Origin: Kiritimatiellia bacterium | Lineage (GTDB): Bacteria > Verrucomicrobiota > Kiritimatiellia > RFP12 > UBA1067 | Length of the DNA: 64,000 nucleotides | NCBI GenBank assembly: GCA_017652705.1 | Contig: JAGCAM010000079.1 | Coordinates: 11,475-75,474, forward strand | Direction: 5' to 3' | Part shown: positions 1 to 64,000 of the stretch, one piece after another | Layout of the letters: every line of letters starts with the position of its first letter | Numbering within the stretch: the stretch's first letter is position 1 | Made by a program: the position numbers and the translations under genes | Notes under the pieces: generated by a model | Told to the model about the DNA's origin: nothing | The model's database searches: none | The model's input: the letters and a program-made list of their open reading frames with translations, nothing else

Positions 1-611
1 CCCTCCTCGCCGCAGTTCGCGTAGAAGTCCGCCACCTTGAAACCCTCGTGCGCGGCGATCGCCCTCACCGCGTCGACGTATTCCTTGAGATACACGCCGT
101 TTTTCGCATCGTACGAATGCGCCGGCAGATACTTGCCGAAACCGTACGACTTGCGCGGCGTGCAGAGTATTATCTTCGCCTTCGGATTCGCCGCGCGCAT
201 TTTGTCCACCAGCACCCTGTACCTGGCGTAGAAGGTCTTGTTGGTGGATCCGGCGAGATATTCGGACATGTCGCCCACCTTGGTGAGCTTGCCCCAGTCG
301 TTGATGCCGTGCTCGACGGTGTAGTAGTCGGCCCTCGGCACGTCGTGCGCGGCCTGCCCCACCACCGTGCCGCCGTTGATCGCCGGGTTCACGAACCCGT
401 CGAACTTGAGAACGTCCATCACCCGGCTCTGATAACCGCGGGAGAATCTGCCGCCGGACGCCTTGACGTTGTCGTTGTACCACGAGATGGACGTTCCCAG
501 ACTGCACCAGGTTCCGTTCATCTTGCGTTCCGCGAACGGATCGCGCCCGAATATCGCGCACCCTGCAATGAGCGCTGCACCCGCAGCCGCGGCGACTTGT
601 TCGAATTTCAT
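1..611 (-). CDS. SGNH/GDSL-type hydrolase lipoprotein; 3' end cut by the window edge
   Basis: My own minus-strand translation from the ATG at 609-611 gives MKFEQVAAAAGAALIAGC (lipobox-like), then LGTSISW (block I Ser) and EHGINDW (block III GxND). A Shine-Dalgarno (SD) box AAGGAAAG lies upstream. The gene is absent from the ORF track because it runs off the window. Confidence 0.6.
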   Translation of the reverse strand, partial: MKFEQVAAAAGAALIAGCAIFGRDPFAERKMNGTWCSLGTSISWYNDNVKASGGRFSRGYQSRVMDVLKFDGFVNPAINGGTVVGQAAHDVPRADYYTVEHGINDWGKLTKVGDMSEYLAGSTNKTFYARYRVLVDKMRAANPKAKIILCTPRKSYGFGKYLPAHSYDAKNGVYLKEYVDAVRAIAAHEGFKVADFYANCGEE

Positions 612-636
612 CAGTTCTTGCTTTCCTTTCTGTCGT

Positions 637-2385
637 TCAGTTGAAATCAAGCTGCTCCGCGCCATCCGGCCGCAGCGCCGCCTTGACCGCCGCGACGGCT
701 TCGGCTGCCGGGGAGATCACGGTTTTCGTCTTGTCGTCGCGGCGGCGCTTGACCTCCACCCCGCCTTTGGCGAGACCCTTGGCGCCGACCACCACCCGCA
801 CCGGGAAACCGATTAGATCCGCGTCTTTGAACTTGACGCCGGGTCTTTCGGCGCGGTCGTCCACGATGACGTCGATCCCCTCCGCCTCGAGCGCCGCCTC
901 AAGATCGAACGCAGCTTTCGCGGCGCCGTCGTCGGACGGGTCGAGCAGACAGACGCACACCTGGAAAGGCGCCACCGACGGCGGCCAGATTATGCCGTCT
1001 TTATCGTGGCTCTGCTCGATCACCGCCTGCATTGTGCGGCTGACGCCGATTCCGTAGCAGCCCATCGCCATGACCTGGTCTTCGAGGTTGCCGTTCTTGT
1101 AAACCGCGTTGAACGCGGCGGTGTATTTGACGCCGAGTTTGAAAACGTGCCCGACTTCGATGCCGCGCTTCACCGCCAGCGGACGGCCGCACTTCGCGCA
1201 GGCGTCGCCGTCTCTCGCTATCGCCAGATCGGCGTAGTCCCCCACGGCGATCTTCGCGTCGCGGGCGAGATCGACGTTCTTCGTGTGATAACCGTCCCGG
1301 TTGGCGCCGACGATGCACCCGGACGCCCCTTTCAGATCGAAATCGGCGACGATGCGCAGCGAAGAATCGGTCGGCCGCACCGGGCCCACCGAACCGGCGT
1401 TGGCGCCGGTCACGCGCAGCACCGTGTCGAAATCGGCGAGTTCCACTTTTTTCGCGCCGAGAAAATGCCGCAGCTTCACCTCGTTGACGTCGCGGTCGCC
1501 GGGCAGGCAGACCATCACCGGCGTGCCGTCGGCGCTGTACACGAGCGACTTGACGAACGCCGACCCCGGCACCCCCATGAACTTCGACACCTGCTCGATC
1601 GTCTTCGCCCCCGGCGTGGGTATCGTTTCGGGCGCGCCGCACTCGGCGGCGGCCGCGGCCGCCGCCGCACGGCGTTCGGCCTTCTCGAGATTCGCCGCGT
1701 AACCGCACCCGTCGCAGAAGGCGATGCCGTCTTCGCCCGAATCCGCCAGCACGTGGAATTCGTGGGAGAATTTGCCGCCGATGTCGCCGGTGTCGGCCTC
1801 GACCGGATACGCCTTCAGACCGCACCGTTCAAACACCCGCCTGTACGCCCTGTACATCGCCGTGTAGCTCGCGTCCGCGGCCTCCAGCGAAGTGTCGAAG
1901 GAGTATGCGTCCTTCATCAGAAACTCCTTGGAACGCATCAGCCCGAATCGCGGCCGTATCTCGTCGCGGAACTTCCACTGAATCTGGTAGACGGTGAGCG
2001 GCAGCTGCCGGTATGAGCTGACCACCGATTTGACGACGTCGGTCACCATCTCCTCGGCAGTGGGTGAAAGCGCGTAGTCGTGGGCGGCGCGGTCCTTCAG
2101 CCGGAACATCCCCGGCCCCATCGACTCCCACCTGCCGGACGTCTTCCAAAGTTCGGCCGGCTGGAGAATCGGCATCACGATTTCCTGAGCGCCGGCGCGG
2201 TCCATCTCCTCGCGGATTATCCGCTGGATCTTGTTGAGCGAGCGCATGCCGAGGGGCAGATAGGTGTACAGCCCGCCGGCGACCTTCTTCATCAGCCCCG
2301 CGCGGACGAGCAGCTTGTGCGAGTCAATTTCCGCGTCGCCGGGATCTTCGCGAAGCGTCTGAATCAAAAACTTTGTCCATCTCAT
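637..2385 (-). CDS. proS: proline--tRNA ligase, bacterial type with inserted editing domain
   Basis: 582-aa ORF. The N-terminus MRWTKFLIQTLREDPGDAEIDSHKLLVRAGLMKKVAGGLYTYLPLG and the class II motifs are typical of ProRS. Confidence 0.95.
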   Translation of the reverse strand: MRWTKFLIQTLREDPGDAEIDSHKLLVRAGLMKKVAGGLYTYLPLGMRSLNKIQRIIREEMDRAGAQEIVMPILQPAELWKTSGRWESMGPGMFRLKDRAAHDYALSPTAEEMVTDVVKSVVSSYRQLPLTVYQIQWKFRDEIRPRFGLMRSKEFLMKDAYSFDTSLEAADASYTAMYRAYRRVFERCGLKAYPVEADTGDIGGKFSHEFHVLADSGEDGIAFCDGCGYAANLEKAERRAAAAAAAAECGAPETIPTPGAKTIEQVSKFMGVPGSAFVKSLVYSADGTPVMVCLPGDRDVNEVKLRHFLGAKKVELADFDTVLRVTGANAGSVGPVRPTDSSLRIVADFDLKGASGCIVGANRDGYHTKNVDLARDAKIAVGDYADLAIARDGDACAKCGRPLAVKRGIEVGHVFKLGVKYTAAFNAVYKNGNLEDQVMAMGCYGIGVSRTMQAVIEQSHDKDGIIWPPSVAPFQVCVCLLDPSDDGAAKAAFDLEAALEAEGIDVIVDDRAERPGVKFKDADLIGFPVRVVVGAKGLAKGGVEVKRRRDDKTKTVISPAAEAVAAVKAALRPDGAEQLDFN

Positions 2386-2393
2386 AGTTGAAC

Positions 2394-2402
2394 ATTATAC
2401 CA
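2394..2402 (-). promoter_or_regulatory. extended -10 box TGGTATAAT, 8 nt from the proS ATG (leaderless candidate)
   Basis: The reverse complement of attatacca is TGGTATAAT. The hexamer overlaps the TAA stop (2395-2397) of the upstream gene. Confidence 0.5.
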
Positions 2403-3351
2403 TATTTCGGCGCAGCCCGCCGCTCTCGTAGATGCGCTCGATCAGCGAAACCGATTTGCGCGCCTCCTCGCCTGGCACAGGATACGGCGCACCGCTGTCC
2501 AGCGAACCGGCGAACGCCTCGAAGCACCGGAGATGCCCTTCGTACTCCAGCTGGTCCGGACGCGACGCGCCGGTAACGGCGTCGGTCACCTCTAAAGTGC
2601 CGGCGGTGCCGGTGATTTCCAGCATTTTACCGCGCCCGGGGAACGACGCGGTCGTCGCATATACGCCGCCGAGCGCCCCGCCCTTGAAAAGAATCGCCGC
2701 CGAGACCGTGTCCTCGGCCTCCATGGGGTGCGCCAGCGTCGCCGCGAACGCCTTCACCTCCACGACTTCGGGCATGAGCGCCGTAAGCCAGTCGATCATG
2801 TGGATCGACTGGTTCATGAGCGCGCCGCCGCCGTCCACCGCCCAGGTGCCGTGCCACGACGACTTGGTGTAGTACTCGTCGCCCCGCCACCAGGGTATGC
2901 GCACCCCGGCGTAGGTGATGCGCCCTAGTTCGCCGTTCTCCACCTTGCGCTTCGCCTCGAGGAACTCGTCGGTCCAGCGCGTCTGGAAAATGCAGCCGAG
3001 CGGCGTCGACGTCGCTCGGCACGCGGCGATCAGCTCGTCGATGCGCGCGGTGGTTATCGACAGCGGCTTCTCCACCAGCACCGGAACGCGGTGCGCGGCG
3101 GCGGCCTTCACCGCCTCGTCGTGACCGCCCGAAGCGGTGGCCACGCTCACCATGCCCGCGCCGGACTCCTCCAGCGCCGCGTCGAGGCCGCCCCACGCGC
3201 CGCCGCCGAACTCCGCGGACGCCTTCCGTGCGCTCTCCGGCATGAACGTGTCGCAGAAACCCGCCAGCTCGAGGTTTCCGGACGCGTTCACCGCCCGCGC
3301 GTGGAACCTTGCGATCAGCCCGGATCCGACAATCAGTACTTTTTTACCCAC
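2395..3351 (-). CDS. Gfo/Idh/MocA family oxidoreductase, cytoplasmic (no signal peptide)
   Basis: 318 aa. It has a Rossmann start MGKKVLIVGSGLIARFHA, the EKPL motif (VLVEKPLS) and a typical C-terminal alpha/beta domain. Confidence 0.85.
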   Translation of the reverse strand: MGKKVLIVGSGLIARFHARAVNASGNLELAGFCDTFMPESARKASAEFGGGAWGGLDAALEESGAGMVSVATASGGHDEAVKAAAAHRVPVLVEKPLSITTARIDELIAACRATSTPLGCIFQTRWTDEFLEAKRKVENGELGRITYAGVRIPWWRGDEYYTKSSWHGTWAVDGGGALMNQSIHMIDWLTALMPEVVEVKAFAATLAHPMEAEDTVSAAILFKGGALGGVYATTASFPGRGKMLEITGTAGTLEVTDAVTGASRPDQLEYEGHLRCFEAFAGSLDSGAPYPVPGEEARKSVSLIERIYESGGLRRNMV

Positions 3352-3360
3352 CGCGGAACC

Positions 3361-3894
3361 TCAGAAATTGTCCTGCTGCAGCTGGAAGTACGCCTTCGGA
3401 TGTGCGCAGACCGGACACTTTTCGGGCGCCTTCTCGCCCTCGACGATCGCGCCGCAGTTGCGGCACTGCCATTTGTTCACGCCGACGCGCACCCAGACTT
3501 CACCGGCTTCGATGTTCTTCGCAAGCTTGCGGTAGCGCTCCTCGTGGTGTTTTTCAACCTCGGCCACCTTTGAGAAGAGAAACGCCAGCTGGGTGAAGCC
3601 CTCTTCTTTCGCCTCCTCGGCGAATCGCTTGTACATGCCGGTCCACTCTTCATGTTCGCCGGCCGCCGCGGCAAGCAGATTCGCCGGCGTGTCGCCGATT
3701 CCGTCCAGCGCCTTGAACCAGAGTTTCGCGTGTTCCTTCTCGTTCAGCGCGGTTTCCTGAAAGATCGCCGCGATCTGCTCGTAGCCGTCCTTCTTCGCGC
3801 GGGAGGCGAAGTAGTCGTATTTGTTGCGGGCCTGCGATTCGCCGGCGAACGCGGTCTGCAGATTCTTTTCGGTTTTTGATCCTTTGAGTTCCAT
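3361..3894 (-). CDS. rbr: rubrerythrin (ferritin-like domain plus C-terminal rubredoxin)
   Basis: 177 aa. The sequence has [16 protein letters not shown] and a C-terminal CRNCG...CPVC pair. An SD AGGAGG lies upstream. Confidence 0.9.
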
Positions 3895-3932
3895 ATTCCC
3901 TCCTAAGTTTTTTTGCGTCAGGTTGATTTTGA

Positions 3933-3962
3933 ATTATACCACACCGCCGCGCAGACGGTCAA
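3933..3962 (-). promoter_or_regulatory. sigma70-type promoter of rbr: TTGACC-N18-TATAAT with upstream TG
   Basis: The -35 is ggtcaa at 3957-3962 (RC TTGACC). The extended -10 is attatacca at 3933-3941 (RC TGGTATAAT). The leader is about 30 nt and contains the SD. Confidence 0.65.
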
Positions 3963-4383
3963 CCGCGGCGCCATCGCCACGCCCAGCCCCGAAGTCAACT
4001 CCGATGGCCTGCAAAGAAGGCTCCGCTACCGCTGCGCCCGAAGCTTCGCGCTCCCTGGCCGCTCAGAGGTTCAGCAGGAAATGCCGTCAAAAATCGGGGT
4101 ATGCGTGGAGATATAGCCTGATTGACGGCAGTCGCTGGCTGGTGAACGCGAAGGGCGAATTTGTTGCGAGCGGGCAGAATAGAGGCGCGAGAACACTCGC
4201 ATGGCTTTAGCCGCTCGCGGGGGTACCCACTTTTCGATTTTGGGGTACCCCTTTGCCGCTATAGTTGCATAGGAACGTCCCCGTGCACTTGTGGATCACC
4301 TCCGCCACGCAGATTCCAACACGGCGCGGCAAAAATTGTATTTGCGGAACGCGGCGGCCGCCACGGGCTGCCGTACGTCTTGT

Positions 4384-4420
4384 GCCACCCTTATCCCGGA
4401 TTTTCCGGGATAAGGGTGGC
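4384..4420 (-). terminator. perfect 17-bp inverted repeat with a 3-nt loop; possible terminator after the GT2 gene
   Basis: gccacccttatcccgga-ttt-tccgggataagggtggc lies 60 nt beyond the GT2 stop (4480). No U-tract follows on the minus strand. A short T-run (ctttttgg) follows on the plus strand. Confidence 0.35.
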
Positions 4421-4479
4421 ATCGCCAGAAAGATTGCTTTTTGGCGTCGGAAAACAGTCGCAATGATTGCGGCAAGGGA

Positions 4480-5181
4480 TCACGGCCGGAAGGCGTAGAA
4501 AAACCAGCGGAGATAGTTGGGCAGCCACTTCCAAAGCTTGAAGTTGCTCTTGCCCGCCACCCGGTCGCGCCAGGTGGTGGGGACTTCGACGATCTTCCTG
4601 CCCGCGGCGCGCGCCTTTACCACCAGTTCGATGCCGAGCTCGAAACCGCCCGTCGACTCGATGGTCACCGTCTTCAGGAACGACTTGCGGTAGAGCTTGA
4701 AACTGTTGGTCGGGTCGTGCGTCGGCAGCCGCGCGAACCAGCAGAGCAGCAAGCCTGCCGTGCGCGAGAGAAGGCCCTTGAACTTCGGGCCGCCGTACTG
4801 CCTGCCGCCTTTCATGTAGCGCGAGGCGCAGACGATGTCGGCATTGTCGCGGTCGGCGGCGGCAACCATGTCGTTGATGACCCCGGGCGGATCGCACAAG
4901 TCCGCCATGGTGACCACCACCAACTCCCCCGGCGCTTCTTCGAGACCGGTCTTGATCGCATTGAGCGCGCCGCGTCCGTACTTGTTCTTCAGGAGCGTGA
5001 ACGGAAGCCTCGTTTTGCCTTCCAGCTCCCGCGCCGGCGCGAGCGTGGTGTCGTCGTCCCGGTCGTAGACGAGAGAAGTTTCGGCTTCAACAGCGACCTT
5101 GGCGTCGAGTTCCGCCAAGGTCGTGCGGATGTTGTCCCCTTCGTTGTAGACGGGGACGACGATGGAGACGCGCGCGCTCAA
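4480..5181 (-). CDS. family 2 glycosyltransferase (polyprenol-phosphate sugar transferase-like)
   Basis: 233 aa with VSIVVPVYNEGDNI. It has a TTG start in a 4-nt TTGA overlap with the upstream stop. Confidence 0.85.
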   Translation of the reverse strand: MSARVSIVVPVYNEGDNIRTTLAELDAKVAVEAETSLVYDRDDDTTLAPARELEGKTRLPFTLLKNKYGRGALNAIKTGLEEAPGELVVVTMADLCDPPGVINDMVAAADRDNADIVCASRYMKGGRQYGGPKFKGLLSRTAGLLLCWFARLPTHDPTNSFKLYRKSFLKTVTIESTGGFELGIELVVKARAAGRKIVEVPTTWRDRVAGKSNFKLWKWLPNYLRWFFYAFRP

Positions 5182-6200
5182 ATGCCGCCGATCCGGATCT
5201 GCTCCTCGATCCAGGGCATCACCTCGTCGAGAATCTGGTCGAGCGTCGTGTCCGCCGAGAAGCCGAGGAGCTTCTTGGCCTTGTCCACCGCCGGGACGCG
5301 CTTCTGGACGTCATACTTGAACGGCTCGTCCGAAACGTACTTGAACGGCTTCGCGCCCTTGTGGCGGCGGTTCCAGATGTTCTGAGCGAGTTCCAGCACC
5401 GTGGTCGAGACCGGCGTGGAGAGGTTGAAGTCCTCGTTAACCGCCTCCGGCTTCTCGATGCAGAGGCGGATGCCCCGCGCGAGGTCGCCGCCGTAGGTGT
5501 AGTGACGAACCTGGTTGCCGGCGCCGAGGATGTGGAGCGGATCCTGCCCCTTGAACACCTTCTGCACCAGGTCCGGCACGACATGGCTCATGGCGAGCTT
5601 GACGTTCCCGCTCTCGATCTCCGTATCGCACAAGGCGCGCTTCTCGCCGATGCCGACGCAGTTGAACGGGCGGATGACGGTGTAGGGAAGCTGGTACTGC
5701 TCCCAGGCGCCCTGCGCGAAGTACTCGCAGGCGAGTTTCTGAAAGCCGTAGGTCGAGGACGGAGGCGGACACTTGCGCGCCTCCGTCTCAGGCGTCGGGT
5801 AGATGGCGGTATTCTCGAAGACCATCGACGACGAGAGGACGTTGATCTTCTTGAGCTTCGCGTTCTTCTTCGCCCAGACGGCGGTGTCGAACGTCGCCGC
5901 GGCGATTCGCTCGTTCTCCGCGAGGAGGTCGTAGGCGAAGGTGTGGAAGTAGGATATGCCCCCGATCATCGCAGCCGCGCCGAGGATCTGGTCGCAGTCC
6001 TTGACCAGGTCCTTCATCAGGTCGAGGTCCTTGACGTCGCCGCGGGTGAAGTGGTAGTTGGGGTGGTTGTCGTAGCTCTTCTTGACGGGCCCGTACTTGG
6101 AGAAGTTGTCGATGCCGACGACTTCGTGTCCGTGGTTGAGCAGCTCTTCGACGAGATATCCGCAGATGAACCCGGCGGAACCGGTTACCAGTATTTTCAT
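5178..6200 (-). CDS. NAD-dependent nucleotide-sugar epimerase/dehydratase
   Basis: 340 aa with MKILVTGSAGFICGYLVEELL (GxxGxxG) and the SDR extended-family layout. Confidence 0.9.
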   Translation of the reverse strand: MKILVTGSAGFICGYLVEELLNHGHEVVGIDNFSKYGPVKKSYDNHPNYHFTRGDVKDLDLMKDLVKDCDQILGAAAMIGGISYFHTFAYDLLAENERIAAATFDTAVWAKKNAKLKKINVLSSSMVFENTAIYPTPETEARKCPPPSSTYGFQKLACEYFAQGAWEQYQLPYTVIRPFNCVGIGEKRALCDTEIESGNVKLAMSHVVPDLVQKVFKGQDPLHILGAGNQVRHYTYGGDLARGIRLCIEKPEAVNEDFNLSTPVSTTVLELAQNIWNRRHKGAKPFKYVSDEPFKYDVQKRVPAVDKAKKLLGFSADTTLDQILDEVMPWIEEQIRIGGI

Positions 6201-6203
6201 GTC

Positions 6204-6530
6204 TTACCTCTTTTTTGTGATTAAAGGAATCTCCTTGCCGGAATCGGCATCGTATTCGAAGTCAGACCCGGCCTCCGCGACCAACTTGCCCGCACCGCGG
6301 CAAAATGCAACTTGACAGTCGTCAGTCGCATAGCTGCGACGGCAATAGCCGGGCGACAGGCGGATGCGTCTTCCCGCCCTGCCCGAAGGCTCTTTCTGAC
6401 TGCAGAGCCCGTACGACACGGAGAAAAGTTCTGACACCTCGGTCCATTCGGCATCATTGAGAGTCGAACCTGGTCGAACCGAACATGTCAGAACCGCGTC
6501 ACCCATTGCGCCAACATCCCCAGCAGTCAA
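6204..6530 (-). CDS. hypothetical small protein, possibly a truncated GNAT-like N-terminal fragment
   Basis: 108-aa ORF that ends 3 nt before the epimerase start. LNDAEWTEVSELFSVSYG...RIRLSPGY resembles acetyltransferase N-termini, but the fold-defining C-terminal half is missing. Confidence 0.3.
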   Translation of the reverse strand: MTAGDVGAMGDAVLTCSVRPGSTLNDAEWTEVSELFSVSYGLCSQKEPSGRAGRRIRLSPGYCRRSYATDDCQVAFCRGAGKLVAEAGSDFEYDADSGKEIPLITKKR

Positions 6531-7683
6531 CGAAAGGCTTTCTTATCCGCAATTTCCTGTACGCCGAGTGGGGTACGCCGAGGATGATGCCGTCCGACTC
6601 CTTGACGAATGCCTTGAGCGGCGTCGTGCCGGGCACGAACTCGTCGGTGACGAGGACCTTCGCCATCTTCATCTCCAGGAGTTTCTTCACCTTGAACGAG
6701 AGCGATTCGCGGATGTCGTCGTTATCCGGCTTGAACGCCATGCCCATGATGCCGATCTTCTTACCCTTGAGCGAACCCATCTTCGCCTCCAACTGGGAGA
6801 CGAGGAAGTTGGGGAGCCCCTCGTTGACGAGCATCGCGGAGTGCCCGAGGAAGAACTCGTTGTTGTGGAAGGCCGAGAGCTGCATCGTGTCTTTGAAGAG
6901 ACACGGCCCAGCGGCCAGGCCGGCGCCGGCGAAGTGCTTCGCGCGCGGGTAGTCGTCTTTCATCGCCCGGAGGATGCGGTAGAAGTCAAGCCCCTGCTTC
7001 TCCACCATCATGTAGAACTGGTTGGCGATGGCGAATTCGAGGTAGCGCCAGGCGTTCGTCATCAGCTTGGCGAGCTCGGCCTCCTCCGGCTTGATGCGGA
7101 TGATCTTCGGCGCGATCGCTGAAAAGAGCGCGGCGGCGGCGTTTTCGGCCTTCTTGTTGACGCCCGAGACGAGCTGCGGCAGGTTGAATATCTCCTCGAT
7201 GCCCTTTCCCTGGACGATACGTTCGGGGCAGAACGCCAAATTGGCCGCGCCGAGCTTCGCCTTGAGCGCATCCTCGACGATGCGCGTCACGCCCGGAAAG
7301 ATCGTCGAGCGCAAGACCACCAACTGGCGCTTGTTGAGGTACGGCAGATAGGCGGCGAGCACCTTCATCACGTCGTGTATCTTGGGGTTCAAATGCTCGT
7401 CGACCGGCGTGCCCGTGACGAACACGACGACATCCTGCTTCTTCACCACTCCGGCGTCCGACGTCGCGCGCAGATTCCTGCCGACGTGCGCTTTCAAGAG
7501 CTCGGTCGCGCCGTCTTCCTTGAAAGGCAGGTGCGCCTTGTTGACATTCTCCACCGCCTTCGGATTGACGTCGAGGAGCGTCACATCGAAGTTTCTGCTC
7601 GCGAAGGCGAGACCAAGTGGCGTGCCGACATGGCCGCAGCCGCCGATGATGCAAATCTTCTTTGCCTTTAGAACTCTTTTCAT
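6499..7683 (-). CDS. nucleotide-sugar dehydrogenase (UDP-glucose/GDP-mannose dehydrogenase family)
   Basis: The start is reset to MKRVLKAKKICIIGGCGHVG (ATG at 7683), directly behind a TGATATAAT box. The sequence has the CPERI and GPCLFKD motifs. The 86-aa N-terminal extension in the track is Arg/Pro-rich and non-homologous. Confidence 0.9.
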   Translation of the reverse strand: MKRVLKAKKICIIGGCGHVGTPLGLAFASRNFDVTLLDVNPKAVENVNKAHLPFKEDGATELLKAHVGRNLRATSDAGVVKKQDVVVFVTGTPVDEHLNPKIHDVMKVLAAYLPYLNKRQLVVLRSTIFPGVTRIVEDALKAKLGAANLAFCPERIVQGKGIEEIFNLPQLVSGVNKKAENAAAALFSAIAPKIIRIKPEEAELAKLMTNAWRYLEFAIANQFYMMVEKQGLDFYRILRAMKDDYPRAKHFAGAGLAAGPCLFKDTMQLSAFHNNEFFLGHSAMLVNEGLPNFLVSQLEAKMGSLKGKKIGIMGMAFKPDNDDIRESLSFKVKKLLEMKMAKVLVTDEFVPGTTPLKAFVKESDGIILGVPHSAYRKLRIRKPFVDCWGCWRNG

Positions 7684-7690
7684 GCCTGCA

Positions 7691-7699
7691 ATTATATCA
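7691..7699 (-). promoter_or_regulatory. extended -10 box TGATATAAT, 7 nt from the ATG at 7683 (leaderless candidate)
   Basis: The reverse complement of attatatca is TGATATAAT. Confidence 0.55.
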
Positions 7700-7966
7700 T
7701 ATTGCGGCGCTTCTTGGCGCTGATTTTGACGCCGCGGCTTTCCCCGGCCCGGCCGAAAGCGCCGAACGCAGCTCTCTGGCGGCGATTTCAAGGCGGCCGT
7801 TGAGACGGGCATAGGCTGCATCGCGGACCGCGTCGAAAGCGGTGCGCAGATTCTTTCGCCGAGCTTCGAAGGCGGCGAACCCCTCAGCCGGGCACCCCAT
7901 CGCGATTTCCGCGCGGCGAAACGTTCCCTCAGCGATTCCAACGCGCCGCTTGACGGATTTTTTCAC
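7697..7966 (-). CDS. hypothetical 89-aa Ala/Arg-rich protein
   Basis: It has a GTG start and a weak SD. It fills the gap between the DUF4838 gene and the dehydrogenase promoter. I recognise no family. Confidence 0.25.
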   Translation of the reverse strand: MKKSVKRRVGIAEGTFRRAEIAMGCPAEGFAAFEARRKNLRTAFDAVRDAAYARLNGRLEIAARELRSALSAGPGKAAASKSAPRSAAI

Positions 7967-7991
7967 CTGCGCATTCGCCCGCCGGCAGACG

Positions 7992-9929
7992 TCACTTCCC
8001 GGCTGCGGCCAATTCCAGCGCCTGGCGGTAGACGCGGATTTTCGCGACGATCTCGGGCCGCGTCCAATTGATTACGAACGACGGATAGTACTGCCCGGTC
8101 TTGGGCGGGAATATACGGTTGAATTCGGCAAGCGCGGCGTCAAGCCCGGCGGCCGCTTTTTCAAGATCGGCGATTGCCGCCGCAACCTTGCCGACGTCGC
8201 CGCTGGCGAGATATTCCGCCAGCGATTTCAGGCCGCGCTGGTGAAAGGTCATCGCGTCGAGATCGAGCGCCTCGAAACGCGCGCGCCCCGCCTCGGCTGC
8301 CGCCAGCCCGGCGCTCGCGGTTCCCGCGGCGGACGTCGCGAGCGCGTCTGCCGCTTCACGCATCCTCTTCGCGCCGAACCCGAAGTTGCCCACCAGTTCC
8401 GCGCCGCTCTCGCCGCCGCGTTCGGGCATGAACCGGTAGTCGAAATATATATCGTAGGGCAGATTGCAGAACTGCCACGCGCGCAGATACGCCGCGGCGT
8501 TCCCGCTCAGATAATCACGCCACGGGCCGGGATTCTCCGGATCGACCGCAGCGGCGAGACGGGCGGTCAGAGAATCCGGTGTGTGCCCGCCTTCCCACGC
8601 CAGCAGAGACATGGCGAGCATGTTCCAGTCCACCCCCTGCAGTTCGCCGCCTACATGCAGCGACATCCAGCAGGTGATGCCCCCGTCGATGTAGGCGTCG
8701 GCGTCGCCGATCAGCACCTGCGGCAGATAGGGGGTGTGCCCCCGGAAAAGTATCTTGTCGTTGTAGTACTCGAAAGTGTGCGCGTCGTCCACGCCTTCGA
8801 AGCGGCGCTGGTATTCCTTGAGCGCGCGGTGGTAGGTGCGGTTGTGTGCGCACGACGGATCGTTCAGCGCGTGGGCGTAGCAGCGCTCGCGCGGCGCGAA
8901 CAGAAGAAAGCACTCCTTCGCTGGCGCGAACAACTTCGACGGAAACATCGTGTCGTGATAGGCGATGACCGGCACGCGCAGCGACGAGCCGAGCTCCCGC
9001 ACCGCCTCCGCCTCGATATTCATCACCAGCGCGCTCTGGTCGGTGCCGGTGAAAGCGCGGCAGCGCGAACACATGCACCAGCCGCCGCCGGGCAAATCGT
9101 CAGCCCAGGCGTGTATCGCGTGGACCCCCCCGCCGACTGCCGGCTCGAGACGCTTCTTGAAATTGCGCTTCACTATGTCGCGCGTCTTCGGATTCGTCGC
9201 GCAGAAGTTCGAGTCCTTCATCCGCTTGCCGTTGAAATCCTCGGGCTGGAACATGCGGAAGAGTTCGGGTTCTTTGTCGAAAAGTTCTCGCGGCAGACAC
9301 GAGCTCATGCCGTGGCCGCCGGCCTCGGCCCTGAACCCGAGTTTTTTGAGCAGATCCATGCGCTCCGGAACGATGCGCGCGGAGTGCGCGCAGATCGAGT
9401 TGAACTTGAGCTTGGCGAGAAACGCGTACCACTCCTCGACCGTGTACGACACGCAGGCGCTCGACGCGAAAAGCCCGCGTCGTTCAAAACGCGGATTCAC
9501 CGTCTTCACCTCGTCTTTCACCGGCTTCATCCGCCGCGGCACCAGCTCCCCCTTTTCGCCCGGCGCGATAAAGGAGAAGCCGAGTTCTTCGGCGATGGTG
9601 TAGACGCCGTTGAGAACGCCTTTGCCGCACGCAGCGGCGACCGTCACACCGTCTTTGCAGGCACTCTTGACGAACCCGTCGTGGCGCACCGAGGAGACGT
9701 CGCATTGGCGCGGCGCCCCGAGCGACACGGATTCGCCTGCGCCGGCCGCCGTCCGCACCGACGCCTTGACCCCGGCGCGCCCGAGCAGCCGCGCGAGTTC
9801 GCCCGCGGCGTAGTTGGTGAGTTCGCCGCCGGTGGCGGTTATTTCGACCTTTTCAAGCGAGACGGCGTCAAAGGCAGACACCGCCCCCGCCGACAGGGCG
9901 GCGGCAAGGGCGACTGTGATTCTGTTCAT
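7992..9929 (-). CDS. secreted DUF4838-family protein (putative glycoside hydrolase)
   Basis: 645 aa with a signal peptide MNRITVALAAALSAGAVSA. It has WCMCSRC (CxCxxC) and the FNSIC/ATNP blocks shared with the other copies in this window. Confidence 0.8.
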   Translation of the reverse strand: MNRITVALAAALSAGAVSAFDAVSLEKVEITATGGELTNYAAGELARLLGRAGVKASVRTAAGAGESVSLGAPRQCDVSSVRHDGFVKSACKDGVTVAAACGKGVLNGVYTIAEELGFSFIAPGEKGELVPRRMKPVKDEVKTVNPRFERRGLFASSACVSYTVEEWYAFLAKLKFNSICAHSARIVPERMDLLKKLGFRAEAGGHGMSSCLPRELFDKEPELFRMFQPEDFNGKRMKDSNFCATNPKTRDIVKRNFKKRLEPAVGGGVHAIHAWADDLPGGGWCMCSRCRAFTGTDQSALVMNIEAEAVRELGSSLRVPVIAYHDTMFPSKLFAPAKECFLLFAPRERCYAHALNDPSCAHNRTYHRALKEYQRRFEGVDDAHTFEYYNDKILFRGHTPYLPQVLIGDADAYIDGGITCWMSLHVGGELQGVDWNMLAMSLLAWEGGHTPDSLTARLAAAVDPENPGPWRDYLSGNAAAYLRAWQFCNLPYDIYFDYRFMPERGGESGAELVGNFGFGAKRMREAADALATSAAGTASAGLAAAEAGRARFEALDLDAMTFHQRGLKSLAEYLASGDVGKVAAAIADLEKAAAGLDAALAEFNRIFPPKTGQYYPSFVINWTRPEIVAKIRVYRQALELAAAGK

Positions 9930-9951
9930 GTCTTATCTCCCTCAAACTGGT

Positions 9952-10575
9952 TCAGCGGCCGGAAACCCAGCCCGCGATGTCGGTCTCCGAAGCATCGGTG
10001 AGGTTTTTCGGGGTCTCGAAAGTCGCCCCCGGCGCCGACGGTTTCAGGTAATCCAGAGTTTTCCCGGCGCCGCTGCCGCCGCTCGTGAAGAACGGCACGA
10101 TTTTCTTTCCCTTCAAGTCGTGGGCCTCGAGAAAGGTGTTGACGACTGTCGGCGCGACGTACCACCATATCGGAAAACCGAGATAGACGACGTCGTAATC
10201 TGCGATGTCGGCGATTCTGGTTTTGACGGCCGGCCGCGACTTCTTGTCGTTCATCTCCACCGAAGATCGGCTCTGTTTGTTGTGCCAGTCGAGGTCTTCC
10301 CTGTTGTAGGGCTTCTCGGGGGTGATTTCGACAAGTCTGCCCCCGGTCGCTTTGGCGACGAGCGCGGCTTTTGCCTTGGTGGTGCCGGTGGCGGAAAAAT
10401 AGGCGACGAGTGTTTTCATTTTCTTTCCTTTCACTTCTTTGCCGGCGGCCGGAGCGCCTCCCGCCGCCGGCGGTTCTTTTTCAGCCCCGTTTACGTCGTT
10501 CCCGCCTGAACCGCCGCAGCCTGCCAGCGCCGCGGCCGACACCGCGAAAACAAATTCTTTTCTGCTTAGTTTCAT
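9952..10575 (-). CDS. flavodoxin-family lipoprotein
   Basis: 207 aa with lipobox ALAGCGG, a Gly/Ala/Pro linker, then KTLVAYFSATGTTK and YLGFPIWW. An SD GGAGGAG lies upstream. Confidence 0.8.
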   Translation of the reverse strand: MKLSRKEFVFAVSAAALAGCGGSGGNDVNGAEKEPPAAGGAPAAGKEVKGKKMKTLVAYFSATGTTKAKAALVAKATGGRLVEITPEKPYNREDLDWHNKQSRSSVEMNDKKSRPAVKTRIADIADYDVVYLGFPIWWYVAPTVVNTFLEAHDLKGKKIVPFFTSGGSGAGKTLDYLKPSAPGATFETPKNLTDASETDIAGWVSGR

Positions 10576-10604
10576 CTGACTTCTCCTCCGGTTTTACTGA
10601 GTGT

Positions 10605-10613
10605 ATTATATCA
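10605..10613 (-). promoter_or_regulatory. extended -10 box TGATATAAT for the flavodoxin gene (leader about 20 nt, with SD)
   Basis: The reverse complement of attatatca is TGATATAAT. Confidence 0.55.
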
Positions 10614-11004
10614 TTGTCTGCGGCCTGAAATCAACACCAGTCGGCTTTCGGCAAGGAAAAACCCGAGGATCACCGTCCAGTACACGGTAAGCCCGGTATA
10701 GGCGCAGACCTCGTCCCTCCGCTCCCCGACGAGGACGACGAGAAGCGGGTTCAGGACCTTGCGGATCGGCTCGATGAAGCCCCTGAACGCCTTCATCGCC
10801 TCCGCCCATGCCGAGCGCAAACAGCATCGTGACGCGCGAAGCCAGATGCTGCCAGAACGCGGGCTCCGGTCCGCGCAGGATATCAAGGCAGAAAAGCCGC
10901 CCCGCCGGATAGCTGTGGGGCCGGGGAAAGACCGACGGAACCACGCCCTGCCCCATTCCAGAAATCCGGCCCCCGGCCATGTCGCGGCTCCGGGCTTTCG
11001 ACAT
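10606..11004 (-). pseudogene. frameshifted remnant of a membrane acyltransferase (acyltransferase_3/DUF1624-like)
   Basis: Two overlapping frames are involved. One carries RLFCLDILRG..MLFALGMGG (the R-x3-LD-x-LRG N-terminal signature). The other carries hydrophobic LNPLLVVLVG...YWTVILGFFL. No intact ORF exists. Confidence 0.35.
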
Positions 11005-11081
11005 TTACCCGGTAGTTTTCTGCATGGTATTCCTTTTCGCTTGCAAACATTCCAGGTGTCATGCCGGTTTCCCGGAGCTGT

Positions 11082-11834
11082 CTATGAACGTTTCTTCCCG
11101 CCGACGGCGGAAAGAAGCATTGCGGTCAGCCAGCCGGGCAGCGGGCGGTCGTGGTTCAGCATTTTTTCGATGTAATCCTTGAAATCGAACCGCAGCTCCC
11201 GGAAATCCAGCTCGCCGGCCCGGTCGTCGTAGATGCAGTATGTCGTCACCATGTCGTTGCGCGGGTAGCCGACCGAACCGAGATTCACCAGATACCGCCA
11301 CCCGTCGCGGATTTTGAACGATCGCGGCTTCCAGCGCTTGATCACCCCTTTGGGGCTGCGCAGAAAAATCTCTGCGTGGTGGAGATGCCCGACGAACAGC
11401 AGTCTTTCAGGGGTGGCGTTGAACGAAAGGGATGCATCGTAGAGATCCATGATGTAGTTAAAATCGGCGGGGCTGGTGAAGTCGCCGTGCGCACAGGCGA
11501 AATCTCCGTTGGACCAGCTGACCGGGCGTTTGCGCAGCCAGGCGACATCCGGGGCAGAAAGGAGCTTACGGTCGAGGCGGTCGATGTCGTAGTTGGGGTT
11601 GACGCGCATCTCCACGGTCTGGCTCCGGGCCACGCAAACTTCGTCGTGGTTGCCGAGCAGCGCCACCGAAGCGCACTTGCGCAGGGCCGCCACGCACGCC
11701 GGAGCGTCATAGCCGTAACCGGTCGCATCGCCGCAGAAAATCCACTTGTCCACGCCACGCGCGGATCCGTCGGCAAGCACGGTTTCAAGCGCCCGGAAAT
11801 TTCCGTGAACGTCTGAAATGACGCCGTATTTCAC
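11082..11834 (-). CDS. metallophosphoesterase (calcineurin-like, YfcE/MJ0936-type)
   Basis: 250 aa with DVHGN, GDATGYG, GNHD and GHLH motifs. It has a GTG start in a GTGA overlap with the clpC stop. Confidence 0.85.
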   Translation of the reverse strand: MKYGVISDVHGNFRALETVLADGSARGVDKWIFCGDATGYGYDAPACVAALRKCASVALLGNHDEVCVARSQTVEMRVNPNYDIDRLDRKLLSAPDVAWLRKRPVSWSNGDFACAHGDFTSPADFNYIMDLYDASLSFNATPERLLFVGHLHHAEIFLRSPKGVIKRWKPRSFKIRDGWRYLVNLGSVGYPRNDMVTTYCIYDDRAGELDFRELRFDFKDYIEKMLNHDRPLPGWLTAMLLSAVGGKKRS

Positions 11835-14302
11835 TTAGCCTTCCCCGCCCGGCGGAAAACCAGGGCGGCTCCGTCTTTGGCGAGTCTGGCGCGCATCCGC
11901 GCCCCGGCTTTGCCGGAGAGCACAAGATCGGCGAGAGGATCTTCCACGAAATCCTGAACCACCCTGCGCAGCGGGCGGGCGCCGAGCGCAGGATCGTAGC
12001 CTTTTTCAATCAGAAAATCCGCCGCCTTGTCGTCGAGAGTAAACGTGATGTGCGCGTTTTTAAGCCGCGCCTGGAGTCCGGCGAGTTCAAGTTCGAGTAT
12101 GCGCCGCAGATCGGCCTTTTCGAGTTTTTTGAAGACGACTGTCTCGTCGAACCGGTTGAGGAGCTCCGGTCGGAAAGCCCGCTTCGCCTCGCCGAGCATT
12201 TTTTCTTTCAGCACGTCGTAGCTCGTCTCGGCGGTGTCTTTGGCGAAACCGAGCGTGTGGCCTTCGCGGGCGAAATCGAACCCGAGGTTGGCGGTGCAGA
12301 TCACGATGGTGTTTCTGAAGTCGATCATCCGGCCCTGGCCGTCGGTGAGGCGGCCTTCGTCGAGAATCTGCAGCAGCATGTTGCAGACGTCGGAATTAGC
12401 CTTCTCGAATTCGTCGAACAGCACGACCGAATAGGGCCGGCGGCGCACTTTCTCGGTGAGCTGGCCGCCTTCGTCGTAGCCGACGTAACCCGGGGGGGCG
12501 CCGACGAGGCGCGAGGAGGAGTATTTTTCCTGGAATTCAGACATGTCCAGCGCGATCAGCGCCTTGGAGTCGCCGTAAACGCGTTCGGCGAGCATCTTGG
12601 CGAGATGGGTTTTGCCGACGCCGGTCGGTCCGAGAAAGAGAAATGATCCGATCGGGCGCTTCGGGTCGGACATCAGCGCGCGGCTGCGGCGGAGCGCCCT
12701 GGCGATGGCGTTAACCGCCGGTGTCTGCCCGACCACCACTTCACCGAGGGCTTTTTCCATGCCGAGCAGTTTTTCGGCGGTGGTGGCGCACATCTTCTCG
12801 ACGGGCACGCCGCTCATCGAAGAAACGGTTTCTGCGACGTCCTTCTCGCCGATCTCGATGACCTCTTCGGCGTGGGTCTCCTTCCATTTGGCGAGCGCCG
12901 CTTCGAATTCTTCGCAGGCGCTGCGGATGGCGTCGCGGTACTGCGCCGCGGAATCGAAGTCGCCTTTCGCGACGACCTGTTCCTTACGGCCGCGCAAGGT
13001 GTCGATGCGGGCCTGCATTTCGGTGAGTTTCTTCGGACGGGCGCTTGCGCCGGCTCGCAGTCTGGCGCCGGTTTCATCCACCGCGTCGATCGCCTTGTCG
13101 GGCAGCTGGCGCGCCGGCAGGTAGCGCGCGGTGAGCTCCACCGCCGCGCGGATCGCCTGCGGCGTGTAGGCGACGGAATGGTATTCGGAATACTTGGGGG
13201 CGATGCCTTCGATGATGCCGACGGCTTCGACGACGGTCGGTTCGTCGACCTGCACCGACTGGAACCGGCGTTCCAGCGCGGCGTCGCGCTCTATGGACTT
13301 GTGGTATTCTTTGAGGGTGGTGGCGCCGACGCACTGCAGTTCGCCGCGAGCGAGCGCGGGTTTGAGGATGTTCGCCGCGTCCATGGCGCCCTCGGCGCCG
13401 CCGGCGCCGACCATGGTGTGTATTTCGTCGAGGAAAAGGATGATGTTGGCGCTGCGCTTCGTTTCGTCGATTATCTTCTTGAGCCGCTCTTCGAACTGGC
13501 CGCGGTACTGGGTGCCGGCCACGACGCGGGCCATGTCGAGCGCCACCACGCGCTTGTTCTGCATCTTTTCGGGCACCTCGCCGCGATGCACCGCCTGGGC
13601 GAGACCCTCGACGACGGCGGTTTTGCCGACGCCGGCCTCGCCGATCAGCACGGCGTTGTTTTTGGTGCGGCGCGAGAGAATCTGAATTATGCGTCTGAGT
13701 TCTTTCTCCCTGCCGATCACGGGATCGAGTTTCCCCTGCCTGGCGAGTTCGGTGAGGTCGCGCCCGTAGGCGTTGACCGTCGGCGTTTTCTGGGCCTTGC
13801 CGTTCGCCCCGGGGCGGGCGTCGCGCACATCTTCATCGGCCTCGCGGCGCTCCGGCGTTTCGTCGCCGCGGCGGTCGCCGCCCTGGCTGCCGGCGGCGAT
13901 GAACTTGTCGGCGGTGACACCGGCGTTGAACAGCAGCTGCGCGGCGGCGTTGTCCCCTTCACGGAGCATCGCGAGCACGAGATGCGCGGTGCCCACCGGT
14001 CTGCCGTCGCCGGCGTCCAGCGCGGCCATGTCGAGTATTTTTCTCGTGCGCGCCGTGAGCGGCAGCTGCCCCCGCTGCAGAATGCCCTCGGCGCCGCCGG
14101 AAATCATCGACTTCGCCGACTCGGCGAGATCTTCGAGCGCCAGCCCCAGCGTCACCAGCCGTCGGCAGGCTTCGCACTGCGGTATCGCGATTATGGAAAG
14201 AAAGATGTGCTCCGCGCCGATATGGTCGTGGCCGAACTGACGGGCGCAGCTGGACGACGCGTTCAACGCGTCGACGGCGTGCTTTGTGAAAACCACCTTC
14301 AC
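11831..14302 (-). CDS. clpC: ATP-dependent Clp protease ATP-binding subunit ClpC
   Basis: 823 aa with Clp_N repeats, Walker A GEAGVGKT (D1) and GPTGVGKT (D2), and a short UVR-like linker ([12 protein letters not shown]). It has a GTG start in a GTGA overlap with the upstream stop. Confidence 0.92.
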
Positions 14303-15183
14303 AGGAACTTATCCTCCGCGCGCTCGTTCAGCACCACGTCTTCGAACCGGCGGTTCATCTCGTCGGCGCGCTCGGCGTCGATTTTATCCCGGTCTTCGGA
14401 TTCGAGTTTATCCTCCGAACCGCTCAGATCAACCGCTGCGAGCATCCTCTCGATTTCGTCGCCGGTGATGCCGTCGAGCATCTCTTCGGCGGCGGCGATT
14501 CTGAGCGGGGAGAGCAGATCGAAATATTCACCCGGCGACAGCAGCCGGCAGTTCTTCATGACCGCCAGCGCGCGGCAGAGCGAATCGCCCAGCACCCGCG
14601 GCATCTCCTCGAAAAGCCGCACCCGGGCGTTGCGTTCCTCCCGGAGCAGATCTTCGACGACGCGTTTCGCCCGGTCTTCCGGACCTGAATAGCGCAGCGA
14701 GAAAACGTGACCGGCGTCGTTCACCCCGTCGGCGTCTACCCCGGCGAGTTCCATCTTCAAAGCCCTCGCGGCGCGTTTTACCGCATCCAGCTCGCCGATG
14801 AGATGAAGCGCCTCGAGATGCAGCCGCCCGCCGATCAGGTACGCTGGATCCACCCCGGCTAGGGAATAGTCGCGGTATTCAGGCCTTTTCTCCTCTTTAG
14901 AAGCCCGCGCGGCCTTCTCCAGATCGGAAACCATGTCCTGAAAAGCGTTCATGATCGCTCCGATGATCTGGGGAGGCGCTTCACCCCCGTCCACCGGCGC
15001 CGAGATTTCGGTGACAGACATCGACACTTCACCGCCGGCACCCTTTACCTTTCTGGTGCGTTGGCTCTTCTTCTGCCGGCGCTGCCGCTCCGCCGCGGCG
15101 CAGGCGCGGCAGACGTAAAGCTCGTTGTCGTCGCTGCCAATCGCCGTCTCGGCGTCGGATTTATGACACAGTTCGCATTTCAT
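14299..15183 (-). CDS. zinc-ribbon protein with a McsB C-terminal-like region; candidate ClpC adaptor
   Basis: 294 aa with an N-terminal CxxC-x18-CxxC (MKCELCHKSD...YVCRACAAAE), as in McsA. By eye, the C-terminal third (REERNARVRL...CRALAVMKNCRLLSPGEYFDLLSPLRIA...EDRDKIDAERA) aligns with the McsB dimerisation domain. I see no NEEDH or CPTNxGT kinase motifs. Confidence 0.75.
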   Translation of the reverse strand: MKCELCHKSDAETAIGSDDNELYVCRACAAAERQRRQKKSQRTRKVKGAGGEVSMSVTEISAPVDGGEAPPQIIGAIMNAFQDMVSDLEKAARASKEEKRPEYRDYSLAGVDPAYLIGGRLHLEALHLIGELDAVKRAARALKMELAGVDADGVNDAGHVFSLRYSGPEDRAKRVVEDLLREERNARVRLFEEMPRVLGDSLCRALAVMKNCRLLSPGEYFDLLSPLRIAAAEEMLDGITGDEIERMLAAVDLSGSEDKLESEDRDKIDAERADEMNRRFEDVVLNERAEDKFL

Positions 15184-15191
15184 GGATGTGT

Positions 15192-15200
15192 ATTATATCA
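15192..15200 (-). promoter_or_regulatory. extended -10 box TGATATAAT, 8 nt from the ATG at 15183 (leaderless candidate)
   Basis: The reverse complement of attatatca is TGATATAAT. Confidence 0.55.
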
Positions 15201-15235
15201 AATATTGCATCCGCTTGCCTTCCCGCGCCGCCACC

Positions 15236-16732
15236 TCACGCCATCGGGTCTGGCGAAAACTCACCCTGCATCATGTCAGGCTCGGGCTCAGACGATTTAA
15301 AGTTCTCCACCCCTTCGCCGCGGTCCGGCTCGCGGTCGAGAAACCTCACGTATTCGCGCAGAAAGGTCAATTTCACTTCGCCGGTTTCACCGTTTCTGTT
15401 CTTGGCGATGTCAACATACGCGAGGGTGGCGTCGCCGCATTCGGGATCGTTGGCGTTGCGCGCCGGGCGGCGGAGCAGAAAGACGACGTCGGCGTCCTGC
15501 TCGATCGCGCCGGAATCGCGCAGATCGGAGAGTTTGGGTTTTTCGAACTTGTCTCCGCGCTGCACGGTGGCTCGGGAAAGCTGCGAAAGCACGATCACCG
15601 GCACCTGCAGCTCCTTGGCCATCGCCTTGATCTGCTGCGAAATCATCGCGACCTCGATCTGCCGCCCCTGCCTCGCGCCTTCGCGGCAGCAGCACAGCTG
15701 CAGATAGTCGATGACGATTAGCTCGATGCCGAACCGTTTCTTCATCCGGCGGGCCCGTGCGCGCAGATCCATCACGTCAAGACCCGCGGCGTCATCCACG
15801 TAAATGGGCGACGACTTCAAAACGCCCAGCGCCCCCATGAGCTGTTCGGTCAGCCGCTGTTTCTCGCTCCGCGCCACCAGTTCGCGGTTCAACCGCCACA
15901 TGTTGATGCGCGCTCGCCCGGCCAGCATCCGCTTCGTGAGCTGCACCACGGGCATCTCCAGCGAAAAAACGGCCACCGGGTGTTTTTTGCCGCCGTCGTA
16001 CTTGACCGGCATGTCGTTCATCGCCATGCCCGTCGCGCAGCTCTCGGCGATGTTCATCGCCAGCGACGTCTTGCCCATCGACGGACGCGCCGCAATCACG
16101 ATCATTTCGCCGGGCTTCAACCCCTGAAGAACTTCGTCGAGATACTTGTAGCCGGTTGAAAGCCCTTCCATCAGTTTGCCGCCGGACTCGAACAGCCTGT
16201 CGATGCGGTTGAAACTTTCCTGCACCGCGTCCGGCCACGGCATGGTTTCACCGGCGGAACCGCCGATTTCGAGAAAGGACTTCTCCGCCTCGCCCAGCAC
16301 GACCTGCGGGTCGGGGTACTCGCCTTCGTCATAGCACTTTTTGACCACGTCGGTGGCCCGCTCGATCATCACGCGGCGCAGATATTTGGCCCGCAGTATG
16401 CCGATGTAATGCTCCGCGTGCGCCGTCGTCGGCACCTGGTCGATAAGCGACTGGATGTAACCGACCCCGCCGATCGCCTCGAGCCGGCCGTCTCCGCGCA
16501 ACTCTTCGATAAGCACAAGCGCGTCGATCGGCTTTGCTTCGACGCTCATCTTCAGAATGGCGGAATATATGGTCTGGTTCGCCGGATTGAAAAACGCTTC
16601 GGGCACTATCCCGCGCGTGCGGCATTCATCAAGCACGTGTTCATCGCCGTGGGTGGTGGCGTCAAGAAGGATGGACCCTAGAACCGCCCTTTCGGCGGCG
16701 GGGTTGTTCGGTGGTGCTTTCAAATCTTCCAT
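15236..16732 (-). CDS. dnaB: replicative DNA helicase DnaB
   Basis: The start is reset to MEDLKAPPNNPAAERAVLGSILLD (ATG at 16732), behind a TGGTATAAT box. It has Walker A RPSMGKTS and RecA-like C-terminal motifs. Confidence 0.92.
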   Translation of the reverse strand: MEDLKAPPNNPAAERAVLGSILLDATTHGDEHVLDECRTRGIVPEAFFNPANQTIYSAILKMSVEAKPIDALVLIEELRGDGRLEAIGGVGYIQSLIDQVPTTAHAEHYIGILRAKYLRRVMIERATDVVKKCYDEGEYPDPQVVLGEAEKSFLEIGGSAGETMPWPDAVQESFNRIDRLFESGGKLMEGLSTGYKYLDEVLQGLKPGEMIVIAARPSMGKTSLAMNIAESCATGMAMNDMPVKYDGGKKHPVAVFSLEMPVVQLTKRMLAGRARINMWRLNRELVARSEKQRLTEQLMGALGVLKSSPIYVDDAAGLDVMDLRARARRMKKRFGIELIVIDYLQLCCCREGARQGRQIEVAMISQQIKAMAKELQVPVIVLSQLSRATVQRGDKFEKPKLSDLRDSGAIEQDADVVFLLRRPARNANDPECGDATLAYVDIAKNRNGETGEVKLTFLREYVRFLDREPDRGEGVENFKSSEPEPDMMQGEFSPDPMA

Positions 16733-16739
16733 GCCGCAG

Positions 16740-16748
16740 ATTATACCA
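16740..16748 (-). promoter_or_regulatory. extended -10 box TGGTATAAT, 7 nt from the dnaB ATG (leaderless candidate)
   Basis: The reverse complement of attatacca is TGGTATAAT. Confidence 0.55.
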
Positions 16749-16887
16749 GAAAAAAACCTTCTGCGCCGAATGCGTTGTCTACACATGTCTACCGCTGTAA
16801 ACAGCTTGTGAACAACCGGTCGCCGGGGAGGGAGCGGATGGCAATTGGCGGATTATTCACCACGCCGATTGTCTCGTCCCGGTGAAA

Positions 16888-17679
16888 TCAGTAGACGACC
16901 GTGCAACTGACGAGATCGTGGTCGCTCAAATCGCCGGCGGGCATGAAACGCGCGTCTTTAAAGTCCATGCCTTTAATCATGATGTTGTCCAGCGGAGATT
17001 TCGGATTGTTCGAGGGGTAAGTCGGCGTGGCGTCGCCGTTGACCAGTTTGTAGCCGGCTTTCATGAATACGTCGTATTCTTCCCAGAAGCCGATGTTGAA
17101 GTCGCCGGAGATTATCACCCGCGGCTCGTTGCGGAAATCGTCGATCAGTTTCTTCATCTGGAGTTTGCGGTCGTCTTCGTGGCCGGTCTTGAAGGTGGTC
17201 CAGTCAAGGTGCGTCTGCACCGCCCAGAACGGTTCGGCGCCGGACGGCTTGAGTTTAATCGCGAGGTAGTACACCCGCTGGTCGTGTTGCGGATACTCGA
17301 CGATTTTGGTCTCGGCGATTTCGAAACCGTTCAGGCAGAATGCGTTCCACTGATAATCATGGCCCGGCCCTTTGACGCATTTGCTGTAGCGGCCGAAAAC
17401 CGCCGCTTCGGACGAGATTCCGCCGCAGGTTGTGAACGCCTCGGAGAATTCGCAGACGCCGAGCACCTGCGCACCGACCTTGTCGAGGAAATCCCTGTAC
17501 GCCCGTCCGCGTTCGCCTGCCTGTTCCGGCGGAATGGTGGAGGCTCTGGATCGTCCCCATGCAAAATGGCCGATGTTCCAGCTCGCGTAGGTGAATTCAC
17601 CGGATTTCGGAACGCTCGAACAGCCAGCCGCCGCAAGGCACATGGCGGCGAAACCGATTTTGGCGAATGCAGGCTTCAT
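16888..17679 (-). CDS. endonuclease/exonuclease/phosphatase (EEP) family lipoprotein
   Basis: 263 aa with lipobox AAAGCSS, SWNIGHF near the N-terminus and SDHDLV near the C-terminus. It has an ATGA overlap with the upstream gene. Confidence 0.8.
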   Translation of the reverse strand: MKPAFAKIGFAAMCLAAAGCSSVPKSGEFTYASWNIGHFAWGRSRASTIPPEQAGERGRAYRDFLDKVGAQVLGVCEFSEAFTTCGGISSEAAVFGRYSKCVKGPGHDYQWNAFCLNGFEIAETKIVEYPQHDQRVYYLAIKLKPSGAEPFWAVQTHLDWTTFKTGHEDDRKLQMKKLIDDFRNEPRVIISGDFNIGFWEEYDVFMKAGYKLVNGDATPTYPSNNPKSPLDNIMIKGMDFKDARFMPAGDLSDHDLVSCTVVY

Positions 17680-18884
17680 TTCTTCACCTCCGCACGGGGC
17701 TCGGTCTCCAGCCAGGCGTCTCTGGACGGCAGAAACTCGTTGTTCTCCGCTATGACTTGCGACACTTTGCCGTCAAGCCCGAGAAAGCGTATCGGCTTGC
17801 CCGTGCGGTTGTCCATTTTGCAGTTGCGGACCGTAAGTCTGCGCACGGTCGCTTTGGGATCGACGCCGATCGTGTCCGCCGGCAACCGGGTTTCGTTGCG
17901 GTAAACGCGCTCCACGGTGAGATTGCCGATGTCGTTCGGCCCCTCCACCTCGATGATCGGCATCCTGCGCCGGTACCAGACGTCCATCGACGGCGGGCCG
18001 AACTCCTTGGAAGCGAACACGTCGGTAATCACGATGTCGTCCATGACTCCCCGTGGTTTCTGCGGAAAGTAATGGGTGAGCCCCACCGTGTAGCAGTAGA
18101 AGTTGCCGTGGACGTTTCTGATGGTCACGCGTTTAAGTTCGGCGCCGGCGGAGAGGAGACGCGCGGCGCTGTGGCAGTATTCGCAGTAAAGTCCGTCGAT
18201 GTCGACGTCGGTTATCGGGCCCTCTTCCGGCGAGCAGATGCCGTCGTTAGCGTTGAGCGCGACCATGTCGTCGAAACAGGTTCCACGCAGGTTGGTTATC
18301 CGGAAATGGTGGCAGAAGCCGTCGAGATGGACGCCGTCGAGGTTGAGCGGTATCGGATTCCATTTTTTATAGTCGAAGGTAACGTCGTCGACGGTGACGT
18401 ACGACGCCTTGGCGAATTCGATGCCGTACGTCACTGGATTGCGTATCGTCACGCCGCGCAGAGTCACATTCTCGACGTGGCAGAAACGCATACCGATGCC
18501 GATGAACCATTCGGGGTCGAATTTTTCCGGGATCTTCGCCCGCAACTCCGGCAGATGCATGAAGTTGCCGGTCTGACTGACGTTGTCGGCGTCCCAGATG
18601 CCGCCGGTGACGGCGACGAAACGGTTGGTGCCGCCGCCGCGGTAGCATTTGTTCTCGAGCATAGGGCAGTCCGAACCCGGCGCCAGGCGCACGACAGAGA
18701 AACGGTCGAGCCGCAATTCCGTGTTCGAACCGATGCGAAGGGTTTTGGAGATGCGGTAATGCGCGGCCGGCGGCGGCAGATACACGCACGCAGCCCCTGA
18801 ATCGAGACGTTCCTGTATCGCCGCGGTGTCATCCGCGATTCCGTCGCCGACTATCGCGGCGAGCGCCAACATCCACAATGTCAT
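17676..18884 (-). CDS. right-handed beta-helix protein (pectate_lyase_3/GH28-like)
   Basis: 402 aa. GDGIADDTAAIQERLD is the hallmark N-terminal motif of this fold family. An SD AAGGAGA lies upstream. Confidence 0.7.
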   Translation of the reverse strand: MTLWMLALAAIVGDGIADDTAAIQERLDSGAACVYLPPPAAHYRISKTLRIGSNTELRLDRFSVVRLAPGSDCPMLENKCYRGGGTNRFVAVTGGIWDADNVSQTGNFMHLPELRAKIPEKFDPEWFIGIGMRFCHVENVTLRGVTIRNPVTYGIEFAKASYVTVDDVTFDYKKWNPIPLNLDGVHLDGFCHHFRITNLRGTCFDDMVALNANDGICSPEEGPITDVDIDGLYCEYCHSAARLLSAGAELKRVTIRNVHGNFYCYTVGLTHYFPQKPRGVMDDIVITDVFASKEFGPPSMDVWYRRRMPIIEVEGPNDIGNLTVERVYRNETRLPADTIGVDPKATVRRLTVRNCKMDNRTGKPIRFLGLDGKVSQVIAENNEFLPSRDAWLETEPRAEVKK

Positions 18885-18935
18885 GACTAATCTCCTTCGT
18901 CGCTTTTTTTCTTCATGTCAGCACAGAAACTTCAT

Positions 18936-19012
18936 TGGTGGGACCGCCGGGAATCGAACCCGGAACCTACGGTTTAGGAAACCGTCGCTCTGTCCAGTTG
19001 AGCTACGATCCC
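18936..19012 (-). tRNA. tRNA-Arg (anticodon CCT), CCA encoded
   Basis: I folded the cloverleaf by hand. Acceptor GGGATCG/CGGTCCC, D stem GCTC/GAGC, anticodon stem ACGGT/ACCGT with loop TTCCTAA, T arm CCGGG-TTCGATT-CCCGG. Total 77 nt. Confidence 0.9.
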
Positions 19013-19089
19013 GCGTTTTTGTCAGAACTTTCTTCCGTCATTGCCAAACACTTGGAAAACGAAGCGGCGAGTAATCGTTAGTTCCGTGT

Positions 19090-19119
19090 ATGATATCATT
19101 TCAAACCCGCGATTGTCAA
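19090..19119 (-). promoter_or_regulatory. near-consensus promoter of tRNA-Arg: TTGACA-N18-TATCAT with TG
   Basis: The -35 is tgtcaa at 19114-19119 (RC TTGACA). The extended -10 is atgatatca at 19090-19098 (RC TGATATCAT). It begins 12 nt after the stop of the upstream 1749-aa gene. Confidence 0.6.
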
Positions 19120-19130
19120 TGCGAAGGCGG

Positions 19131-22100
19131 TCATCGGCCTGCGATTTTAATCGTGCCCGGCTTCAGACCGGGTGCGGTTACAGTCAGCTCAGGGGCGTCG
19201 CCGGTGCCCCGGTAGCGCCTCACCGCCACCACCGCTTTGCCGAACCACAGCGAGTGCCCTTTCAGACTCTTGAAAGACACCATCGACCGGGGATCGCCGT
19301 TGCCTACCGCCGCGATTTCACCCGGGCCTTTCAACAAGACGTCGAACTTCGCGTCCGAGACCGGCGAACGGTTGCCTTTCGAGTCCACCGCGTCAATCTG
19401 CACGAAAACCAGATCGGAGCCTTCCGCCGAATACGGATCGCGCGTGAGCCTGATCGCCTTCGGCGCACCTGCCGTTTTCATCTTCGCTTCGCCGATTTTC
19501 TCCCCGCCGCGGTACGCCACAGCTTTCAGCTCACCAGGCCTGTACGGCACGTCGAACCAACGCAGTCTGTACTTCGCGCACACTTCATAATACCTGTTGG
19601 TGAGCGCAGGGTTGCGTTCCACCACCCCCTTGCGGCGGCGGCCGAGCGATCTGCCGTTGAGAAAAAGTTCCGCCTCGTCGCCTGATGTGTAGACGTAGAC
19701 AGGCACTTTGGTCCCTTTATGATCATTCCAGTTCCAGTGCGGAAGAATGTGCACAGTCTCCGCCTTTTTGTTCCAGTGCGAGCGGTAGAGATGCCAGCGG
19801 TCTTTTGGAATGGCGCAGATGTCGGCGGCGCCGAAGTAGGAACTGCGCGAAGTGTCGGCGACGGTGAAGCTGCGGCCGGCCGCCTTGACATAGTGGCTGC
19901 CAAACTCGCTGGCGCCGAGGAACCAGAGTGTGTAGGGGGTGGGCTCGCCAATGTAGTCGATGCCCGACCAGACAAATTCGCCGCAAACGTAGCGGTCGCG
20001 TTCCATCCGGTCGAATTCGACGTCGGCGATGTCGCCCCAGGTCGCGGCGATCTGGTCGTAGCCGTCGACTTTCCAGTTTTTGACGTCGGCGCGGAACCAT
20101 TCTCCGTGCTCGGTGTTGTTGGTGTTGGACCACCCCTCGCGTTCTTCGTTGCCGGCGAACGGAACCCGGTAGAAGCCGTAGTCGGAGAACGCGCTCGCGG
20201 ATTCCGAATAGAACAGCGGCATCGCCGGGTTGCGCGCGTGCATGTGGCGGTAGCTGCCGCCGTAGTTCCAGCCGTTGAGGTCGAGTCCGTCGAGATCGCC
20301 TTTTTCGACGGCCTTTACGTAGCAGCAGCCAATGCCGACCGGACGGGTGGAGTCTTCGGAGAGAACCGCCTTGCGGAAACGGTCGCAGCGTTCGCGGGAG
20401 GTGCCCTGGGAATATTCCTCGCAGTTGAAATAGATTTCATTGCCGAGCGACCAGGTGAACACGCAGGGATGGTTGCGGTCGCGGCGGACGAACGCCTTAA
20501 GATTGCGCTCGACGTATTCTTCGAGATTCTCCCCGGGGAGCCGCCCGGCGGTGCCGTCCCATTTGTCGAAACATTCATCCCAGACTAGGATGCCAAGTTC
20601 GTCGCAGAGATCGAGCAACTGCGGGGCGGGGCAGTTGTGCGAGGTGCGTACGGCGTTCACGCCCATGTCGCGCATGCAGAGAAGCTGGCGCTTCGCGGCG
20701 TCGCGGTCGAACGCCATGCCGAGCGGCCCCAGATCGGAATGGAGGTTGACGCCGTGAATCTGCAGGCGGCGTCCGTTGAGAAACAGTCCGTTGGTGGTTA
20801 CGGAAACGGAGCGCACCCCGTAGCGGAACTTTTCACCGGCGACGGCGTATTCGTAGAGATAAGGGTCGTCCACGTCCCAGAGACGTGGTTTGAGAATTTT
20901 GAACGAGGCGGACTTTGGACCCGAAAGTGTGCGCCAGCTGACGTTGACGGTCGCCTCGGCGGCGGATATTTTCGGAGTGGTGATCGCCACCGAGCCGGGG
21001 ATGGCGTGACCGTCGCCGCGGGTCACGAGGCGAACGCTGCGGTAAATGCCGCCGCCGGGGTACCAGCGCGATTTGTGGTCGGTCGTGTCGGCGGAGACTT
21101 CAAGACTGTTTTCACCGTTGACGACAAGAGCGGACACATCGAGGATGAAGGATGCGTAGCCGTAATCCCACCCGCCGGCGTCTTTGCCGTTGACCTTGAC
21201 TTTCGGGCGGGCCATCACTCCGTCGAATTCAAGGTAGACCCGCTCGCCCGGCTTGCCGGACTTGCGCCAGACGAAGCTGCGTCGGTAGTCGCCTTTGCCG
21301 CACCACGACAGCTTGCCGGTGGCGTAGTCGTTGGTGTGGTTGAACGGCCCCGCTATCGCCCAATCATGGGGAACCCGCACCTTTGACCAAGCGGAGGAGC
21401 CGCCGCGGCGGAATTCCCAGGCGTCACCGTCGAGAGAGATGGATCGGAACGCCGAGTCGACGTTTTCCCTGGCGAAAGCGGAGAGGTCGGGTTCACCCCA
21501 CAGCGGAACGTAATTGCGGTCTCCGAGAGTTACCGCGAAGGAGGATATCTCCTCGAAACCGAGGAGGCGGTAGTATTCCACGTCGGCGGCGACGACGTCC
21601 TTCGCCTGGCGGAAAAGTTTCACGGGAGATGTCCAGTGGGAGTACAGGGAATTGTCGAACCAGTATTCGAGAACGCGAGAACCGGCGGAGCCGAACTTTT
21701 CAATCAGGGCTTTAAGGGGCTTGGTCTCGCCGTTGTTCTGGTCGGCGAGGGGACGGCCGAGATCGCGTTTGATGGGGGCGTATTCAAGGAACACGCCTTT
21801 GACCGGTTTCACTTTCTCCGGCGGGTTGATGGCGTCGGCGTAGGCAAGGTAGCAGAGTTCGGCGTCGGGTATGAACTTGCGCAATTCGGTCACGATGGCG
21901 TTGGCGAAAATCAGCTGCTGGTCGCTGGCGGAGAATCCGCGGCATTTTTCGCATTTGCACACGCCGCCGTGCACGTCGTCAAGCCACAGACAGTAGCGGC
22001 GGTTGCCGCCGTAGAGGGCCTTGGCGAGTTCGACCGCGCGTTTCCCCGCAATGTTCATGGCTTCGGGGTTGGAGAAGCAGAAGTTCTTGTCCCTGCAGCG

Positions 22101-24380
22101 GGCGCCCTTCTCGTCCATGCGGAAATATTCGGGGTGAACGTCGAAAAGGTTGCGCGGCAGCAGCCAGCTGGCGGCGTGGATTTCATAGCCGATGTCGATG
22201 CCGAGGGCTTTGGCGCGGTCGATGAGGGCGCGGTAGCCGGGCTCTTTCAGTCTGGCGAGTGTTTTATCGAGCGCGACTTCGGCCTGGCCGCCGCCGCCGG
22301 GATGGATGGAAAGATTGTGGAGACCGAGATTCACCGCGCGGTCCACCCAGCGGTCGGAGAGTTCGTCGGTGCCGATTACGAGGGATGTTTTAAGCGCCCC
22401 GGCCGGCGGAGCGGCCGGCTTTTTTTCACGGAACCAGACCTGCATGTCGTTGCCGGGCTGGCGGTGGTCCCACGCGAAGTACGGTATCAGTTTCAGCCCG
22501 TTGGAAGCTTTGAGCGCGGGGAAGGTCTTGTCGCCGATCACGATGGTGTCGTCGGTGAAAGTGGCGTCTTCGGGAAGAACGGCGTCGTAGGCCGCGCCGC
22601 CGTTGTCGCAGCCTTCGGCGCAGTAGAGCATGGGGCCGCGTTCGACGGCGAGACGGCCGAGGTCGTCGACGACGGCGCGGTGGGCGCGGATACGCTTGAC
22701 CGGCATGGGGAAATTGACTTCGACTTTGTCGCCGGCCTTCCATTTTCTGTCGATGTCGATGTAGCCGTCTTTGCCCGGTGCGGGGTCAAGAGCGGCGCCG
22801 TTCACCGAGAGAGTGATTTCCTTGACGCTTGCGGGCACGGTCTGGGTGTACAGGTCGCCGGGCACCGGTTCACCTTTCGCCCAGCCGGGAACGCGGAGTT
22901 TTAGCGTGAACCGCTTTTCGGCGGCCGGGCTGACGGCCAGCGTTGCGCGGCCGTTCCACGGATATCCCGTGTCGCATTTGAACTTGACCCCTTCCACCTC
23001 GGCTTCGCCCTGCATGACGAGGTTCCAGAATATGTTCGCGCCGTCGGTCGCCCACGCGAAGGACGGTATCTGGGGGATGAAGCGGACGTCATTCACCGGG
23101 CAGCAGCTGCAGCCGAACCACTTCGAACGTCTGTAACCTCCTTTGCAGGCGAGCGGGTTGGGGTAGAAGTACTCGTCGCCGGTGAGTGACACGCCGGAGA
23201 GGAATCCGTTGTAGATGACCCGCTCGAGTATATCGACGTATTTGGATTCGCCGGAAAAGCGGAACATACGTTCGTTCCACAGGGCGTTGGCGATCGCGGC
23301 GCAGGTTTCCAGATAGGTCACGCGGTAGTCGTTGGGCAGCAGATAGTCGCGCTCGAACGCCTCGCCGCGGGGGGTTCCGCCGACGCCGCCGGTGAGGTGC
23401 AGCTTGCGACCAGAAACGTTGAGCCAGATGGCGGAAATCGCGTCGAGGTACGCCTTGTCGCCGGTGAGGGCGGCGACGTCGGCGACACCGCAGTACAGGT
23501 AGCCGGCGCGCACAGCGTGGCCGACCGCCTCGCGCTGGAGGACGACGGGCATGTGATCCTGGATGCCCGCGCCCGGGGCGACGATGGGGTCGACCGGTTC
23601 ACCGCCGGGGCCGACCGGCCGCCCGTCTTCGAGAGACCTGCCGCGGCCGCGCATTTCAATGAAGTGGCGCGCGAGGTTGAGATAACGCTTCCTGCCGGTC
23701 ACCCGGTAGAGCTTGGCGAGGGCGAGCTCGATTTCCTCATGGCCGGGCGCGTCTTTGAGCTGGGTCGGGTCGGGCCCGAACACGCGGCAGAAAAGATCGG
23801 CGGATTTTACGGCGACGTCGAGGAAATTGCGCTTGCCGGTGGCCCGGAACCACGCGCAGGCGGCTTCGATCATGTGCCCGTTGTTGTAAAGTTCGTGGCT
23901 GGAGCCGATGTTGGACCAGCGAACGGGGCCCATCATGCCGCTGCTGCCGCCGCCTTTGCTGAAGTGCCAGTGGCCGAGCGTTCTGGCGGTGTAGAGGTAG
24001 CCGTCTAATTCCTGCGCTTTGGCGAACTGACCGATAAGCCAGTCGCAGTATTTTTCAAGTTCGGGGTCGGGGTGGTTGGCGAGCACGTAGGCCGCCCCTT
24101 CCACCACCTTGAACACGTCGGAATCGTCGAAGGGAATTCCGCCGAACTTGCCGGCGCGGGCGGCGGCGTTGGTGAAGTTGGCGATGCGCGGCGTCTCGTT
24201 GCATTTGTCGAAACAGTTTTTGAGGGTGGAAAGACGGTTCGTCTCCAGCCGGTCGTACCAGAAGCCGCCGGTGACTCTGACCTTGGTCATGTCGGCGGAG
24301 CGGATCGGGTAGTCGTTGGCGGCGGCGGCCGCAGCGGCGGCAACGAACGCTGCGACGGCGACAGAGAGTTTCTTTTTCAT
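19131..24380 (-). CDS. secreted triple-fusion glycosidase: GH127 (DUF1680) + DUF4838-like core + GH2
   Basis: 1749 aa with a signal peptide.
- GH127 motifs: HELYNNGHMIEAACAW, GHEEIELALAKLYRVTG, CSCCPVN.
- A Pro/Ala linker follows.
- The DUF4838-like block contains VCKCEKC.
- GH2 part: WSKVRVPHDWAIAGPFN, NHPCVFTWSLGNEI, GEFVWSGIDYIGEP. Confidence 0.85.
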   Translation of the reverse strand: MKKKLSVAVAAFVAAAAAAAANDYPIRSADMTKVRVTGGFWYDRLETNRLSTLKNCFDKCNETPRIANFTNAAARAGKFGGIPFDDSDVFKVVEGAAYVLANHPDPELEKYCDWLIGQFAKAQELDGYLYTARTLGHWHFSKGGGSSGMMGPVRWSNIGSSHELYNNGHMIEAACAWFRATGKRNFLDVAVKSADLFCRVFGPDPTQLKDAPGHEEIELALAKLYRVTGRKRYLNLARHFIEMRGRGRSLEDGRPVGPGGEPVDPIVAPGAGIQDHMPVVLQREAVGHAVRAGYLYCGVADVAALTGDKAYLDAISAIWLNVSGRKLHLTGGVGGTPRGEAFERDYLLPNDYRVTYLETCAAIANALWNERMFRFSGESKYVDILERVIYNGFLSGVSLTGDEYFYPNPLACKGGYRRSKWFGCSCCPVNDVRFIPQIPSFAWATDGANIFWNLVMQGEAEVEGVKFKCDTGYPWNGRATLAVSPAAEKRFTLKLRVPGWAKGEPVPGDLYTQTVPASVKEITLSVNGAALDPAPGKDGYIDIDRKWKAGDKVEVNFPMPVKRIRAHRAVVDDLGRLAVERGPMLYCAEGCDNGGAAYDAVLPEDATFTDDTIVIGDKTFPALKASNGLKLIPYFAWDHRQPGNDMQVWFREKKPAAPPAGALKTSLVIGTDELSDRWVDRAVNLGLHNLSIHPGGGGQAEVALDKTLARLKEPGYRALIDRAKALGIDIGYEIHAASWLLPRNLFDVHPEYFRMDEKGARCRDKNFCFSNPEAMNIAGKRAVELAKALYGGNRRYCLWLDDVHGGVCKCEKCRGFSASDQQLIFANAIVTELRKFIPDAELCYLAYADAINPPEKVKPVKGVFLEYAPIKRDLGRPLADQNNGETKPLKALIEKFGSAGSRVLEYWFDNSLYSHWTSPVKLFRQAKDVVAADVEYYRLLGFEEISSFAVTLGDRNYVPLWGEPDLSAFARENVDSAFRSISLDGDAWEFRRGGSSAWSKVRVPHDWAIAGPFNHTNDYATGKLSWCGKGDYRRSFVWRKSGKPGERVYLEFDGVMARPKVKVNGKDAGGWDYGYASFILDVSALVVNGENSLEVSADTTDHKSRWYPGGGIYRSVRLVTRGDGHAIPGSVAITTPKISAAEATVNVSWRTLSGPKSASFKILKPRLWDVDDPYLYEYAVAGEKFRYGVRSVSVTTNGLFLNGRRLQIHGVNLHSDLGPLGMAFDRDAAKRQLLCMRDMGVNAVRTSHNCPAPQLLDLCDELGILVWDECFDKWDGTAGRLPGENLEEYVERNLKAFVRRDRNHPCVFTWSLGNEIYFNCEEYSQGTSRERCDRFRKAVLSEDSTRPVGIGCCYVKAVEKGDLDGLDLNGWNYGGSYRHMHARNPAMPLFYSESASAFSDYGFYRVPFAGNEEREGWSNTNNTEHGEWFRADVKNWKVDGYDQIAATWGDIADVEFDRMERDRYVCGEFVWSGIDYIGEPTPYTLWFLGASEFGSHYVKAAGRSFTVADTSRSSYFGAADICAIPKDRWHLYRSHWNKKAETVHILPHWNWNDHKGTKVPVYVYTSGDEAELFLNGRSLGRRRKGVVERNPALTNRYYEVCAKYRLRWFDVPYRPGELKAVAYRGGEKIGEAKMKTAGAPKAIRLTRDPYSAEGSDLVFVQIDAVDSKGNRSPVSDAKFDVLLKGPGEIAAVGNGDPRSMVSFKSLKGHSLWFGKAVVAVRRYRGTGDAPELTVTAPGLKPGTIKIAGR

Positions 24381-24410
24381 TTCAGCGGTCTCCTTTTAAG
24401 GGTGAAGCTT

Positions 24411-24902
24411 TCACAGATGTTTGATGTTGATTTTGCCTGTGGCGAGTCCCGGGGCCGATGCCGTCAGGGTGGCGGGGCCTTTGCCGGTGCGCCGAAGGAT
24501 TACCAGGGCCTTGCCGTGGAAAAGACGGTTGCCGGCGACGTCCTTGACCGAGTCGTAATCGCGTGGGTCGCCGTTGCCTACCGCTTCTATGACGGCGTCG
24601 CCGCGGACCGCGAAACCGACTCGGTCGCCGGCGTCGGGAACGCGCGTACCGGCTGCGTCCGCTTTCGCGGCGGTTTTCACGCTGGCCACGCCGATCTTCC
24701 TGCCCCTGAGATAGCGGACCGCCCTGAGTTCGCCCGGTTCCCACCGCACGTCAAACCAGCGCAAACGGTAGCGGCCCATAATCTTGTAATACGGGTTGTC
24801 GCGGCCTTTCCCGTTGAACTTGGCGACGTCGCCGCAGTCGCTGTGCAGCGGATAGTCGAGGCGGAGCTTCCGTTTCATTGGCCTTATTTTGTTTTGTCGC
24901 AC
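24411..24902 (-). pseudogene. stand-alone remnant of a GH2 C-terminal region (no catalytic domain)
   Basis: 155-163 aa. RYRLRWFDVRWEPGELRAV and AVGNGDPRDYDSVKDVAGNRLFHGKALVILRR align by eye with the last ~150 aa of the adjacent 1749-aa protein, with an internal gap. Confidence 0.6.
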
Positions 24903-24912
24903 TGAATGGCGG

Positions 24913-27669
24913 TCATTGCTCGACGAATTTCAGTACGCCGAAGGCGTTGAGATCGCTGTTGAAATTGCCGAACCTGTTGTAAAGCCGCGAAAGTTCCCAC
25001 ACCGAACCGGGGGTGCGCTTCGACTTGTCTTTGAGCCAGGCGTCGGCGATTCTCAGCCGCGCGATGTTGCCGTTCCAGTGGATGCCGCCCTGCGTGGTCG
25101 GTATTTTCGCGTCGGCGAAGAAACCGAGGTCGCTGTACGGTATGTAGATTTCGACCGACCAGGAGTCTTTGTTGATTTTCGCCCCGCTCTTCAGCCCCTT
25201 CGGTTCCCACTTCTTGGTCTGAACCCGCAACTGGTTGACGGCGTCGATCCAGAGTTTGAAATAGACGCCTTCAAGCTCGCCGGTGGGGTCGACGAAAATT
25301 TCAAGACAGTCGTTGCCCCACCAGTCGCCGGCCGGGTGCGAAGTCTGCAGGCGGTCGGGGGTCTTCTCCATGCAGGTGATGCCGAACACCACGCCTTGCG
25401 AAGTCCATACCGCCTGCACGTAAGTCGGATATTTCGCCACGGTGTTGGTGCGGCTGCCGCTGCCGTCGATACCCGCGAGCGCGCAGGAGAGCGGCTCGGC
25501 GAGCTTCCAGCACGGGTCGGAGAGGTCGCCGTCGATTTTCGGAAGTTCGGCGGCCTTGCGCATGTGCAGGTCGGGGAAGGCCTTGTTGTTGGCGTACTCC
25601 CAGCTTTCCCTGAAAAACCGCTCGAAGGGTTTGGCGTAGTAGGCGAGACGGTTCGAGGCGGCCGCATCGTCGGCGAGAGCCCTGAACGACTCTTTGATTA
25701 TGCGTTCCATCTCCTCCACCTCGGCGCGCGGGTAGCTGATGCCGAAAACGTTTTTGCTGGTGACGCTCGGCCGCTTCCACTGCCGTGCCCACCCTTTCTC
25801 CTGCATGTCGATAAGTTTGCGCATCGGCGCGGCGGCCTTGCCGAACATCCGACTGGCGAATTCGTCGTAGACGTCTTTCGCCTCGAAGCCGGGGTTCCAC
25901 ATCGCCCGCACCCAGACGTAGGCGGAGAGCCCGAGCCGGTCGACCGGATACCCCCCGTTCAGGAAAGATCCGCAGATCACGCCCTTCATCCTGCGGTAGA
26001 ATTCAACAGCGGTGCCGCCGAAAACGTAAGGGGCGCAAGTCCGGTCGGCCGGCCAGCAGATGTAGTGCCAGTTCTGCACGGGGTTGCCGGTCGCCTTCGC
26101 CCATTGGCGCATGAGCTCCTCCTCGTGTCTGCGGGCTGATTCCTGGGCGAGCAGCGCGAGGCCCGGCATGGTGCACAGAAACGCGTCCACGTTGCCTTCG
26201 GCCGTGAGATCGAGACCTTTGGGCACGTCGCAGGTGTTGATGTAGGGAAGTATGGAAATGCGCCAGTCGGGATATTTCCGCTTCATCCATTTGGCGAGTT
26301 CCTTGGTGAAATACCCCCAGATTATCGGCGAAGCGTCGCCCGTGGGCGCGGCTGACTTGTCCACGAGTTTTTTGCAGAAATCGCAGTGGCAGACGACGGC
26401 GGCGTCGTACTGCGAAACGGTTACGGTTTTGCGCTGCACGTCGACGGGGTCGCCCATAAAGCCGCGGCGTTTGCCCTCGACCGTCAGGTTGATGTGCTCC
26501 TTGTAGGTCTGCAGCGTGCGGGGGTTGCCGTAACAGAGCATGGCGGTGCGGGCGCGTTCGCCGTTTTCGGACAGGGCGAAGATTTCCGGTCGCCCCGTCC
26601 AGCGGCTCGGCTTGTAACCGAGATTGGGGTCGACGTGCCAGTAGCTCGGGGTGTGGACCCGGTGCGATGACTGGTGGGCGTCGCCGAATTTCCAGCCGCG
26701 GTGACCCGCTGCGAATTCGGTGCGGAATTCATAGACCGGTTTGTCCGACCAGTTGAACCGTGGCAGGGCGAGACCTTCCGTTTTGATAACGAGTTCGCCG
26801 ATCTTGCGGTCGGGGTAGTACTGGCGTACGCCGAGTATCCGTTCGGCGAAGTCGTAGACGGCGTAGCCGGAGGCGGTCGCATGCGCGCCGATGAGGAAAA
26901 CGTCCCCTCCTTTGGTGAGACAGCGGAAGGCGTGTGCGCCGACGCCCCACCGGGTGTCGGGGGTGCCGGGGCGGGTGACGCCGGCTTCGCGGGCGGCGAG
27001 GGTGTCGCCGATGTAGATCGCGCCGCCGCCGGTGTAGGCGGTGTTGGTGCCGAGATGGAGAACCGGCGGCTTGGCGCCGGTCATCTTTTCGATTATTTCA
27101 GCGAGCCACACCGCTTCGCCGCGCGCTTCGGCCGCCACGATCGGCATGCGGGCGACGCCGTCGGCGACGACCACGACCGGTTCCCCGCGAGGGGCCGAGA
27201 ACGCGGTGAGCGGGGTCAGGTCTTTGGCGCGCGGATTGCCGGGCGCGAGCTGCGCTCTGGATCCGTCCTCCGCGGTGACGAAACTCCCTTTCCGTTCCGC
27301 GGCGGCGGCCGAAGTCTTGGTGAAGTAGTTGGTGGCGAGCGCGGTACGCGACGTCCGGCGGTACGCCTCGAAGAGAACTGAATACTCACCGGCCGGCAGA
27401 TCTTCGACATGCAGCGAAAGCGCATTGCGCCCGACCCGCAAGGGAACCGACTGCGTGCGGAGCATCCTGCCGGACGCGTCGCGCAGCGTCATTTTCACGC
27501 TGTCGGCGGTGCAGACCGGAACCTTTGCCTCGAAGGCGACGTAGACGTCGTCCTTGCCGAGCGTCTGCCGGTCGCCCGAGGCGCCGGTAAATCCGACGGC
27601 CGGCGCCGCGGCGGCGGCGGCGGAAAGGATTGCCGCGGCGGCGAAAAGAACCTGTGCTGTCTTTGTCAT
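24913..27669 (-). CDS. secreted DUF4838-family protein with a C-terminal CBM9-like domain
   Basis: 918 aa with a signal peptide. It has VCHCDFC, WHYICWP and PKIDGDLSDPCWK. It is a close paralog of the C-terminal 760 aa of the 30401-33721 product. Confidence 0.85.
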   Translation of the reverse strand: MTKTAQVLFAAAAILSAAAAAAPAVGFTGASGDRQTLGKDDVYVAFEAKVPVCTADSVKMTLRDASGRMLRTQSVPLRVGRNALSLHVEDLPAGEYSVLFEAYRRTSRTALATNYFTKTSAAAAERKGSFVTAEDGSRAQLAPGNPRAKDLTPLTAFSAPRGEPVVVVADGVARMPIVAAEARGEAVWLAEIIEKMTGAKPPVLHLGTNTAYTGGGAIYIGDTLAAREAGVTRPGTPDTRWGVGAHAFRCLTKGGDVFLIGAHATASGYAVYDFAERILGVRQYYPDRKIGELVIKTEGLALPRFNWSDKPVYEFRTEFAAGHRGWKFGDAHQSSHRVHTPSYWHVDPNLGYKPSRWTGRPEIFALSENGERARTAMLCYGNPRTLQTYKEHINLTVEGKRRGFMGDPVDVQRKTVTVSQYDAAVVCHCDFCKKLVDKSAAPTGDASPIIWGYFTKELAKWMKRKYPDWRISILPYINTCDVPKGLDLTAEGNVDAFLCTMPGLALLAQESARRHEEELMRQWAKATGNPVQNWHYICWPADRTCAPYVFGGTAVEFYRRMKGVICGSFLNGGYPVDRLGLSAYVWVRAMWNPGFEAKDVYDEFASRMFGKAAAPMRKLIDMQEKGWARQWKRPSVTSKNVFGISYPRAEVEEMERIIKESFRALADDAAASNRLAYYAKPFERFFRESWEYANNKAFPDLHMRKAAELPKIDGDLSDPCWKLAEPLSCALAGIDGSGSRTNTVAKYPTYVQAVWTSQGVVFGITCMEKTPDRLQTSHPAGDWWGNDCLEIFVDPTGELEGVYFKLWIDAVNQLRVQTKKWEPKGLKSGAKINKDSWSVEIYIPYSDLGFFADAKIPTTQGGIHWNGNIARLRIADAWLKDKSKRTPGSVWELSRLYNRFGNFNSDLNAFGVLKFVEQ

Positions 27670-27683
27670 TTTTCCGCGCCATT

Positions 27684-29771
27684 TCAGAACTTCACGGAAG
27701 TCGAGAGCGTATCGACGAAACCGGGCTGTCCGCCGCCGACGTAAACCGCGGTTTCACCCGAGGGCACCGTCGCTTTGCCGTCTTCGCCGAAAACCGCGAA
27801 CTGCTCGTTCAGCAGCGTGAAGGTGACGTTCCGCGACGCACCGGGGGCGATGCGAACGCGCGTGAACCCCTCAAGATGGTGCAGACGGCGGTCGCCGGCC
27901 GCGGCGGGGGCTTTCAGATAGAGCTGCACGACTTCGTCGCCGGCGAGCTTGCCGGTGTTTTTCACGTTGACGGTGATCTCTGCGCCGGACGCCGTCTTTT
28001 TGGCCCGGATGTCGGAGTAGGCGAAAGTCGTATAGGAAAGTCCGTAACCGAACGGATACGCCGGCTTTTTCGTGGCGTAGCGGTAGGTGCGCCCGACGAG
28101 GGTGTAGTCGGCGAACGCGGGAAGGTCGTCGTAGGATTTCGGGTAGGTGATGGGGAGCCTCCCGGCCGGGTTGTTTTTGCCGAATATCGTGCGGGCGACT
28201 GCGCGCCCCCCCTGTTCACCGGGATACCATGCGAGAATGACCGCGTCGGAATTTCTGACGACCGGCTCGAGATCGAACGGGCTGCCGCCGAAGATGACCG
28301 AGACTACGCACTTGCAGCTCTTGCGGTAGCCCTCAAGCAGTTTCAACTGGTTCTGGGGCAGCGAATAGGAGGTGCGGTCGCCGCCGGAATTGTTGACGCT
28401 GCACCCCTCCTCGCCTTCGTCTTCGGCGGTGATGCCGAGACAGACTATCGCGATGTCGCTGCCGTGGGCGCCTTCGGGCACGCCGATTACGCGAACCCCC
28501 GGGCCTGCCTCTTCGACCACCCCGGAGAAGACTGTTGACGGACGCGCAGCGTAGCCGCAGTAGTTGCCGATAAGAGCCACTTCGTCCATCGCGCGCGGAC
28601 CGACCACGCCCACGCAGACGGCTTTCTTGGGGTCGAACGGCAGTGCGCCGTTGTTGGAAATCAGCACGAGAGATTTCTCGGCGGCCTCAAGCGCGAGATC
28701 GCGGTTGGCCTCGGTCGCGACGTCCTTTTCGCCGAGGTGATCCCACGGCGTGGAACCGTTTCTGTCGAACTGGCCGAGCAGAACGCGGGTGTTGAGAAGC
28801 TGCACCAGCGGTCGCTTGAGCTCGTCGCCGGTGACCTTGCCCTCTTTAATGGCGTCGCGGAGGCAGGCGTAGGTGCCTTCCGAACAAAGGTCGAGACCGG
28901 CCGCGATCGCCGCTTTGCACGCCGCCACCCTGTCGGCGGTGAAATGATGTCCGGTGTGGATGTCGGCGACCGCGCCGACATCGCTGACGATATGGCCTTT
29001 GAAGCCCCATTCGCCGCGGAGGATGTCCGTGAGCAGTTCGCGGTTGGCGCAGCACGGCACGCCGTTGAGGGCGCTGTAGGCGCCCATGAACGCCTCGACT
29101 TTCGCGTGCATCGCCAACGTGCGGAACGCCGGCAGATAGTATTCGCGGAGATCCCGCGCCGAAACCTTGGCGTTGAACCCGTGGCGCAGACGCTCGGGCC
29201 CCGAATGCACCGCGAAGTGTTTGGCGCACGCCGCGGTTTTCAGATACTTTTTGTCGTACCCCTGCAGCCCGCGGACGTACGCTCCGCCCATTACGCCGGA
29301 GAGGTAGGGGTCTTCGCCGAACGTCTCCTGGCCGCGCCCCCAGCGCGGATCGCGGAACATGTTGACGTTGGGGCTCCACAGGGTAAGCCCTTTGTAGATT
29401 TCACGCTGGTCGCGTTCGCGGAAGAGGTTGTACTTGGCGCGCGTCTCGGTCGAGACGACGTCGCCGACGCGCTCCTGCAAGCCGGAGTCGAACGAGGCGG
29501 CCATGCCCATCGACTGCGGGAACACCGTGGCGAGACCGGCGCGGGCGATGCCGTGCAGCGCCTCGTTCCACCAGTGGTAGCGGGGAATCCCGAGCCTGTC
29601 GACGGCGGGGGAGTCCATCATCAGCAGATCGACGCGTTCCTCTGGGGAGAGTTGCTCGACCATCGTCCGCGCGCGCAGCTCGCATTCGGAACGGCGGTAG
29701 TCGGAAGGTATGGCTGCGGCGGATGCCGCGGCGAACGCGGCGATGGAACCAGCGGCTATTTTCATGTTCAT
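27684..29771 (-). CDS. GH3 beta-glucosidase/beta-xylosidase family protein
   Basis: 695 aa with a signal peptide. It has KHFAVHSGPE, GHIVSDVGAV (nucleophile-Asp region) and a C-terminal fibronectin-like domain. An SD GGAG lies upstream, and there is an ATGA overlap with the upstream ORF. Confidence 0.88.
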   Translation of the reverse strand: MNMKIAAGSIAAFAAASAAAIPSDYRRSECELRARTMVEQLSPEERVDLLMMDSPAVDRLGIPRYHWWNEALHGIARAGLATVFPQSMGMAASFDSGLQERVGDVVSTETRAKYNLFRERDQREIYKGLTLWSPNVNMFRDPRWGRGQETFGEDPYLSGVMGGAYVRGLQGYDKKYLKTAACAKHFAVHSGPERLRHGFNAKVSARDLREYYLPAFRTLAMHAKVEAFMGAYSALNGVPCCANRELLTDILRGEWGFKGHIVSDVGAVADIHTGHHFTADRVAACKAAIAAGLDLCSEGTYACLRDAIKEGKVTGDELKRPLVQLLNTRVLLGQFDRNGSTPWDHLGEKDVATEANRDLALEAAEKSLVLISNNGALPFDPKKAVCVGVVGPRAMDEVALIGNYCGYAARPSTVFSGVVEEAGPGVRVIGVPEGAHGSDIAIVCLGITAEDEGEEGCSVNNSGGDRTSYSLPQNQLKLLEGYRKSCKCVVSVIFGGSPFDLEPVVRNSDAVILAWYPGEQGGRAVARTIFGKNNPAGRLPITYPKSYDDLPAFADYTLVGRTYRYATKKPAYPFGYGLSYTTFAYSDIRAKKTASGAEITVNVKNTGKLAGDEVVQLYLKAPAAAGDRRLHHLEGFTRVRIAPGASRNVTFTLLNEQFAVFGEDGKATVPSGETAVYVGGGQPGFVDTLSTSVKF

Positions 29772-30397
29772 TTGACTTCTCCGTGTGGGATTTTAACCTT
29801 TGCGGGTTGAAAAATCATTTGAAGGCCACTTTCGCCGGCGCAAGGCCGTCGGAACTCGCGGTCAGTTCGGCAGCCCCTTCCGCACTCGATGCCCGCCCCC
29901 GGGTACCAGCGCGAAGCGTGGTTGTAGGTCGAACACGCGACGACGACGTGGTTCGACTTTGCCGCCAGCAGCCCGGTGACGTCCATCCGGAAACTCATGT
30001 AGCCGTAGTCCCAGCCGCCGGCCAGCCGCCAGTTGACGTAGCCTTTCGCGTCGGCCATGACGCCGTCGAATTCAAGGTAGGCTTTGTCGCCGTTCTCGAG
30101 CAGCGCCCAGTCCGCCGCCGGAATGTCGTCCACCCACCTGCGGTACATGTAGGCCCCCTTCCACGGCAGCTTGCCGGTGACCGGCCCGGCCAGGGGGTTG
30201 AACGGGCCTTCGATCGCGGCGTCGTGAGGCACTTCGACCTTTCGCCATCCTTCGGTCGGATCCGCCGCCTGGATGTTGCGCAGGTGGTCGCCGTTCAAGT
30301 CGCGGATGTACAGCCATCCGCCGTCGAGCGGAACCGTGCCCGCACCGGCGGCGAAGACGCCGCCGAGAACGGCGAGCGGAAAAATGATCTTTCGCAT
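29768..30397 (-). pseudogene. signal peptide plus GH2 N-terminal sugar-binding domain only (truncated GH2 remnant)
   Basis: 209 aa. WRKVEVPHDAAIEGPFN, AYLEFDGVMADAKGYVNWRLAGGWDYGYMSFRMDV and SRWYPGAGI match the GH2 part of the 1749-aa protein. Similarity stops near aa 171, and a non-homologous tail follows. Confidence 0.6.
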
Positions 30398-30400
30398 GCC

Positions 30401-33400
30401 TCAGTTCTCGCGGAAGATGAACTTTGAAAAAGCTCCCGGATCGCTGTTGTAGCCGTTGCCGCGCGTATGCAGGCGGGACATCTCGGTGGTGTGCGGGGTT
30501 CGCTTGTTGAGCGGACGGATCGTCTTGTCGCCGCGGCGGAGGCGGATGAAGTTCCCCGTCCAGGACATGCCCCCTGAAGTCGTCGGGTGCACCGCGTCTT
30601 TGTAGAGCGCGATCATCGGCTTGTACGGCACGTAAAGTTCGATGCTCCACGACTTCTCGTTCTTCGCGATCGCGCAGCGGACGCCTTCCGGCCCCTGGGC
30701 CTTCTTGAAGCCGTCGTACCACTCGAACTTGCCGCTCGCGTTGATAATCACGCGGCCGAAAGCGCCGTAGTCGCCGCCGAGGTCGATCAGCGCTTCGACG
30801 CAGTCGTTGACCCAGTAGTTGCCGGTGGGGCCGTCGTTGCAGAGGTTCGCCATGTCGCTTTCGCGGCAGTCCATGCCGAACGTGACTGCGGTCGGCGTCC
30901 ACACCGCGCGTATCGACGTGCCCTCTTTCGGCGTCGTGCCCTCCTTGCGCGCGCCGGTGAACTCCTGCGCTTCGGCCAGCTTCCAGCAAGCGTCGTCGAG
31001 CTTGCCGTCGATCACGGGGTCCTGCGACACTTTCTGCATCATGAGCGGCGCAAAGGCGCTGCCGGCGGCGTATTCGGCCGATTCCTTGAAAAACTGCGTG
31101 AAGCCGCCTTTGTAGTAGGCGATGCGCTTCATGAGCAGCTCGTCGCCGGCGCAGAGCTGCTCTGCCTCGGCGAAGAGCCCCTCCATCCTCAGAACTTCCG
31201 CCCGCGGATAGGAAATCGTGTAGATGTTCCGGTTGTTGACGCGGGAGACCTTCCACTGCCGCTCCCAGCCTGTCTCCTGCAGGCGGACGATCTCGCGCAG
31301 CTGTTTCGCCGCGGGCCCGAACATGCGGTCGGCGAAGGTGTCGTAGACGGAGTCGATGTTCAGCTCGGGGTTCCACAGCAGGCGCATCCAGCAGTAGGCC
31401 GAAAGCACCAGCCGGTCTACCGGGTAACGACCGTTGAGAAAGCTGCCCGCTGTGATTTCGCGCGTGTCGCGGTAGTGGCGCTGGGCCGTCTTGGCGAAGA
31501 TAAACGGCGCCTGGCAGGTCTCCGCCGGCCAGCAGATGTAGTGCCAGTTCTGCACCGGCCGACCCGTCACCCGCGCCCAGTCGCGGATGAGTTGCTCCTG
31601 GAACTCCTTCACCGGCTTCTCCTTCAGCATGGCGAGACCGGGCATCGTGCAGAGAAACGCCTCGACGTTGCCCTCTTCGACGAAGTCCACCCCGTCGGGT
31701 ATGTCGGTCGTGTTGTGGTACGGCAGAATGACTATTTTCCAGCCGGGCAGTTCCTTCTTCGCCCACTTGGCGAGTTCTTTCGTGAAGTAGCCCCAGAGCA
31801 CGTTCGAAAAGCTCACGCGGCTTTCGGCGATGTTCTCCTGCGGGTGTCTGGCGAGTATCGCCTTGCAGTATTTGCAGTTGCAGAAAACGGCGATGTCCCA
31901 CTGCGAAACGGTGATGCACTTCGCCAGCGGTGCGGTGATGTCGCCGCGTGGCGAACCGCTGGCGATTTCGGCGAGGATGCGCTCCTTGTACGTTTCGAGG
32001 GTGCGGGGGTTGCCGTAGCAGAGCAGCGGCATCGTCGCCCGTTTGCCGTCGTCGGTCAGCGCGAAGATTTCCGGCCGCGTGAACATGAAGTTGAGGTTGG
32101 TGTTCCTGTTCCACGCCCCGGGCGCATGCACGTGGTGCTCTCCGCAGTGGCTGTCGCCGTTTTTCCACACCCGGCACCATTCGTTGCCTTCGTACGGCCA
32201 GAGGTCGCGCTTGGCGAAAACCGGCTTGTCGGAGTAACTGAACGCCGGCAGCGAAAGCCCGTATGTTTTCACCACAGTGCGGCCGCCGTTCTTGACGTCC
32301 CAGTATTCGCGCACGGCGAGGGCGCGCTCCGCGAAGTCGGTCGCCGCGTAATCGCACCGCGCGCCGCAAAGGTAGACCGACCCGTCTTTCACGCACACCT
32401 TGAACCCGTGCGCGTCGACGCCCCAGCGCTCGCGCTGGTAGGTGGCGAGCCCCGCGCGGCGCGTCGCCGCTACATCGCCTATGTAGATCGCCGGGGCGTT
32501 GGTGACCGGTCTGCCGCCGCACTCGCGCACGATCCTGAGCCTGGCGCCGGTCATGTCCTCGATCACCGAGGCGATGAACTGCGCGGCGAACTGCCCGTCA
32601 CGCGAATCTTCGCAGACGATGTCCATCGCCGGTATCGAGCCGAGAGCGACGGTCGCGCCGGCGCCGCCCAGCCAGCGGAAATCTTTCACCGGCGTCAGAT
32701 CGCGCGCGTTCACGTTCATCGGGGCGCGCTGCGCATGATAAACCCTGCGGCGGACGTCGTCGACGCGCACCACCGCCCCGCCGCGCTTGCCCGATTCCTC
32801 CGCGGCGGCCATGAGCGCGAAGATCTCGTCGGTTTCCTCGGAAGGGAAAGGCTTCACCCCGGTTTTGAAAAACTTGAGTATCTCCTCGAGCATCGGCGCG
32901 TAACCCTCGTATCCCCCGAGATCGACCACCCCCTTGTCGGCGGTGAACGCCTGGCCGGAGTAATTCCACATCCCGGGCCCGCGCATCATGCGCAGACCGC
33001 CGAATCTGCCGTCGCGCCATCTGACGGCCACGAAATCGTTGCTTTCGTTCGAAAAGCAGCTGACCGATTCGGCACCGACCCCCATCACCGCCACGAGCGG
33101 CTCGAAACCGTGGATGCCGTACCAGGTGAACCGCGAGTGGGTGCGCTCAAGCGGCGAGGGAGCAGCGTAGTTGACGCCGCGCACCACGCCCAGCTCCCCT
33201 TTGCGCGCCGCCTGCACCTTCGAAGTCCACCGCAGCGCGGAACAGCTGAAGAAATTGGCGTTGACCCGGCGCGCCTCGTCGAATATCCGGGTGGCGGACT
33301 GGTAGTCGCTGGCGAGGGGCTTGTCGATGAACACCCGCTTGCCGCTCGCGAAAACCTCCCGCGCCTGGGCCAGATGCTCGCGGCCGTCCTGCGTTTCAAG

Positions 33401-33721
33401 CAGCACCACGTCGCACTTCGCCAGCACGTCTTTGACGCTCGGCTCCATTTCAACGCCCATCTCCTTCATCTGCCCGATGTATTTCGGGTAGTTGTTCGTC
33501 ACCGCGGGTATCGTGCGCGAGCCGTACTTGTACGCGGCCACGACCCGGAAATCTTTGAATATCTCGCGGTCGCGCTTGACGTTGATGTGCCTGGTGAACT
33601 CGGTGGCGTGCGACGTGTCGACGCCGATGACGCCGATCTTGATTTCGCCGGCCGTCGGGGCGGCCGCGGCCGCCGCCGCCGCGAGAAGTGCGATTGAGCG
33701 AAGTGGTCTGTCCATTTTCAT
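30401..33721 (-). CDS. secreted fusion: Gfo/Idh/MocA oxidoreductase domain + DUF4838 + CBM9-like domain
   Basis: The ATG at 33721 (MKMDRPLRSIALLAAAAAAAA) has an SD GGAG; the track ORF starts at a TTG at 33757.
- Oxidoreductase part: IKIGVIGVDTSHATEF, FIDKPLA.
- DUF4838 part: FCNCKYC, WHYICWP.
- CBM9-like part: IDGKLDDACWK. Confidence 0.85.
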   Translation of the reverse strand: MKMDRPLRSIALLAAAAAAAAPTAGEIKIGVIGVDTSHATEFTRHINVKRDREIFKDFRVVAAYKYGSRTIPAVTNNYPKYIGQMKEMGVEMEPSVKDVLAKCDVVLLETQDGREHLAQAREVFASGKRVFIDKPLASDYQSATRIFDEARRVNANFFSCSALRWTSKVQAARKGELGVVRGVNYAAPSPLERTHSRFTWYGIHGFEPLVAVMGVGAESVSCFSNESNDFVAVRWRDGRFGGLRMMRGPGMWNYSGQAFTADKGVVDLGGYEGYAPMLEEILKFFKTGVKPFPSEETDEIFALMAAAEESGKRGGAVVRVDDVRRRVYHAQRAPMNVNARDLTPVKDFRWLGGAGATVALGSIPAMDIVCEDSRDGQFAAQFIASVIEDMTGARLRIVRECGGRPVTNAPAIYIGDVAATRRAGLATYQRERWGVDAHGFKVCVKDGSVYLCGARCDYAATDFAERALAVREYWDVKNGGRTVVKTYGLSLPAFSYSDKPVFAKRDLWPYEGNEWCRVWKNGDSHCGEHHVHAPGAWNRNTNLNFMFTRPEIFALTDDGKRATMPLLCYGNPRTLETYKERILAEIASGSPRGDITAPLAKCITVSQWDIAVFCNCKYCKAILARHPQENIAESRVSFSNVLWGYFTKELAKWAKKELPGWKIVILPYHNTTDIPDGVDFVEEGNVEAFLCTMPGLAMLKEKPVKEFQEQLIRDWARVTGRPVQNWHYICWPAETCQAPFIFAKTAQRHYRDTREITAGSFLNGRYPVDRLVLSAYCWMRLLWNPELNIDSVYDTFADRMFGPAAKQLREIVRLQETGWERQWKVSRVNNRNIYTISYPRAEVLRMEGLFAEAEQLCAGDELLMKRIAYYKGGFTQFFKESAEYAAGSAFAPLMMQKVSQDPVIDGKLDDACWKLAEAQEFTGARKEGTTPKEGTSIRAVWTPTAVTFGMDCRESDMANLCNDGPTGNYWVNDCVEALIDLGGDYGAFGRVIINASGKFEWYDGFKKAQGPEGVRCAIAKNEKSWSIELYVPYKPMIALYKDAVHPTTSGGMSWTGNFIRLRRGDKTIRPLNKRTPHTTEMSRLHTRGNGYNSDPGAFSKFIFREN

Positions 33722-33876
33722 GACTCCGGTTAGTGGTTGTGGCTGTTCGATTCTCAAAGTCCAGAGCTGCAGACTCTGCCGTTCTGAAAGATATTTGTCG
33801 CGGAAACCGCGGGTGTGAAGCCAGCCTTCGGCGATGTTGGGCTTTTCAACATACCGCTCTCATCGCCGCACCGCCG

Positions 33877-35232
33877 TCAGCCGCGGAACCGCACCGGCGG
33901 CTCCCAGCCTTTCGCGTATTCGTCGCGGCACCACAGCTTCGCGGCAGCCCCTTTGTTCTGCAGCGCACCCGTCTTCGCGTCGAGCCGGATGGTTTCGCCG
34001 GTCGACCACGCCAAATTGGCGGTGTGCGCCATCTGCGTCGTCGCGAGCGACTTGTCCGGACCAGCGAAGCATAGTTTCGGATCCTTCGCGCGGATCGCGT
34101 CCACCCAGTTGCTGACGTGGTCGGTGTCCATGTAGCTCGCGCCGGTCGTGGACTGTATCCACTCGAACGCGCTCTGATCAAGCCACTTGCCGACGAGTTT
34201 GCTCTTGTTGTCGTACTGGAAAACCCCGTCCTGCGGGTGGAAAAGCACCGAACCGCCGGGGCCGAAGAACATGCACCCCGTGCCGATGTCGTGCGGCGCC
34301 TTCACGTTCGTCGACGAGAGGCATTCGAAAGTGATGATGCGCCCGTCGGCGAACTGGTAGCTCGCGTGCTGGGTGTCGGGCCATTCCCAGTCGTCGCCGG
34401 AGTGGAAGCACCTCGCGCCGAGCGAAACCGTCTTCACCGGGTAGTCCACGCCCATGCCCCAGCGGGCGATGTCGAGAAAGTGCGGCGAGTTGTTGCCCAT
34501 CTCGCCGGTGCCCCAGCGGCGGAACCAGTGCCAGTTGTAATGCACGTAATTGTCGTGGAAGTCCGTGCGCGGCGCCGGCCCCTGCCACATTTCCCAGTCC
34601 AGCCACTTCGGCGGGGCGACCTTCTTGCCGACGCCGATCGTCCCGCGGCGGGAGGTGTACCAGCAGCGTGCGTACTTTACATCGCCGATGAGCTCCTTGA
34701 GCCGCGGTATCATCTCGCGGTACACGCGCGAAGCGCGGCGCTGGCAGCCGATCTGCAGCACCTGGCCTGTCTTCTTCCACGTGTCGAGCAGAATCTGCCC
34801 CTCCTCGCCGTTGTAGCTGCACGGCTTCTCGACGTACACCGCCTTGCCCGCGAGCATGGCCATCCACGCCAGCGGCGCGTGCCAGTGGTCGGGCGTCTCG
34901 CAGATGATCCCGTCGATGTCTTTCATCTCGAGGATCTTGCGGATGTCCGTCGTCTGATAGGGCTTCTTGCCGGTGCGCTTCTCGACTTCCGCCACCGCCG
35001 CCGGCATCCCCTCCGGCCGCGTGTCGACGTCGCAGATCGCCGCCACTTCGACGCCGGGCGTCACCGACGCCGCGCGCATCACCCAAATGCCGCGGCACGC
35101 GCCGCGGCAGCCCATGACCGCCACCCGGACCCGGTTCGACGGAGCGCCCGCCCCGATGACGTTCTTCGCCGACGCGATGAAAAACGCGCCCGCCCCGCCT
35201 TTGATGAAGTTCCTTCTGTCCGTCTTGCTCAT
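33877..35232 (-). CDS. TAT-exported Gfo/Idh/MocA oxidoreductase (GH109-like architecture)
   Basis: 451 aa with a twin-arginine signal MSKTDRRNFIKGGAGAFF, a Rossmann RVAVMGCRG and EKP (VYVEKPCS). Confidence 0.85.
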   Translation of the reverse strand: MSKTDRRNFIKGGAGAFFIASAKNVIGAGAPSNRVRVAVMGCRGACRGIWVMRAASVTPGVEVAAICDVDTRPEGMPAAVAEVEKRTGKKPYQTTDIRKILEMKDIDGIICETPDHWHAPLAWMAMLAGKAVYVEKPCSYNGEEGQILLDTWKKTGQVLQIGCQRRASRVYREMIPRLKELIGDVKYARCWYTSRRGTIGVGKKVAPPKWLDWEMWQGPAPRTDFHDNYVHYNWHWFRRWGTGEMGNNSPHFLDIARWGMGVDYPVKTVSLGARCFHSGDDWEWPDTQHASYQFADGRIITFECLSSTNVKAPHDIGTGCMFFGPGGSVLFHPQDGVFQYDNKSKLVGKWLDQSAFEWIQSTTGASYMDTDHVSNWVDAIRAKDPKLCFAGPDKSLATTQMAHTANLAWSTGETIRLDAKTGALQNKGAAAKLWCRDEYAKGWEPPVRFRG

Positions 35233-35287
35233 TCGATTGCCTCGTTTCCCATGTTGGTTTATGTGATTGAACGCTCCCGTCGCCGCC

Positions 35288-36685
35288 TCACGGCTTCGGC
35301 CAGTACTTGTCGGTGTATTTGGTGGGTATGCCCACTTCGCCCCGCTCGAAATTGTTCGCCAGTATACGCCAGCCGAGGTCCAGCGCGTCGATGAGGTCGA
35401 TGTTCACCGAGAGATCCATCATCTCGCGCTCGAATTCCACGCCGTACTTCAGCAGCTTTTCGTCCCATTCCGACATTTTGAAGCCCATCGACTGCTTTTC
35501 GACCGTTTCCTTGTACTGGGCGTAAAGCTTGATCATCGCGTCCATGATCGTGCGGTGGTCTTCGCGCGTGCAGTTGTTCGCGCGGAACCAATCCTTCTCT
35601 TTCGCCGAATTCTCCCCGGCTTCGGCCTGACCGAGCACCGACCGCTGCAGCGTCGAATACGACTTGCCCTTGTTTACCTGCTGCTTCAGGCGCGACAGCG
35701 AGCCGAAAGGCTCGATGCGCCCGTTTTTGAGGTAGAACTGGCCTTCCGTGATGTAGCCGGTGTTGTCCGGCACCGGGTGGGTCACGTCGTCGCCCGGCAT
35801 CGTCGTCACCGCGAGAATCGTTATCGAGCCCGCGCCTTCGAAATCCACCGCCTTCTCGTAGCGGGCGGCGAGCTGGGAATAGAGATCGCCCGGATACCCG
35901 CGGTTGGAAGGTATCTGCTCCATCGTGATCGCGATTTCCTTCAGCGCGTCGGCGAAGGACGTCATGTCGGTCAGCAGCACCAGCGCGTCTTTGCCGTCGA
36001 GCGCGAACTTCTCCGCCACCGCCAGCGATATGTCGGGCACCAGCACGCACTCCACGGTCGGATCCGCCGCGGTGTGCACGAACATCACCGTCTTCGCGAG
36101 CGCGCCCGATTTGTCGAGGGTGTCGCGGAACTTCAGGTACTCGTCGTGTTTGAGCCCCATGCCGCCGATGACGATCACGTCAGAGTCGGCCTGCAGCGCG
36201 ATGCGCGCGAGCAGCTCGTTGTAGGGCTCGCCGGCGCGCGAGAAAATCGGCAGCTTCTGCGATTTCACCAGCGAGTTGAACAGGTCGATCATCGGTATGT
36301 TCGTGCGCACCATCTCGTGCGGCATCACCCGTTTCGCCGGGTTCACCGACGGCTGGCCGATCGGCGATGGATTCTCGGTTATCTCCGGCCCGCCGTCGCG
36401 CGGCGCCCCCGAACCCGTGAACGCCCGGCCGAGCAGATCGTAGGAAAAGGGAACTTTCATCGTCTCGCCGAGAAACCGCACGCTCGCCGCGGTGTCGACA
36501 CCGCGCGCCCCCGCGAAAATCTGAATCGTCACGTTCGGCCCGTCCAGCTTGATGACCTGCGCAAGCGACGTTCCAGCCCGCGAGACCACCTCCGCTATCT
36601 CGTGGTACTTGACACCCTCCGCGCGGAGCGTCGCCACCGAACCGGCCAGATCGTCTATTTTGTGATAAACAGTGTTGTTGAACAT
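35288..36685 (-). CDS. atpB: V/A-type ATPase subunit B homolog, solitary and divergent
   Basis: 465 aa. [67 protein letters not shown]...TREDH and LDLGWRIL follow the B (non-catalytic) subunit pattern. No other V-ATPase subunit is in the window. Confidence 0.8.
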
Positions 36686-36691
36686 AGCTTA

Positions 36692-36700
36692 ATTATATCA
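36692..36700 (-). promoter_or_regulatory. extended -10 box TGATATAAT, 6 nt from the ATG at 36685 (leaderless candidate)
   Basis: The reverse complement of attatatca is TGATATAAT. Confidence 0.55.
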
Positions 36701-36866
36701 AAAATCTCCCGCCTTGTGTATCGCGCCGGCGCATGTCGCGGATGTCCGCAACTCGCCCGCGACACATTCTTCGCGTCTTTGCGCACGGAAAAAACGGGGA
36801 ACCTCCAAGGGAGCGCCTGTCCCGGCGGCCCCGGCAAAAGCAGGCGCGGCGATGGCGGCAAACCGG

Positions 36867-37286
36867 TCAGGCGAAGGTGATGCGGCGGCTGTCGCCGAAG
36901 ATGCCGAACGCGACGCGGCGGGCGGAGGAGGGTATGAGAGACCCCGCCCGGTCCGGCCATTCCACCGCCAGAACCGCACCAGCGGCGAGATAATCCTCCC
37001 AGCCGACGGCGAGAACGTCTTCTTCGCCCCCGAGACGGTATAGGTCCATGTGAACGAGCGTAAGACCGTCTTCCGCCGGCGGGTGTTCCTGCACGATGCA
37101 GAACGTCGGGGAAGTTACGCGGCCGCGCACGCGCATCGCCGCCGCCAGCCCCTGTACGAAGGTGGTTTTGCCGGCGCCGAGGTCGCCTTCAAGGCAGACG
37201 ACGTCGCCGGGGCGCAGCCCCGCGGCGAACCGCCGCGCCAGTGCCCAGGTCGCTTCGGGCGACGCGGTCTCAAAGACACCCGTCAA
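36867..37286 (-). CDS. tsaE: tRNA threonylcarbamoyladenosine biosynthesis ATPase TsaE
   Basis: 139 aa with LEGDLGAGKTTFVQG, TSPTF and HMDLYRL. Confidence 0.9.
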   Translation of the reverse strand: MTGVFETASPEATWALARRFAAGLRPGDVVCLEGDLGAGKTTFVQGLAAAMRVRGRVTSPTFCIVQEHPPAEDGLTLVHMDLYRLGGEEDVLAVGWEDYLAAGAVLAVEWPDRAGSLIPSSARRVAFGIFGDSRRITFA

Positions 37287-38199
37287 CGGAAAGCTCCCTG
37301 AAACAGTATTCGAGGTACCGCGGCGAAAACGCCGAAGAGTGCGGAGTTGTGATGCAGTTGTCGAGCGCGGCGAGTTCGGCGGCGTTGGAACCGAACACCG
37401 GCAGCGTGACCGTGTGCTCGTTTTTTCTGACGTCGAGATACGCCCCGGCGATGCGGCGCGATTTCAGCGCGGCGTACAGCGCTTTTTCGTCGACGGAATT
37501 GCCGCGGCCGACGTTGATCACCACGGCGCGCCGGGGCAGCAGTCTCAGTTTCGCGGCGTCGAGATAATCATCGGTGCCGGTCGTGGACGGCAGCGCCATA
37601 ACCAGCCAGTCGGCGGCGGCGAACGATTTTTCAAGCGCCGCGCCGCGCACGCGGCGCCCGCCGCGGAAGACTCCGTGCGAGGTCACGCCGGTGACGTCCA
37701 CCCCGAGCGCCCCGAGTTTGGCGCCGATCGCCCTGCCGACGTTGCCGTAGCCCACGACAACCGCGCGGGTGCCGGCGACCTCCCGGCATTTGTCGGAGAG
37801 CTCCACCCTCGGCCACGGTTTACGGAGTTCGGGACGGAAAAAACCGTGCGCCCAGGCGAGAACGAACGCGGCGACCGATTCAGCCATGATCGCGCCATGG
37901 AAATGGCCGAAATGCATTTTCACGCGGTCGGGAGCCGATGACGGCAGCAGTTCGCGGCCGGCTGCCGGCGTGGCGAGCAGCACGAGACGCGGCGCGAGCC
38001 CGAACCATTCTTCCCGGAAGTTCCAGACGATCGCGTGGGTCGCTTCGGGCAGACGGCGCAGGAATTCGCGTTCGCCCCTCACCCTGACCACGCGCCCGCG
38101 TCCGCCGACGAGAGACTGCAGAACCGCGAGCGAAGCCGCATTGACGCGGAAGCATTTCTCCGGCCATTCCAGCCACACGAGATAGACGTTATTCGTCAA
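37270..38199 (-). CDS. D-isomer-specific 2-hydroxyacid dehydrogenase family protein
   Basis: 309 aa with an NAD site VVGYGNVGRAIGAKL and a C-terminal TPHSSA motif. Confidence 0.8.
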   Translation of the reverse strand: MTNNVYLVWLEWPEKCFRVNAASLAVLQSLVGGRGRVVRVRGEREFLRRLPEATHAIVWNFREEWFGLAPRLVLLATPAAGRELLPSSAPDRVKMHFGHFHGAIMAESVAAFVLAWAHGFFRPELRKPWPRVELSDKCREVAGTRAVVVGYGNVGRAIGAKLGALGVDVTGVTSHGVFRGGRRVRGAALEKSFAAADWLVMALPSTTGTDDYLDAAKLRLLPRRAVVINVGRGNSVDEKALYAALKSRRIAGAYLDVRKNEHTVTLPVFGSNAAELAALDNCITTPHSSAFSPRYLEYCFRELSVDGCL

Positions 38200-39874
38200 G
38201 CTGTCCCTTGTAAAAGACGCGCTTCACCTTGCCGATCGAGGTGCGGACGAGCGGCTCCTTCGAAACCACGACCTTTCTCACGCGCTTGTAGTCGGCGAGT
38301 TCGGCGCATTTCTCCTGCGCGCGTTTGACCGCGGTCTTTTCTATCTCCTCCCAGGGCGGCAGAACGCCGCCGTTCCGGCGCTTGAACCACTCTTCGTCCG
38401 GGTAGATTACCGCGCCCACTTTTTCGCCCGGATCGCCGCCATGTGTGTATCCGACCACGACGACATCCTGCACGGCGGGTTCCTTGGCGATCATGATTTC
38501 GACTTCTTCAGGGTAGATGTTCTTGCCTTCTCGGTTGACGATAAGCGCCTTTTTGCGCCCGCGGATGGTGATGAAACCGTCTTCGTCCATGGAAGCGAGA
38601 TCTCCGGTGCGCAGCCAGCGGCCGCCCGCTCCGTCGTCGTCGAAAGCTTCGGCGGAGGCTTCGGGATTGTGGAAGTAGCCCTTCATCACGATCGGGCCTT
38701 TGATCTGCAGTTCGCCCACGCCCTGATCGTTCTTGTCGGCGAGCCGCACTTCTATGCCCTTCACCGGCAGACCGATGGTGCCTACCTTGGGCAGCTCGGG
38801 CGGGCAGACCGAGACCACCGGCGAACATTCAGTAAGGCCGTACCCTTCGAGGAACCGCACGTGGATGCGGTTGAAACATTCAATGACATGCCGCGGACAC
38901 GGTGCGCCGCCGGTGATTATGAACCTCAGCCTGCCGCCGAGCTTAAGTTTCACCATGTGCATCACCGGCCCGCGCAGACCGATGCGCATCAGGAATCTGG
39001 CGAGTTTCGATTTGGCGAGGCCGTCCTCGATTTTGTCGTGCAGCTTCTCGGCGAGCAGCGGCACGGCGAGCAGAACGGTCGGTTTCAAGTCGTGGATGTC
39101 GCGGCCGACGGTGCGCAGCGACTGGTTGAAGTACATTTTCGCGCCGCAGTAAACCGGCACGACGAAATTGGTGGTGAACGAAAAGGCGTGGAAAAGCGGC
39201 AGCACCACGAAAAAAGAGTCGCCGCTGGAAAGCGGGGCCCCGAACCGGGCGACGGAGCCGACGACGTCCTGAACGAAATTGTCATTGGTCAGCATCGCCC
39301 CTTTTGGCCTGCCGGTGGTTCCGGATGTGTAAATGATCGAGGCCACGTCGGCGGGAGCCGACACGTTGGCGTCGTACCAGGCGCCGCCCCCGGCGACCTT
39401 CAGCCTGGCGTATTCGACGACGTCGACGCGGCCGAGTATGCGCTGGCCTTCGCGCACCAGCCCGTCGACGATGACAACGCCGCGTAGATCGGGCAGATTG
39501 CCGGCGATCGTCATGATCATGCGCAGATGGGCGGTGTCGGTGGTGACCACCCTCACGCGGGCGTCGCGCAGAATGTAGGCGACTTCGTCGTTGTGGAGCT
39601 TGGGGTCGATCGGCACCACGGCCACCCCCGCGCCGCTCTGCGCGAGATACGACTCAAGCCAGATCGGACCGTTCGGCAGAATGATCGCGGCGTTGTCTTC
39701 GCGCGGGACGAGCGAGAAGCGGGTTCCGTAGCCCTCGGCAACCTCGCGCACACCCCGCAGCATGTCGCCGTAGCCGATGGTTTTCCACACGCCGCCTTCG
39801 CAGTGTTTGACCGCCACGTTTTCCGGCGACGCCGCAGCCCATTTCTCAAGCAAACTTCTGATTGTCATAGTCAT
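38189..39874 (-). CDS. AMP-dependent acyl-CoA ligase (long-chain fatty acid--CoA ligase-like)
   Basis: The start is reset to MTMTIRSLLEKW (ATG at 39874), behind a TGGTAGAAT box. It has the AMP-binding motif IIYTSGTTGRPKGAMLT. Confidence 0.88.
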   Translation of the reverse strand: MTMTIRSLLEKWAAASPENVAVKHCEGGVWKTIGYGDMLRGVREVAEGYGTRFSLVPREDNAAIILPNGPIWLESYLAQSGAGVAVVPIDPKLHNDEVAYILRDARVRVVTTDTAHLRMIMTIAGNLPDLRGVVIVDGLVREGQRILGRVDVVEYARLKVAGGGAWYDANVSAPADVASIIYTSGTTGRPKGAMLTNDNFVQDVVGSVARFGAPLSSGDSFFVVLPLFHAFSFTTNFVVPVYCGAKMYFNQSLRTVGRDIHDLKPTVLLAVPLLAEKLHDKIEDGLAKSKLARFLMRIGLRGPVMHMVKLKLGGRLRFIITGGAPCPRHVIECFNRIHVRFLEGYGLTECSPVVSVCPPELPKVGTIGLPVKGIEVRLADKNDQGVGELQIKGPIVMKGYFHNPEASAEAFDDDGAGGRWLRTGDLASMDEDGFITIRGRKKALIVNREGKNIYPEEVEIMIAKEPAVQDVVVVGYTHGGDPGEKVGAVIYPDEEWFKRRNGGVLPPWEEIEKTAVKRAQEKCAELADYKRVRKVVVSKEPLVRTSIGKVKRVFYKGQLDE

Positions 39875-39887
39875 AACTGATGAGATT

Positions 39888-39896
39888 ATTCTACCA
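39888..39896 (-). promoter_or_regulatory. extended -10 box TGGTAGAAT, 13 nt from the ATG at 39874 (very short leader)
   Basis: The reverse complement of attctacca is TGGTAGAAT. Confidence 0.45.
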
Positions 39897-39921
39897 TTTT
39901 TAAGCTTGGTTGTCCAACCGT

Positions 39922-40455
39922 TCAACGGGCCGGATTCTCGAATTCCCTGACGACGTCAAGCAGCTGCTCGGCGAGATCGGGGTCTGCCTCGAAGAGGTTG
40001 ACGTTTTCGGAATAAGTGTAACTGGAAAGGTTCGCCTTGGCGGCGATGAACCGGTCGGTGACCTCTTTGCCGGCCGACTTGCCGGTTTTTTCACGGTCGA
40101 GCAGGCCGAAATTCACGAGATTCTGGAAAATATCGTTGGCGGCTTCGGGGGTGATCTGCAGACGATGGGATTTAATGTCGCTCCAGACGTCGCTATTATA
40201 GCGCTTCGCGAAATCGTTCGAGACGAGCTCGCTGGAGCCCTTTTTAACCTCCACGAGTCCGTTGCCGTAAATCATGACGGAGACTCTGCGCGCGGGTTCG
40301 CGGCGGAGATTGTAGTAATGTACGGCCACCCAGTTGAGGGAGCTTTGAGACACCGTTATGTAGGGGTCGACCCAGAACGGGCCGCAACCCTGCGGCAGAA
40401 CGGCGGCCGAGACGGCCAAGGCCAGCAATACGGCGGTCAGCGGCGGTTGGCGCAT
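39922..40455 (-). CDS. hypothetical lipoprotein
   Basis: The start is reset to MRQPPLTAVLLALAVSAAVLPQGC (lipobox). The 37-aa Arg-rich extension in the track overlaps coaX. I recognise no family. Confidence 0.6.
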   Translation of the reverse strand: MRQPPLTAVLLALAVSAAVLPQGCGPFWVDPYITVSQSSLNWVAVHYYNLRREPARRVSVMIYGNGLVEVKKGSSELVSNDFAKRYNSDVWSDIKSHRLQITPEAANDIFQNLVNFGLLDREKTGKSAGKEVTDRFIAAKANLSSYTYSENVNLFEADPDLAEQLLDVVREFENPAR

Positions 40456-41189
40456 ATCAGGCCGGCTCCGTGGAGAGTGAGGGTGGGATCGATCGTGAAC
40501 GGCAGATCGAGGTCTTTCAGCACCCAGCCGGCGAAACCTCCGGTGGCGACGAGCTTGAAGTCGCATCTGAAATTGCGGCGGAGCTGGGCCGCGATTTCAC
40601 GCACCATGCCGCGGTAGCCGACAAGGGCGCCGAAACGCATCGCGCCGGCGGTGGAACGGCCGATTTTCGGCGCCCGGCCGGCGCCGATTTTCATGCGCGG
40701 CAGTTTCGCCGCGCGTTCGAAAAGATAGTCGCGCATCAGAGGAAAGCCCGGCGCGATCACCCCGCCGCGCCAAACCCGGTCGCCGGTGACTACCGCCGCG
40801 GTAAGGGCGGTGCCGAAGTCCATCACCAGCACCGGGGCGCCGTAGCGCGAAACTGCGCCGGCGGCGTCGGCGAGACGGTCGGCGCCGATCGTAGCGGGGT
40901 TCGGGTAGTCGAGAACTATCGAAGCGCCGCCGACGCGCCTTGTGAAATCCCGGTGCGACACCGGTTTGAAGTCGAAACCTGCCCGGGCCGAAAACTCGGC
41001 CCAGGCGCGGTCCGCCGCGGGCACGACCGAGACGTAGGCGAAGCGCTCGGCTTTCGGCGCGAGGCGCGACGCGGCGGCGATCGCCGCGTCACCAGCTCCG
41101 TCGAAGTGCTTCACGCAGCTCACACGGCCGTCGGACCACAGTCCAACGGCCGTCGAGGTGTTGCCCACGTCTGCGACGAGAACCCTCAC
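40437..41189 (-). CDS. coaX: type III pantothenate kinase
   Basis: It has a GTG start (VRVLVADVGNTST) in a GTGA overlap with the upstream stop. It has the ATIGADR and ATGG motifs. Confidence 0.88.
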   Translation of the reverse strand: MRVLVADVGNTSTAVGLWSDGRVSCVKHFDGAGDAAIAAASRLAPKAERFAYVSVVPAADRAWAEFSARAGFDFKPVSHRDFTRRVGGASIVLDYPNPATIGADRLADAAGAVSRYGAPVLVMDFGTALTAAVVTGDRVWRGGVIAPGFPLMRDYLFERAAKLPRMKIGAGRAPKIGRSTAGAMRFGALVGYRGMVREIAAQLRRNFRCDFKLVATGGFAGWVLKDLDLPFTIDPTLTLHGAGLICANRR

Positions 41190-42688
41190 AGCGCCTTGAT
41201 GAAGATGTTGCGCCACTCGGTCGGATCGCCGTGGCACTGCAGCTCGATCTGCTCGCTCGCCGGCACCGGTTTGTCCCGCTGCCACAGGTTTTCAAGCACG
41301 GTGTTGTCGACGACGAGTTCGCCGTTCAGCCAAACCGACACCTTGTCACCGCGCATGATCACGTGGAAACGATTCCAGTCGCCCACCTGCCGGTCGGCGA
41401 TTTTAAGTGCCTTCGAGAGATTGCCGGTCTTGGCCGTGTTGTTGTTGTAAAGGCCGCCGGAACCGATGTGCCACTGGTTGTGGGCGTCCCAGATCTGCAC
41501 CTGGGGCACACCGCGGAGGTAAAGCCCCGAGTCGCCGGTGATGGACATGATGCGCCAGTCGCACCACATTTCGAAATCGCCGTAATTGCGCTTGGTGGCG
41601 AGGGAATATCCGCCGCGGTAGCCGTCGAAGAAGAGGTTGCCGTTCCTGACATGCCAGTGCTCGTCGCGGCCCTTGTCGGCGATTTTCTGCATTTCGGCGT
41701 TCTTTTCGGCGGTGGCGGCCGCGCGCGTCGCGGGCTTGTCGAAACCGCCTTCGGTCGTGACGCCCTTCCACATCTTAGCGATCTGGCCGGGGCAGCCGTC
41801 GAAGTAGGTCTCGAAACCGGCGGGCGCGGCCATCTTCTGACGCGGACAGACTTCGCCCATCTTCGCGTCGTCGGGAAGCGGCTTGATGCGGATGTTCTTC
41901 CATTTCACGTTGCTGCCGTGGCCGAGCCAGCCGATGCGGCCGCGCCGGTTGTGGAGACCGGGGTGTTTGCAGTGGTCGGGAGTGTCGCCGTCGCCCTTGA
42001 ATTTCGAGAGGTCGGCCTTGGTGATCAGATAGCCGTTGAGATAAACCTCGATCTCGCTGCCGATGACCTTGACTTCCTCGAAATTCCACATGCCGGGTTT
42101 GCGCACGTAGCTGCCGCCGCCGGTGAAGTTTTTCTCCTTGCCCCAGATCTGCTTGTCGACGTTGTCGCGCAAAGACGGCACTACGCCGTAGACCGAACCG
42201 GTGTACTGGTAGGGCTTAAGCTTGTCGACCTTGTTCGAAGCGTCGTAGTAACTCGAACCGCCGTCGTCGAGCAGCTGCAGCTCGCACATCGCGTGGTACG
42301 CCGCGTCCTTGTCGGGGTCGGAGATGCGTATGCCGAGACCGTTGTTGCCGTTCGGCGGCATGGCGAACTCGAAGCGGAGTATGAAATTGCCGAACTCCTT
42401 CGCGGTGACGAGATCGCCGCGCTGACCCGGGGGCAGTTTGCGGTCGGGGAAGCACTGCAGCACCCCCGGTTCCTTCGGATCTACCCCGTACATGGCGGTG
42501 GCGCCCTGCCACCCCTCGAGGTCGTAGCCGTTGAAGAGCGACACGAAACCTTCGTTCACCGAATCGGGATAGACCCGTCCGCACTCGCAGGAAGGCGCAC
42601 ACGCGCCCTTCTCCGCGCTGTTCAAACCGCAGCAACCCGCGGTCGCCAGAACCGCGGCGCCCGCCGCGGCGATAGTTTTGATTTTCAT
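41186..42688 (-). CDS. lipoprotein with two DUF1080 (3-keto-disaccharide hydrolase-like) domains
   Basis: The ATG at 42688 (MKIKTIAAAG..LATAGCCG) has an SD GGAGGA and an ATGA overlap with the nadC stop. The block FVSLFNGYDLEGW...GNNGLGIR occurs twice. Confidence 0.8.
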   Translation of the reverse strand: MKIKTIAAAGAAVLATAGCCGLNSAEKGACAPSCECGRVYPDSVNEGFVSLFNGYDLEGWQGATAMYGVDPKEPGVLQCFPDRKLPPGQRGDLVTAKEFGNFILRFEFAMPPNGNNGLGIRISDPDKDAAYHAMCELQLLDDGGSSYYDASNKVDKLKPYQYTGSVYGVVPSLRDNVDKQIWGKEKNFTGGGSYVRKPGMWNFEEVKVIGSEIEVYLNGYLITKADLSKFKGDGDTPDHCKHPGLHNRRGRIGWLGHGSNVKWKNIRIKPLPDDAKMGEVCPRQKMAAPAGFETYFDGCPGQIAKMWKGVTTEGGFDKPATRAAATAEKNAEMQKIADKGRDEHWHVRNGNLFFDGYRGGYSLATKRNYGDFEMWCDWRIMSITGDSGLYLRGVPQVQIWDAHNQWHIGSGGLYNNNTAKTGNLSKALKIADRQVGDWNRFHVIMRGDKVSVWLNGELVVDNTVLENLWQRDKPVPASEQIELQCHGDPTEWRNIFIKAL

Positions 42689-43590
42689 TTTGTCCTCCAT
42701 TCCAATGTTAAATCTATGGAACCCGCCGAGTGGGTGAGGCAGCCGAGGGATATGGCCGTCACGCCGGTCGCGGCGACTTTGCGGGCGGTCGCCAGGGTGA
42801 TGCCGCCGGACGCCTCGGTCTTAACTCTGCCGCGGCACATGGCGACGCAGCGCTTCATGTCCGCGCACGACATGTTGTCGAGCATGATCCATTCCGGCAG
42901 CGCCTTGAGGGCGCTCGCGCACTCGCGCGGCGTTTCAACCTCCACCTCCACCGCGAGCCGCGGAAACTTCTTTCTGGCGGCGGCGACGGCGAGGTCAAGC
43001 GCGTCGGGATCGCCGCCGCGCCAGAGCCGGCGGTGGTTGTCTTTGATCAGCACCCGGTCGAACATGCCGAACCGGTGGTTCGAACCTCCGCCGCACAGAA
43101 CGGCGTATTTGTCGAACATCCTGAGCCCGGGGGTGGTCTTGCGGGTGTCGAGTATGACCGTGCCGTAGTGCGCCGTGGCGTCGACGAACTTCTTCGTGAG
43201 CGTGGCCGTCGCGCACATCCGCTGCATGAAATTGAGCGCGGTCCGCTCCGCCGCGAGAATCGATCTCGCTCTGCCGCGGAAGACGAGAATCGGCTCGCCG
43301 CCGCGCACCGTTGAGCCGTCCTTTTTGAGTATCCGCACTTTCACGGCATGATCCACCGCCTTGAAAACCGCAGCGGCCACGGTCGCGCCGGCGACGACGC
43401 AGCCGGCCCCTCGCGCGTATATCTCGCCGTCGGCGAAGACGTTCTCCGGCACCAGCGCCTCCGAAGTCGCGTCAATGCGCCGCCGGGACGCCGAACCGCG
43501 GCCTCCGGGCACGAGGTCTTCGTCCAGCGCGCGCAGGACGGCCTCTTTGGCCGGCGCGGAGCGCATAACGTCCTTCATCTTCGCGGCCAT
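42685..43590 (-). CDS. nadC: nicotinate-nucleotide diphosphorylase (carboxylating)
   Basis: 301 aa with AERTALNFMQRM, LDTRKTTPGLR and LIKDNH. Confidence 0.92.
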   Translation of the reverse strand: MAAKMKDVMRSAPAKEAVLRALDEDLVPGGRGSASRRRIDATSEALVPENVFADGEIYARGAGCVVAGATVAAAVFKAVDHAVKVRILKKDGSTVRGGEPILVFRGRARSILAAERTALNFMQRMCATATLTKKFVDATAHYGTVILDTRKTTPGLRMFDKYAVLCGGGSNHRFGMFDRVLIKDNHRRLWRGGDPDALDLAVAAARKKFPRLAVEVEVETPRECASALKALPEWIMLDNMSCADMKRCVAMCRGRVKTEASGGITLATARKVAATGVTAISLGCLTHSAGSIDLTLEWRTK

Positions 43591-43591
43591 C

Positions 43592-43807
43592 TCAGGCGGG
43601 CATCAGAAATTCCCAATGCTGCCAGAGAATGTAAGTCAGAATGCCGGCTGCGGCGAGGGCGATCAGCCCCGCGACGCCGGCGCAGGCCGCCGCCTTGCCG
43701 CCCCCTGACTTGCGCACGGTCGCGGGGTCGACGGGGTCGAGCCGCAGACGGTCCGCGATTGACACCCCGCCGGGCGCCTTGACCTTCATCGTCTTTTTTA
43801 TTTTCAT
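43592..43807 (-). CDS. hypothetical 71-aa protein with one C-terminal transmembrane helix
   Basis: The N-terminus is Lys-rich, followed by AAACAGVAGLIALAAAGILTYILW. Its stop lies 1 nt before the nadC start, and its ATG lies 6 nt from a TGGTATAAT box. Confidence 0.5.
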   Translation of the reverse strand: MKIKKTMKVKAPGGVSIADRLRLDPVDPATVRKSGGGKAAACAGVAGLIALAAAGILTYILWQHWEFLMPA

Positions 43808-43813
43808 GTCTTC

Positions 43814-43843
43814 ATTATACCACTAATCGCCGCCGGAAATCAA
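43814..43843 (-). promoter_or_regulatory. promoter TTGATT-N18-TATAAT with TG, 6 nt from the ATG at 43807 (leaderless candidate)
   Basis: The extended -10 is attatacca at 43814-43822 (RC TGGTATAAT). The -35 is aatcaa at 43838-43843 (RC TTGATT), located in the loop of the adjacent hairpin. Confidence 0.5.
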
Positions 43844-43855
43844 CCCGGCGGCGAT
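43826..43855 (-). terminator. perfect 11-bp stem-loop, 20 nt after the TIM-barrel gene stop
   Basis: atcgccgccgg-aaatcaac-ccggcggcgat. There is no U-tract, and it overlaps the -35/spacer of the next promoter. Confidence 0.4.
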
Positions 43856-43875
43856 CGTGGTTTGCGGAATCACGC

Positions 43876-44868
43876 TCAGCGGAACCCCTTGTTCCGCAGG
43901 AATTGGTAGCTCGGCAGCACCGCCGAGAGGTCTTCGAAGTGGCGTTCGCACTCGACCACGTACCACTTGACCCCGTCGGCTTCTGTCGCCACGATGAGCC
44001 CGTCCCAGTCGACCGGGACTGCCCCGGGCCTGCCGGGCTGGCCGAGAATGGCGTCGAACTCTTTGACGTCCTTGCCCATGCCGTTCTCCTTAGCGTGGAT
44101 CGTGGGCGAGCGGTGCGGGTATTTGCGGAACTGCTCCTTGGGGTCGACGCCCGCGCAGGTGGACCAGCCGACATCCTGCTCCATGCAGACGTTCTGGCTG
44201 GTGTTGGAGAAGAAATAATCCCAGAACGAAGTGCCGTCGGTCATCTTGATGCCGTGTTCCCACGTGTGGTTGTGCAGGCCGATGCGGCAGCCGTACTTCG
44301 CCGCGACTTCGGCGCCCTTGTTGTAGAGTTCGACGAGACGCTTGGTGAATTCGTCGATCTCCTTCGTCGGCTGGCAGGTTTCGCCGCCCTGGCCGGTGGA
44401 CCATTTCGCGCCCGGGGGAATGTTGCCGCCGCCGGGGCAGATGATGAGGTTGTTGCCGTAGGCGAGGTTGAAATCGCACGTCGCCTTCATCACGTCGGGG
44501 TTGAACGACCATTCTGCGGTGTTGAAACCGAATTCGCCGTTGCCGACGTGGGTTCCGCAGGCGACGAGCCCGCTGTCGGCGAGCATCTTGCGCAGCGCGA
44601 TCGCGTCGTTGCCGTAGTAGCCGGCGAATTCCACGCCGGTGTAGCCGATCGCCGCGACGTCGTCGAGCGCCTTGGCGAGACCGGCGGCGGGAACAGTTTC
44701 CTTGCCGTCCTTGTCTTTTCTGCCGCCGATGTAGGCGTGGATGGAGTAGAGCTGCAGCGCGAGCCGCGCCTGAAGGGATCTGCCGCTAGAGCAGATGCAG
44801 CCCGGCAGCGCGACCGCGGCTCCGCCGGCGCCGATCGCCGACAGAAACTGTCTTCTTGATACGTTCAT
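43876..44868 (-). CDS. TAT-exported xylose-isomerase-like TIM-barrel protein (sugar phosphate isomerase/epimerase family), lipoprotein
   Basis: 330 aa with a twin-arginine signal MNVSRRQFLSAIGAGGAAVALPGC. It has the AP endonuclease 2/xylose isomerase-like layout. Confidence 0.8.
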   Translation of the reverse strand: MNVSRRQFLSAIGAGGAAVALPGCICSSGRSLQARLALQLYSIHAYIGGRKDKDGKETVPAAGLAKALDDVAAIGYTGVEFAGYYGNDAIALRKMLADSGLVACGTHVGNGEFGFNTAEWSFNPDVMKATCDFNLAYGNNLIICPGGGNIPPGAKWSTGQGGETCQPTKEIDEFTKRLVELYNKGAEVAAKYGCRIGLHNHTWEHGIKMTDGTSFWDYFFSNTSQNVCMEQDVGWSTCAGVDPKEQFRKYPHRSPTIHAKENGMGKDVKEFDAILGQPGRPGAVPVDWDGLIVATEADGVKWYVVECERHFEDLSAVLPSYQFLRNKGFR

Positions 44869-44917
44869 CTTTATTTTCCTTTCTTTTATTTTGGGTGAAT
44901 CTGGTCAAATCCTGTTG

Positions 44918-46315
44918 TCACCAGCCGGAGAGACGCGGCAGATTGAGCCGCCCGTTGGCCGGGGTCGATCCGTCGAACCTGCCGGCGGAGGCGTTCCAGA
45001 CAAGCTTTTTGCCCGAGTCGAAGAGCGCCGCGACGCCGAGCAGCGAACACTGCGTCATCGCGCCGGCGTACACGAAATCGCTGCCGACTTTCGGCCCGCC
45101 CGCGACAGCCCTCACGAACTCGATGTACGGCTTGTCGTCGGGTGCGTCGCCCGGTATGCGCTCGTACTTGCGCGGGGGCAGCGCGTTGTCGGCGCGCATC
45201 TTTTCAAGAGTGCGGTCCGGCAGCAGCCGCAGGAAGTTCGCCCCGTGGTGGCCGTACTCGATCACCCCCTTCGTGCCGTAGACGAACGCGCCGTTGCACA
45301 TCCAGTTGCGGCCGGCGCGGGCCTCCTTGCTGTTGTACGGCGGAAAGTACTTCATGTCGTCAAGATACTGCGAAGGCTTCGGCACGTCTTTGCACGCGAC
45401 GCCGTCGTACCATACGAGCTTGAACGGTTTGCCGTCCGGCTTCGTGTAGCAAAACGTCGTCTTCACCCCTTTGGGGAACGTGTCACCGTGAACTTCGGGC
45501 CGCCAAGAACCAACCACGTCGGCCTGCACGCTCAAAGGCAGACCGAAGCCGAACGTCCAGAAAATCGGATCCATCAGATGGCAGCTCCAGTCGCCCAGCG
45601 TGTTGCAGCCGTACATCGTCCAGCACCGCCACGTTCCCGGACAGTACTTCGGGTAGTACGGCCGGTGCGGAACCGGCCCCTGCCACTGGTTCCAGTCGAG
45701 CGTGGATGGAACCTCCCACTTCTTTTTGAGCTCGGCGAGGTCGTCCATGTACGAATACACGGCCGGGCACCAGATGTGCGCCTCGGTGACTTCCCCGATG
45801 AGCCCGGCTTCAATCCATTCGCGGAAGTCGCGGATGGTGTCGAAGGCGTGGCCCTGGTTCATCGCCTGGGTGACGAGTTTCGGATTCTCCTTCGCCGCCT
45901 TGAGCATCGACTCCATTTCACTGAAGCTCTGGCAAAGCGGCTTTTCGCACTGCACGTGCTTGCCCCGCTTCAGGCATTCGACCGCCATGGTGGCGTGCCA
46001 GTGGTCGGGCGTGCCGATCAGCACCGCGTCGATGTCGCGGTCCATTTTGTCGAGCATGGTGCGGTAGTGGGAAAAGAACGGCACGGCGGAGTGGGCCTTG
46101 CGCATCGCCTCGCTGCGCTTGAGGTCGACGTCGCAGAGCGCCACGAACTTCGCGCCGGCTTTTTCCAGCCCGCGCATGTCGTCGGCAGGTCGGCCCCCGC
46201 AGCCGATCGCCGCCATCTGCACCGTCTCATTGGCGCGGTAGGCAGTCGCACAGCCAGAAAATATCATCGGGAACCCGAACGCCGAAGCGCCCCGTATGAA
46301 TTCACGTCTGTTCAT
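44918..46315 (-). CDS. TAT-exported Gfo/Idh/MocA oxidoreductase, lipoprotein
   Basis: 465 aa with MNRREFIRGASAFGFPMIFSGC, a Rossmann MAAIGCGGR, TPDHWH and CEKPL. Confidence 0.85.
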   Translation of the reverse strand: MNRREFIRGASAFGFPMIFSGCATAYRANETVQMAAIGCGGRPADDMRGLEKAGAKFVALCDVDLKRSEAMRKAHSAVPFFSHYRTMLDKMDRDIDAVLIGTPDHWHATMAVECLKRGKHVQCEKPLCQSFSEMESMLKAAKENPKLVTQAMNQGHAFDTIRDFREWIEAGLIGEVTEAHIWCPAVYSYMDDLAELKKKWEVPSTLDWNQWQGPVPHRPYYPKYCPGTWRCWTMYGCNTLGDWSCHLMDPIFWTFGFGLPLSVQADVVGSWRPEVHGDTFPKGVKTTFCYTKPDGKPFKLVWYDGVACKDVPKPSQYLDDMKYFPPYNSKEARAGRNWMCNGAFVYGTKGVIEYGHHGANFLRLLPDRTLEKMRADNALPPRKYERIPGDAPDDKPYIEFVRAVAGGPKVGSDFVYAGAMTQCSLLGVAALFDSGKKLVWNASAGRFDGSTPANGRLNLPRLSGW

Positions 46316-46360
46316 GTTGTTTTATCTCCTTTACCGGTTATGAAATCGACGACATCGGCG

Positions 46361-49300
46361 TCACTTCACCGTGACGGTCTTCTCGGACGAGACTCCGGTC
46401 ATCACGTCGGTTACGACGATCTTCCAGCGGTCGACGCTTTCGTTGAACGCCACGCGGAAGTCGCACGACGCCCTGCCCCCCTTCGCGTCCACCAGCTTGA
46501 ACTTGACGGGCGCGAGGCGCTCGAAGCTTTCGCCCTCCGGCGGCAGCATTTCGAAGCGCAGCACGTGGGTGACGGGCTTCGCCCCCGCGTCGCCGGCGAC
46601 GACCGCCGCCTCCACGTGCAGGTCGGAACCCTTCGCCGCCGAATCCGGCGCGTTCACCTCCACCGCCTTCACCTCGTAGGGCAGCAGCGCGTAGAAGCAC
46701 TCGTCGAGCCCGTTGAACACCACCGGTATCGCGTCGGTGCGGCCGACGGGTCTGCCCGCGCGGATGTCGTAGACCCAGTTCGTCGAGGCGAGTTTGACCT
46801 CCGCCTTCATCGGGAAGCGCTCGCAGCTGCGGCCCGACTTCTCCACTCCGAGGCACACCGCGCCGTCGCGCGTGAAGCGCGTGAATTCGGCCGGCACCGT
46901 CACTCCGTCGGCCACCGCCCGCGCGAACGGCCGGTGCCCGCAGGCCGCGAAAACGCGGCGGAACGCCTCGTTCGCCGCGCCGAGTTCGCCGCGCCCGTCC
47001 AGAAACGGTATCGCAGCCATGTTGATGTTGAACAGCACCGCCCTGCCCTTGCCGAATTCGCGGACGAAAAACGCCTCCGCGCCGGACGCCGCCCGGGCAT
47101 GCGCCTTCGCGCCGGACGCCCGCAGCGACGCGTCGACCAGAACCCCCTTGATCTCCACCGGCGCGGCGGCGAGCCCCTCCACGCGCAGCGTCGCGTGCTC
47201 GACCTTCGCCTCCGGCGAGAGCCGCTTCACGCCGAAGAGTTCGTCCAACGGAGGCTTCGCGTGGCGGACACCGTCCACCCCGTGCGTCGCGATGCGCGCG
47301 TCGGCGATGACGCTGCCGCCGTTCCTGACGAACGAAATTATCTCCTCGATCTCCTTGTCGCTCAGGATCTGCGTGTAGCCGAGCACCAGCGTCTTGACGC
47401 CTTTCCTGAGGTCGCCCTTCTCGATCATTTCGCTCGAAATGCCGTCCCACTGGAAACCGTGCGCGACCACCAGCCCTTCAAGCGTGCCGCGGGCCTGGCC
47501 GTGGGTGCTCATCTCTTTCACGAGCGGGCTGAGATGGCCGGAGTTGCGGCTCACCAGCACGCGGATGCCGTCGTTCTCGCGCTTGGAACGGGTGGTGAGC
47601 GCCACCGGCCCGCGCATGATTTCGCGGTACGTCGCGAACATCCACCCCGCGCGGCCGGGGTTCACCGACCCGTCGCCTTCGACCATGTAGCTGCCCAGCC
47701 AGAACCAGCTGAAATTGCACCCGTCGAGAAGGCCGTGCCATACCTGCCGTTCGCGAATCGGCCTCTTTACCTTCTTGCCGCCGTACACGCCGATGCACTC
47801 GCCGATGTAGCGGTGCGGAACTGCCCGCGCGAGCTGGATGTCTTCGCTGCCGGCGTAGGGGCAGACCGTGTTGAGGTGCTTGAGCACGTCGTACTTGATG
47901 TTGCCGAGCGTCGACGCGCCGAACCCGAAGCCGATCGACCGGTCGCGCGAACAGACCCCGCGCGCGATCGCCGCCGCCTGGTCGACGAACGCGTCCTCGA
48001 GGTACGTCTGCCGGTCGATCGCCGGCGCAAACACGCCGTCCTTCTGCCGTTCCTCTATCAGCTTCTGCTCGATTTCGAGAAAATCCTTCACCGACGTCTT
48101 CCACACGGCGTTGAGCTTGTCGACCGTGCCGTACTTCTTCTTCAGCCAGAAGAGGAAGTTCACGTACTGCGGCGACTCGGCGGGTTTCGCCGCCTTCACC
48201 GCCTCGAGCGTGACGTCTTTCCAGTCGGCGAACTTCGTGTTCAGATGCGCGTTCATCACTTCCACCCTGTCGTACGCGTCGCGCATCGCCGCGACGACCG
48301 TCGGCAGTTCGTTCGGCGTCAGGTTCTCGACCATCTTCGCCACCGAATCGCGGTCGGTTCCGAACAGCCGGAAGTCCTTCACCCCCTGCCTGCGCAGGTT
48401 CTCGGCCTTGCGCTCGCGGTACGCCGGCACCCAGTCGGGTATGGTGTTCTGAATTACGCTCGGTGCACCCGAGTCGTCGCCGAGCGAAATGAAGCGCCCG
48501 TTGATTTTCCGACACTGCTCGGCGTGTTCCGCGTAGCGGCGTTCGAGATGCTTCAGCCACCAGCGGCTTGAAATCGAGCAGCCCCTGTCGGAGGTGCTGC
48601 CGGGTATGCGGTCGCGGATGACCGGGTCGCCGCCGCGAAAGCACGATCTGACGTCGCTGGTCTCCCACAGATCAATGCCGCAGTACTGGAAGTATGCAAG
48701 GCGAAGCTCAGCGAATTCGCCGCTGCCGCACGGGTCGGTGGTGAAAATGCGGTAGTCCGCGCCAGCGTCGCCGCGGTGGAGAAAACAGGTCAGCCGCCTG
48801 ACGTCGAAAACCCGGTCGCCTTCAAGGTAGACGTCGATGAAGTTGCAGCTCCAGTCGAGAAACTTCTGGTCGAAGACGATTTCGACCGAATCCGCCGAGG
48901 CGTCGACCGCCGCCTCCACCCGCGAAATGACGCGGTTGCGCACGTCGCGCAGATCGCCGCGCACTTTGAGCCCGCCCGCCGACGCGCCGTTCACCGCCGC
49001 CCTGACCGCGATCTTCTCGCCCGGGTTGAACGTGCCGCGCCCGGCCGAGAACCGAACTTCGCCGAACTCCGGCGGCGCGATCTCCGCGCGGCAGTAGGCG
49101 CCGCCGCAGCCGCACTTGACCGGCTTGCCTGGCTTGATCACCAGTTCGCCTGAAGCGAAATCGAGCAGCTTGCCGCCCGCCTCGAGCCGCGCGTCGACCG
49201 TGTAGCGGCCCGCGCCGAGCCGCGGCGCCGCGAGCGTCACGTGGTTGGTGCCCGCCGGCAGATCCACCGCGGGGCGGTCCGGGCCCGCCAGAAGCCTGCC

Positions 49301-51379
49301 GAACGTGTCGCGTACCCGCCAGACGACTTCGCCCTTCCACGCCGGGCCCGCGGTGGTCAGCGTCGCCGCCGCACCGGTGCCGCCGTCCTGCACCGGAGCG
49401 CCTACTTCGAGGCAGCGGCGTTTGCCGCGCATGCCCAGCCCCGTCATCACCGCGCGGGCCGCCGCGGCGAGGCAGTATTCGTCTTCGTAGGCGATGTCCG
49501 GCGTGAGCGTCCAGCCGGGCGTGATCAGCGTCGTCAGGCACCACCCGGCCGCCCTGCCCGGATTGTAGCAGGCGAACGAACCCTTGCCGAACGCCGCGGT
49601 CGCGACGCCGGGCAGCCGGCAGTCGATCGACTTTTCAAGATCGAACCTCCCGCCGCCTTCCGGACGCACGAGTTTCACCATCCCCTTCGGGTTGCCCCGC
49701 GCGAGTTCTTTTTCGTGCTCGACTTCGCGGCCGAACACGTTGTTGCCGTTCACCACCACCACCTTCGCCCCTTCGAGCATCCGCCCGTAAAGCCAGCACT
49801 GCAGCTCCATCGGCCACGCATCGATCGACGTGCCGAGAAAGACGAACTGTTCGTACGGCGTCTCCTTGAGCATCCGCTCGAGCATCTTGCGCTTCTCCGG
49901 CGCGAGCATCAGGCCTTCGTAGAAATAGTCGCTCGTCTTGCCGAGACCGCGGTCGAAACACTGAAAAACGTCCGCGTCGACGTCAAGCCGGTTCATCAGC
50001 GCCCACGCCTCCCACGCGCCGTGCTGGTGGGCGCAGACGAGCGTCTTGCCGGACGCCCGCTCCGCGAGGTTCTTCGCCCACGGGAACAGCGTCGGTTCGC
50101 TGTTCCGGCGTTCCCACGGCTTCGGCGTTCGCTCCGGCTCCTCGGCGAATTTGTCCGGCGCGTCGGCCGGCGGGTTGATCTTCACCGGCACGCGCACTTT
50201 CTTCTCCGTGCGCATCAGGTTGCGCACGCACTCCCAGTAGGCGTTTTCGAACGCGGCGTCCCACGCTTTGTTCTTGCGTTCCAGCTCCGAAACCGCCGCG
50301 ATGTCCAGCTTCGCCGCGGCAAGCACGTTCGACCTGGCCGTCTCGTATTCGCCCCGCTGGCTGGATATCCGCCTGAGGACGTCGCCGAAGAACCCCTTTC
50401 TCGGCGGCTCGGTTATTGATGCTACGAAATCGTCGAGACGCTTGAGTTTCGCCCCGCAGCCGGCTATGCACTCCTTGCCCTTGGCGAGATAGCTGAGCCG
50501 CGACTCGCGGCCGTGGTCGACCACCACGTATTCCGAATCGGTCTGCACGTAGATCGTGCGCCGGTCGAGATCAGGATACGCCAGCCGCAGCCCGTCAACC
50601 GGGTTCTTCGGCGTCTTCTCCACCAGCACGCACTTGCCGTAGAGCTCGGCGTTGTGGTGGGTCTGCCCCTGGGTCGACCAGCCCAGCACCGCCATCGCTT
50701 CGCGCGTCGAGTCGGGCGGCAGTCCGGAACCAGGTTTCGGATACCACGTCTTCCAGAGCCTGATACGCGCGGGCTCCATGCCGAAAATGTAGCCGACTTT
50801 CGCTTTCATCTCCAAGTGCGTCAGCGCGAAGCGCGCCTCCACCTGCCAGTAGTCCTTGCCGATCGTGTACGCCTTGTCCCAGTCGGAGTTGAGCCCGTAG
50901 TTGCTGTCGGCGAGAATGCCCCAGCCGAAGTCGTAGTACCAGATGATCTCCTTCTCGTCGGTCGGGTTCAGCCAGATCTGGAACTTCGTGTGGCGGTCGT
51001 TGTTGCCGTCGAGGTGCAGTTCGACGTTGTCCCGCCAGATGAAGTTCCGCCGGCGGTCGTTGCGCGCGTCGTTGAACCGCTTCATGTTCTCCGGGGTGTC
51101 CTCCCAGCAGGTGGCCAGCACGTAAAAGTACTTGTCGTCCCAGAGACACCTGAATTCGGTGCGCGGCGTCTTCCACCGCGTGTCGATGGAGACCGTCGTG
51201 CAGCCGAATTCCGTCAGCGGCACGGCGCGTTTCCAGTCGGCCTCGTCCATCTTGCCGTCGATGACGACGGGGGCGGTCGCCTTCTCGACGAAGTGCAGTT
51301 TGAAACTGTCGGTCGTCTTGTCGGCCGCCTGCGCGGCCGCCGCGATCGAAACCGCTGCCAGTATGGTCGTCTTTTTCAT
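46361..51379 (-). CDS. giant secreted multidomain protein: N-terminal CBM9-like domain, Ig-like modules, GH42-like barrel and amidotransferase-like domain
   Basis: 1672 aa with a signal peptide. It has VIDGKMDEADWK (CBM9-like), FLFWLKKKYGTVDKLNAVWKT (GH42-type block) and VKTLVLGYTQILSDKEIEEIISFVRNGGSVIAD (GH42 M-domain-like). The function is not assignable. Confidence 0.75.
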   Translation of the reverse strand: MKKTTILAAVSIAAAAQAADKTTDSFKLHFVEKATAPVVIDGKMDEADWKRAVPLTEFGCTTVSIDTRWKTPRTEFRCLWDDKYFYVLATCWEDTPENMKRFNDARNDRRRNFIWRDNVELHLDGNNDRHTKFQIWLNPTDEKEIIWYYDFGWGILADSNYGLNSDWDKAYTIGKDYWQVEARFALTHLEMKAKVGYIFGMEPARIRLWKTWYPKPGSGLPPDSTREAMAVLGWSTQGQTHHNAELYGKCVLVEKTPKNPVDGLRLAYPDLDRRTIYVQTDSEYVVVDHGRESRLSYLAKGKECIAGCGAKLKRLDDFVASITEPPRKGFFGDVLRRISSQRGEYETARSNVLAAAKLDIAAVSELERKNKAWDAAFENAYWECVRNLMRTEKKVRVPVKINPPADAPDKFAEEPERTPKPWERRNSEPTLFPWAKNLAERASGKTLVCAHQHGAWEAWALMNRLDVDADVFQCFDRGLGKTSDYFYEGLMLAPEKRKMLERMLKETPYEQFVFLGTSIDAWPMELQCWLYGRMLEGAKVVVVNGNNVFGREVEHEKELARGNPKGMVKLVRPEGGGRFDLEKSIDCRLPGVATAAFGKGSFACYNPGRAAGWCLTTLITPGWTLTPDIAYEDEYCLAAAARAVMTGLGMRGKRRCLEVGAPVQDGGTGAAATLTTAGPAWKGEVVWRVRDTFGRLLAGPDRPAVDLPAGTNHVTLAAPRLGAGRYTVDARLEAGGKLLDFASGELVIKPGKPVKCGCGGAYCRAEIAPPEFGEVRFSAGRGTFNPGEKIAVRAAVNGASAGGLKVRGDLRDVRNRVISRVEAAVDASADSVEIVFDQKFLDWSCNFIDVYLEGDRVFDVRRLTCFLHRGDAGADYRIFTTDPCGSGEFAELRLAYFQYCGIDLWETSDVRSCFRGGDPVIRDRIPGSTSDRGCSISSRWWLKHLERRYAEHAEQCRKINGRFISLGDDSGAPSVIQNTIPDWVPAYRERKAENLRRQGVKDFRLFGTDRDSVAKMVENLTPNELPTVVAAMRDAYDRVEVMNAHLNTKFADWKDVTLEAVKAAKPAESPQYVNFLFWLKKKYGTVDKLNAVWKTSVKDFLEIEQKLIEERQKDGVFAPAIDRQTYLEDAFVDQAAAIARGVCSRDRSIGFGFGASTLGNIKYDVLKHLNTVCPYAGSEDIQLARAVPHRYIGECIGVYGGKKVKRPIRERQVWHGLLDGCNFSWFWLGSYMVEGDGSVNPGRAGWMFATYREIMRGPVALTTRSKRENDGIRVLVSRNSGHLSPLVKEMSTHGQARGTLEGLVVAHGFQWDGISSEMIEKGDLRKGVKTLVLGYTQILSDKEIEEIISFVRNGGSVIADARIATHGVDGVRHAKPPLDELFGVKRLSPEAKVEHATLRVEGLAAAPVEIKGVLVDASLRASGAKAHARAASGAEAFFVREFGKGRAVLFNINMAAIPFLDGRGELGAANEAFRRVFAACGHRPFARAVADGVTVPAEFTRFTRDGAVCLGVEKSGRSCERFPMKAEVKLASTNWVYDIRAGRPVGRTDAIPVVFNGLDECFYALLPYEVKAVEVNAPDSAAKGSDLHVEAAVVAGDAGAKPVTHVLRFEMLPPEGESFERLAPVKFKLVDAKGGRASCDFRVAFNESVDRWKIVVTDVMTGVSSEKTVTVK

Positions 51380-51419
51380 TCGCTTTTCTCCCCCGCGCCG
51401 CGGAATCTTTCCGCAACGC

Positions 51420-54400
51420 TCATTTCACCGGTGCCGCGAGCGTCACCGCCGCCGCGCTTTCAAGCCCGGTCGCCATGTCGCGCAGCACAACTTTGTAACG
51501 TCCGGGCGCGTCGGAATACGGGAACTGGAAGTCCACCTTCGTCTTGCGGTCCGCGCAGAACAGCGTTTCGCGGTTCGCGATGCGCGCGCCTGCGGGCGAC
51601 TCAGTCTCCAGCCGGTATACCGAGCCTTTGCGCAAAACCGCCGTGTCCAGCGAAATCTCGTCGCCGGGCGCGATTTCCGTCTTCGTCAGCCTGACTTCGG
51701 GCGGCCGCTGCTCGGTCTTGAACGCCGCGTAGAGCGCATGCGGTTTCTCGAGACGCGCGATCGTTATGCGGTCGGACCGGCCGATGAAACCGACATCGGA
51801 TTCATACACCCACTTCTCCTCGCCGAGCTCGATTTCCGCCCGCTTGCCGAGATTGTAGGTGCTGGTGACGAACCCGAGCAGCGTCATGTCGCCGAGTTCG
51901 CGGATCCGGAACTTGACACCGTCCGTCGAAATCCCGGAAAGCTTCTCCTTCACCGTTATCCCGCTCTCGGCGAGCAGCGCGGTTATCCGGTCGTCTTTCC
52001 AGCCGCGCTTGAGCTCCTTCCATAGACCGGAGAGCGGCGGTTTTTCGCGGCGCGCGAGGTATCCGTCGAGAACGCCCGGTTCGCAGTCGGAATATATCTT
52101 GCCGCCGCGTTTCGCGAACTTGGCGAGCGCGGCGGTTTCGCCGTCGTCGAGGGCGACCGCGCCGGAGAGAAACAACGCCTTCATCTCGTCCAGCCTGCAC
52201 AGCGACCGCCGGGTGACGATCGCCGTGTCCATGCCGTTGCGGTAGCAGTAGTCGATGAACGCGCCGTTGCCCTCGCGGGCGGACGGAAAATCGTCCGAAA
52301 GCGTCGACGCGTGGTTGGAGGCGTGGGAATAGTAGATCGCGAAGGCGCTTTTCCGCATCGGCACCCGGCACAGCAGCGCGCCGATCCCGCGCGACAGCGG
52401 CCTCCACGTGGGCAGCATGCGCTTCACGTACGGTGCCGGCTGAAAATCGCTCGACATTCCGGACTCCGCGCTCGCGGGGTCCATCTGGAACCAGAGGTCG
52501 GCGTTGAGGGTTCCGCACAGCACGTACCCCCACTGCTCCGCGGCGAAACCGTCGCGCGGCGAGCGTTGGTAGCCGCCCCACCAGATGCCGCGCAGGCAGC
52601 GCGGCGCGATGTTGCGCACCAGTTCGTCGTCGACCTTGTTGCCGTACGGCCCCCAGAACTCCAGTTTCGAAAGCGTGTATTCGATGTCGGCGCCGGGCGA
52701 CCCCTCCGCGCCGCAGCGCGCTTTCGGGTCGCGCTTCTTGATTATCGCCGTCAGTTCGTGGAATGTGTCGGCGTAGAGGTGCTCCGCGTACTGCACCTGG
52801 TCGTACCACGTCACCCAGTCGTTCGCCGCCCTGGACGCTTTCACGCGCACGTGCGGCGCCTCCGCGAAGTCCGCTATGTTGGTGCCGTGCGCCCGGTTGT
52901 ACGCCGCAAGCGTGCCGTAACGCTTCTTCAGATAATCGCGGTAGTACCCTTCGCTCTCGGCGTCGCCGAAGCCGATGTCGGACGAATACCCGCACTCGTC
53001 GCCGAAACTCCAGGCGAGCGGTCCGTACGGCAGCGTTGCGTCGATTCTCTTGTTGTAGAAACGCGCGAGCCGCTCGCGGACCGCCGGCCGGTGCACGTTG
53101 AGGTCGTGCCCGTTCGCGTCCCACCACTGCTTGATTTCGGGATCGCCGCGCGACGATTTCGGTATCGGGCATTGCGTCGTCCACACCGTGCCGCTGGGAC
53201 CGGCGGCGAGGCACACGCGCGTCGAATACGGCAACGCCCGACCGTTGAATATCGCGCTCAGCGAGCCGGACGACAGATGGTTGTTGTAGCCGATTTCATC
53301 CATCAGCGGGGGCGCGAAGAGTTCCGCGAGATTGCCTGGGCCGATGCCGTCCCAGCAGATCATCGCGTAGTCTTCGAAACGGTGCGTCGGGAAGAACACC
53401 AGTTTCTTCACCTTCGCCGCCGCGCCCCCGTCGGCCTTCCTCAACGTCACGTCGACGCACCCCGCCTTCGTCGGGAACGGCTTCGCGGCGATCTGATACC
53501 TCACGCTCCGCGCGCCGCCGCCCACCGGAATCTTGCACCTGGCCCGCACCTGGCGGTAGGGCATGTCGCGCAGCAGCACATCGACCGTCCACTTCTCCCC
53601 ACGAGGCACGGGCTTCTCCCACGCGATCACCGTGTCGAACCGGCAGCCCTCCGCTACCACCATCCTGTTCGTGCCGTTGACGGTCATCGCCCCGACCGGG
53701 CTCTGCACCGTAAACTTCCTCACCGACGCGAAATCGTCGCAGCCGCCGCTCCCCGGCACCACGTCGACGTAGTAGTCGCCCCCGGAGTAACCGGATATGT
53801 CGACCGCGAACACGTTGCGCCCGGCCTTGACCGGCGCCGTCTCGTCGACCAGCAGTTCGTTGTCAGACGATCTCACCCGGTACTTCACCGAATCGCACGC
53901 GCCGCGGGGCGCGGCTTCCACGGTGAACGGATACAGCTCGGTGCCGAGCGGCAGCGGCTCGGCCACGCCGGCGGCCTGCGCGAATTTAACCGTCGACGCC
54001 GGGTTGCGCCCCGCCGCGTAACGCGCCGCGTTCATGAAATACGTCGACCGCGTCTCGTAGTTGGCCCTCCACGCGAAGTTCCAGAATTCAGGCACCGGCA
54101 CGTCGATGCACACCACGCGCCCCCTGCCGTAGCGGTACGCCCTCACCGCCTTCGGCGACAGCCCCGCCGCCGACAGTATCCGCCGGCCTTCCTCGTCGGG
54201 CTCGAGGTACTTCTCGTCGGGCACCAGATCGCGCCCAACCCTGGAACCCCGCAGCACCAGCCCCACCCCCTCGTCATGCACCCGCCTGACGATCTCGCAG
54301 CGGTACACCGCCGGTATGCCGGACGGATAGGTGTAGTGAAGCACGATCACTTCGGGGTTTTTCGCCAGCATCGTTTCAAACTGACGGTAGCGCGGCAGCG

Positions 54401-55667
54401 GCAGCCCCCCGGTCACGAGATCGGCGAAGATCGACGAATATCCGAACGGCATCGGGAAAACATCCACCTTGAAATCGCAGCGCTGGCAGACCTCAACCGC
54501 ATCGCGGACCCACGGCCCGGTTCCGGTTATGCACAGCACCTTCGCCGCGCCGCCGAGCGATTTTTCGCACCATTTCAGATGCGGCGTCACGTACGCCGTC
54601 TGACTCGGATTCCACCTGAACCAGCCGTTGTGGCCGTCGTACTCCTTCGGCGGGTTGAGGTCGTATGTGCCGGCGAGCCGCAGCTTCTTCGGCGGCAGCG
54701 GCTTCTCCATCGTCGCCATCCTGACTATGTTGGTGAGCGCGGCGTCCGTCTCCGCCTTGTCCGCCGCGGCGATTTCGTCGAGCGTCTCCTGTATCGTCTT
54801 CGATATCTCGCGCGTGCCGTCTTCGTCGTGCAGGTAGCTCTTGCCGCCGATGCCGACCGCCCAGTACCCTGGCACGCGCTTCTCGATCATCTTAAGTATC
54901 GTCGCCGCGGCTGGCTTCGCCCCGTCGGAAAACTGCAGATACCCGAACCTGTTCGCCGAGAAAAAGCTCGCCATCACCGCCGAAGCGCCGAAATCGCCCC
55001 AGCCGCGCTCGGTGAAACGGAACCGCGAATGGTTGAACCGCCACACTTCGCCCGGCCTGACCTTCGCCCGCCCGTGCAGCGCCGCCCACGGTATGAAAAG
55101 CTCGAATTCCCAGCGGTCGCTGAATATCTTCGCCGCGCTCTTGATGCCGTCGGGCTTCCACGCCGGCTGCGGATTGTTCGGATCCATTCTCCAGAGCGTG
55201 GAACAGACGCCGAGCGAATTGACCATGAACTTGTAGAACCCGACCGCGTCGCCGACCGGATCAAGGTAAATCTCGCCGATGTCGTCGGTCTCGATCGCAT
55301 TGTCGCCGCTCTTGCGGGCCCGTTGCCGCAGATTGCCGGGCTGCGACTCGGGGTTGCACACCCCGACGTACAACCCCGCGTCGTCGTACATGATCGCCGC
55401 GCTCGTGCCCTCGAACTTGTGCTTCGGCCGCGGTTTTATGTATTCGTAGTAGACCGTGTGCGGCATGGCGTCTTTCCAGCACGCATCGTCGAGCGCCCCG
55501 TCGATTTTCGGCGGCGTCTTCGCCGGCATCGCCACGTCAAATGAGATTTCCGCCACGTCCACCGCCTGCACCGCCGCCGCGAACACTGCCGCAACGCCGC
55601 ATACCGCGGCCCTCAATGCCGTCAAGCGGCCGGTATGTCGGTCGACAAAAGATTTTTCAGTTTTCAT
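51420..55667 (-). CDS. giant secreted paralog of the 1672-aa protein (CBM9-like + GH42-like architecture)
   Basis: The start is reset to MKTEKSF (ATG at 55667), behind a TGGTAGAAT box. It has IDGALDDACWK, YYRDYLKKRYGTLAAYNRAHGT, SFGDECGY and ALAKFAKRGGKIYSD. Confidence 0.75.
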   Translation of the reverse strand: MKTEKSFVDRHTGRLTALRAAVCGVAAVFAAAVQAVDVAEISFDVAMPAKTPPKIDGALDDACWKDAMPHTVYYEYIKPRPKHKFEGTSAAIMYDDAGLYVGVCNPESQPGNLRQRARKSGDNAIETDDIGEIYLDPVGDAVGFYKFMVNSLGVCSTLWRMDPNNPQPAWKPDGIKSAAKIFSDRWEFELFIPWAALHGRAKVRPGEVWRFNHSRFRFTERGWGDFGASAVMASFFSANRFGYLQFSDGAKPAAATILKMIEKRVPGYWAVGIGGKSYLHDEDGTREISKTIQETLDEIAAADKAETDAALTNIVRMATMEKPLPPKKLRLAGTYDLNPPKEYDGHNGWFRWNPSQTAYVTPHLKWCEKSLGGAAKVLCITGTGPWVRDAVEVCQRCDFKVDVFPMPFGYSSIFADLVTGGLPLPRYRQFETMLAKNPEVIVLHYTYPSGIPAVYRCEIVRRVHDEGVGLVLRGSRVGRDLVPDEKYLEPDEEGRRILSAAGLSPKAVRAYRYGRGRVVCIDVPVPEFWNFAWRANYETRSTYFMNAARYAAGRNPASTVKFAQAAGVAEPLPLGTELYPFTVEAAPRGACDSVKYRVRSSDNELLVDETAPVKAGRNVFAVDISGYSGGDYYVDVVPGSGGCDDFASVRKFTVQSPVGAMTVNGTNRMVVAEGCRFDTVIAWEKPVPRGEKWTVDVLLRDMPYRQVRARCKIPVGGGARSVRYQIAAKPFPTKAGCVDVTLRKADGGAAAKVKKLVFFPTHRFEDYAMICWDGIGPGNLAELFAPPLMDEIGYNNHLSSGSLSAIFNGRALPYSTRVCLAAGPSGTVWTTQCPIPKSSRGDPEIKQWWDANGHDLNVHRPAVRERLARFYNKRIDATLPYGPLAWSFGDECGYSSDIGFGDAESEGYYRDYLKKRYGTLAAYNRAHGTNIADFAEAPHVRVKASRAANDWVTWYDQVQYAEHLYADTFHELTAIIKKRDPKARCGAEGSPGADIEYTLSKLEFWGPYGNKVDDELVRNIAPRCLRGIWWGGYQRSPRDGFAAEQWGYVLCGTLNADLWFQMDPASAESGMSSDFQPAPYVKRMLPTWRPLSRGIGALLCRVPMRKSAFAIYYSHASNHASTLSDDFPSAREGNGAFIDYCYRNGMDTAIVTRRSLCRLDEMKALFLSGAVALDDGETAALAKFAKRGGKIYSDCEPGVLDGYLARREKPPLSGLWKELKRGWKDDRITALLAESGITVKEKLSGISTDGVKFRIRELGDMTLLGFVTSTYNLGKRAEIELGEEKWVYESDVGFIGRSDRITIARLEKPHALYAAFKTEQRPPEVRLTKTEIAPGDEISLDTAVLRKGSVYRLETESPAGARIANRETLFCADRKTKVDFQFPYSDAPGRYKVVLRDMATGLESAAAVTLAAPVK

Positions 55668-55674
55668 GAAGTTA

Positions 55675-55683
55675 ATTCTACCA
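55675..55683 (-). promoter_or_regulatory. extended -10 box TGGTAGAAT, 7 nt from the ATG at 55667 (leaderless candidate)
   Basis: The reverse complement of attctacca is TGGTAGAAT. Confidence 0.5.
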
Positions 55684-55740
55684 AAATACGCCGCCAAGGG
55701 CAATAGCACGCGCCGGACGCGGTACGTCGGCGGCTGTCAC

Positions 55741-57267
55741 TCACTTGCGGGGGACGGACTGCCCGCCGGCGCAGCTGCACGGCAGAAACCGCACGCGTAC
55801 CATCTCCGCGTCCGAAAGCCGGACGTCGTCAGGCAGCGGACCGGGCTTCTCCGCCGAAACGAAAGCGTTCGGCCGCGGCTCCTGGACGGGCACGACGATC
55901 CATTCCGACCCGTCGGCCTTCCGCTCGACGCGCCCGCCTTCCGCCGCAACGACCTGGCGGACGAGTTTTTCGCTGACGGCCTTGAGTTTGTCCCAGTCGT
56001 AGTCGGTGAATTCCCACTTTCTGCCGCGGTCGAGCTTTTCCAGAAACCCGCCCCGGATGCGGCTCGCGCCGAGCGAGGCTCCGAGCACTCCGCAGGCGGA
56101 GGCCGGGTTGCAGTCCGAATCGCATCCGCACCCGGTGGCGATCCTCGCGGTTTTCTCCATGTCGCCATCGCCCCACAGGTATCCGATCAGCACGTAAGCG
56201 CCGTTCAGCCTGACGTCGATGCCGGCAAAGGAGACGAATCTGCAGTTCTGGGGCGTGAAGTATTTGCGCGTAAGCGCCTCCCACGCAGTCCGCCAGTTCG
56301 ACGGGTCGCGCCCGTACGCCGCGAGCGTGTCGCGCACCATCTCCGCGTAGCGCGACTCCGCCGGAATGTGCCTGAGCGCCGAGCGCACGACCGAGGGGCG
56401 GTCCTGCGTGAAATACGCCTCGGCGTACATCGCCCCTACGAACTGCCCCGCGTAGAGCCCGTCGCCGTAGTTCATCACCGCGCCGAACCGGTTGCCCAGC
56501 CTGACCGCGCGGTTGGGCAGCCCCGGCGATATTATGCCGCTGAAGTCGGCCTCGATCTGATAGTCTATGTCGTACGGGGTCGGATGAAAGTTCGGGTGCC
56601 CGCAGCTGGGCGCCGCAATCCCGCGGCGCAGATTGTTCCGGGCGTTGTGGTTCGCGCACCACAGCCGGTACTTAGAATTGGCGAAGGCGATGCCGGCCTC
56701 GCGCGCGTCAACGTCGACTCCGCACCTGTCGAGCACGTCGAGAAACGTCATCTCCACGTAGAGATCGTCCTGGCAGAAGGTGCCGTTGATGATCTCGGCC
56801 TTGTATTCAGGCATGAGGTCGTCAGGCACGGGCTTGCCTACGCATTTGAATTCCGTCGGCGCGCCGTAGGCGACGCCGATGGACTGCCCGAGCCACGCGC
56901 CGGACATCCTGTCGCGGAATTGATCCATGGCGAGACTTCTCTCCGGCGCAGCCCTCTTCGCCCCTGTCTTCGGAACGGCTTTCTCTTTCGGCGCGGCGCC
57001 GACCCCTTCAATCGAATTCTTCTCCGCAACTTCGCCCTTTTCCGCACTTTTGACGGCGGCCCTCTCTTCGGGCAGATCGACTATCGTGCCGGGAAGCAGT
57101 TTCCTGCCCCCTATTACATTGCCGCCTTCTATAACCTCGACCGGCACGTCGCGCTTAAGCCGGTAGCTTCTGATCTTTCGGACGTCGTTTTGCTTCTCCT
57201 GCCCGAATGCCGCAAAAATCGCCAGCGCCATCGCGCAGACGGCCGTCATCGCTACGTGTTTCTTCAT
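55741..57267 (-). CDS. secreted ADP-ribosylglycohydrolase-family protein with N- and C-terminal extensions
   Basis: 508 aa with a signal peptide MKKHVAMTAVCAMALAIFAA. The core MSGAWLGQSIGVAYGAPTEF...QDDLYVEMTFL...YGDGLYAGQFVGAMYAEAYF...TGCGCDSDCNPA is typical of the ARH/DraG fold. Confidence 0.8.
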   Translation of the reverse strand: MKKHVAMTAVCAMALAIFAAFGQEKQNDVRKIRSYRLKRDVPVEVIEGGNVIGGRKLLPGTIVDLPEERAAVKSAEKGEVAEKNSIEGVGAAPKEKAVPKTGAKRAAPERSLAMDQFRDRMSGAWLGQSIGVAYGAPTEFKCVGKPVPDDLMPEYKAEIINGTFCQDDLYVEMTFLDVLDRCGVDVDAREAGIAFANSKYRLWCANHNARNNLRRGIAAPSCGHPNFHPTPYDIDYQIEADFSGIISPGLPNRAVRLGNRFGAVMNYGDGLYAGQFVGAMYAEAYFTQDRPSVVRSALRHIPAESRYAEMVRDTLAAYGRDPSNWRTAWEALTRKYFTPQNCRFVSFAGIDVRLNGAYVLIGYLWGDGDMEKTARIATGCGCDSDCNPASACGVLGASLGASRIRGGFLEKLDRGRKWEFTDYDWDKLKAVSEKLVRQVVAAEGGRVERKADGSEWIVVPVQEPRPNAFVSAEKPGPLPDDVRLSDAEMVRVRFLPCSCAGGQSVPRK

Positions 57268-57361
57268 GCGTTCCCTTTCATTTTCGTTTTACATCTTTCT
57301 TGCTTGCGGTCGAATCCCTTTCACTGAGGCAATCGGTGCAAAGGCCATCTCGCAAATATCA

Positions 57362-57814
57362 TCACCCCCAGGCCAACCTGACATTCTCGACACCCCATGT
57401 CCACGCGCTTCCGGAAAAGCCGTGGATCCCCGTCAATGTCCCGACCGGCACACTCCTCCCGAGATTGACCCCTGCGTCAACGCATGGCGTTCCCTGCGCT
57501 AAAAAGCAATCCTGCATGAAAAGCGGATCGGAATAGATAAGAATTCCGTTTTTGTAGTATCGCTGGGCGGTCGGCGTTATTACCGCGGTGATGACATTCG
57601 TAACGCCGGGCGATACCGCAATGGCGGTGTCACAGTCAGGGTTGCCGTTGCCGGATATATCTTTCCATGTGGTTGCGGCAGAATCATGCACGCCTGCACC
57701 GGCGTCGTCGATGCCGTCGAAATGTACAACGAGACCTCCTTGTATGTAGGCGCTCGCGGGCATGCCGTCTGCCGTCATCAACATAATCGCAAGTACAACC
57801 GGAAAATATTTCAT
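57362..57814 (-). CDS. small secreted protein, possibly a truncated LamG/concanavalin-like domain
   Basis: 150 aa with a signal peptide. LVVHFDGIDDAG...WKDISGNGN resembles LamG_3 N-termini. An SD AAGGAG lies upstream. The local sequence looks less GC-rich than its flanks (by eye). Confidence 0.5.
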   Translation of the reverse strand: MKYFPVVLAIMLMTADGMPASAYIQGGLVVHFDGIDDAGAGVHDSAATTWKDISGNGNPDCDTAIAVSPGVTNVITAVITPTAQRYYKNGILIYSDPLFMQDCFLAQGTPCVDAGVNLGRSVPVGTLTGIHGFSGSAWTWGVENVRLAWG

Positions 57815-57882
57815 CCCGACAACTCCTTATTTTGCGCGCGCCGCTCAACTCCGCAAGCGACGCACCGATTGATTGTGCAACA

Positions 57883-57911
57883 ATACTACCAAATTCAACG
57901 TTTCCGCGCAA
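57883..57911 (-). promoter_or_regulatory. promoter TTGCGC-N17-TAGTAT with TG for the LamG-like gene
   Basis: The extended -10 is atactacca at 57883-57891 (RC TGGTAGTAT). The -35 is gcgcaa at 57906-57911. It is divergent from the tRNA-Tyr promoter. Confidence 0.4.
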
Positions 57912-57944
57912 GGGCGTTGAACAGCCTTGGGGCGCGCGGCGGGG

Positions 57945-57974
57945 TTGACGGGAAACGGCTGAATTTGATATACT
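57945..57974 (+). promoter_or_regulatory. promoter of tRNA-Tyr: TTGACG-N18-TATACT with TG
   Basis: TTGACG lies at 57945-57950 and TGATATACT at 57966-57974. The tRNA starts at 57995. Confidence 0.55.
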
Positions 57975-57994
57975 ACGCGCTGTTTACGACACAT

Positions 57995-58080
57995 GGTGGG
58001 ATACTCAAGTGGTCAACGAGGGCAGACTGTAAATCTGCTGGCTTGCGCCTTCCAAGGTTCGAATCCTTGCCCCACCACCA
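57995..58080 (+). tRNA. tRNA-Tyr (anticodon GTA), long variable arm, CCA encoded
   Basis: 86 nt. Acceptor GGTGGG(A)/CCCCACC, anticodon stem GCAGA/TCTGC with loop CTGTAAA, T arm CAAGG-TTCGAAT-CCTTG. It is collinear with my recollection of E. coli tRNA-Tyr. Confidence 0.9.
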
Positions 58081-58115
58081 TCCATGAAAAGACAATTCCC
58101 CGCAAGGAACCGGTC

Positions 58116-58553
58116 ATGGACATGCTCCCAGTCGGGGCGCATCCCGGCGACATGGAATATTCGCTGGGCGGCACCCTTTTAAATACAAAAACTTGAGCAC
58201 AAGATATTCATCGCCCTGACCACGAGCGGCAACACCGGCTCGAACGTGCTGACCGACGTCAAGTTGATCGGCGAAACCCGAGAAAGGGAAATGCTGGAAG
58301 CGGCGAAGACCTACGACGCCGAAGTGCGCTTTCTGCGGAACGACGACGAGCGCCTGCTCGACACCAACGAAACCCGCACTCAGGTTCTATACGGCATGCG
58401 CCGGGCGAACACCGACGTGACTTTCACCCACGCGCCGAACGACGAAAGCCCCGACCACTGGATGACCTCCCGCAGTACGGCTGCATGTACGCGGAATGTT
58501 TCACCGCGTACAGAATGGCCGGCTACATGCCGGATTTCAGACTGCTGCCCTGA
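58116..58553 (+). pseudogene. decayed PIG-L/LmbE-family deacetylase gene (frameshifts and internal deletion)
   Basis: Frame 0 reads MDMLPVGAHPGDMEYSLGGTLL then a stop. The +1 frame reads KIFIALTTSG...REREMLEAAKTYDAEVRFLRNDDERL...THAPNDESPDHW. Frame 0 resumes with YGCMYAECF...LLP then a stop. The total is only about 146 codons. Confidence 0.6.
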
Positions 58554-58557
58554 GCCT

Positions 58558-59799
58558 TCAGCCGAGCCTGTCCACCGTCATAACGGGCAGATTCTTTCCG
58601 GAAGGCTCTTTCATCGGCTTCATGCCGGAGGGGTCGAATGCGTAGCCGTTCGAGCCGAGCGGCCAGACGGCCGGGGCGGTGTTGAGCACGGTTGCGCGAA
58701 AGCCCTGCATCGTCGCGCCGAGATTGCCGGTGTGGGAGCTGTTACAACCCTCGTTCTCGATCACGAACGGATTGCTGTATCCTTTCACCATGAGCGTCTC
58801 GAGGAACTTCGTCCAGTCGCAGGAATCGCTGCCGCCGAAACCGGGCAGGCGCGGCTCGTAATTGAGACGGTCCCACTCGTTGGCGGGCAGCGGCACACCG
58901 GCCTTCTTCGCGAGGACGGGGTCGACGCTCTGCATGGGGAACAGGCGTCCCCAGTGTACGGCTTCGGTTTCTCCGGGGAAGTTCCTCGTGCCCTTGATGT
59001 GGACGCGGCGCAGCTTTTTGAAATCCATCGCCTCGATAACCGCCGAAGGGTCGATGTGCTGCCAGATGTCGTGCGACGGATCGTACGTCTCTTGCAGCGC
59101 TGAGTCGTCGTCAAGCACGGCGTACATCAGTTTGCGCGCAGCGAGACACCCCGGCAGGTTGCAGTAGCAGTCGGTCGAAGACAGCGGCCGCCACCCCTCC
59201 ATCGGGCAGTTTTCGACGCAGAGCGTGACTCCGAGGTCCTTGGCGTATTTGAGAATCGGGGTGAAGACCTTTTTGAACTTCATGAGGTTCTTCTCGAAGC
59301 CGTTCTCCTCGTTGGAGAGGGCGACGTCGTACCCGACGAACGTTCCGCAGACGACGTCGTTCGCGTCGCCGCCGAGCAGCGCGGCGATGCGGACGAGTTT
59401 GAGGATGTGGTTCTGGTTGACGATCTGGAGTTCGGGTTTGCCGCCGATAAGGTTGTCGTAGGCGCCGACCGACATGCGCACGCCTTCGCGGTTGCAGATG
59501 TCGATCACCCGTCTGGCGTCGTCGATCGAGAAATTCTCGTAGTCGAGATGCGTGGCGACGTGATCCTGGCGGTCGGTGTCGCGGCGGAACACGCAGAGCT
59601 CGAGGCCCTGGGCTCCGACGCTTTTGGCGCGGGCGACGACGGTTTCGAAATTGCGGTCGGCGGCGAGCGCGCTCGACATCAGCCAGATCTGGTTGTTGCG
59701 CGGTTTCGGCTTCGCCTGCCGGGCTAACGCCGAACCGGGGGTGAACGCACCCGCCGCGGCTAGCGCGGCGGCGCTTTTGAAGAAGTCCCTCCTGTTCAT
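58558..59799 (-). CDS. TAT-exported xylose-isomerase-like TIM-barrel protein
   Basis: The start is reset to MNRRDFFKSAAALAAAGAFTPGSALA (twin-arginine). The track start at 59847 would overlap the upstream gene. Confidence 0.8.
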   Translation of the reverse strand: MNRRDFFKSAAALAAAGAFTPGSALARQAKPKPRNNQIWLMSSALAADRNFETVVARAKSVGAQGLELCVFRRDTDRQDHVATHLDYENFSIDDARRVIDICNREGVRMSVGAYDNLIGGKPELQIVNQNHILKLVRIAALLGGDANDVVCGTFVGYDVALSNEENGFEKNLMKFKKVFTPILKYAKDLGVTLCVENCPMEGWRPLSSTDCYCNLPGCLAARKLMYAVLDDDSALQETYDPSHDIWQHIDPSAVIEAMDFKKLRRVHIKGTRNFPGETEAVHWGRLFPMQSVDPVLAKKAGVPLPANEWDRLNYEPRLPGFGGSDSCDWTKFLETLMVKGYSNPFVIENEGCNSSHTGNLGATMQGFRATVLNTAPAVWPLGSNGYAFDPSGMKPMKEPSGKNLPVMTVDRLG

Positions 59800-59813
59800 G
59801 ACCGGCCCTTCCG

Positions 59814-61373
59814 TCAGACCACGATCTTCCAGTTGTCGCGGTAGCACGGGCGCTTCAGCCAGTCCGGATCGCCGGTGCCGTTGGCGAAGGTCATGTTCGG
59901 CCCGTCCCAGTCGAAACCGGTGTCGTAGATGTAGCTCAAGTTGCAGAGCTGGCAGAGAATCGCGCCGCGGGCGCCTATTTCAGCTGTGGAGACGGTGGGC
60001 TTGCGCGTTTCGATGCACTCGCAGAAATTGGCCACCTGGTTGGTACTCTTGTAGAGCTGCACCGGGGCGCCGGCGAGATTGAACTTCTCGATCAGGGTCT
60101 GCACCGCTCTGCCGAGGCGGTCGTCTTTCTTGACCATCGAATCGGTGCCGTAATCTTTGCCGACGGATGCGGCGACGATCTTGTCCTTCATGAACTCGCA
60201 CGTCTCGATCTGCTTGCGGATCTCGAGGTCGGGCTTGACGAGGCCGGTGCCCTTCCAGACGGCGACCTTGCCGCGGTTGACGGCGACGATGCCGTCGGTT
60301 CCGTAGAAGACCGTTCCCCACACGCCGAAAGGCCCGTGGTAGAGCTCGATGTCGCCGCTCTTGCCCTTGAAAAGCATCTTCATGCCGTACTGGCGGCGGC
60401 CGCCGTGGTAGAGGTCGGTCGAGTAGGGCTCGTCGGAGCGGATGATCTTGTATGGGCCGGACTTGTCCATGTCCATGCCCCACTGGGCGATGTCGAGGTG
60501 GTGAGCGCCCCAGTCGCCGCAGTAGCCTGTGCCGATGTCGTCGTCGAAGCGCCAGAACATCGGGTAGAACTTGTTCACGCCCTTCGGCGCGAGAAGGTTG
60601 GAGTAGGGACGCCATTTGGCGGGGCCGAGCCAGCGGTTCCAGCCCCATTCGCCGAGTTCGGCGTAGCCATCGCTCTCGGCCGCGGCGTTCCGGGGGTCGT
60701 CGAAGAACCTGAGGGGATGCGACGGGCCGCCGAGTTTCTTGCCGCCGATGCCGTAGTTGGCGTCGACGTACTTAAGCTCGCCGATGCCGCCGTTGCGGAC
60801 GATCATGCACGCGGCGCGGAATTCGCTGACCTTGGCCCAGCTGCGCTGCATCGAGCCGGTCTGGAACACCCGGCCGTACTTCTTCTGGGCCGCGATCACC
60901 TGTTTCGCCTCCTCGGGCGAGAAGGTGAGGGGCTTTTCGCAGTACACGTCTTTGCCGTGCTTCATCGCCTCGACGCACATGTAGGCGTGCCAGTGGTCGG
61001 GGGTGGCGATGCACACCGCGTCGATCGACGGGTCTTTGATGATTTCGAGGAAGTCCAGCACGACGCGGCAGCCTGAGTCGCCGTAGAGCCGGTTGACTAT
61101 TTCAGCCGCCGCCTTGGCGCGGGTCCCGTCGCAGTCGCAGACGGCTGCGATTTTCACCGTGTCGCGCAGGTGTTTGGTGAGTTCCGAATCGCCGGCGAAC
61201 TGCGGGATGAGCGCACTGCGCATCTGGATGCCGCAGCCGATCATGCCGATCTGGCGTTTTTCGCCGGGCTTGAGCGGATGCAGGCCGATTTTGCCGTCCG
61301 CGCGGCCGGCGAGGGCCGCCGCCGCGGCGGATCCGAAGATGAAGTTTCTGCGGTCGAGTTTCATGTTGTGCAT
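59814..61373 (-). CDS. TAT-exported Gfo/Idh/MocA oxidoreductase
   Basis: 519 aa with MKLDRRNFIFGSAAAAALAG, a Rossmann IGMIGCGIQ, TPDHWH and CEKPL. Confidence 0.85.
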   Translation of the reverse strand: MHNMKLDRRNFIFGSAAAAALAGRADGKIGLHPLKPGEKRQIGMIGCGIQMRSALIPQFAGDSELTKHLRDTVKIAAVCDCDGTRAKAAAEIVNRLYGDSGCRVVLDFLEIIKDPSIDAVCIATPDHWHAYMCVEAMKHGKDVYCEKPLTFSPEEAKQVIAAQKKYGRVFQTGSMQRSWAKVSEFRAACMIVRNGGIGELKYVDANYGIGGKKLGGPSHPLRFFDDPRNAAAESDGYAELGEWGWNRWLGPAKWRPYSNLLAPKGVNKFYPMFWRFDDDIGTGYCGDWGAHHLDIAQWGMDMDKSGPYKIIRSDEPYSTDLYHGGRRQYGMKMLFKGKSGDIELYHGPFGVWGTVFYGTDGIVAVNRGKVAVWKGTGLVKPDLEIRKQIETCEFMKDKIVAASVGKDYGTDSMVKKDDRLGRAVQTLIEKFNLAGAPVQLYKSTNQVANFCECIETRKPTVSTAEIGARGAILCQLCNLSYIYDTGFDWDGPNMTFANGTGDPDWLKRPCYRDNWKIVV

Positions 61374-61432
61374 TTCCTTTTCAGTGTTTTCAATCGTGTT
61401 GTTTCATCCGTTGACGGTTGAGCCGCCGGCGG

Positions 61433-62482
61433 TCAGATCGCCGGACGGAGAATCATGTTTTTGAAGTCGGCGTCGGAGTGGTCGCCCTGCAGGTAGATGG
61501 GGCCTTTCGCGTCGACATCGGCGTCGATGGCGCCGCCGGTCACGCCGGTGACCTCGGCGTTTTCGATGATGGTGACGCCGTTGAGGACGACGGTCAGACG
61601 GCGCTTGTAGATCGTGACGCTCACGTGCTGCCATTCGCCGGGCGCCTTTTCGGCGGCGGTGATCGGCGTGACGCGGCCGTAGTAGGCGGCCATGTTGTGG
61701 CGGTTGACCGGCTTCTTGTAGCTGTCGATCACCTGGCACTCGAAACGCCCGCGCAGATAAACGCCGGAGTTCGACCCCTCTGGCACGCGCACGTCGTATT
61801 CAAGGTTGAAGTCGCCGAAGTCGTCGCGCCTGGTGACGAGATTCACCCCGCCGCCCTTCCACTTGCCGTCGGGCTTGCGGCCGAGCGCGTTGGAGAGGAC
61901 GCCGTCCTTGAACTTCCAGCCGAAGACGCCGCCCTTGCTCATCGCCTTCCAGCCGTCGAGACCGTCCTTGAGCAGATCGACGGGTTCTCCGAACTTCGCG
62001 TTCTTCACGTTGGCGAGCTGGCAGACCGGTGCGATGCGCCAGCCGGAGAACGGCTTGTAATCGCCGTTCGCCTTGCCGTCCTTGTCGCAGGGGGCGATCT
62101 CGCCCTCGAGTTTGCAGCCTTTGACCTTGCCGCGCATCAACACGCCGTACGGGTGGCGGAACGAGAAGGAGTCCCCCTCGACCTTCACGTCAAGGCACCA
62201 CTCCGGAGAGCCCCAGCGGTAGAGGACGAAAGCTTTCGGCTCGCCTTCTTCGGTACGGGAGAAAATGAGGCTCGAAGCGTACATCGAATCGTACGGCAGC
62301 TTCGCGCCCCAGTTGCCTATCACGGGGTCGATCGACGTCTGGTCGCAGATTTTCGGCGCGCACGGCGTGCAGGGCCGGCCGGGCCGGCAGCAGGTCTCTC
62401 CGGCGGTCTGGCATTCGGCGAAGGCCGCCGCGGCGGACACAGCCGCGACTGATGCGAGGATGGCGGATTTTTTCATTTTCAT
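61433..62482 (-). CDS. secreted DUF1080 (3-keto-disaccharide hydrolase-like) protein with a Cys-rich N-terminal segment
   Basis: 349 aa with a signal peptide, then ECQTAGETCCRPGRPCTPCAPKIC. The C-terminal domain has LLKDGLDGWK...NSGVYLRG...IYLQGDH. It has an ATGA overlap with the upstream stop. Confidence 0.8.
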   Translation of the reverse strand: MKMKKSAILASVAAVSAAAAFAECQTAGETCCRPGRPCTPCAPKICDQTSIDPVIGNWGAKLPYDSMYASSLIFSRTEEGEPKAFVLYRWGSPEWCLDVKVEGDSFSFRHPYGVLMRGKVKGCKLEGEIAPCDKDGKANGDYKPFSGWRIAPVCQLANVKNAKFGEPVDLLKDGLDGWKAMSKGGVFGWKFKDGVLSNALGRKPDGKWKGGGVNLVTRRDDFGDFNLEYDVRVPEGSNSGVYLRGRFECQVIDSYKKPVNRHNMAAYYGRVTPITAAEKAPGEWQHVSVTIYKRRLTVVLNGVTIIENAEVTGVTGGAIDADVDAKGPIYLQGDHSDADFKNMILRPAI

Positions 62483-63837
62483 TTGCTCCTTAGATATGCG
62501 CTGTATGCGCGGTAGGTTTCATAACAGTCGTTTTTGGAAACGATTTCCCACGGGGCGTGCATGTTCCACATGGGCGTGCCCATGTCGAGAACCTTCATGC
62601 CGAATCTAGCCATGTACTGCGAGATGGTTCCGCCGCCGCCCTTCTCCATCTTGCCGAGTTCGGCCATCTGCCACGCGACGCCTTCTTCGGCCATGATGCG
62701 CCTGATTTCGGCGATGAATTCGGGCGAGCAGTCGCTGGCACCGCCCTTGGTGGCGCCGCCGGTGTACTTCGAAGCCGCCACCCCCTTGTGGAGACGCGCC
62801 TCGTTGCCGGTCGAATCGACGTCTGGAAAGTGCGGATCGGCCGCAGCCGTGACGTCTGCCGAAAGCATCGTCGATTTTTCGAGCGCGCGGCGCACCGCGA
62901 TGTCTTTCGCGCCGCGCTCCTGAAGCTCGATCATCTCGGCGACGGTGTTCTCGAAGAATGAACTCTGCATCCCGGTCGACCCCATCGACCCGATCTCCTC
63001 CTTGTCGCACATCAGAATCGAGGCGGTGACGGACGGCGTTTCGCCGGCGGCGTCGAGAAGCGCCCGGAGCCCGGCGAAGGAGCATACCCGGTCGTCGTGG
63101 CCGTAACCGGTTATGAGCGCACGGTCGAGGCCGACGTATCGCGGCATTCCGGCCGGCACCATTTCGAGCTCGGCGCTTAGCAGGTCTTCATCGTCGATCT
63201 TGTAAGTCTTCTTCAGGTACGCGACGAGCTTCGAGCGCGGCGATCCGCGGTCGTCCGGTTTCGCGTCGGCGTCGCCGGTCGTCCAGCAGACGGGGTCGAG
63301 ATCCTCCGCCGGGAAAAACTCGTCGCGCTTTTTCGCGGCCTGGTCTTTGCCGAGATGGGGCAGAATGTCGGATATGACGAAAACCGGATCGTCAGCCCCG
63401 TCGCCGACCGCCACCTGCACTTTGGAACCGTCTTTGCGCACGACCGTGCCGTAGAGGGCGAGCGGCAGCGTGAGCCACTGGTATTTCTTGATGCCGCCGT
63501 AGACGTGGCAGTCGAAGTAGACGCAACCGCCCTTCTGATAGAGCGGTTTGGGCTTAAGGTCGAGCCGGGGGGCGTCGGTGTGGCCGCCGACGACTTTGAG
63601 GCCGGCTTCGGAGATGCGACGGCGGCCGATGACGGCAGCCATGACCGTGCGGTCTTCGCAGCCGCGGAACACTTTATCCCCCGCTTTGAGGGATCTGAAG
63701 GAGGAAATCTCCCTGAAACCCTTCGCCTTCAACTGGCGCACGCTTTCGGCGTAACTTCTGCGCTCGGTCTTGGCGATGCCGAGATAGCGAATATATTCGT
63801 CGCAGTATTTGTCTGGCGACATGTACTTCTTTTTCAT
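62479..63837 (-). CDS. M18-family aminopeptidase
   Basis: 452 aa with VVGGHTDAPRLDLKP, GYGHDDRVC and MLSADVTAA blocks typical of the aspartyl aminopeptidase/aminopeptidase 1 family. Confidence 0.85.
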   Translation of the reverse strand: MKKKYMSPDKYCDEYIRYLGIAKTERRSYAESVRQLKAKGFREISSFRSLKAGDKVFRGCEDRTVMAAVIGRRRISEAGLKVVGGHTDAPRLDLKPKPLYQKGGCVYFDCHVYGGIKKYQWLTLPLALYGTVVRKDGSKVQVAVGDGADDPVFVISDILPHLGKDQAAKKRDEFFPAEDLDPVCWTTGDADAKPDDRGSPRSKLVAYLKKTYKIDDEDLLSAELEMVPAGMPRYVGLDRALITGYGHDDRVCSFAGLRALLDAAGETPSVTASILMCDKEEIGSMGSTGMQSSFFENTVAEMIELQERGAKDIAVRRALEKSTMLSADVTAAADPHFPDVDSTGNEARLHKGVAASKYTGGATKGGASDCSPEFIAEIRRIMAEEGVAWQMAELGKMEKGGGGTISQYMARFGMKVLDMGTPMWNMHAPWEIVSKNDCYETYRAYSAYLRSK

Positions 63838-63844
63838 GAGGTAA

Positions 63845-63853
63845 AGTATATCA
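63845..63853 (-). promoter_or_regulatory. extended -10 box TGATATACT, 7 nt from the ATG at 63837 (leaderless candidate)
   Basis: The reverse complement of agtatatca is TGATATACT. Confidence 0.5.
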
Positions 63854-64000
63854 AATTAGCGCTCCGCTGTACACCCGGGCGGCGCTTTCCGGAAATTCCA
63901 AATCACCTTACCGTCACTGCCGCCAAGGGCTATTGCCGCGGCAAAAGGCGTGGCGCGACACCGGTGGACAAGGTTTTGAAATCTCCGTTCCATTCAACGA

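Follow-up and report, generated by a model that had tools for sequence, protein, structure and literature searches.

The Pfam family DUF4838 (PF16126) includes two described glycosidase families, GH163, with the endo-beta-N-acetylglucosaminidase BT1035, and GH185, with the 6-sulfo-GlcNAcase Sp_0475, in which residues Q174, H227, D309, Y436 and the sulfate-binding R633 have been reported (PMC10570127). In a different family, a GH127 enzyme from a Bacteroides arabinogalactan system has been reported to act synergistically with exo-galactanases (PMC10850190). The Bifidobacterium longum GH127 enzyme HypBA1 (PDB 3WKW) uses a cysteine nucleophile that doubles as a ligand in a Cys3-Glu zinc site. Counted along our alignment, its acid/base is E322, its nucleophile C417, and its zinc site E338, C340, C417 and C418. 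That one polypeptide can direct a GH2 and a beta-L-arabinofuranosidase at a single complex plant glycan has a characterised precedent, the enzyme behind the 1,400-position NCBIfam equivalog NF049877 ('beta-D-glucuronidase/beta-L-arabinofuranosidase'), which we take to be the Bacteroides RG-II enzyme BT0996 (GH2 + GH137).

The window analysed here, a 64,000-nucleotide stretch of DNA from a Kiritimatiellae bacterium of the ruminant gut, carries a gene in which a GH127 module, a DUF4838 module and a GH2 module follow one another in a single reading frame (Table 1). The frame is uninterrupted from ATG to stop, with zero internal stops in 1,749 codons, as originally predicted; it lies on the minus strand, a detail that the original prediction had not given. 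The proposed N-terminal signal peptide was also recovered: read from the translation, it is of the Sec type and has no lipobox cysteine. All motifs that had been quoted from the protein were located, namely CSCCPVN (aa 424-430), PYFAWDHRQPGNDMQVWF (aa 633-650), KKPAAPPAGA (aa 653-662), VCKCEKC (aa 807-813), WSLGNEI (aa 1310-1316) and GEFVWSGIDYIGEP (aa 1467-1480). The protein is the product of one real gene, and on balance we consider it probable that it is Sec-exported and multi-catalytic, with its three modules directed at arabinogalactan or pectic side chains of plants. The modules are complete and independently folding, and they are joined by short linkers (11 aa and 10 aa).

Table 1. Positions of the fusion gene, its start signals, modules, linkers and selected residues in the window.
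Feature	Window position	Strand	Remarks
Whole gene	19131..24380	(-)	1,749 codons plus stop; product identical to NCBI MBO7721726.1 (Kiritimatiellae MAG)
Shine-Dalgarno-like AAGGAG	24390..24395	(-)	9 nt upstream of ATG; upstream sequence ...TTAAAAGGAGACCGCTGAA then ATG
Sec-type signal peptide, aa 1-21	24318..24380	(-)	MKKKLSVAVAAFVAAAAAAAA, then ND; read from translation
GH127 module, aa 23-651	22428..24314	(-)	catalytic (alpha/alpha)6, middle and C-terminal beta-sandwich domains
Codon of C426, GH127 nucleophile	23103..23105	(-)	aligned with Cys417 of HypBA1 (3WKW)
Linker 1, aa 652-662 (EKKPAAPPAGA)	22395..22427	(-)	codons GAA AAA AAG, then GC-rich palindrome
Complete short DUF4838 (beta/alpha)8 barrel, aa 663-969	21474..22394	(-)	
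CxCxxC (C808, C810, C813)	21942..21959	(-)	with C768, presumed Cys4 zinc cluster
Linker 2, aa 970-979 (ARENVDSAFR)	21444..21473	(-)	
GH2 module, aa 980-1749	19134..21443	(-)	N domain, Ig-like, TIM barrel, DUF4982, C-terminal domain 5
Codon of E1315, GH2 acid/base in WSLGNEI	20436..20438	(-)	alignment
Codon of E1393, GH2 nucleophile in FYSESAS	20202..20204	(-)	alignment

The claim that the N-terminal part is a full GH127 module held. Between aa 33 and 651 it matches Pfam families PF07944, PF20736 and PF20737 with 330.5, 73.6 and 73.2 bits (cut-offs 24.9, 24.2 and 23.7), each profile being covered nearly end to end. Alignment with 3WKW assigns E340 as the acid/base, C426 as the nucleophile and E358, C360 and C427 as zinc ligands, with C426 as the counterpart of the HypBA1 cysteine that serves in both roles; the Glu acid/base, the Cys nucleophile and the Cys3-Glu zinc ligands are thus kept position by position. 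The best solved relative is a Bacteroides GH127, 6EX6 (546 bits over aa 23-651; chain labelled 'six-hairpin glycosidase'), which we take to be BT3674 of Bacteroides thetaiotaomicron. All three proteins share the full three-domain GH127 architecture, whereas that of the window is fused to two more catalytic modules. The N-terminal module is, on this alignment, a predicted GH127 cysteine glycosidase with intact acid/base, nucleophile and zinc site. It scores 376.8 bits against the aceric-acid hydrolase equivalog (NCBIfam NF049879), below the cut-off of 950 bits. Aceric-acid hydrolase is the sole named GH127 subfamily with an NCBIfam equivalog model.

At the other end of the protein, matches above the gathering thresholds to GH2_N (46.8 bits), the GH2 TIM barrel (90.1 bits), DUF4982 and GH2_C5 span aa 998-1745, and the Ig-like domain is matched only weakly, its 19.1 bits falling short of the cut-off of 23. 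In 4YPJ, a beta-galactosidase of Bacillus circulans, and in 5T98 the catalytic glutamate pair is matched by E1315 and E1393; the 4YPJ counterpart of E1393 is the Glu of 'SETSSA'. The prediction of a full GH2 was therefore right as to completeness and the acid/base motif WSLGNEI, and wrong in taking GEFVWSGIDYIGEP for the nucleophile region; that segment, which contains GEFVW, lies some 75 residues beyond the nucleophile E1393, on its C-terminal side, and is conserved in GH2 enzymes. Solved relatives 5T98, 9BEY and 4YPJ score 357-442 bits. Compared with Bacteroides uniformis GH2A (5T98), B. circulans BgaD (4YPJ) and Streptococcus pneumoniae BgaA (4CU6), the domain order is identical (300-442 bits), and the acid/base motif WS(L/I)GNE and nucleophile motif SE(S/T) are shared. 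In contrast to them, the window GH2 has no signal peptide of its own, begins 10 residues past the preceding module and is lengthened by two insertions in the stretch from the nucleophile to GEFVW. The module belongs to the beta-galactosidase clade of GH2, has five domains and retains both catalytic glutamates. Among named GH2 subfamilies GalB gives the highest score, and its equivalog (NCBIfam NF041463) is missed at 623.5 against 900 bits. Judged by these scores, neither the GH127 nor the GH2 module is an orthologue of a characterised enzyme.

The block between them had been described as resembling the catalytic-core half of the DUF4838 proteins in the window. Its membership of DUF4838 stands: aa 727-895 match PF16126 with 54.7 bits (cut-off 26.6), over profile positions 55-224 of 325 only, and the closest window paralogue also has the CxCxxC motif. 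The notion of half a domain does not, since stand-alone proteins of about 307 aa can be aligned with the block from one end to the other (45-61% identity, about 90% coverage), which makes it a complete minimal barrel. All 62 members of this short family match PF16126. An AlphaFold2 model of the module (pLDDT 94.4) has eight beta/alpha units and places the candidate catalytic residues D801/D802 at the end of beta4, E866 on beta6 and E905 on beta7. The module is a whole copy of a small DUF4838 branch, with a (beta/alpha)8 barrel resembling GH20, GH84 and GH42; the acidic residues invariant in this branch are located where strands 4, 6 and 7 have their C-terminal ends. A PDB sequence search with the module and with a 62-sequence profile gave no match below E = 0.39. 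At E <= 1e-30 and with clustering at 50% identity, the branch comprises at least 138 clusters; it is abundant in herbivore-gut genomes, including those of ruminants, and widespread in herbivore-gut Clostridia.

With GH163 and GH185 the short branch shares Pfam family PF16126 and a (beta/alpha)8 barrel distantly related to GH20, and it is set apart from both by their descriptions. BT1035 has an additional C-terminal F5/F8 domain that is absent from the window module, and the catalytic numbering of Sp_0475 reaches R633, against about 307 aa here (PMC10570127). This difference in size makes full equivalence to GH185 unlikely. In addition, the GH185 description (PMC10570127) mentions neither the invariant DD pair nor the Cys4 cluster of the short branch. 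We regard the short DUF4838 proteins as an uncharacterised branch.

The cysteine cluster resembles that of GH42 beta-galactosidases: the spacing here is C768-(33)-D802-(5)-C808-x-C810-xx-C813, compared with C113-(34)-E148-(4)-C153-x-C155-xx-C158 in GH42 (PMC8573354). Where GH42 enzymes (Bacillus Gal42; Bca-beta-gal, 3TTS; PMC8573354) have an N-E acid/base motif, the short branch has D-D, and the window barrel is far smaller, without trimerisation and C-terminal domains. Assignment to GH42, which would entail N-E at strand 4, M-E at strand 7 and a PF02449 match, was rejected: strand 4 carries D801/D802, and PF02449 gives weak matches, below threshold, in 23 of the 62 family members and none in the window protein. 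The middle barrel may work in a GH42-like manner. It is possible, if somewhat doubtful, that the short DUF4838 proteins constitute a new GH family distinct from GH163 and GH185, with a minimal barrel, a GH42-type Cys4-zinc site, a strand-4 Asp and a strand-7 Glu, cleaving a residue of plant arabinogalactan or pectic side chains (e.g. arabinopyranose, rhamnose or a uronic acid cap). If so, the fusion would be a 'Rosetta stone' pointing to the substrate of the branch.

Catalysis by the middle module is uncertain. Seven residues conserved in 85-100% of 61 homologues are replaced in it (H670G, P671T, K918S, P920V, C950V, D956N and E958V), all on the catalytic face, directly behind strands 1, 7 and 8, which indicates a pocket that has been remodelled or is decaying. 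The closest secreted homologues (54-61% identity) retain these residues. Among columns at least 90% conserved, 8 of 84 deviate in the window module, compared with a family mean of 3.0 +/- 2.1 and a maximum of 8, so that the window protein ties for the most deviations in the family. Such observations would suit a non-catalytic barrel, acting as a rigid spacer or sugar-binding module in a protein that is simply a bifunctional GH127 + GH2. Against this, all 30 strictly invariant family columns are kept, including H693, Y732, H735, R761, D801, D802, E866, Y906, D909, N910 and the four cysteines, as is the near-invariant E905; two ordinary stand-alone members (P0143 and P0196) deviate equally, and the model is predicted to fold with confidence. 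We consider a non-catalytic barrel rather unlikely, and we prefer to see the protein as an enzyme with several catalytic modules.

For such an enzyme, substrate and order of action are deduced from family membership only. The solved relatives, a Bacteroides GH127 (6EX6) and GH2 beta-galactosidases, together with the synergy described for the arabinogalactan system (PMC10850190), make plant arabinogalactan or pectin a plausible target. Genes near the fusion encode a GH3, other DUF4838 proteins and a weakly GH28-like beta-helix. The protein would act, most likely as a multi-exo-glycosidase, on oligosaccharides of plant arabinogalactan or pectic side chains, either as a periplasmic or as a secreted enzyme. 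GH127 would take off terminal beta-L-arabinofuranose caps, GH2 would then remove the beta-galactose residues so exposed, and the middle barrel, if active, would be a retaining enzyme for a residue of a third kind, with E905 as nucleophile and D802 or D801 as acid/base. Tethering would hold the activities together, the product of one enzyme being the substrate of the next. Because both termini of a (beta/alpha)8 barrel lie opposite its active site, short linkers can place the barrel between two other modules with its pocket unblocked. The window protein may be considered a candidate single-polypeptide cocktail for trimming arabinogalactan-protein glycans. The fusion opens no long-standing question; it physically ties the uncharacterised DUF4838 branch to two families with known arabinogalactan and pectin chemistry, and so yields an experimentally cheap hypothesis on the substrate of that branch.

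The same three-domain order was looked for elsewhere and was not found. When 5.8 billion clusters were searched with the full-length sequence, the window protein itself was the only match, and screens with the middle module and of its loci gave no further case. In an exhaustive HMMER search with the middle module, nothing among the best 150 matches was longer than 1,177 aa; the long matches among them carry GH106, GH43, GH42-like, epimerase, metallo-beta-lactamase (MBL) or GNAT regions, and none carries GH127 or GH2. Two middle-module searches did not recover the window protein and could therefore hide long multi-domain proteins. Stand-alone short DUF4838 genes have variable neighbourhoods with no consistent partner (GH29, GH30, GFO/IDH/MocA, a glycyl-radical enzyme, ribosomal genes). 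A tblastn screen of 80 genome loci and 5 metagenome loci, together with other loci, showed GH127 or GH2 within 7 kb of a short DUF4838 gene in 0 of 88 other loci, so the functional link between the modules receives no independent support from genomic context.

An architecture found once only might be a recent product of neutral rearrangement in an unstable locus, an evolutionary accident heading for decay. In the same gene cluster, a second GH2 gene seems to survive as a 5′ and a 3′ remnant (29768-30397 and 24411-24902; 49% and 40% identity to the ends of the fusion's GH2), with two other genes in between; the extra substitutions in the middle module point the same way. Yet 5,247 nt have remained free of stops, the catalytic residues of GH127 and GH2 are all intact, the domain boundaries are exact, with short linkers of the Pro/Ala type, and neither the ribosome-binding site nor the signal peptide is missing. 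GC3 is also typical of the genome (0.83, 0.77 and 0.78 for the three modules; 0.83 +/- 0.045 for 27 other window genes). We consider an accident of this kind quite improbable. As GC3 of all three modules falls inside the genome's range, a recent foreign origin of one of them was rejected.

It is highly improbable that the reading frame is an artefact, three adjacent genes joined through chimeric assembly or through sequencing errors at both junctions. The source is a metagenome-assembled genome, and junction 1 contains an A7 run at which a 1-nt error would shift the frame; with A6 or A8, GH127 would end at codon 668 or 664. However, three assemblies of different origins, apparently all from one sample, agree without indels: compared with the NCBI MAG, an ENA scaffold (11.2 kb) and a Logan contig (7.1 kb) each match the window with one mismatch and no gaps. 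A frame broken at the A-run would leave the downstream 1,090 codons without start codon, ribosome-binding site or signal peptide, and these codons nevertheless encode two intact enzyme modules. Errors disrupt reading frames rather than make two in-frame joins precisely at domain boundaries, and the nearest relatives of the middle module have no adjoining GH127 or GH2 genes. Near the junctions, only the GTG codons 679, 683 and 1001 offer another start in frame; all three lack a ribosome-binding site, and a start at any of them would cut into a domain. No signal-peptide remnant was found at either junction. A merger of three genes by error was rejected, as both other frames at the A7 run reach a stop within 17 codons. 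Tight junctions that lack an internal start, ribosome-binding site or signal peptide, combined with the indel-free agreement of three assemblies, argue against three genes plus errors. The check for frameshift or stop errors at the junctions, made by comparing the three assemblies, revealed none; with a continuous frame and a Shine-Dalgarno site, the view of one polypeptide from one gene is upheld.

A programmed -1 frameshift at A AAA AAG (codons 652-654), yielding a stand-alone GH127 besides the full-length enzyme as in dnaX, is hardly credible: the GH127/DUF4838 junction does coincide exactly with this correctly phased heptamer, there is a GC-rich hairpin behind it and a stop ends the -1 frame 10 codons on at codon 664, but AAAAAAG is not enriched in the window (7 copies, 6.9 expected), AAA and GAA are the commoner Lys and Glu codons of the gene, and, where a dnaX-type site has an in-phase X XXY YYZ with a stimulatory structure 5-9 nt downstream, the hairpin here begins without a spacer and is no more stable than shuffled sequences (z = +0.94; 167 of 200 fold as well). 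The same hairpin was rejected as an intrinsic terminator at linker 1, being no better than chance.

That the coupling of GH127 to GH2 is special was not confirmed: GH127 is fused to many GH families in metagenomes. Other short DUF4838 members are fused to GH106, GH43 with CBM9, a GH42-like region or aldose 1-epimerase, which, like the abundance of the family in herbivore-gut genomes, speaks for a glycosidase role. NF049877 gives a weak 75-bit match to the GH2 part only, and its enzyme differs from the window protein in having an arabinofuranosidase outside GH127 and a GH2 with glucuronidase activity. Two proteins, P0051 (Planctomycetes, 1,536 aa) and P0032 (1,875 aa, with a LacZ-type GH2), also combine GH2 and GH127 in one secreted polypeptide; unlike the window protein they have GH2 first, belong to other GH2 subfamilies (27-30% identity) and carry no DUF4838. 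They and the window fusion are independent fusion events. The window protein is one more case of the common multi-catalytic glycosidase architecture, a frequent Planctomycetes-Verrucomicrobia route to highly decorated glycans.

The fusion gene proved to be the single uninterrupted open reading frame that had been proposed, 1,749 codons on the minus strand, and every motif quoted in the original prediction was found in its product in the order given. An AAGGAG sequence lies 9 nt 5′ of the ATG, the G+C content of the gene (62.3%) is compared with 62.9% for the whole window, and the N-terminus, judged by eye from the translation, is a typical Sec signal peptide (MKKKLSVAVAAFVAAAAAAAA/ND). The product is predicted to be an exported protein with three exo-glycosidase-type modules: GH127 (aa 23-651), a short DUF4838 barrel (aa 663-969) and GH2 (aa 980-1749).

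The predicted GH127 and GH2 assignments were both upheld. Pfam detected the GH127 catalytic domain at aa 33-439 (330 bits), the middle domain at aa 451-559 and the C-terminal domain at aa 561-651, and the nearest solved structure was 6EX6 (546 bits over aa 23-651), from a gut Bacteroides. Alignment with HypBA1, the GH127 enzyme of Bifidobacterium longum (3WKW), placed E340 on the acid/base Glu322, E358 and C360 on the Zn ligands Glu338 and Cys340, C426 on the nucleophile Cys417 and C427 on Cys418. A Cys3-Glu zinc site is a hallmark common to GH127 and GH146 (PMC10850190). In the GH2 module, Pfam detected GH2_N (aa 998-1120), the TIM barrel (aa 1192-1348), DUF4982 (aa 1556-1629), GH2 C-terminal domain 5 (aa 1646-1745) and, weakly, the Ig-like domain. 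The nearest solved structures were the beta-galactosidases 5T98 (Bacteroides uniformis GH2A, from a gut Bacteroides), 9BEY, 4YPJ and 4CU6, at 300-442 bits. E1315 (in WSLGNEI) and E1393 (in FYSESAS) aligned with the acid/base and nucleophile glutamates, respectively, of 4YPJ and 5T98; the motif previously taken for the nucleophile region, GEFVWSGIDYIGEP, is another conserved GH2 element ~75 residues past E1393. The nearest NCBIfam models, 'aceric acid hydrolase' for GH127 (377 bits, cut-off 950) and 'beta-galactosidase GalB' for GH2 (623 bits, cut-off 900), were matched below their cut-offs, and therefore neither module is an equivalog of the named enzyme.

The middle block had been described as resembling the catalytic-core half of a DUF4838 protein. 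Pfam matched DUF4838 only at aa 727-895 (54.7 bits, profile positions 55-224 of 325), and aa 652-990 had no sequence match in the PDB. With aa 651-995 as query, 153 relatives were found, most of them stand-alone proteins of 303-340 aa with 44-61% identity across ~90% of the query, and a few with a signal peptide and a ~190-aa C-terminal extension. The block aligned with a stand-alone relative from the first strand (ALKTSLVIG versus MKxxLLIHP) to the last motif (GEPDLSAF) and is therefore a complete module rather than a half; the Pfam model does not extend to its diverged ends. In the survey of the family (loci L011-L090; proteins P0239, P0241, P0325 and P0317), stand-alone copies are very common in gut metagenome-assembled genomes (MAGs; goat, sheep, deer, yak, buffalo, horse, chicken), mostly of Clostridia. 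Most of those listed are ~305-320 aa long, and the aligned ones begin at the first strand, without a signal peptide.

The positions of this short DUF4838 family's invariant residues, at the C-terminal ends of strands 2-8, are those expected of a barrel enzyme. The invariant residues of the fusion protein include H693/P694, Y732/H735, W799, D801, D802, E866, Y906 and, after the strand, D909/N910; E905, beside Y906, is shared by at least 90% of members. Four cysteines are also invariant (C768, C808, C810, C813), and their spacing around D802 matches that seen about the acid/base Glu in the structural Cys-Zn cluster of some GH42 enzymes (C113, E148, C153, C155, C158; PMC8573354). Weak Pfam GH42 matches were obtained for 23 of 62 members. 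These features point to a retaining glycosidase barrel stabilised by zinc, in which the putative acid/base is D802 or D801 and the putative nucleophile E905. Alternatively, the DD pair may serve a GH20/GH84-like substrate-assisted mechanism. Two families within DUF4838 are characterised, GH163 and GH185 (PMC10570127), from which the short branch differs in size and conserved signatures; it is uncharacterised.

The fused copy retains all 30 strictly invariant columns of the family. Of the 84 columns with at least 90% conservation among homologues, it deviates at 8, which equals the family maximum (mean 3.0 ± 2.1). Changes at columns conserved in at least 85% include H670G, P671T, K918S, P920V, C950V, D956N and E958V, all just past strands 1, 7 and 8 on the catalytic face, and the nearest secreted homologues keep the consensus residues at these positions. 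The substitutions fit either a remodelled pocket with a new specificity or an early loss of function; we consider continued activity about twice as likely as its loss.

That three genes were merged by artefact is very unlikely, and the prediction of one polypeptide was borne out. The linkers are short (EKKPAAPPAGA, 11 aa, and ARENVDSAFR, 10 aa), the only other in-frame starts close to the junctions are GTG at codons 679, 683 and 1001, all within domains and without a ribosome-binding site, and the downstream modules carry no signal-peptide remnants. Junction 1 has an A7 run at which one A more or fewer would stop GH127 at codon 664 or 668, but such a break would leave the remaining 1,090 codons untranslatable, though they encode two intact modules. 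An ENA scaffold and a Logan contig carrying the gene matched the window gap-free over 11.2 and 7.1 kb, respectively, each with a single mismatch, and the GC3 values of the modules (0.83, 0.77 and 0.78) fall inside the range of 27 other window genes.

The coding strand of linker 1 also contains an in-phase A AAA AAG, the classical slippery heptamer, followed by a GC hairpin, and no site in the region resembles a terminator more than its plus strand (7 GC pairs and T7). A frameshift site or intrinsic terminator was rejected, as the heptamer occurs 7 times against 6.9 expected by chance, the hairpin does not exceed shuffled sequence in stability (z = +0.94), and AAA and GAA are the commoner Lys and Glu codons of the gene. 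We treat the combination as a coincidence arising from Pro/Ala codons (CCG/GCC).

The fusion protein itself already has an NCBI entry, MBO7721726.1 ('DUF4838 domain-containing protein', Kiritimatiellae MAG), and forms a cluster of one; judging from the scaffold name and from the hosts of related genomes, it may come from a ruminant gut. A full-length search found no second GH127-DUF4838-GH2 protein, and none was among the best 150 matches when the middle module was used in an exhaustive HMMER search or in the 85 additional loci, genomic and metagenomic, that were retrieved with this module. The middle-module query missed the fusion protein itself (P0001) in both word-indexed and exhaustive representative searches, so long multi-domain proteins can be hidden there; the lack of another fusion is weaker than it appears. 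GH127 or GH2 occurred within 7 kb of a short DUF4838 gene in 0 of 88 other loci, and the nearest relatives of the module lie in unrelated gene contexts. In metagenomes, GH127 is fused to GH2, GH5, GH29, GH32, GH43, GH51, GH95, sulfatases and others, and short DUF4838 elsewhere to GH106, GH43 plus CBM9, a GH42-like region, aldose 1-epimerase and an AraC-type regulator. In the GH2-GH127 fusions examined, the order is reversed and the GH2 subfamily differs, so these fusions are of independent origin. The architecture is thus unique in detail and ordinary in kind, a multi-catalytic glycoside hydrolase of known type.

On the best-supported reading, the protein acts in the periplasm and trims decorated galactan side chains sequentially: GH127 would take off beta-L-Araf caps, GH2 would take off beta-Gal and the middle barrel, if active, would take off a third substituent; here we infer substrate, order of action and tethering advantage alike. 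The original observation is confirmed, with the 'half' domain and the nucleophile motif corrected, and its interpretation is supported in part. The fusion is of modest interest, mainly as a functional hint for the uncharacterised DUF4838 branch.

Features of the fusion gene and other parts of the window
Feature	Position	Strand	Remarks
Fusion gene	19131-24380	minus	ATG-to-stop ORF, 1,749 codons
Linker 1 DNA	22399-22427	minus	GAA AAA AAG then CCGGCCGCTCCGCCGGCCGG
Promoter-like site, near-consensus sigma-70 type	19090-19119	minus	TTGACA-18-TATCAT, extended TG, 11/12; directly past fusion stop
Candidate GH2 5′ remnant ORF	29768-30397	minus	Signal peptide and GH2_N
Candidate GH2 3′ remnant ORF	24411-24902	minus	Mid-DUF4982 start, through GH2_C5
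GFO/IDH/MocA (Rossmann, N-terminal) and full-length DUF4838 fusion	30401-33757	minus	1,118 aa; same cluster
Giant ORF, 1,672 aa	46361-51379	minus	Pfam: only weak CBM9 match
Giant ORF, 1,429 aa	51420-55709	minus	Pfam: no match; adjoins 1,672-aa ORF

The fusion gene stands last in a cluster of co-directional genes, which codes successively for a GFO/IDH/MocA oxidoreductase, a GFO-DUF4838 fusion, a GH3 and a 918-aa DUF4838 protein. The strong sigma-70-like site lies ~200 nt upstream of the next gene, for a 402-aa beta-helix protein weakly resembling GH28/rhamnogalacturonase, and suggests that this gene has its own promoter. Two ORFs bracketing the GH3 and 918-aa DUF4838 genes look like what is left of the two ends (5′ and 3′) of a second GH2 gene: one is 49% identical to fusion aa 995-1112 and diverges past RWYPGAGI, and the other is 40% identical to aa 1595-1746. 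A tblastn search detected no remnant of the central TIM barrel. The arrangement suggests past rearrangement in the locus.

The GFO-DUF4838 protein joins an oxidoreductase to a glycosidase-like barrel, a pairing reminiscent of oxidative (3-keto) routes of glycoside cleavage. Among its housekeeping genes, the window has a high density of genes of the kinds usual in oxidative sugar cleavage: it encodes six GFO/IDH/MocA-domain proteins (one being the DUF4838 fusion), two xylose-isomerase-like TIM barrels, two 3-keto-disaccharide hydrolase (DUF1080) proteins and four DUF4838 proteins.

Follow-up and report, generated by a model that had tools for sequence, protein, structure and literature searches.

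An uncultured Kiritimatiellae bacterium from the gut carries a sugar-degrading gene cluster in which two short open reading frames (ORFs) resemble opposite ends of a GH2 enzyme and are separated by a GH3 gene and a gene with a DUF4838 domain. This raises the question whether the two pieces are the ends of one disrupted gene or the remains of two different genes. The initial annotation of the stretch of DNA that was analysed (64,000 nucleotides, here called the window) left room for both: the central ~500 codons of a single GH2 gene could have been replaced by a GH3-DUF4838 segment, or two tandem DUF4838-GH2 units could have recombined. The evidence described below indicates that the two ORFs are probably leftovers of two separate GH2 paralogs, each crippled by its own deletions, and that a third paralog in the cluster stayed intact. 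We refer to these paralogs as GH2_A (the N-terminal piece), GH2_B (the C-terminal piece) and GH2_C (the intact copy).

Organization of the gene cluster

Along the minus strand, the genes follow each other in this order:

30401-33715, minus strand: gene with GFO_IDH_MocA, DUF4838 (GH163/GH185-type) and CBM9-like modules (GFO-DUF4838; Pfam)
29768-30397, minus strand: 209-aa ORF (n209) with a signal peptide and the GH2 N-domain (GH2_N) only (Pfam)
27684-29771, minus strand: intact GH3 gene, 695 aa, three domains and a signal peptide (Pfam)
24913-27669, minus strand: intact gene with DUF4838 (GH163/GH185-type) and CBM9-like modules, 918 aa (Pfam, BLASTP)
24411-24878, minus strand: GH2_B relic, a 155-aa ORF from the ATG at 24878, or 163 aa from the GTG at 24902 (Pfam, BLASTP, alignments)
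19131-24380, minus strand: 1749-aa fusion of GH127, a DUF4838-like domain and a complete five-domain GH2 (GH2_C, about 19131-21458) (Pfam)

This gene order, the domain content and the lack of a TIM barrel between the pieces had been recognized in the initial annotation, and Pfam and tblastn analyses bear them out. With intact GH2 as the query, no GH2 TIM barrel was detected by tblastn in any frame between the two pieces (24411-30397), and a search of the whole window with the GH2 part gave, besides the intact gene, only the segments 30256-29888 and 24797-24423. In neither short ORF did Pfam find PF02836, the TIM barrel domain that carries the two catalytic glutamates.

The GFO-DUF4838 gene encodes 1104 aa if read from an ATG, and its ORF reaches 33757 with a TTG start. 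Its stop lies 3 nt ahead of the start of n209, and it is the upstream partner of GH2_A in the same way as the 918-aa DUF4838 gene is the upstream partner of GH2_B. The two proteins are 44% identical over about 800 aa (BLASTP), and their genes share nucleotide patches of 70-86% identity in a constant register of 5476-5491 nt. Since the two upstream genes are thus paralogous and in register, the arrangement fits two DUF4838-GH2 units. The Pfam matches to DUF4838 (PF16126) are weak, at 55-90 bits, and one is present in the gene upstream of each GH2. The combination of PF16126 genes with GH2 and GH3 points to a cluster that would attack GlcNAc/Gal-containing glycans. GH2_C is its only intact GH2, and the closest solved structures are the GH2 beta-galactosidase-type enzymes 5T98, 9BEY and 4YPJ. 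DUF4838 was not among the fusion partners of the long GH2 homologs that were checked, which carried AXE1, GH28, GH9, GH31+GH43, pseudopilin or F5/8 modules.

The 209-aa ORF and its hidden GH2 3' end

The N-terminal piece can be divided into the following elements:

29888-30397, minus strand: 5' part of the GH2_A relic, with start codon, signal peptide and GH2 N-domain to residue 170 (...SRWYPGAGI)
29875-29890, minus strand: GH2_A deletion junction, where the frame moves by one base; similarity to the N part extends to 29888, and that to the C-terminal end is picked up at 29886 in the adjacent frame
29815-29886, minus strand: 3' end of the GH2_A relic, the last 23 codons (SAEGAAELTASSDGLAPAKVAFK) and the original TGA stop, out of frame with n209
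29768-29887, minus strand: read-through tail of n209 (residues 171-209), which crosses the relic 3' end and then what used to be the spacer between GH2_A and GH3 (three-frame translation)

The earlier description of n209 as a signal peptide plus a GH2 N-domain, with similarity ending near residue 171, agrees with our alignments, which stop at residue 170 for nearly all of 38 full-length GH2s. BLASTP aligns its residues 48-170 with residues 995-1112 of the 1749-aa fusion protein at 49% identity. The match to GH2_N (PF02837) reaches 26.1 bits, where the cut-off is 28 bits, and extends over profile positions 32-142 of 169, so the domain is incomplete; positions 143-169 are missing, including the conserved Y-R-x-V(-x-L) strand that follows GAGI. 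Family-conserved residues are kept at 29 of 33 positions, and the four that have changed include the W of the PHDW motif. The break is also visible in codon usage, as GC3 is 0.86 (coding-like) for residues 1-170 and 0.51 (non-coding-like) for the 39-residue tail. In the AlphaFold model, a confident beta-sandwich is formed by residues ~80-165, residues 172-189 have pLDDT values below 50, and residues 193-197 of the tail are modelled as a strand with a pLDDT of about 75. The latter strand is probably driven by the alignment, and in principle it could patch the sheet.

What follows the break bears on the history of this gene. From an alignment of 20 GH2 C-termini taken from databases, the final 36 columns were turned into a profile, which was searched against the 1644 six-frame peptides of the window. 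It matches 29886-29818 and ends exactly at a stop codon, with a score of 28.3 bits (E 9.2e-8); for comparison, the intact GH2 scores 27.0 bits and the next best peptide of the window 8.3 bits (E 0.17). Between the stop of this 23-codon relic and the GH3 start downstream lie about 43 nt. The GC3 of the relic is 0.65 in its own frame and 0.61 in the n209 frame, a difference that so few codons are too short to give weight to. Because a GH2 3' end is retained directly behind the N-terminal piece, GH2_A must have been complete in place, upstream of GH3, and have lost its middle. Measured in the coordinates of the intact paralog, the gap amounts to about 617 codons (about 1.85 kb). The C-terminal relic with its own stop (29886-29815), right after the break, had been overlooked in the initial annotation; the overlap of the n209 TGA with the GH3 ATG (ATGA) had been reported correctly.

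The 155-aa ORF

The C-terminal piece matches, as was noted before, only the C-terminal part of GH2 enzymes. According to Pfam it covers positions 34-60 of the 61 in the DUF4982 profile, which make up the second half of that domain, and positions 23-102 of the 103 in the GH2_C5 profile, so that both domains are incomplete. A signal peptide, which n209 and the neighbouring enzymes do have, is lacking, as are the N-domain, the Ig domain and the TIM barrel, and about 630 codons are missing on the 5' side. Homology opens at the first residues of the ORF (PMKRKL, aligned with GRRRKL of homologs), and the ORF abuts the DUF4838 stop within 35 nt. Residues 36-160 of the 163-aa version are 40.5% identical to residues 1595-1746 of the 1749-aa fusion protein (BLASTP).

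A further loss was found inside this ORF:

24657-24662, minus strand: site within GH2_B where about 27 codons were lost without a frame shift; it falls between residues 73 and 74 of the 155-aa ORF

The missing block of 27 residues holds the first strands of the C5 domain; all 21 aligned homologs have it, and the GH2_B relic alone does not. In line with this, nearly all hits that cover both halves of the query match in two stretches (search of 1.84 billion proteins). This deletion had not been remarked upon earlier. The relic has a coding-like GC3 of 0.78 and keeps 25 of 31 family-conserved residues; at the sites that are at least 90% conserved it keeps 15 of 19, compared to 16-19 in homologs.

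By these measures of GC3 and conserved residues, both n209 and the 155-aa ORF look like coding sequence that was constrained until recently. They have also lost conserved residues a little more often than functional homologs have, for example W to A in PHDW and G to W in VNG. A direct comparison of GH2_A and GH2_B can cover no more than the last ~18-23 residues, of which 10 of 18 are identical. That they are distinct genes follows not from this comparison but from the retained 3' end of GH2_A: as GH2_A has its own 3' end, the 155-aa piece must come from another GH2. Over their last 72 nt the three GH2 3' ends are all about 50% identical at the nucleotide level, which gives no sign of recent duplication and does not help in pairing them.

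Homologs and gene context in other organisms

Conserved stand-alone families, which would have argued against decay, were not encountered: in searches of 5.8 billion and 1.84 billion proteins, in which a close relative of this organism is missing, no short family with the same borders was found for either piece. The best non-self matches of both relics are 48-55% identical. They are either complete GH2s or fragments of other GH2s, cut off by contig ends or frameshifted, and their end positions are scattered. One 209-aa database protein (P0064) breaks near the same point as n209 and was considered as an ortholog; it was rejected, being 77% identical to a different GH2 and having Arg/Pro-rich, frameshift-like ends.

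Comparison with related genomes, suggested earlier as a way to find an uninterrupted GH2 at this position, yielded none, and orthologs of the neighbouring genes occur in other contexts. A scan of genome contigs (DUF4838 alignment) and one of metagenome contigs (GFO-DUF4838 protein) gave homologs of at most 42% identity, none of which adjoins a GH2. Behind the orthologs of GFO-DUF4838 lie rubrerythrin (ortholog of 71% identity), LamG+GH20 (55%) and another DUF4838 gene (54%), and in no case a GH2. The closest GH3 homologs (77-78% identity, same length) lie in unrelated gene contexts, and the region upstream of GH3 has no homology to that of the closest GH3 relatives. In the contexts examined, the present gene order is kept in no relative, and an intact GH2_A or GH2_B was not found in any close relative; the state of both genes before the deletions is what we infer from the locus itself.

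Origin of the two pieces

The order of N-terminal piece, GH3 and DUF4838 genes, and C-terminal piece resembles an insertion accompanied by a deletion, and a single GH2 gene of which the centre was replaced would account for it. The occurrence of the nearest GH3 relatives in unrelated contexts indicates that this GH3 moves between loci, and P0261 and P0265, the top-scoring full-length GH2s for the N-terminal piece, also rank near the top for the C-terminal piece. Nevertheless, such a replacement is contradicted by the C-terminal end and stop that GH2_A itself possesses: the incoming segment would need to have brought a GH2 3' end. A cassette carrying such an end along could mimic the pattern. 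There are no direct or inverted repeats at 29771-29890 or 24797-24915, and no transposase or integrase at or between the junctions, where the only intervening genes are GH3 and DUF4838 (Pfam). Moreover, the repeated pairing of DUF4838 with a following GH2, with DUF4838 paralogs in register, leads one to expect another GH2 behind the 918-aa gene. We consider the split of a single gene unlikely. The earlier alternative of two tandem DUF4838-GH2 units comes closer to the evidence as far as the two units are concerned, but nothing indicates recombination between them, each GH2 having suffered its own deletions. It is also conceivable that the 155-aa ORF was never a complete gene at this place and goes back to an old duplication that put only the 3' end of GH2_A or GH2_C behind the 918-aa DUF4838 gene, as just the 3' ~0.5 kb is present at so short a distance from the DUF4838 stop. 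The 40% identity to GH2_C and the low nucleotide identity of the last 72 nt to both other copies imply, however, that any duplication is old, and an unselected fragment would not hold a coding-like GC3 and most conserved residues over such divergence, which makes this origin very unlikely.

A different type of explanation is that the short ORFs are functional, with n209 as a secreted lectin-like GH2_N module and the 155-aa ORF as a small C-terminal-domain protein, both under selection. Long open frames with most conserved residues and a coding-like GC3 would also fit residual function; furthermore, n209 has a signal peptide, starts immediately after the upstream gene, ends on the GH3 start and is predicted to fold in part into a confident beta-sandwich. 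Against this, both ORFs are cut inside domains instead of at domain borders, the n209 tail consists of frame-shifted relic and spacer, the 155-aa ORF lacks a signal peptide and two conserved strands, orthologs with the same borders are absent from the protein searches mentioned above, where short hits are truncated or frameshifted other GH2s, and the fold matches of the n209 model are all N-domains of full-length GH2 enzymes. Selection on both ORFs is thus highly improbable, and the earlier suggestion that n209 could still be expressed as a lectin-like protein is unlikely to hold, with a truncated domain, 4 of 33 conserved residues changed, a non-coding-like tail and no short family. There is a small chance that n209 acts as a coupling or leader ORF, which would carry translation from the GFO-DUF4838 stop to the GH3 start and preserve expression of GH3 and downstream genes, a role for which this particular frame-shifting deletion would have been retained, or that it yields a secreted truncated beta-sandwich retaining some glycan binding. 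Finally, chimeric joins or collapsed strain variants could have created the junctions during assembly, since all three assemblies derive from reads of one metagenome sample, in which a mixture of deleted and undeleted strains may occur, and the Logan contigs break within the region, at 26077 and 29551. Yet the contig of the window, ENA scaffold_167 and the two Logan contigs, produced by different pipelines, are 100% identical across both junctions, and the junction sequences are repeat-free and unique within the window, with even composition across them. An artefact is hardly credible.

Decay of two separate GH2 paralogs thus remains the preferred reading, and the following course of events can be envisaged. 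The ancestral cluster would have contained three GH2 paralogs, each directly 3' of a DUF4838 glycosidase module: GH2_A after GFO-DUF4838, GH2_B after the 918-aa DUF4838 gene, and GH2_C fused in the 1749-aa protein. An internal loss of about 1.85 kb would have removed from GH2_A everything between the end of domain 1 and most of C5, both included, and with it the Ig domain, the TIM barrel and DUF4982. This would have left the first 170 codons, with the start and the signal peptide, and at the other side the final 23 codons with the stop. Due to the frame shift, translation would then run through the relic 3' end and the old spacer to a chance TGA on the GH3 ATG, which would produce the 209-aa ORF. 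GH2_B may have lost ~1.9 kb at its 5' side, comprising the ribosome-binding site, the start, the signal peptide and the whole sequence from there to mid-DUF4982, and also 81 nt at the beginning of C5, without a change of frame; the leftover would be the 155-aa ORF, opening at a fortuitous ATG. Both relics are presumably non-functional pseudogenes, and the deletions appear to be recent relative to the divergence of the GH2 paralogs. The losses may have been tolerated because GH2_C supplies the activity.

Comparison with known systems

The DUF4838 family includes the glycosidase families GH163 (BT1035) and GH185 (Sp_0475), which are distant relatives of GH20 (PMC10570127). Like these, the genes upstream of each GH2 carry PF16126; unlike them, the DUF4838 modules in this cluster are fused to GFO_IDH_MocA, CBM9-like or GH127/GH2 modules, and their activity and family assignment are putative. 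Both relics and GH2_C belong to the same sequence family as the five-domain GH2 beta-galactosidase-type enzymes with DUF4982 and GH2_C5, such as BuGH2A (5T98/5T99), the lambda-carrageenan-active GH2 9BEY, 4YPJ and BgaA (4CU6), and the n209 model superposes on the N-domains of these enzymes. In contrast to them, the relics have no Ig domain and no catalytic TIM barrel, and each has a broken flanking domain. Without a barrel and with a broken flanking domain, neither relic can be a glycosidase.

The initial view of the locus as a snapshot of rearrangement in a glycan-utilisation cluster, with two truncated GH2 remnants, holds, and decay is part of the picture. The locus would illustrate paralog turnover among redundant GH2s in a glycosidase cluster that is being reshuffled rapidly, which is an expected process and involves no new mechanism. 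For annotation, where both ORFs are called hypothetical or GH2-domain proteins, a pseudogene flag would keep the CAZyme counts of the genome from inflating. As a method, a profile built for the lost end of a gene can be run against the out-of-frame sequence beside the break, which is a cheap way to distinguish an insertion into one gene from two decayed paralogs.

The relics share with bacterial deletion pseudogenes that they are shorter than every homolog, that the frame shifts at the break, that the original stop is kept, that extra small deletions occur, that an intact paralog lies next door and that no short orthologous family exists. Unlike typical deletion pseudogenes, they give sizeable ORFs that are annotated as hypothetical, one of which stops right on the start of the gene that follows. 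On the whole, the comparison suggests recent pseudogenisation by ordinary gene decay among redundant paralogs.

Gene layout and assembly

The source of the window is an uncultured Kiritimatiellae bacterium, and the cluster is bordered by housekeeping genes (for an ATPase subunit and, at the opposite end, DnaB). It comprises the following genes:

33877-35232 (-), GFO/IDH/MocA oxidoreductase
30401-33715 (-), fusion of GFO_IDH_MocA, DUF4838 and a CBM9-like domain
29768-30397 (-), n209, 209-aa ORF ('MAG: hypothetical protein J6T01_04905' in the source record)
27684-29771 (-), GH3
24913-27669 (-), DUF4838 gene, 918 aa
24411-24878 (-), c155, 155-aa ORF (163 aa from a GTG at 24902)
19131-24380 (-), 1749-aa fusion of GH127, a DUF4838-like domain and a complete GH2, here GH2_C (Pfam)
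17676-18884 (-), GH28-like gene
16888-17679 (-), endonuclease/exonuclease/phosphatase-family gene

DUF4838 is the catalytic domain of the CAZy families GH163 and GH185, distant relatives of GH20 (PMC10570127). The 1749-aa ORF combines three glycosidase modules, a GH127 of the beta-L-arabinofuranosidase type, a five-domain GH2 and a DUF4838-like module of the GH163/GH185 type, the latter sharing only about 23% identity with either free-standing DUF4838 gene. Two further very large ORFs are present at 46361-51379 (-) (1672 aa, with a CBM9-like domain as sole Pfam match) and 51420-55709 (-) (1429 aa, zero Pfam matches).

Misassembly had been raised as a possible cause of the arrangement. The same sequence is found in ENA scaffold XIEF21-1_SAMN15830161 scaffold_167 and in two Logan contigs of SRR12529136, with 100% identity across both junctions; the junction sequence is unique, and repeats are absent from either junction. 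All assemblies were built from the reads of one sample, and could still reflect a strain mixture. A single-base difference between the window and these assemblies lies within 18984-19767, the rest being identical.

Two GH2 remnants

As first noticed, n209 carries a signal peptide and matches only the GH2 N-domain (Pfam 26.1 bits, profile positions 32-142 of 169). Its similarity to GH2_C (49% over 124 residues) ends at residue 170, as do the alignments to 38 full-length GH2 homologs, with few exceptions. When the 116 nt separating this residue from the GH3 start were translated in all frames, SAEGAAELTASSDGLAPAKVAFK, followed by a stop, was seen one base off the n209 frame. It resembles the C-termini of c155 (ATLTASAPGLATGKINIKHL) and of GH2_C (PELTVTAPGLKPGTIKIAGR). 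A profile was therefore made from 20 database GH2s (the final 36 columns of their alignment), window sequences excluded, and searched against the 1644 stop-to-stop peptides (122,435 residues) from six frames of the window. Three matches were well separated from the remaining peptides.

Matches of the GH2 C-terminus profile in the six-frame translation
c155: 56.1 bits, E 1.8e-16
Peptide 29886-29818: 28.3 bits, E 9.2e-8
GH2_C: 27.0 bits, E 2.3e-7
Next best peptide: 8.3 bits, E 0.17

The peptide at 29886-29818 agrees with the family consensus at almost every residue, and the match reaches the final residue before a TGA stop (29815-29817). GH2_A, the gene behind n209, thus still possesses a 3' end of its own, complete with stop codon, some 43 nt before the GH3 start. 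GH2_A has suffered one internal deletion of approximately 617 codons, as measured on the intact paralog, with its junction at about 29875-29890 and a frame shift of one base. Since the 3' end is kept out of frame, the 39-residue tail of n209 comes from reading through the relic 3' end into the old spacer. The tail has a GC3 of 0.51 versus 0.86 for residues 1-170, and AlphaFold assigns residues 172-189 a pLDDT below 50. The ATGA overlap of the n209 stop with the GH3 start does exist, but most plausibly came about as a side effect of the frame shift.

The second piece, c155, covers the GH2 end only (part of DUF4982 and most of C5 according to Pfam), is 40.5% identical to GH2_C, lacks a signal peptide, and derives from a GH2 other than GH2_A, here GH2_B. 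Its start codon is probably fortuitous, since homology is already present from the very first residues, inside DUF4982 (PMKRKLRLDYPL aligning with GRRRKLKADCEELKYYPL of database protein P0291). Among 1.84 billion representatives searched, nearly all matches spanning both halves of c155 fall into two stretches. The cause is a gap: some 27 residues that form the first strands of the C5 domain are found in all 21 aligned homologs and are missing only from c155. Consequently, the losses of GH2_B amount to some 630 codons on the 5' side and a further 81 nt, the latter in frame.

Both relics look like sequence that was constrained until recently, to judge from base composition and residue conservation. 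GC3 is 0.86 in the N part of n209 and 0.78 in c155, with 0.80-0.87 in neighbouring genes. Of 33 sites with at least 80% conservation across the family, n209 retains 29 (functional homologs 31-33); among those lost are the W of the PHDW motif, now A, and the G of VNG, now W. Of 19 sites conserved to 90% or more, c155 retains 15, slightly below the 16-19 seen in 20 homologs. The untranslated 23-codon relic of GH2_A preserves its good consensus match. We infer that the deletions are recent relative to the old paralog divergence (40-56% identity), and that erosion is at an early stage.

No stand-alone family of the n209 type was found among 5.8 billion proteins, the best non-self match (48% identity) being no closer than the paralog in its own cluster. 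The listed matches are short due to contig ends or frameshifts, and their ends are scattered along the GH2 reference. Short matches on long contigs show Arg/Pro-rich ends read out of frame, and share 60-80% identity with other GH2s. A fold search with the n209 model returned only N-domains of full-length GH2 enzymes. The suggested lectin-like role of n209 is unlikely, and none of the results speaks for it.

Origin of the arrangement

The initial annotation proposed, as one of two explanations, that the middle of a single GH2 had been replaced by a GH3-DUF4838 segment. Its factual points were all borne out, including the absence of a TIM barrel anywhere between the two pieces, whichever frame is read (tblastn with the intact GH2 as query gave no further matches in the whole window). 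The replacement itself is unlikely, however: GH2_A has its own 3' end, and the inserted segment would need to have brought a GH2 3' end along. The most economical reading is that of three DUF4838-GH2 units, in which GH2_A and GH2_B would each have been knocked out by deletions of its own, while the fused GH2_C stayed. At 44% amino-acid identity, the free-standing DUF4838 genes are paralogous, and between 24913-27669 and 30401-32700 nucleotide patches of 70-86% identity occur in a constant register of 5476-5491 nt, which supports an old tandem duplication of a DUF4838-GH2 unit. The locus calls for no new mechanism; the finding is real, and it is its first interpretation that needs correction.

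Gene order and fusions in relatives

The search for homologs found no close relative. The GFO-DUF4838 ortholog is followed by rubrerythrin (71% identity), by a LamG protein and GH20 (55%), or by another DUF4838 gene (54%), no adjacent GH2 occurs near distant DUF4838 homologs (at most 42% identity), and the nearest GH3s (77-78%) are located among other glycosidases. Gene order near these enzymes therefore shifts fast, and the ancestral state is unreadable from relatives. At the locus of the 54% ortholog (L021, 1191-6904), the second DUF4838 gene (772 aa) follows directly, without GH2 or GH3 between. The 78% identical GH3 (P0123; L019, 19-2826) has 935 aa, of which about 240 form an extension at the C-terminus without Pfam match.

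Fusions are found elsewhere as well. Other GH2s of the window's subfamily (P0269, P0315, P0333, P0358, P0309) are fused to AXE1 esterase, GH28, GH9, GH31+GH43 and also a pseudopilin-G domain of type II secretion. The N-terminal GFO_IDH_MocA Rossmann module of the 30401-33715 (-) protein (residues 36-327) recurs in P0246-P0258 at 49-55% identity, with many different glycosidase partners that include GH28, GH20, melibiase, GH39, GH95-like and PF16490, which suggests that oxidoreductase-glycosidase fusion may be a widespread theme in this lineage.

Follow-up and report, generated by a model that had tools for sequence, protein, structure and literature searches.

In the bacterial V/A-type ATPases closest to the one described here, which we take to be those of the chlamydia/spirochaete type, subunit B belongs to the family NF002555 (PRK02118) and is encoded in an operon ordered E-DUF2764-A-B-D-I-K. 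The role of B as the donor of an arginine finger rests on established knowledge of F- and V-type ATPases. Split or scattered ATP synthase operons are also known in other bacteria, where one complex is encoded at several loci with separate promoters. For Kiritimatiella glycovorans, reliance on a V-type ATP synthase alongside Rnf has been described (PMC5148204). Here we examine a B subunit gene in a 64-kb stretch of a 101-kb contig (the window, by which we mean the whole of the stretch analysed). Its product (P0001) is an exact match to MBO7721733.1, 'MAG: V-type ATP synthase subunit B [Kiritimatiellae bacterium]', and the correct annotation is already public under that accession. An identical protein is encoded on a metagenome scaffold that falls wholly within the window and bears the sample label XIEF21-1, a label common to goat, sheep and yak RGIG genomes. 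We take the XIEF21-1/RGIG label to denote a ruminant gastro-intestinal survey, and the window to come from a ruminant-gut Kiritimatiellae MAG.

Our preferred reading, to which we give a probability of about 0.8, is that the window gene encodes the canonical non-catalytic B subunit of this organism's V/A-type rotary ATP synthase and has been displaced from its operon. Its family is known and the gene is ordinary within it; the genomic arrangement, though unusual, is typical of the clade and does not point to a new system, and the gene is probably single-copy in the genome. In an A3B3 head, three copies of B would be interleaved with three of A, and by homology every B would lend its arginine finger (R332) to the catalytic centre of an A subunit. 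In the gut clade the ancestral operon has broken up: D-I-K lies next to neither A nor B in the loci read, and in many species B is parted from E-X-A as well (X being DUF2764). Because of this break-up the window gene, alone between tsaE and an oxidoreductase gene, would be transcribed from an extended -10 promoter of its own. A, D, I and K would be encoded elsewhere in this genome, and the enzyme would assemble normally.

The gene occupies 35288-36685 on the minus strand and encodes 465 aa plus a stop codon from an ATG start, as established from the ORF list, the sequence, and Pfam, NCBIfam and PDB matches. Alternative starts upstream or downstream were rejected, the N-terminus MFNN.VYHKID being common to all orthologues. 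Among NCBIfam models the equivalog NF002555, 'V-type ATP synthase subunit B', fits best; it scores 702.8 bits against a cut-off of 431 and covers the protein over its full length, in two stretches because a 32-residue insertion interrupts the match. The protein has the three-domain set of an N-terminal beta-barrel (PF02874, ATP-synt_ab_N; 21.8 bits, barely over the Pfam cut-off of 20.9), an alpha/beta nucleotide-binding domain (PF00006, ATP-synt_ab; 179.5 bits) and the V/A-specific C-terminal domain (PF22919, ATP-synt_VA_C; 40.9 bits). Its top solved relatives are all B subunits of A/V-type enzymes, matched over residues 7-463 with E = 1e-65 to 1e-79: M. mazei 2c61 (E = 5e-79), E. hirae NtpB (3vr2) and T. 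thermophilus 3a5c. An earlier reading of this DNA, made from the sequence without database searches (the sequence-only reading), had named the ORF a V/A-type B subunit, and the NF002555, Pfam and PDB matches bear this out. Other assignments were considered and rejected. The protein is a homologue, not a member, of the archaeal A-type B family (TIGR01041; 315.1 bits vs. a cut-off of 844.65) and of the eukaryotic V1 B family (TIGR01040; 274.1 bits vs. 804.65). The FliI/YscN type III secretion ATPase model gives 131 bits vs. a cut-off of 379.5, and the Walker A lysine is missing; scores for the F1 ATPase models of NCBIfam are far under their cut-offs.

Compared with bacterial B subunits of the NF002555 type, the window protein has the same three-domain architecture, a degenerate P-loop and a conserved SLSR motif. 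It is 62-67% identical to B subunits of Treponema, Clostridia and other Spirochaetota, and 68-70% identical to those of other Kiritimatiellales and related PVC-group MAGs, which are encoded in complete operons. It differs from them in its 32-residue insertion, in that its gene does not adjoin A or D, and in the predicted promoter of its own in a leaderless layout. Archaeal A-type, Enterococcus and Thermus B subunits share the SLSRL...TREDH framework with the window protein. They differ at one loop, which spans 8 residues in them (NSGIGAGK in 2c61) and 39 in the window protein.

At the P-loop position (F148-SRAGEPY155; 36221..36244, minus strand), aligned to PIFSASGLPHN of 2c61, the window protein reads FSRAGEPY and lacks GxxxxGK[ST], whereas the A subunits of the clade read GPFGAGKT there. 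As far as the motif can tell, this loss is the hallmark of a non-catalytic B subunit. The SLSRL motif (G328-SLSR332-L; 35690..35704, minus strand), which is also present in the solved M. mazei B 2c61, is retained: in an alignment of 78 sequences S329, L330, S331 and L333 are invariant, and R332 is found in at least 90%. By homology, R332 would be the arginine finger that B gives to the catalytic site of A. The non-catalytic pattern proposed earlier is therefore upheld, by FSRAGEPY at the Walker A position and by the retention of SLSR332.

When the window was searched by tblastn with the E, DUF2764, A, D, I and K proteins of relatives (E <= 0.1), the sole match was the B gene itself, through A/B paralogy. 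Therefore, B is solitary within the 64 kb, and the earlier statement that no other V-ATPase subunit gene lies there holds for these six subunits.

The ancestral E-DUF2764-A-B-D-I-K operon is fragmented in ruminant-gut Kiritimatiellae. With A as the query we scanned species-representative genomes and then ran tblastn; the gut clade was defined by an A at least 79% identical to the query. Where B still directly follows A in this clade, the operon consists of E (190 aa), DUF2764 (150 aa), A (588 aa) and B, in that order; E-X-A-B-D-I-K is kept in more distant Kiritimatiellales, other PVC bacteria, Treponema and Clostridia. In a scan of JGI metagenomes with B, the full E-X-A-B-D-I-K order was near universal under about 75% B identity, and loci above about 79% were either E-X-A-B or solitary B. 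E-X-A operons that lack B were found in 11 species-representative genomes (L011, L012, L013, L017 and L020-L026), each with at least 1.3 kb of contig beyond A, and the genes after A are convergent or unrelated (GT10 fucosyltransferase, ApbE, a PIN protein, GDSL lipase). The sequence-only reading had set its proposal against a simpler case, in which a V-type operon elsewhere lacks B; at the level of the clade, these 11 operons are that case. Across the clade A is 79-98% identical, and E and DUF2764 are equally well conserved. No D, I or K gene turned up within 4-10 kb of A or B at the gut-clade loci L001-L027 and L089-L118. A search with the D subunit gave only relatives at an identity of at least 66%, with accessions outside the known gut-clade MAG blocks; in the one of these whose context was read (L190), B is directly upstream of D-I-K, so this is not a separate D-I-K locus. 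In the MAG RGIG9840, the A subunit of a B-less operon (MBO7308113.1) and a solitary, FtsH-linked B (P0110, MBO7309459.1) are 1,346 accession numbers apart, and this numbering indicates that the two are most likely in the same assembly. None of the A proteins retrieved carries an accession close to MBO7721733.1.

At least nine distinct neighbourhoods were recorded for solitary B, and an extended -10-like box precedes the gene in each. In the window (L006), B lies between tsaE and a GFO/IDH/MocA oxidoreductase gene. Elsewhere it is followed by FTHFS (L007), by a SASA-family gene (L092) or by FtsH-DAC-FtsK (L004, L095-L104), lies between ETF genes and a GH129 gene (L089) or between an MFS transporter gene and a convergent GFO/IDH/MocA gene (L091), or is preceded by TatD (L191); in L110, L111 and L114 it is solitary, with no A within at least 3.8 kb upstream. 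The arrangement differs from split ATP synthase operons elsewhere in that the separated subunits, A and B, are partners in the 3:3 catalytic head, and in that the split arose repeatedly within one gut clade. Given this scatter of V-ATPase genes, an isolated A or B gene in gut Kiritimatiellae is no sign of a novel ATPase, and annotators should treat such genes with caution.

Several loci bear on how these rearrangements may have come about. B followed by FtsH, diadenylate cyclase (DAC) and often FtsK is seen in L001-L003 (11326-14030), L004 (11339-16960) and L095-L104, with or without E-X-A. Since the B-FtsH-DAC order is present both with and without A, it seems that in this sub-lineage E-X-A moved off B, rather than B moving. 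In JGI loci L125, L133, L136, L142 and L157, which belong to non-gut lineages, 0.7-2.5 kb of extra DNA separates A from B in an otherwise intact operon; to judge by this layout, something is inserted between the two genes. L130 is also of this A-B gap type, with only a partial A at the contig edge. Directly downstream of E-X-A-B in L105-L107 (7344-8228) is a gene resembling a Y1-type (REP-associated tyrosine) transposase, with a faint Pfam match, and a gene of this kind is a possible agent of local rearrangements.

We also examined the relationship of the window protein to other B subunits. At least 120 cluster representatives share 80-89% identity with this protein, and every named one among them is called Kiritimatiellae; the same range applies to hundreds of B subunits in the clade. 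Outside the insertion the alignment is near-invariant, with a mean column identity of 81%. The orthologues include B genes directly after A in E-X-A-B operons (L001-3, L009, L010, L014-16, L018, L105-108, L112, L115 and L118), to which the window gene is 83% identical. In a neighbour-joining tree on 429 ungapped columns, a small B tree that included operons of other Kiritimatiellales and PVC bacteria with Treponema as the outgroup, the window protein is sister to L007, inside the gut clade and interleaved with the A-adjacent B genes, with no long branch. A horizontal or mobile origin was considered and rejected: the GC content of the gene matches its surroundings, and the gut-clade B sequences group apart from those of other Kiritimatiellales, PVC bacteria and Treponema.

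Relative to L007, dN/dS of the B gene is 0.069/0.911 (about 0.07), and the gene is under strong purifying selection, as in a working subunit. This value bears on whether the gene might be a relic, a decaying or idle remnant in a genome that has lost its V-ATPase. The isolation of B within the 64 kb and the failure of the D-subunit search to locate D-I-K for the gut clade are in keeping with such a loss. However, the B reading frame is intact, dN/dS is low at a dS of about 0.9, a strong promoter-like box precedes the gene, and A, E and DUF2764 are equally conserved across the clade. We therefore regard a relic as extremely improbable.

The most variable part of the protein is the insertion. An alignment of 120 homologues plus outgroups defines it as a lineage-specific element of 32 residues, G340-N371 (35573..35668, minus strand), which are extra relative to orthologues of 431-434 aa that read QQVNK-x-TREDH. 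It is placed between the arginine-finger strand and the TREDH block, seven residues past SLSR332; by homology, the TREDH block would open the C-terminal domain, with the insertion at that junction. The extra sequence of roughly 35 aa reported earlier between SLSRLKQQV and TREDH is thus real, with a length of 32 aa. The sequence-only reading had named an insertion common to ordinary B subunits as an outcome that would count against it, and at clade level this is what is observed. Of the 120 closest cluster representatives, 21 have a single residue between K339 and T373, 14 have 9-19 and 85 have 29-55 (the lengths seen are 1, 9, 19, 29-36, 41 and 55), and with at least 29 residues at the site in 85 of 120, a long insertion is the common state in the gut clade.

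The insertion keeps a loose motif, G-x-SRSxLQDK...SDKExxRxxN, from which the window version departs at several otherwise conserved positions. Between the window and L007 it is conserved, with a dN of 0.16 and a dS of 2.3 (dN/dS 0.07); against more distant relatives its dN reaches 0.7-0.9, vs. 0.08-0.10 for the core of the protein. It is a clade-typical, fast-evolving surface elaboration. An AlphaFold2 monomer model, built with 78 close homologues as input, places two short helices at residues 345-355 and 360-370, at low confidence (mean pLDDT 55.9, pTM 0.46) and in a quality too poor for a fold search; the model weakly suggests a helix-turn-helix, and the insertion may be a helical hairpin. 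The longest insertions, of 54 residues, are found in two B homologues of 488 aa, P0066 and P0088 (locus L191, 4001-5467). They look like a unit of some 15 residues duplicated in tandem (SSRSILQAKLFANSE, then AAKSVIQSKLRAKGE), and this unit loosely resembles the 12-residue segment that precedes it. Local duplication may thus be how the insertion grew.

Genomic context was read for six B genes with a long insertion (L006, L007, L089, L091, L092 and L191), and each of the six is solitary; the B genes that adjoin A have just 0-20 extra residues. With so few sequences, related to one another by descent, this link is a lead and not a result. In the JGI metagenome scan with B, no long-insertion forms were among the matches. 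A variable element of 29-55 residues past the arginine finger, so far seen only in unlinked B, may tune activity or assembly. We find it unlikely that the insertion is a functional module in a stricter sense, such as a regulator of ATP hydrolysis or a checkpoint of assembly or stoichiometry, whose origin coincided with the departure of B from the A-B operon in gut Kiritimatiellae.

The sequence-only reading had raised a divergent paralogue clade, and the same link could be taken to favour a neofunctionalised paralogue: a divergent second copy of B would have left the operon and gained the insertion for a new role, with the canonical B staying by A. The window gene is solitary with a promoter-like box of its own, the long-insertion genes of known context are all solitary, and the A-adjacent genes have short insertions at most. 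Against this, no locus or genome among those examined has two B genes, and many gut-clade E-X-A operons have no B at all. The window protein, at 83% identity, is nested among the products of the A-adjacent genes without the separate long branch expected of a divergent paralogue clade, and it is near-invariant outside the insertion, including the arginine-finger motif and interface residues. Solitary B genes free of the insertion also exist (L004, L095-104, L110, L111 and L114). The identity of 80-89% to other representatives, the placement in the tree and the dN/dS of about 0.07 all speak against divergence, and a paralogue with a new role is in our view quite improbable.

An extended -10 promoter-like box, TGATATAAT, lies at 36692..36700 (minus strand), 6 nt before the ATG at 36685, just where it had been noted before. 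A -35-like hexamer, TACACA, is located 17 nt upstream of TATAAT at 36715..36720 (minus strand), a consensus match only. Together the candidate region has 10 of 12 consensus matches plus the TG of an extended -10. The sequence TGNTATAAT occurs eight times in the window vs. 0.05 expected, always on the minus strand. Six of these boxes (2394-2402, 7691-7699, 15192-15200, 16740-16748, 36692-36700 and 43814-43822, minus strand) are each followed after 6-8 nt by the ATG of a long ORF, at 2385, 7683, 15183, 16732, 36685 and 43807, respectively, and two near-match boxes at 55675-55683 and 63845-63853 (minus strand) are placed likewise before the ATGs at 55667 and 63837. The layout at B matches this window-wide pattern and is therefore one instance of it. 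All boxes, and nearly all large plausible genes of the window, are on the minus strand. The spacing predicts a leaderless or near-leaderless B mRNA, starting at or next to the ATG, and to judge by the pattern, this Kiritimatiellae genome may commonly use leaderless mRNAs.

The box is also conserved before orthologous genes. TTTTGATATAAT-N6-ATG precedes the closest orthologue (L007/L008), despite a different upstream neighbour, and TGGTATAAT-N6-ATG precedes B in L114. In the remaining solitary B genes a leader of 30-50 nt with a Shine-Dalgarno sequence comes after the extended -10-like box; the A-adjacent B genes lack such a box and overlap or closely abut A. It is very probable, from this conservation, that the window gene has its own promoter in a leaderless layout, as previously proposed. 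A scan of 33500-37400 against Rfam found no RNA family. A and B, needed 1:1 in the catalytic head, would then be expressed from unlinked promoters, which raises the question of how their stoichiometry is kept. Neither the unlinked promoters nor the insertion changes the kind of machine.

Finally, we considered the genes downstream of B. The first encodes a GFO/IDH/MocA oxidoreductase (33877-35232, minus strand) with a twin-arginine signal (RRNFIKGG), and is separated from B by a spacer of 55 nt (35233..35287, minus strand). A search for TGNTANANT in this spacer and in the next (33722-33876) gave no match, and no terminator-like hairpin was found on the minus strand in either (fold z-score 0.17 for 35233-35287). 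The earlier report of spacers without a box is thus confirmed, and read-through from B into the oxidoreductase gene, which it had also suggested, is possible. One could go further and regard B as functionally part of a glycan-degradation cluster, the first gene of a polycistron that also takes in the TAT oxidoreductase and glycosidase genes. B has the same orientation as the genes after it, the 55-nt spacer has neither promoter-like box nor terminator, and a GFO/IDH/MocA gene also lies by B in L091, though convergent. Against this, the genes found downstream of B at orthologous solitary loci all differ (FTHFS, GH129, SASA-family, FtsH-DAC-FtsK) and are often convergent, so there is no conserved linkage between B and what follows it. 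Without such linkage, physical read-through would be incidental. A role of B in glycan degradation is therefore very improbable, and we treat its position at the head of the cluster, which the sequence-only reading had pointed out, as incidental.

The earlier description of the downstream neighbourhood itself, a TAT oxidoreductase followed by a glycosidase array, was accurate. The second gene downstream of B (30401-33757, minus strand) encodes a GFO/IDH/MocA domain fused to DUF4838, and is followed by GH3 and further DUF4838 proteins.

Follow-up and report, generated by a model that had tools for sequence, protein, structure and literature searches.

Four adjacent minus-strand genes, located in a 64-kb window of a gut Kiritimatiellae genome (the whole stretch of DNA analysed here), probably form a lineage-specific unit that arose by a recent reshuffle of mobile glycan-degrading modules; we consider them to be at most co-regulated, and not parts of one obligate integrated system. 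They encode two giant proteins, G1 and G2 (1415 and 1672 aa), an oxidoreductase, GFO_A (465 aa), and a TIM barrel, TIM_A (330 aa).

The anatomy is that described by the first-pass annotation for a four-gene operon. G1 (51420-55667), G2 (46361-51379), GFO_A (44918-46315) and TIM_A (43876-44868), all on the minus strand, are separated by gaps of exactly 40, 45 and 49 nt, and a Shine-Dalgarno sequence is present at each of the three internal starts (GGGGAG, AAGGAG for GFO_A, and AAAGGA). An extended -10 box of the leaderless promoter type, TGGTAGAAT (55675-55683, minus strand), is separated from the G1 ATG by 7 nt, and TTGCCC lies 17 nt further upstream. The corresponding pattern (TGnTAnAnT followed by 5-8 nt and ATG) was found 8 times in the window, in all cases (8/8) at an ORF start and on the gene-bearing strand. 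In simulated sequence (100 runs), its mean number was 0.17 and its maximum 3, so that the leaderless promoter reading is well above chance. Counted from this ATG, G1 has 1415 aa, one fewer than first annotated at the same place and strand; the public annotation places the start 14 codons further on, at a TTG, which gives 1401 aa. On the other side, 20 nt past the TIM_A stop codon, an 11-bp G+C-rich stem with an 8-nt loop (ATCGCCGCCGG/CCGGCGGCGAT, 43826-43855, minus strand) lacks a T tract and is the probable end of the transcription unit. No promoter-like or terminator-like site was found in the three internal gaps, and an Rfam scan gave two tRNAs as its only hits, the operon being free of any regulatory RNA match. 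This anatomy makes co-transcription of the four genes plausible; transcripts that run in from the ADP-ribosylglycohydrolase gene upstream, or that begin inside the unit, are possible as well. The next transcription unit, outside the operon (41186-43822, minus strand), begins 3 nt after the hairpin with its own leaderless-type promoter (TGGTATAAT, 43814-43822, ATG at 43807). It contains a 70-aa membrane ORF, nadC and a gene whose 504-aa product has two copies of DUF1080 (the 3-keto-disaccharide hydrolase domain) and could be the source of the third pathway activity.

All four products are predicted to be exported. G1 and G2 have ordinary Sec-type signal peptides and no anchor domain was found in them by Pfam and NCBIfam, which does not bear out the surface location first proposed for them. 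The N-terminus of GFO_A combines a twin-arginine motif (NRREFIRG), a hydrophobic stretch and FSGC, a possible lipobox, and that of TIM_A reads SRRQFL...LPGC, a Tat signal followed by a possible lipobox. TIM_A scored above the cut-off in both the Pfam and the TIGR Tat models; these models gave no match for GFO_A, for which the Tat call combines the motif with colinearity to the BT_2158 family model. Each of these two proteins starts at the first start codon of its ORF, with a good Shine-Dalgarno sequence, and the alignment of the BT_2158 model to GFO_A begins at residue 3; a wrong start does not account for the Tat signals. The words lipoprotein and surface, on the other hand, are best read as predictions about these proteins.

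Both giants were initially described as CBM9-like and GH42-like, and this was confirmed by Pfam, AF2 models, Foldseek and family profiles. From N- to C-terminus, G1 is made of a CBM9-like domain, a helical linker, a GATase1/ThuA-like alpha/beta domain, two Ig/MG-like beta-sandwiches, a GH42-type TIM barrel, a GH42M-like domain B and C-terminal beta-sandwiches. G2, a distant paralogue, is colinear with it and repeats its domain order (24% identity by BLASTP, in three colinear blocks), and the G2 barrel has a helical insertion of ~90 residues. The AF2 models, of high confidence with a pLDDT of 88 for G1 and 90 for G2 (residues 473-1672, pTM 0.88), show in both a complete GH42-type module behind the CBM9-like domain, with the three-domain A/B/C architecture of GH42. 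The best Foldseek match of the G2 model was GH42 3TTS (8e-21), the G2 family profile matched GH42 8IBR at 1.4e-9, and the family profiles of the giants matched GH167 and GH42 sequences. At the sequence level, GH42 membership stayed below Pfam gathering: the isolated G1 barrel reached 13.9 bits on PF02449 (cut-off 21) and the whole protein matched no Pfam family, and G2 reached 18.1 bits on PF08532 (GH42M, cut-off 25.8) and 14.8 on PF02449. Pfam CBM9_1 matched the G2 N-terminus above cut-off (28.5 versus 23.4 bits, 1.6e-6), over the first 83 of the 185 model positions only. The likeness to the CBM9 of Thermotoga Xyn10A (CBM9-2, 1I82) was also seen with family profiles, at E 1.6e-4 for the G2 family and 0.07 for the G1 family; for G1, the link to CBM9 consists only of this weak match and of an alignment to G2 (26% identity, E 6e-7).

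The catalytic residues set the two giants apart. In the G1 barrel (residues ~770-1101, 52365-53360, minus strand), which carries family-invariant motifs, strand 4 ends with the family-invariant G889-D890-E891, and strand 5 with E988 (VGAEGS). E891 lies 18 residues before an F..L...YGT...N motif, the same spacing as that of the acid/base residue E295 in BovGH167 (PMC6923384). In the G2 barrel (residues ~877-1263, 47591-48751, minus strand), the family-invariant motif at the end of strand 4 is S965-x-G967-D968-D969-S970, and GFGAS stands where G1 has GAEGS, so that no acidic residue is found there. The Asn-Glu of GH42 on strand 4 is absent from both proteins, being replaced by D890-E891 and D968-D969 respectively, and no conserved terminal Glu was found on counted strand 7 (LRGIWWGGY in G1, YIGECIGVYGG in G2). 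Strand numbers were derived from DSSP of the models and motif analogy, not 3-D superposition, and the 1.9 Mb of related loci contained no GH42 sequence for a residue-level alignment. Judged by the spacing of E472 in BovGH167, D1057 of G1 could be a strand-7 residue, although the superfamily does not conserve it. Neither giant has an evident counterpart of the canonical clan GH-A nucleophile on strand 7, which makes hydrolase activity less than certain; calling both proteins enzymes, as was first done, is uncertain, G2 being devoid of the acidic residues kept by G1. G1 retains the conserved acidic triad of its superfamily and most likely acts as a glycosidase, its substrate being a complex glycan. 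G2 belongs to a derived branch, with D-D for D-E and the strand-5 Glu lost, and probably has another activity or a binding role only.

A further step would be to regard G2, and possibly G1, as non-enzymatic, exported glycan-binding or scaffold proteins built on a decayed GH42 fold. The Asp at the acid/base position of the G2 family, its lack of any acid matching E988 or D1057, the absence of a conserved Glu from counted strand 7 in both families, and a conservation of the CBM9-like domain above that of any other part of the two families, all point in this direction. We nevertheless find it somewhat unlikely: in the G2 family, the strand ends keep, next to the invariant SxGDDS, a ring of conserved aromatic and polar residues, a pattern typically seen where selection maintains an active site. 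The D-E plus Glu is retained in G1 and in most members of the superfamily, and a role as CAZymes is in keeping with the GH51-like and GH29 exo-glycosidase domains to which some relatives are fused.

We then come to the linkage between the giants and the oxidative pair, on which our preferred reading, a reshuffled and at most co-regulated unit, depends. The first-pass annotation tied the giants functionally to the pair, proposing a dedicated extracytoplasmic pathway in which the giants bind or release a glycan that the exported pair then cleaves non-hydrolytically, the four proteins making up one obligate system. The tight spacing behind one promoter without internal signals and the export of all four products would agree with this, and G2, without the normal catalytic set, might need partner chemistry. 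Two G2-family loci elsewhere, one with a DUF1080 gene directly downstream (L008/L009) and one with a DUF4838-DUF1080-x-Gfo array downstream (L006), weakly suggest that more than accident is behind the association. However, none of the ~40 loci with a G1- or G2-family gene repeats the four-gene arrangement, and a G2 homologue with 75% identity, as well as a G1 homologue with 63% identity, have unrelated neighbours. A candidate G1-G2 adjacency in locus L005 was rejected, the upstream partial gene not being G1-like, so that this adjacency is not conserved either. The orthologues of TIM_A, for their part, form more than 120 clusters (64-73% identity) and are far more widespread than the giants, being common without a giant nearby; four of the five clusters named by organism come from Kiritimatiellae/Kiritimatiellia MAGs, and one from an unclassified 'bacterium'. 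In the window, and likewise in L122-L124, they lie beside Gfo genes, a different paralogue in the latter loci, and they have no Gfo neighbour in L118-L121; one close relative has its orthologue elsewhere, in a cluster that includes another Gfo oxidoreductase and lacks the giants. Finally, at least 8 Gfo, TIM and DUF1080 genes are present in the window, including at least 3 Gfo genes that stand alone, two genes for Tat barrels and two for DUF1080 proteins, and in genomes so rich in these genes chance adjacency is likely. A dedicated pathway is hence unlikely in our view, and a biochemical coupling of giants and pair is unsupported.

The giants belong to a GH42-related superfamily of 1094 cluster representatives, which have the motifs LGDE[NC], VGAEGS, WGPY and WWGGY in common, and of which some give partial Pfam GH42 matches. 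All four members named by organism come from Kiritimatiellae or Lentisphaerae MAGs. The superfamily is uncharacterised, having no characterised or solved member, and its active-site signature is unlike those of GH42, GH167 and GH164. Identity to known three-domain glycosidases (GH42, GH167 with BovGH167/6PTM, GH164, and a GH35-like beta-1,2-glucosyltransferase) is only 10-14%. Compared to the GH42/GH167/GH164 type, where the acid/base residue is preceded by a canonical Asn and strand 7 bears a Glu, the giants have an Asp before the acid/base position and no evident strand-7 Glu, with an invariant strand-5 Glu in G1 and none in G2. They also have ~770-880 extra N-terminal residues (the CBM9-like domain, a second, GATase1/ThuA-like domain and the two Ig/MG-like domains). 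It is conceivable, if improbable, that the giants are a new GH family on a GH42 scaffold with a rebuilt catalytic centre, the G2 type perhaps joining the exported 3-dehydrogenase and barrel, or DUF1080, in acting on sugars that are oxidised while still part of the polymer. If true, the oxidise-then-eliminate route would reach from oligosaccharides to large glycans. In this reading, the D-E and D-D pairs resemble those of substrate-assisted N-acetylhexosaminidases (GH20/GH123 and GH84), and genes for PIG-L deacetylase, SASA esterase, sialidase-like and GH123-like proteins recur beside homologues of the giants; given this resemblance and these neighbours, a host glycan containing amino sugars is a possible substrate.

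The oxidative pair itself is of a familiar kind. GFO_A is a Gfo/Idh/MocA protein, with a Rossmann domain (PF01408, 2e-20) and a C2-type C-terminal domain (PF19051, 2.9e-8), both above cut-off. Its best family match was NCBIfam BT_2158_fam (NF058561; 221 bits, E 2e-65, residues 3-447), below the equivalog cut-off of 750 bits, which makes it a homologue, not an equivalog, of BT2158. As first assumed, glycoside 3-dehydrogenases are its nearest group, the inositol enzymes scoring far lower: the iolG model gave 54 bits (E 8.6e-15), and the best PDB matches were 8TDF/8TDH (E 4e-45, 34% identity over 259 positions), as compared to ~1e-12 for inositol dehydrogenases and ~1e-10 for DgpA. The EKP and GD..CH motifs of 8TDF/8TDH are conserved in GFO_A. 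GH109 members are not its closest relatives, 6T2B giving E 4.6e-6 versus 3.6e-45 for 8TDF. By homology, GFO_A is thus closest to the BT2158-type periplasmic glycoside 3-dehydrogenases; both its C3 regiochemistry and its substrate are predictions.

TIM_A has the AP_endonuc_2, xylose-isomerase-like fold (PF01261, 38.5 bits versus a cut-off of 31.1). Its best PDB relatives were 8TCD/8TCS/8TCT (~1e-11, more exactly 1.6e-11, 30% identity over 220 positions), and its best NCBIfam match, IolE (E 2.6e-12), is about as similar to it as these solved barrels, all being far below family cut-offs. The HNH, DV.W and H.K[DE] motifs of the solved barrels are conserved. Barrels of the 8TCD type and the 8TDF/8TDH dehydrogenases have neighbouring PDB codes, and the depositor names suggest that these structures are those of Nasseri et al. 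2024. Its Tat signal argues against a cytoplasmic role for TIM_A.

Among known systems, the periplasmic 3-keto-glycoside route of Bacteroides thetaiotaomicron, BT2156-BT2160 (PMC8121099, PMC11300592), has an IolE-like barrel of the xylose-isomerase type (BT2156), a DUF1080 3-keto-glycoside hydrolase (BT2157) and a Tat-exported Gfo/Idh/MocA glycoside 3-dehydrogenase (BT2158) (PMC8121099). GFO_A and TIM_A would be the counterparts of its dehydrogenase and barrel. The operon studied here differs by the absence of a DUF1080 gene, which is found one operon downstream (a full DUF1080-Gfo-TIM set is also present upstream in the window), and of a second dehydrogenase or SusR-type regulator, by a barrel that is itself Tat-exported, and by the two giant GH42-like genes that precede the pair. 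The best solved relatives, 8TDF/8TDH for the dehydrogenase and the sugar phosphate isomerase-type barrels 8TCD/8TCR/8TCS/8TCT, are only ~30-34% identical to the proteins of the window. Such pathways proceed by C3 oxidation, elimination, hydration and reduction, the beta-elimination and hydration being performed by Mn-dependent barrels of the sugar-phosphate-isomerase type (PMC10628242). The logic of oxidation at C3 followed by elimination is shared with the Agrobacterium GlycDH/AtOGE/AtHYD operon, with C-glycoside cleavage by DgpA/DgpBC and with the levoglucosan Lgd operons, which act on small-molecule glycosides; the sequence of AtOGE is described as having no relation to those of the C-glycoside enzymes (PMC10628242). 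The GFO_A/TIM_A pair is a further member of this known type of pathway, and not a new one (PMC8121099, PMC10628242). A role of the pair in inositol or sugar-phosphate catabolism, or of GFO_A alone as a GH109-type NAD-dependent glycosidase, could be argued from the IolE match of TIM_A, the GH109 match of GFO_A and the TIM_A orthologues without an adjacent Gfo gene, but is very improbable, since both proteins carry Tat signals and would work outside the cytoplasm, the E values of GFO_A for the BT_2158 family and 8TDF are at least 30 orders of magnitude lower than those for inositol dehydrogenases or GH109, and in the known pathway the barrel, BT2156, also resembles IolE (PMC8121099).

Taking the four proteins as co-regulated modules, the following division of labour can be proposed. 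G1 would act as a glycosidase on a complex glycan, G2 having a different activity or binding. GFO_A, exported by Tat with its bound NAD(P), would oxidise C3 of a glycoside, and TIM_A, a metal-dependent enzyme also exported by Tat, would eliminate, hydrate or isomerise the keto-sugar intermediate; the DUF1080 protein from the next operon may contribute, and any passing of products from the giants to the pair would be hypothetical.

The oxidative pair is one more exported example of the pathway described in Bacteroides and Agrobacterium, and the number of Gfo, barrel and DUF1080 genes in the window confirms a heavy investment of the Kiritimatiellae in the oxidative route. The giants are the more useful lead: one characterised member could define a new CAZy family, and could show what abundant glycan degraders of gut and sediment use their largest proteins for.

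Four consecutive genes on the reverse strand encode G1 (51420-55667, 1415 aa counted from the ATG) and G2 (46361-51379, 1672 aa), two giant CBM9-like/GH42-like proteins, followed by the Gfo/Idh/MocA oxidoreductase GFO_A (44918-46315, 465 aa) and the xylose-isomerase-like barrel TIM_A (43876-44868, 330 aa). They are separated by 40, 45 and 49 nt. Shine-Dalgarno sequences precede the three internal starts (GGGGAG for G2, AAGGAG for GFO_A, AAAGGA for TIM_A); none is present ahead of G1, and TGGTAGAAT is found there at 55675-55683, 7 nt before the ATG. A hairpin with an 11-bp G+C-rich stem and no T tract (43826-43855, reverse strand) lies 20 nt past the TIM_A stop, and directly beyond it stands another leaderless-type promoter. 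ORF calls and signal scan thereby bear out the operon anatomy described in the first-pass annotation (genes, gaps, Shine-Dalgarno sequences, promoter and hairpin). Neither promoter-like nor terminator-like sites were found in the internal gaps, nor any RNA element in an Rfam search of the four-gene block, and on the simplest reading the four genes would form a single transcription unit. Read-through into G1 from the upstream ADP-ribosylglycohydrolase gene is possible, because the 73-nt spacer holds no clear terminator.

The window has eight instances of the arrangement TGnTAnAnT, 5-8 nt, ATG, against a mean of 0.17 in simulated sequence, and all eight are on the coding strand, at ORF starts (ATGs at 63837, 55667, 43807, 36685, 16732, 15183, 7683 and 2385, all reverse strand). 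This leaderless-type architecture is a recurring habit of this organism. Those at 16732 and 7683 point to start codons 3' of the longest-ORF starts, suggesting later starts for the DnaB gene and for ORF 6499-7941, respectively. The transcription unit beyond the hairpin (41186-43822, reverse strand) has its own leaderless-type promoter and is an apparent operon that joins a 70-aa membrane ORF to nadC and to a gene for a 504-aa protein with two DUF1080 domains, the last two genes overlapping by 16 nt. As nadC encodes quinolinate phosphoribosyltransferase, NAD biosynthesis is oddly paired there with a keto-glycoside hydrolase-fold protein. The reverse-strand gene immediately preceding G1 (55741-57267) encodes the ADP-ribosylglycohydrolase-family protein (508 aa, Pfam 3e-26), which begins with a hydrophobic signal-like segment; an exported member of this family amid glycan-degrading genes would be unusual. 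Two fusion proteins are also encoded on the reverse strand, one joining GH127, DUF4838 and GH2 (19131-24380, 1749 aa), the other a Gfo/Idh/MocA Rossmann domain and DUF4838 (30401-33757, 1118 aa). We take DUF4838 to be a GH163-like domain, and the second fusion carries oxidoreductase and glycosidase-like domains on one chain. A tRNA gene lies at 18939-19012 (reverse strand).

GFO_A consists of a Rossmann domain and a C2-type C-terminal domain, and is the nearest to the BT_2158 family among the three stand-alone Gfo genes of the window. Of the NCBIfam models, BT_2158 ('glycoside 3-dehydrogenase') matches best (E 2e-65, 221 bits, residues 3-447), followed by inositol 2-dehydrogenase (8.6e-15). 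Since 221 bits is far under the 750-bit equivalog cut-off of the model, GFO_A is a homologue of BT2158 and a different enzyme. Among solved structures the dehydrogenases 8TDF and 8TDH are closest (E 4e-45, 34% identity across 259 positions) and share the EKP and GD..CH motifs; inositol dehydrogenases, DgpA and GH109 structures all score 1e-12 or worse. TIM_A scores above cut-off on the Pfam AP_endonuc_2 and Tat-signal models, and its closest solved relatives are the sugar phosphate isomerase-type barrels 8TCD, 8TCS and 8TCT (E ~1e-11, 30% identity over 220 positions), with HNH, DV.W and H.K[DE] motifs kept. The proposal that the pair is not inositol-related therefore stands for GFO_A, while TIM_A is about equally similar to IolE and to the solved barrels. 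This likeness is not decisive, because the literature also calls BT2156, the barrel of a known pathway, IolE-like (PMC8121099). In GFO_A and TIM_A alike, a twin-arginine motif stands at the ORF's first start codon, with a Cys in a lipobox-like context after it, so that the Tat signals hold. The pair would thus act extracytoplasmically, which speaks against a role in inositol or sugar-phosphate catabolism. In the periplasmic 3-keto-glycoside route of B. thetaiotaomicron, Tat-exported BT2158 acts with BT2157 (DUF1080) and BT2156 (PMC8121099, PMC11300592); an oxidation-elimination-hydration-reduction sequence, known from Agrobacterium and related operons, uses sugar-phosphate-isomerase-type barrels as beta-eliminase and hydratase (PMC10628242). 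These precedents and the homologies support the reading of the pair as an oxidative glycoside-cleavage set, probably a new exported member of this already known route.

Linkage of the giants to the pair was not conserved among the G1-family, G2-family and TIM_A loci compared in other genomes. Genes downstream of or near G2 homologues (L001-L014) encode sulfatase, TMEM260-like, Amidohydro_2, Metallophos (twice), Laminin_G_3, PIG-L, GH123-like, GH2 and rhamnosidase proteins. At L005, where the G2 homologue is 75% identical, a Metallophos gene comes next downstream and the upstream gene is not G1-like. Flanks of up to 10 kb around the G1-family loci (L090-L117, including a 63%-identical homologue) contained no TIM or DUF1080 relative, and a distant Gfo-like gene at only two of the loci. 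Association is hinted at only by L006 (G2 homologue, DUF4838, DUF1080, one further gene, Gfo) and by L008/L009 (DUF1080 immediately after the G2 homologue), and these hints are marginal because such genes are common in these genomes. PIG-L-type deacetylase, SASA-type esterase and BNR sialidase-like genes recur next to G1/G2-family genes (L014 9225-9977; L008 13127-13927 and 13929-15437; L092 3071-4837; L006 14741-15916), and hence hint at acetylated or amino-sugar-containing substrates.

More than 120 clusters of TIM_A orthologues, at 64-73% identity, give this barrel a far wider spread than the giants have. The orthologue in L118-L121 comes after a GDSL-type esterase gene, with no Gfo gene beside it. 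The window also holds a second, more canonical set on the reverse strand, adjoining an M18 aminopeptidase gene (set B, 58558-62482): a DUF1080 gene (61433-62482), the Tat Gfo/Idh/MocA gene GFO_B (59814-61373) and the Tat barrel gene TIM_B (58558-59847, putative GTG start), the last two overlapping by 34 nt as mechanically called. L122-L124 are syntenic with this region and share 81-82% identity with it in the M18, GFO_B and TIM_B proteins. Their genes run M18, Gfo, TIM_A orthologue, GFO_B, TIM_B, without giants, whereas the window has M18, DUF1080, GFO_B, TIM_B, then, after ~13 kb, G1, G2, GFO_A, TIM_A. A Gfo gene, whose 515-aa product has just 27% identity with GFO_A, and the TIM_A orthologue thus occupy the place of the DUF1080 gene. 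Synteny with L122 breaks at a tRNA gene (57995-58077, forward strand) that lies between the ADP-ribosylglycohydrolase gene and set B. Given these differing orders and neighbours, the four-gene operon is best read as the product of a recent rearrangement. Joining of giants and pair appears specific to this lineage and is by itself no proof of a shared pathway; the functional tie proposed between them is not borne out.

The two giants are distantly related, colinear paralogues that align in three blocks at 24-26% identity. Full-length Pfam searches gave no match for G1, and for G2 only a partial CBM9-like and a sub-threshold GH42M match. AlphaFold models built from a 47-sequence alignment are of high confidence (G1 216-1415, pLDDT 88, pTM 0.85; G2 473-1672, pLDDT 90, pTM 0.88). 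From N- to C-terminus the giants have a signal peptide, a CBM9-like domain (the best conserved region), a helical linker, a GATase1/ThuA-like alpha/beta domain, two Ig/MG-like sandwiches, a TIM barrel, a GH42M-like domain B and C-terminal sandwiches. The 'surface' label is unsupported, since Pfam and NCBIfam detect no cell-surface anchor domain. The first-pass annotation is confirmed as an observation and supported in part in its interpretation: the route of the pair stands, and the functional tie to the giants and the surface location do not.

A word-indexed search gave only 26 clusters for G1 and 21 for G2; full-length G2 relatives are present in only five species-representative genomes (two Kiritimatiellia/Kiritimatiellae, Lentisphaerales, Planctomycetota, 'uncultured bacterium'). 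Homologues with an organism name are few; they come from MAGs of Kiritimatiellae or Kiritimatiellia and, for one wider-superfamily member, of a 'Lentisphaerae bacterium'; public records of G1 and TIM_A belong to a 'Kiritimatiellae bacterium' MAG (locus tags J6T01_), and among the sample names of homologue loci are yak rectum and a human sample from the Hadza. Exhaustive phmmer with G1 216-1415 retrieved 1094 cluster representatives at E<=1e-3 (128 at E<=1e-30), many of them ~1170 aa long, devoid of the CBM9-like domain, annotated as hypothetical and partially matching Pfam GH42. Fusions to a GH51-like domain (P0026, from the same MAG as the window) and to GH29 (P0053) occur.

In G1, E891 lies 18 residues ahead of the helix motif F..L...YGT...N, the same spacing as acid/base E295 of BovGH167 (PMC6923384) and E160 of BiBga42A, but the preceding residue is Asp instead of the canonical Asn. 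Most of the wider superfamily shares with the G1 family the motifs LGDE[NC], VGAEGS, WGPY and R..WWGGY, E988 within VGAEGS ending strand 5 by DSSP-based count. No conserved Glu was seen at the end of counted strand 7; as the strand numbering is itself inferred from DSSP of the models, so is the putative 'missing nucleophile'. In the G2 family SxGDDS is invariant and GFGAS stands at the position of GAEGS, so that the superfamily acidic set is kept by G1 and not by G2. By analogy, the D-E (G1) and D-D (G2) pairs may recall substrate-assisted hexosaminidases. Rare superfamily members (P0099, P0110, P0121) have the canonical G-N-E on strand 4 with GCDG replacing VGAEGS on strand 5, whereas the majority has D-E together with the strand-5 Glu, a co-variation suggestive of a functional link between the two positions. 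The giants can thus be placed in a GH42-related superfamily that has neither a characterised nor a solved member and shows an atypical active-site signature, and they are a more interesting lead than the oxidative pair.
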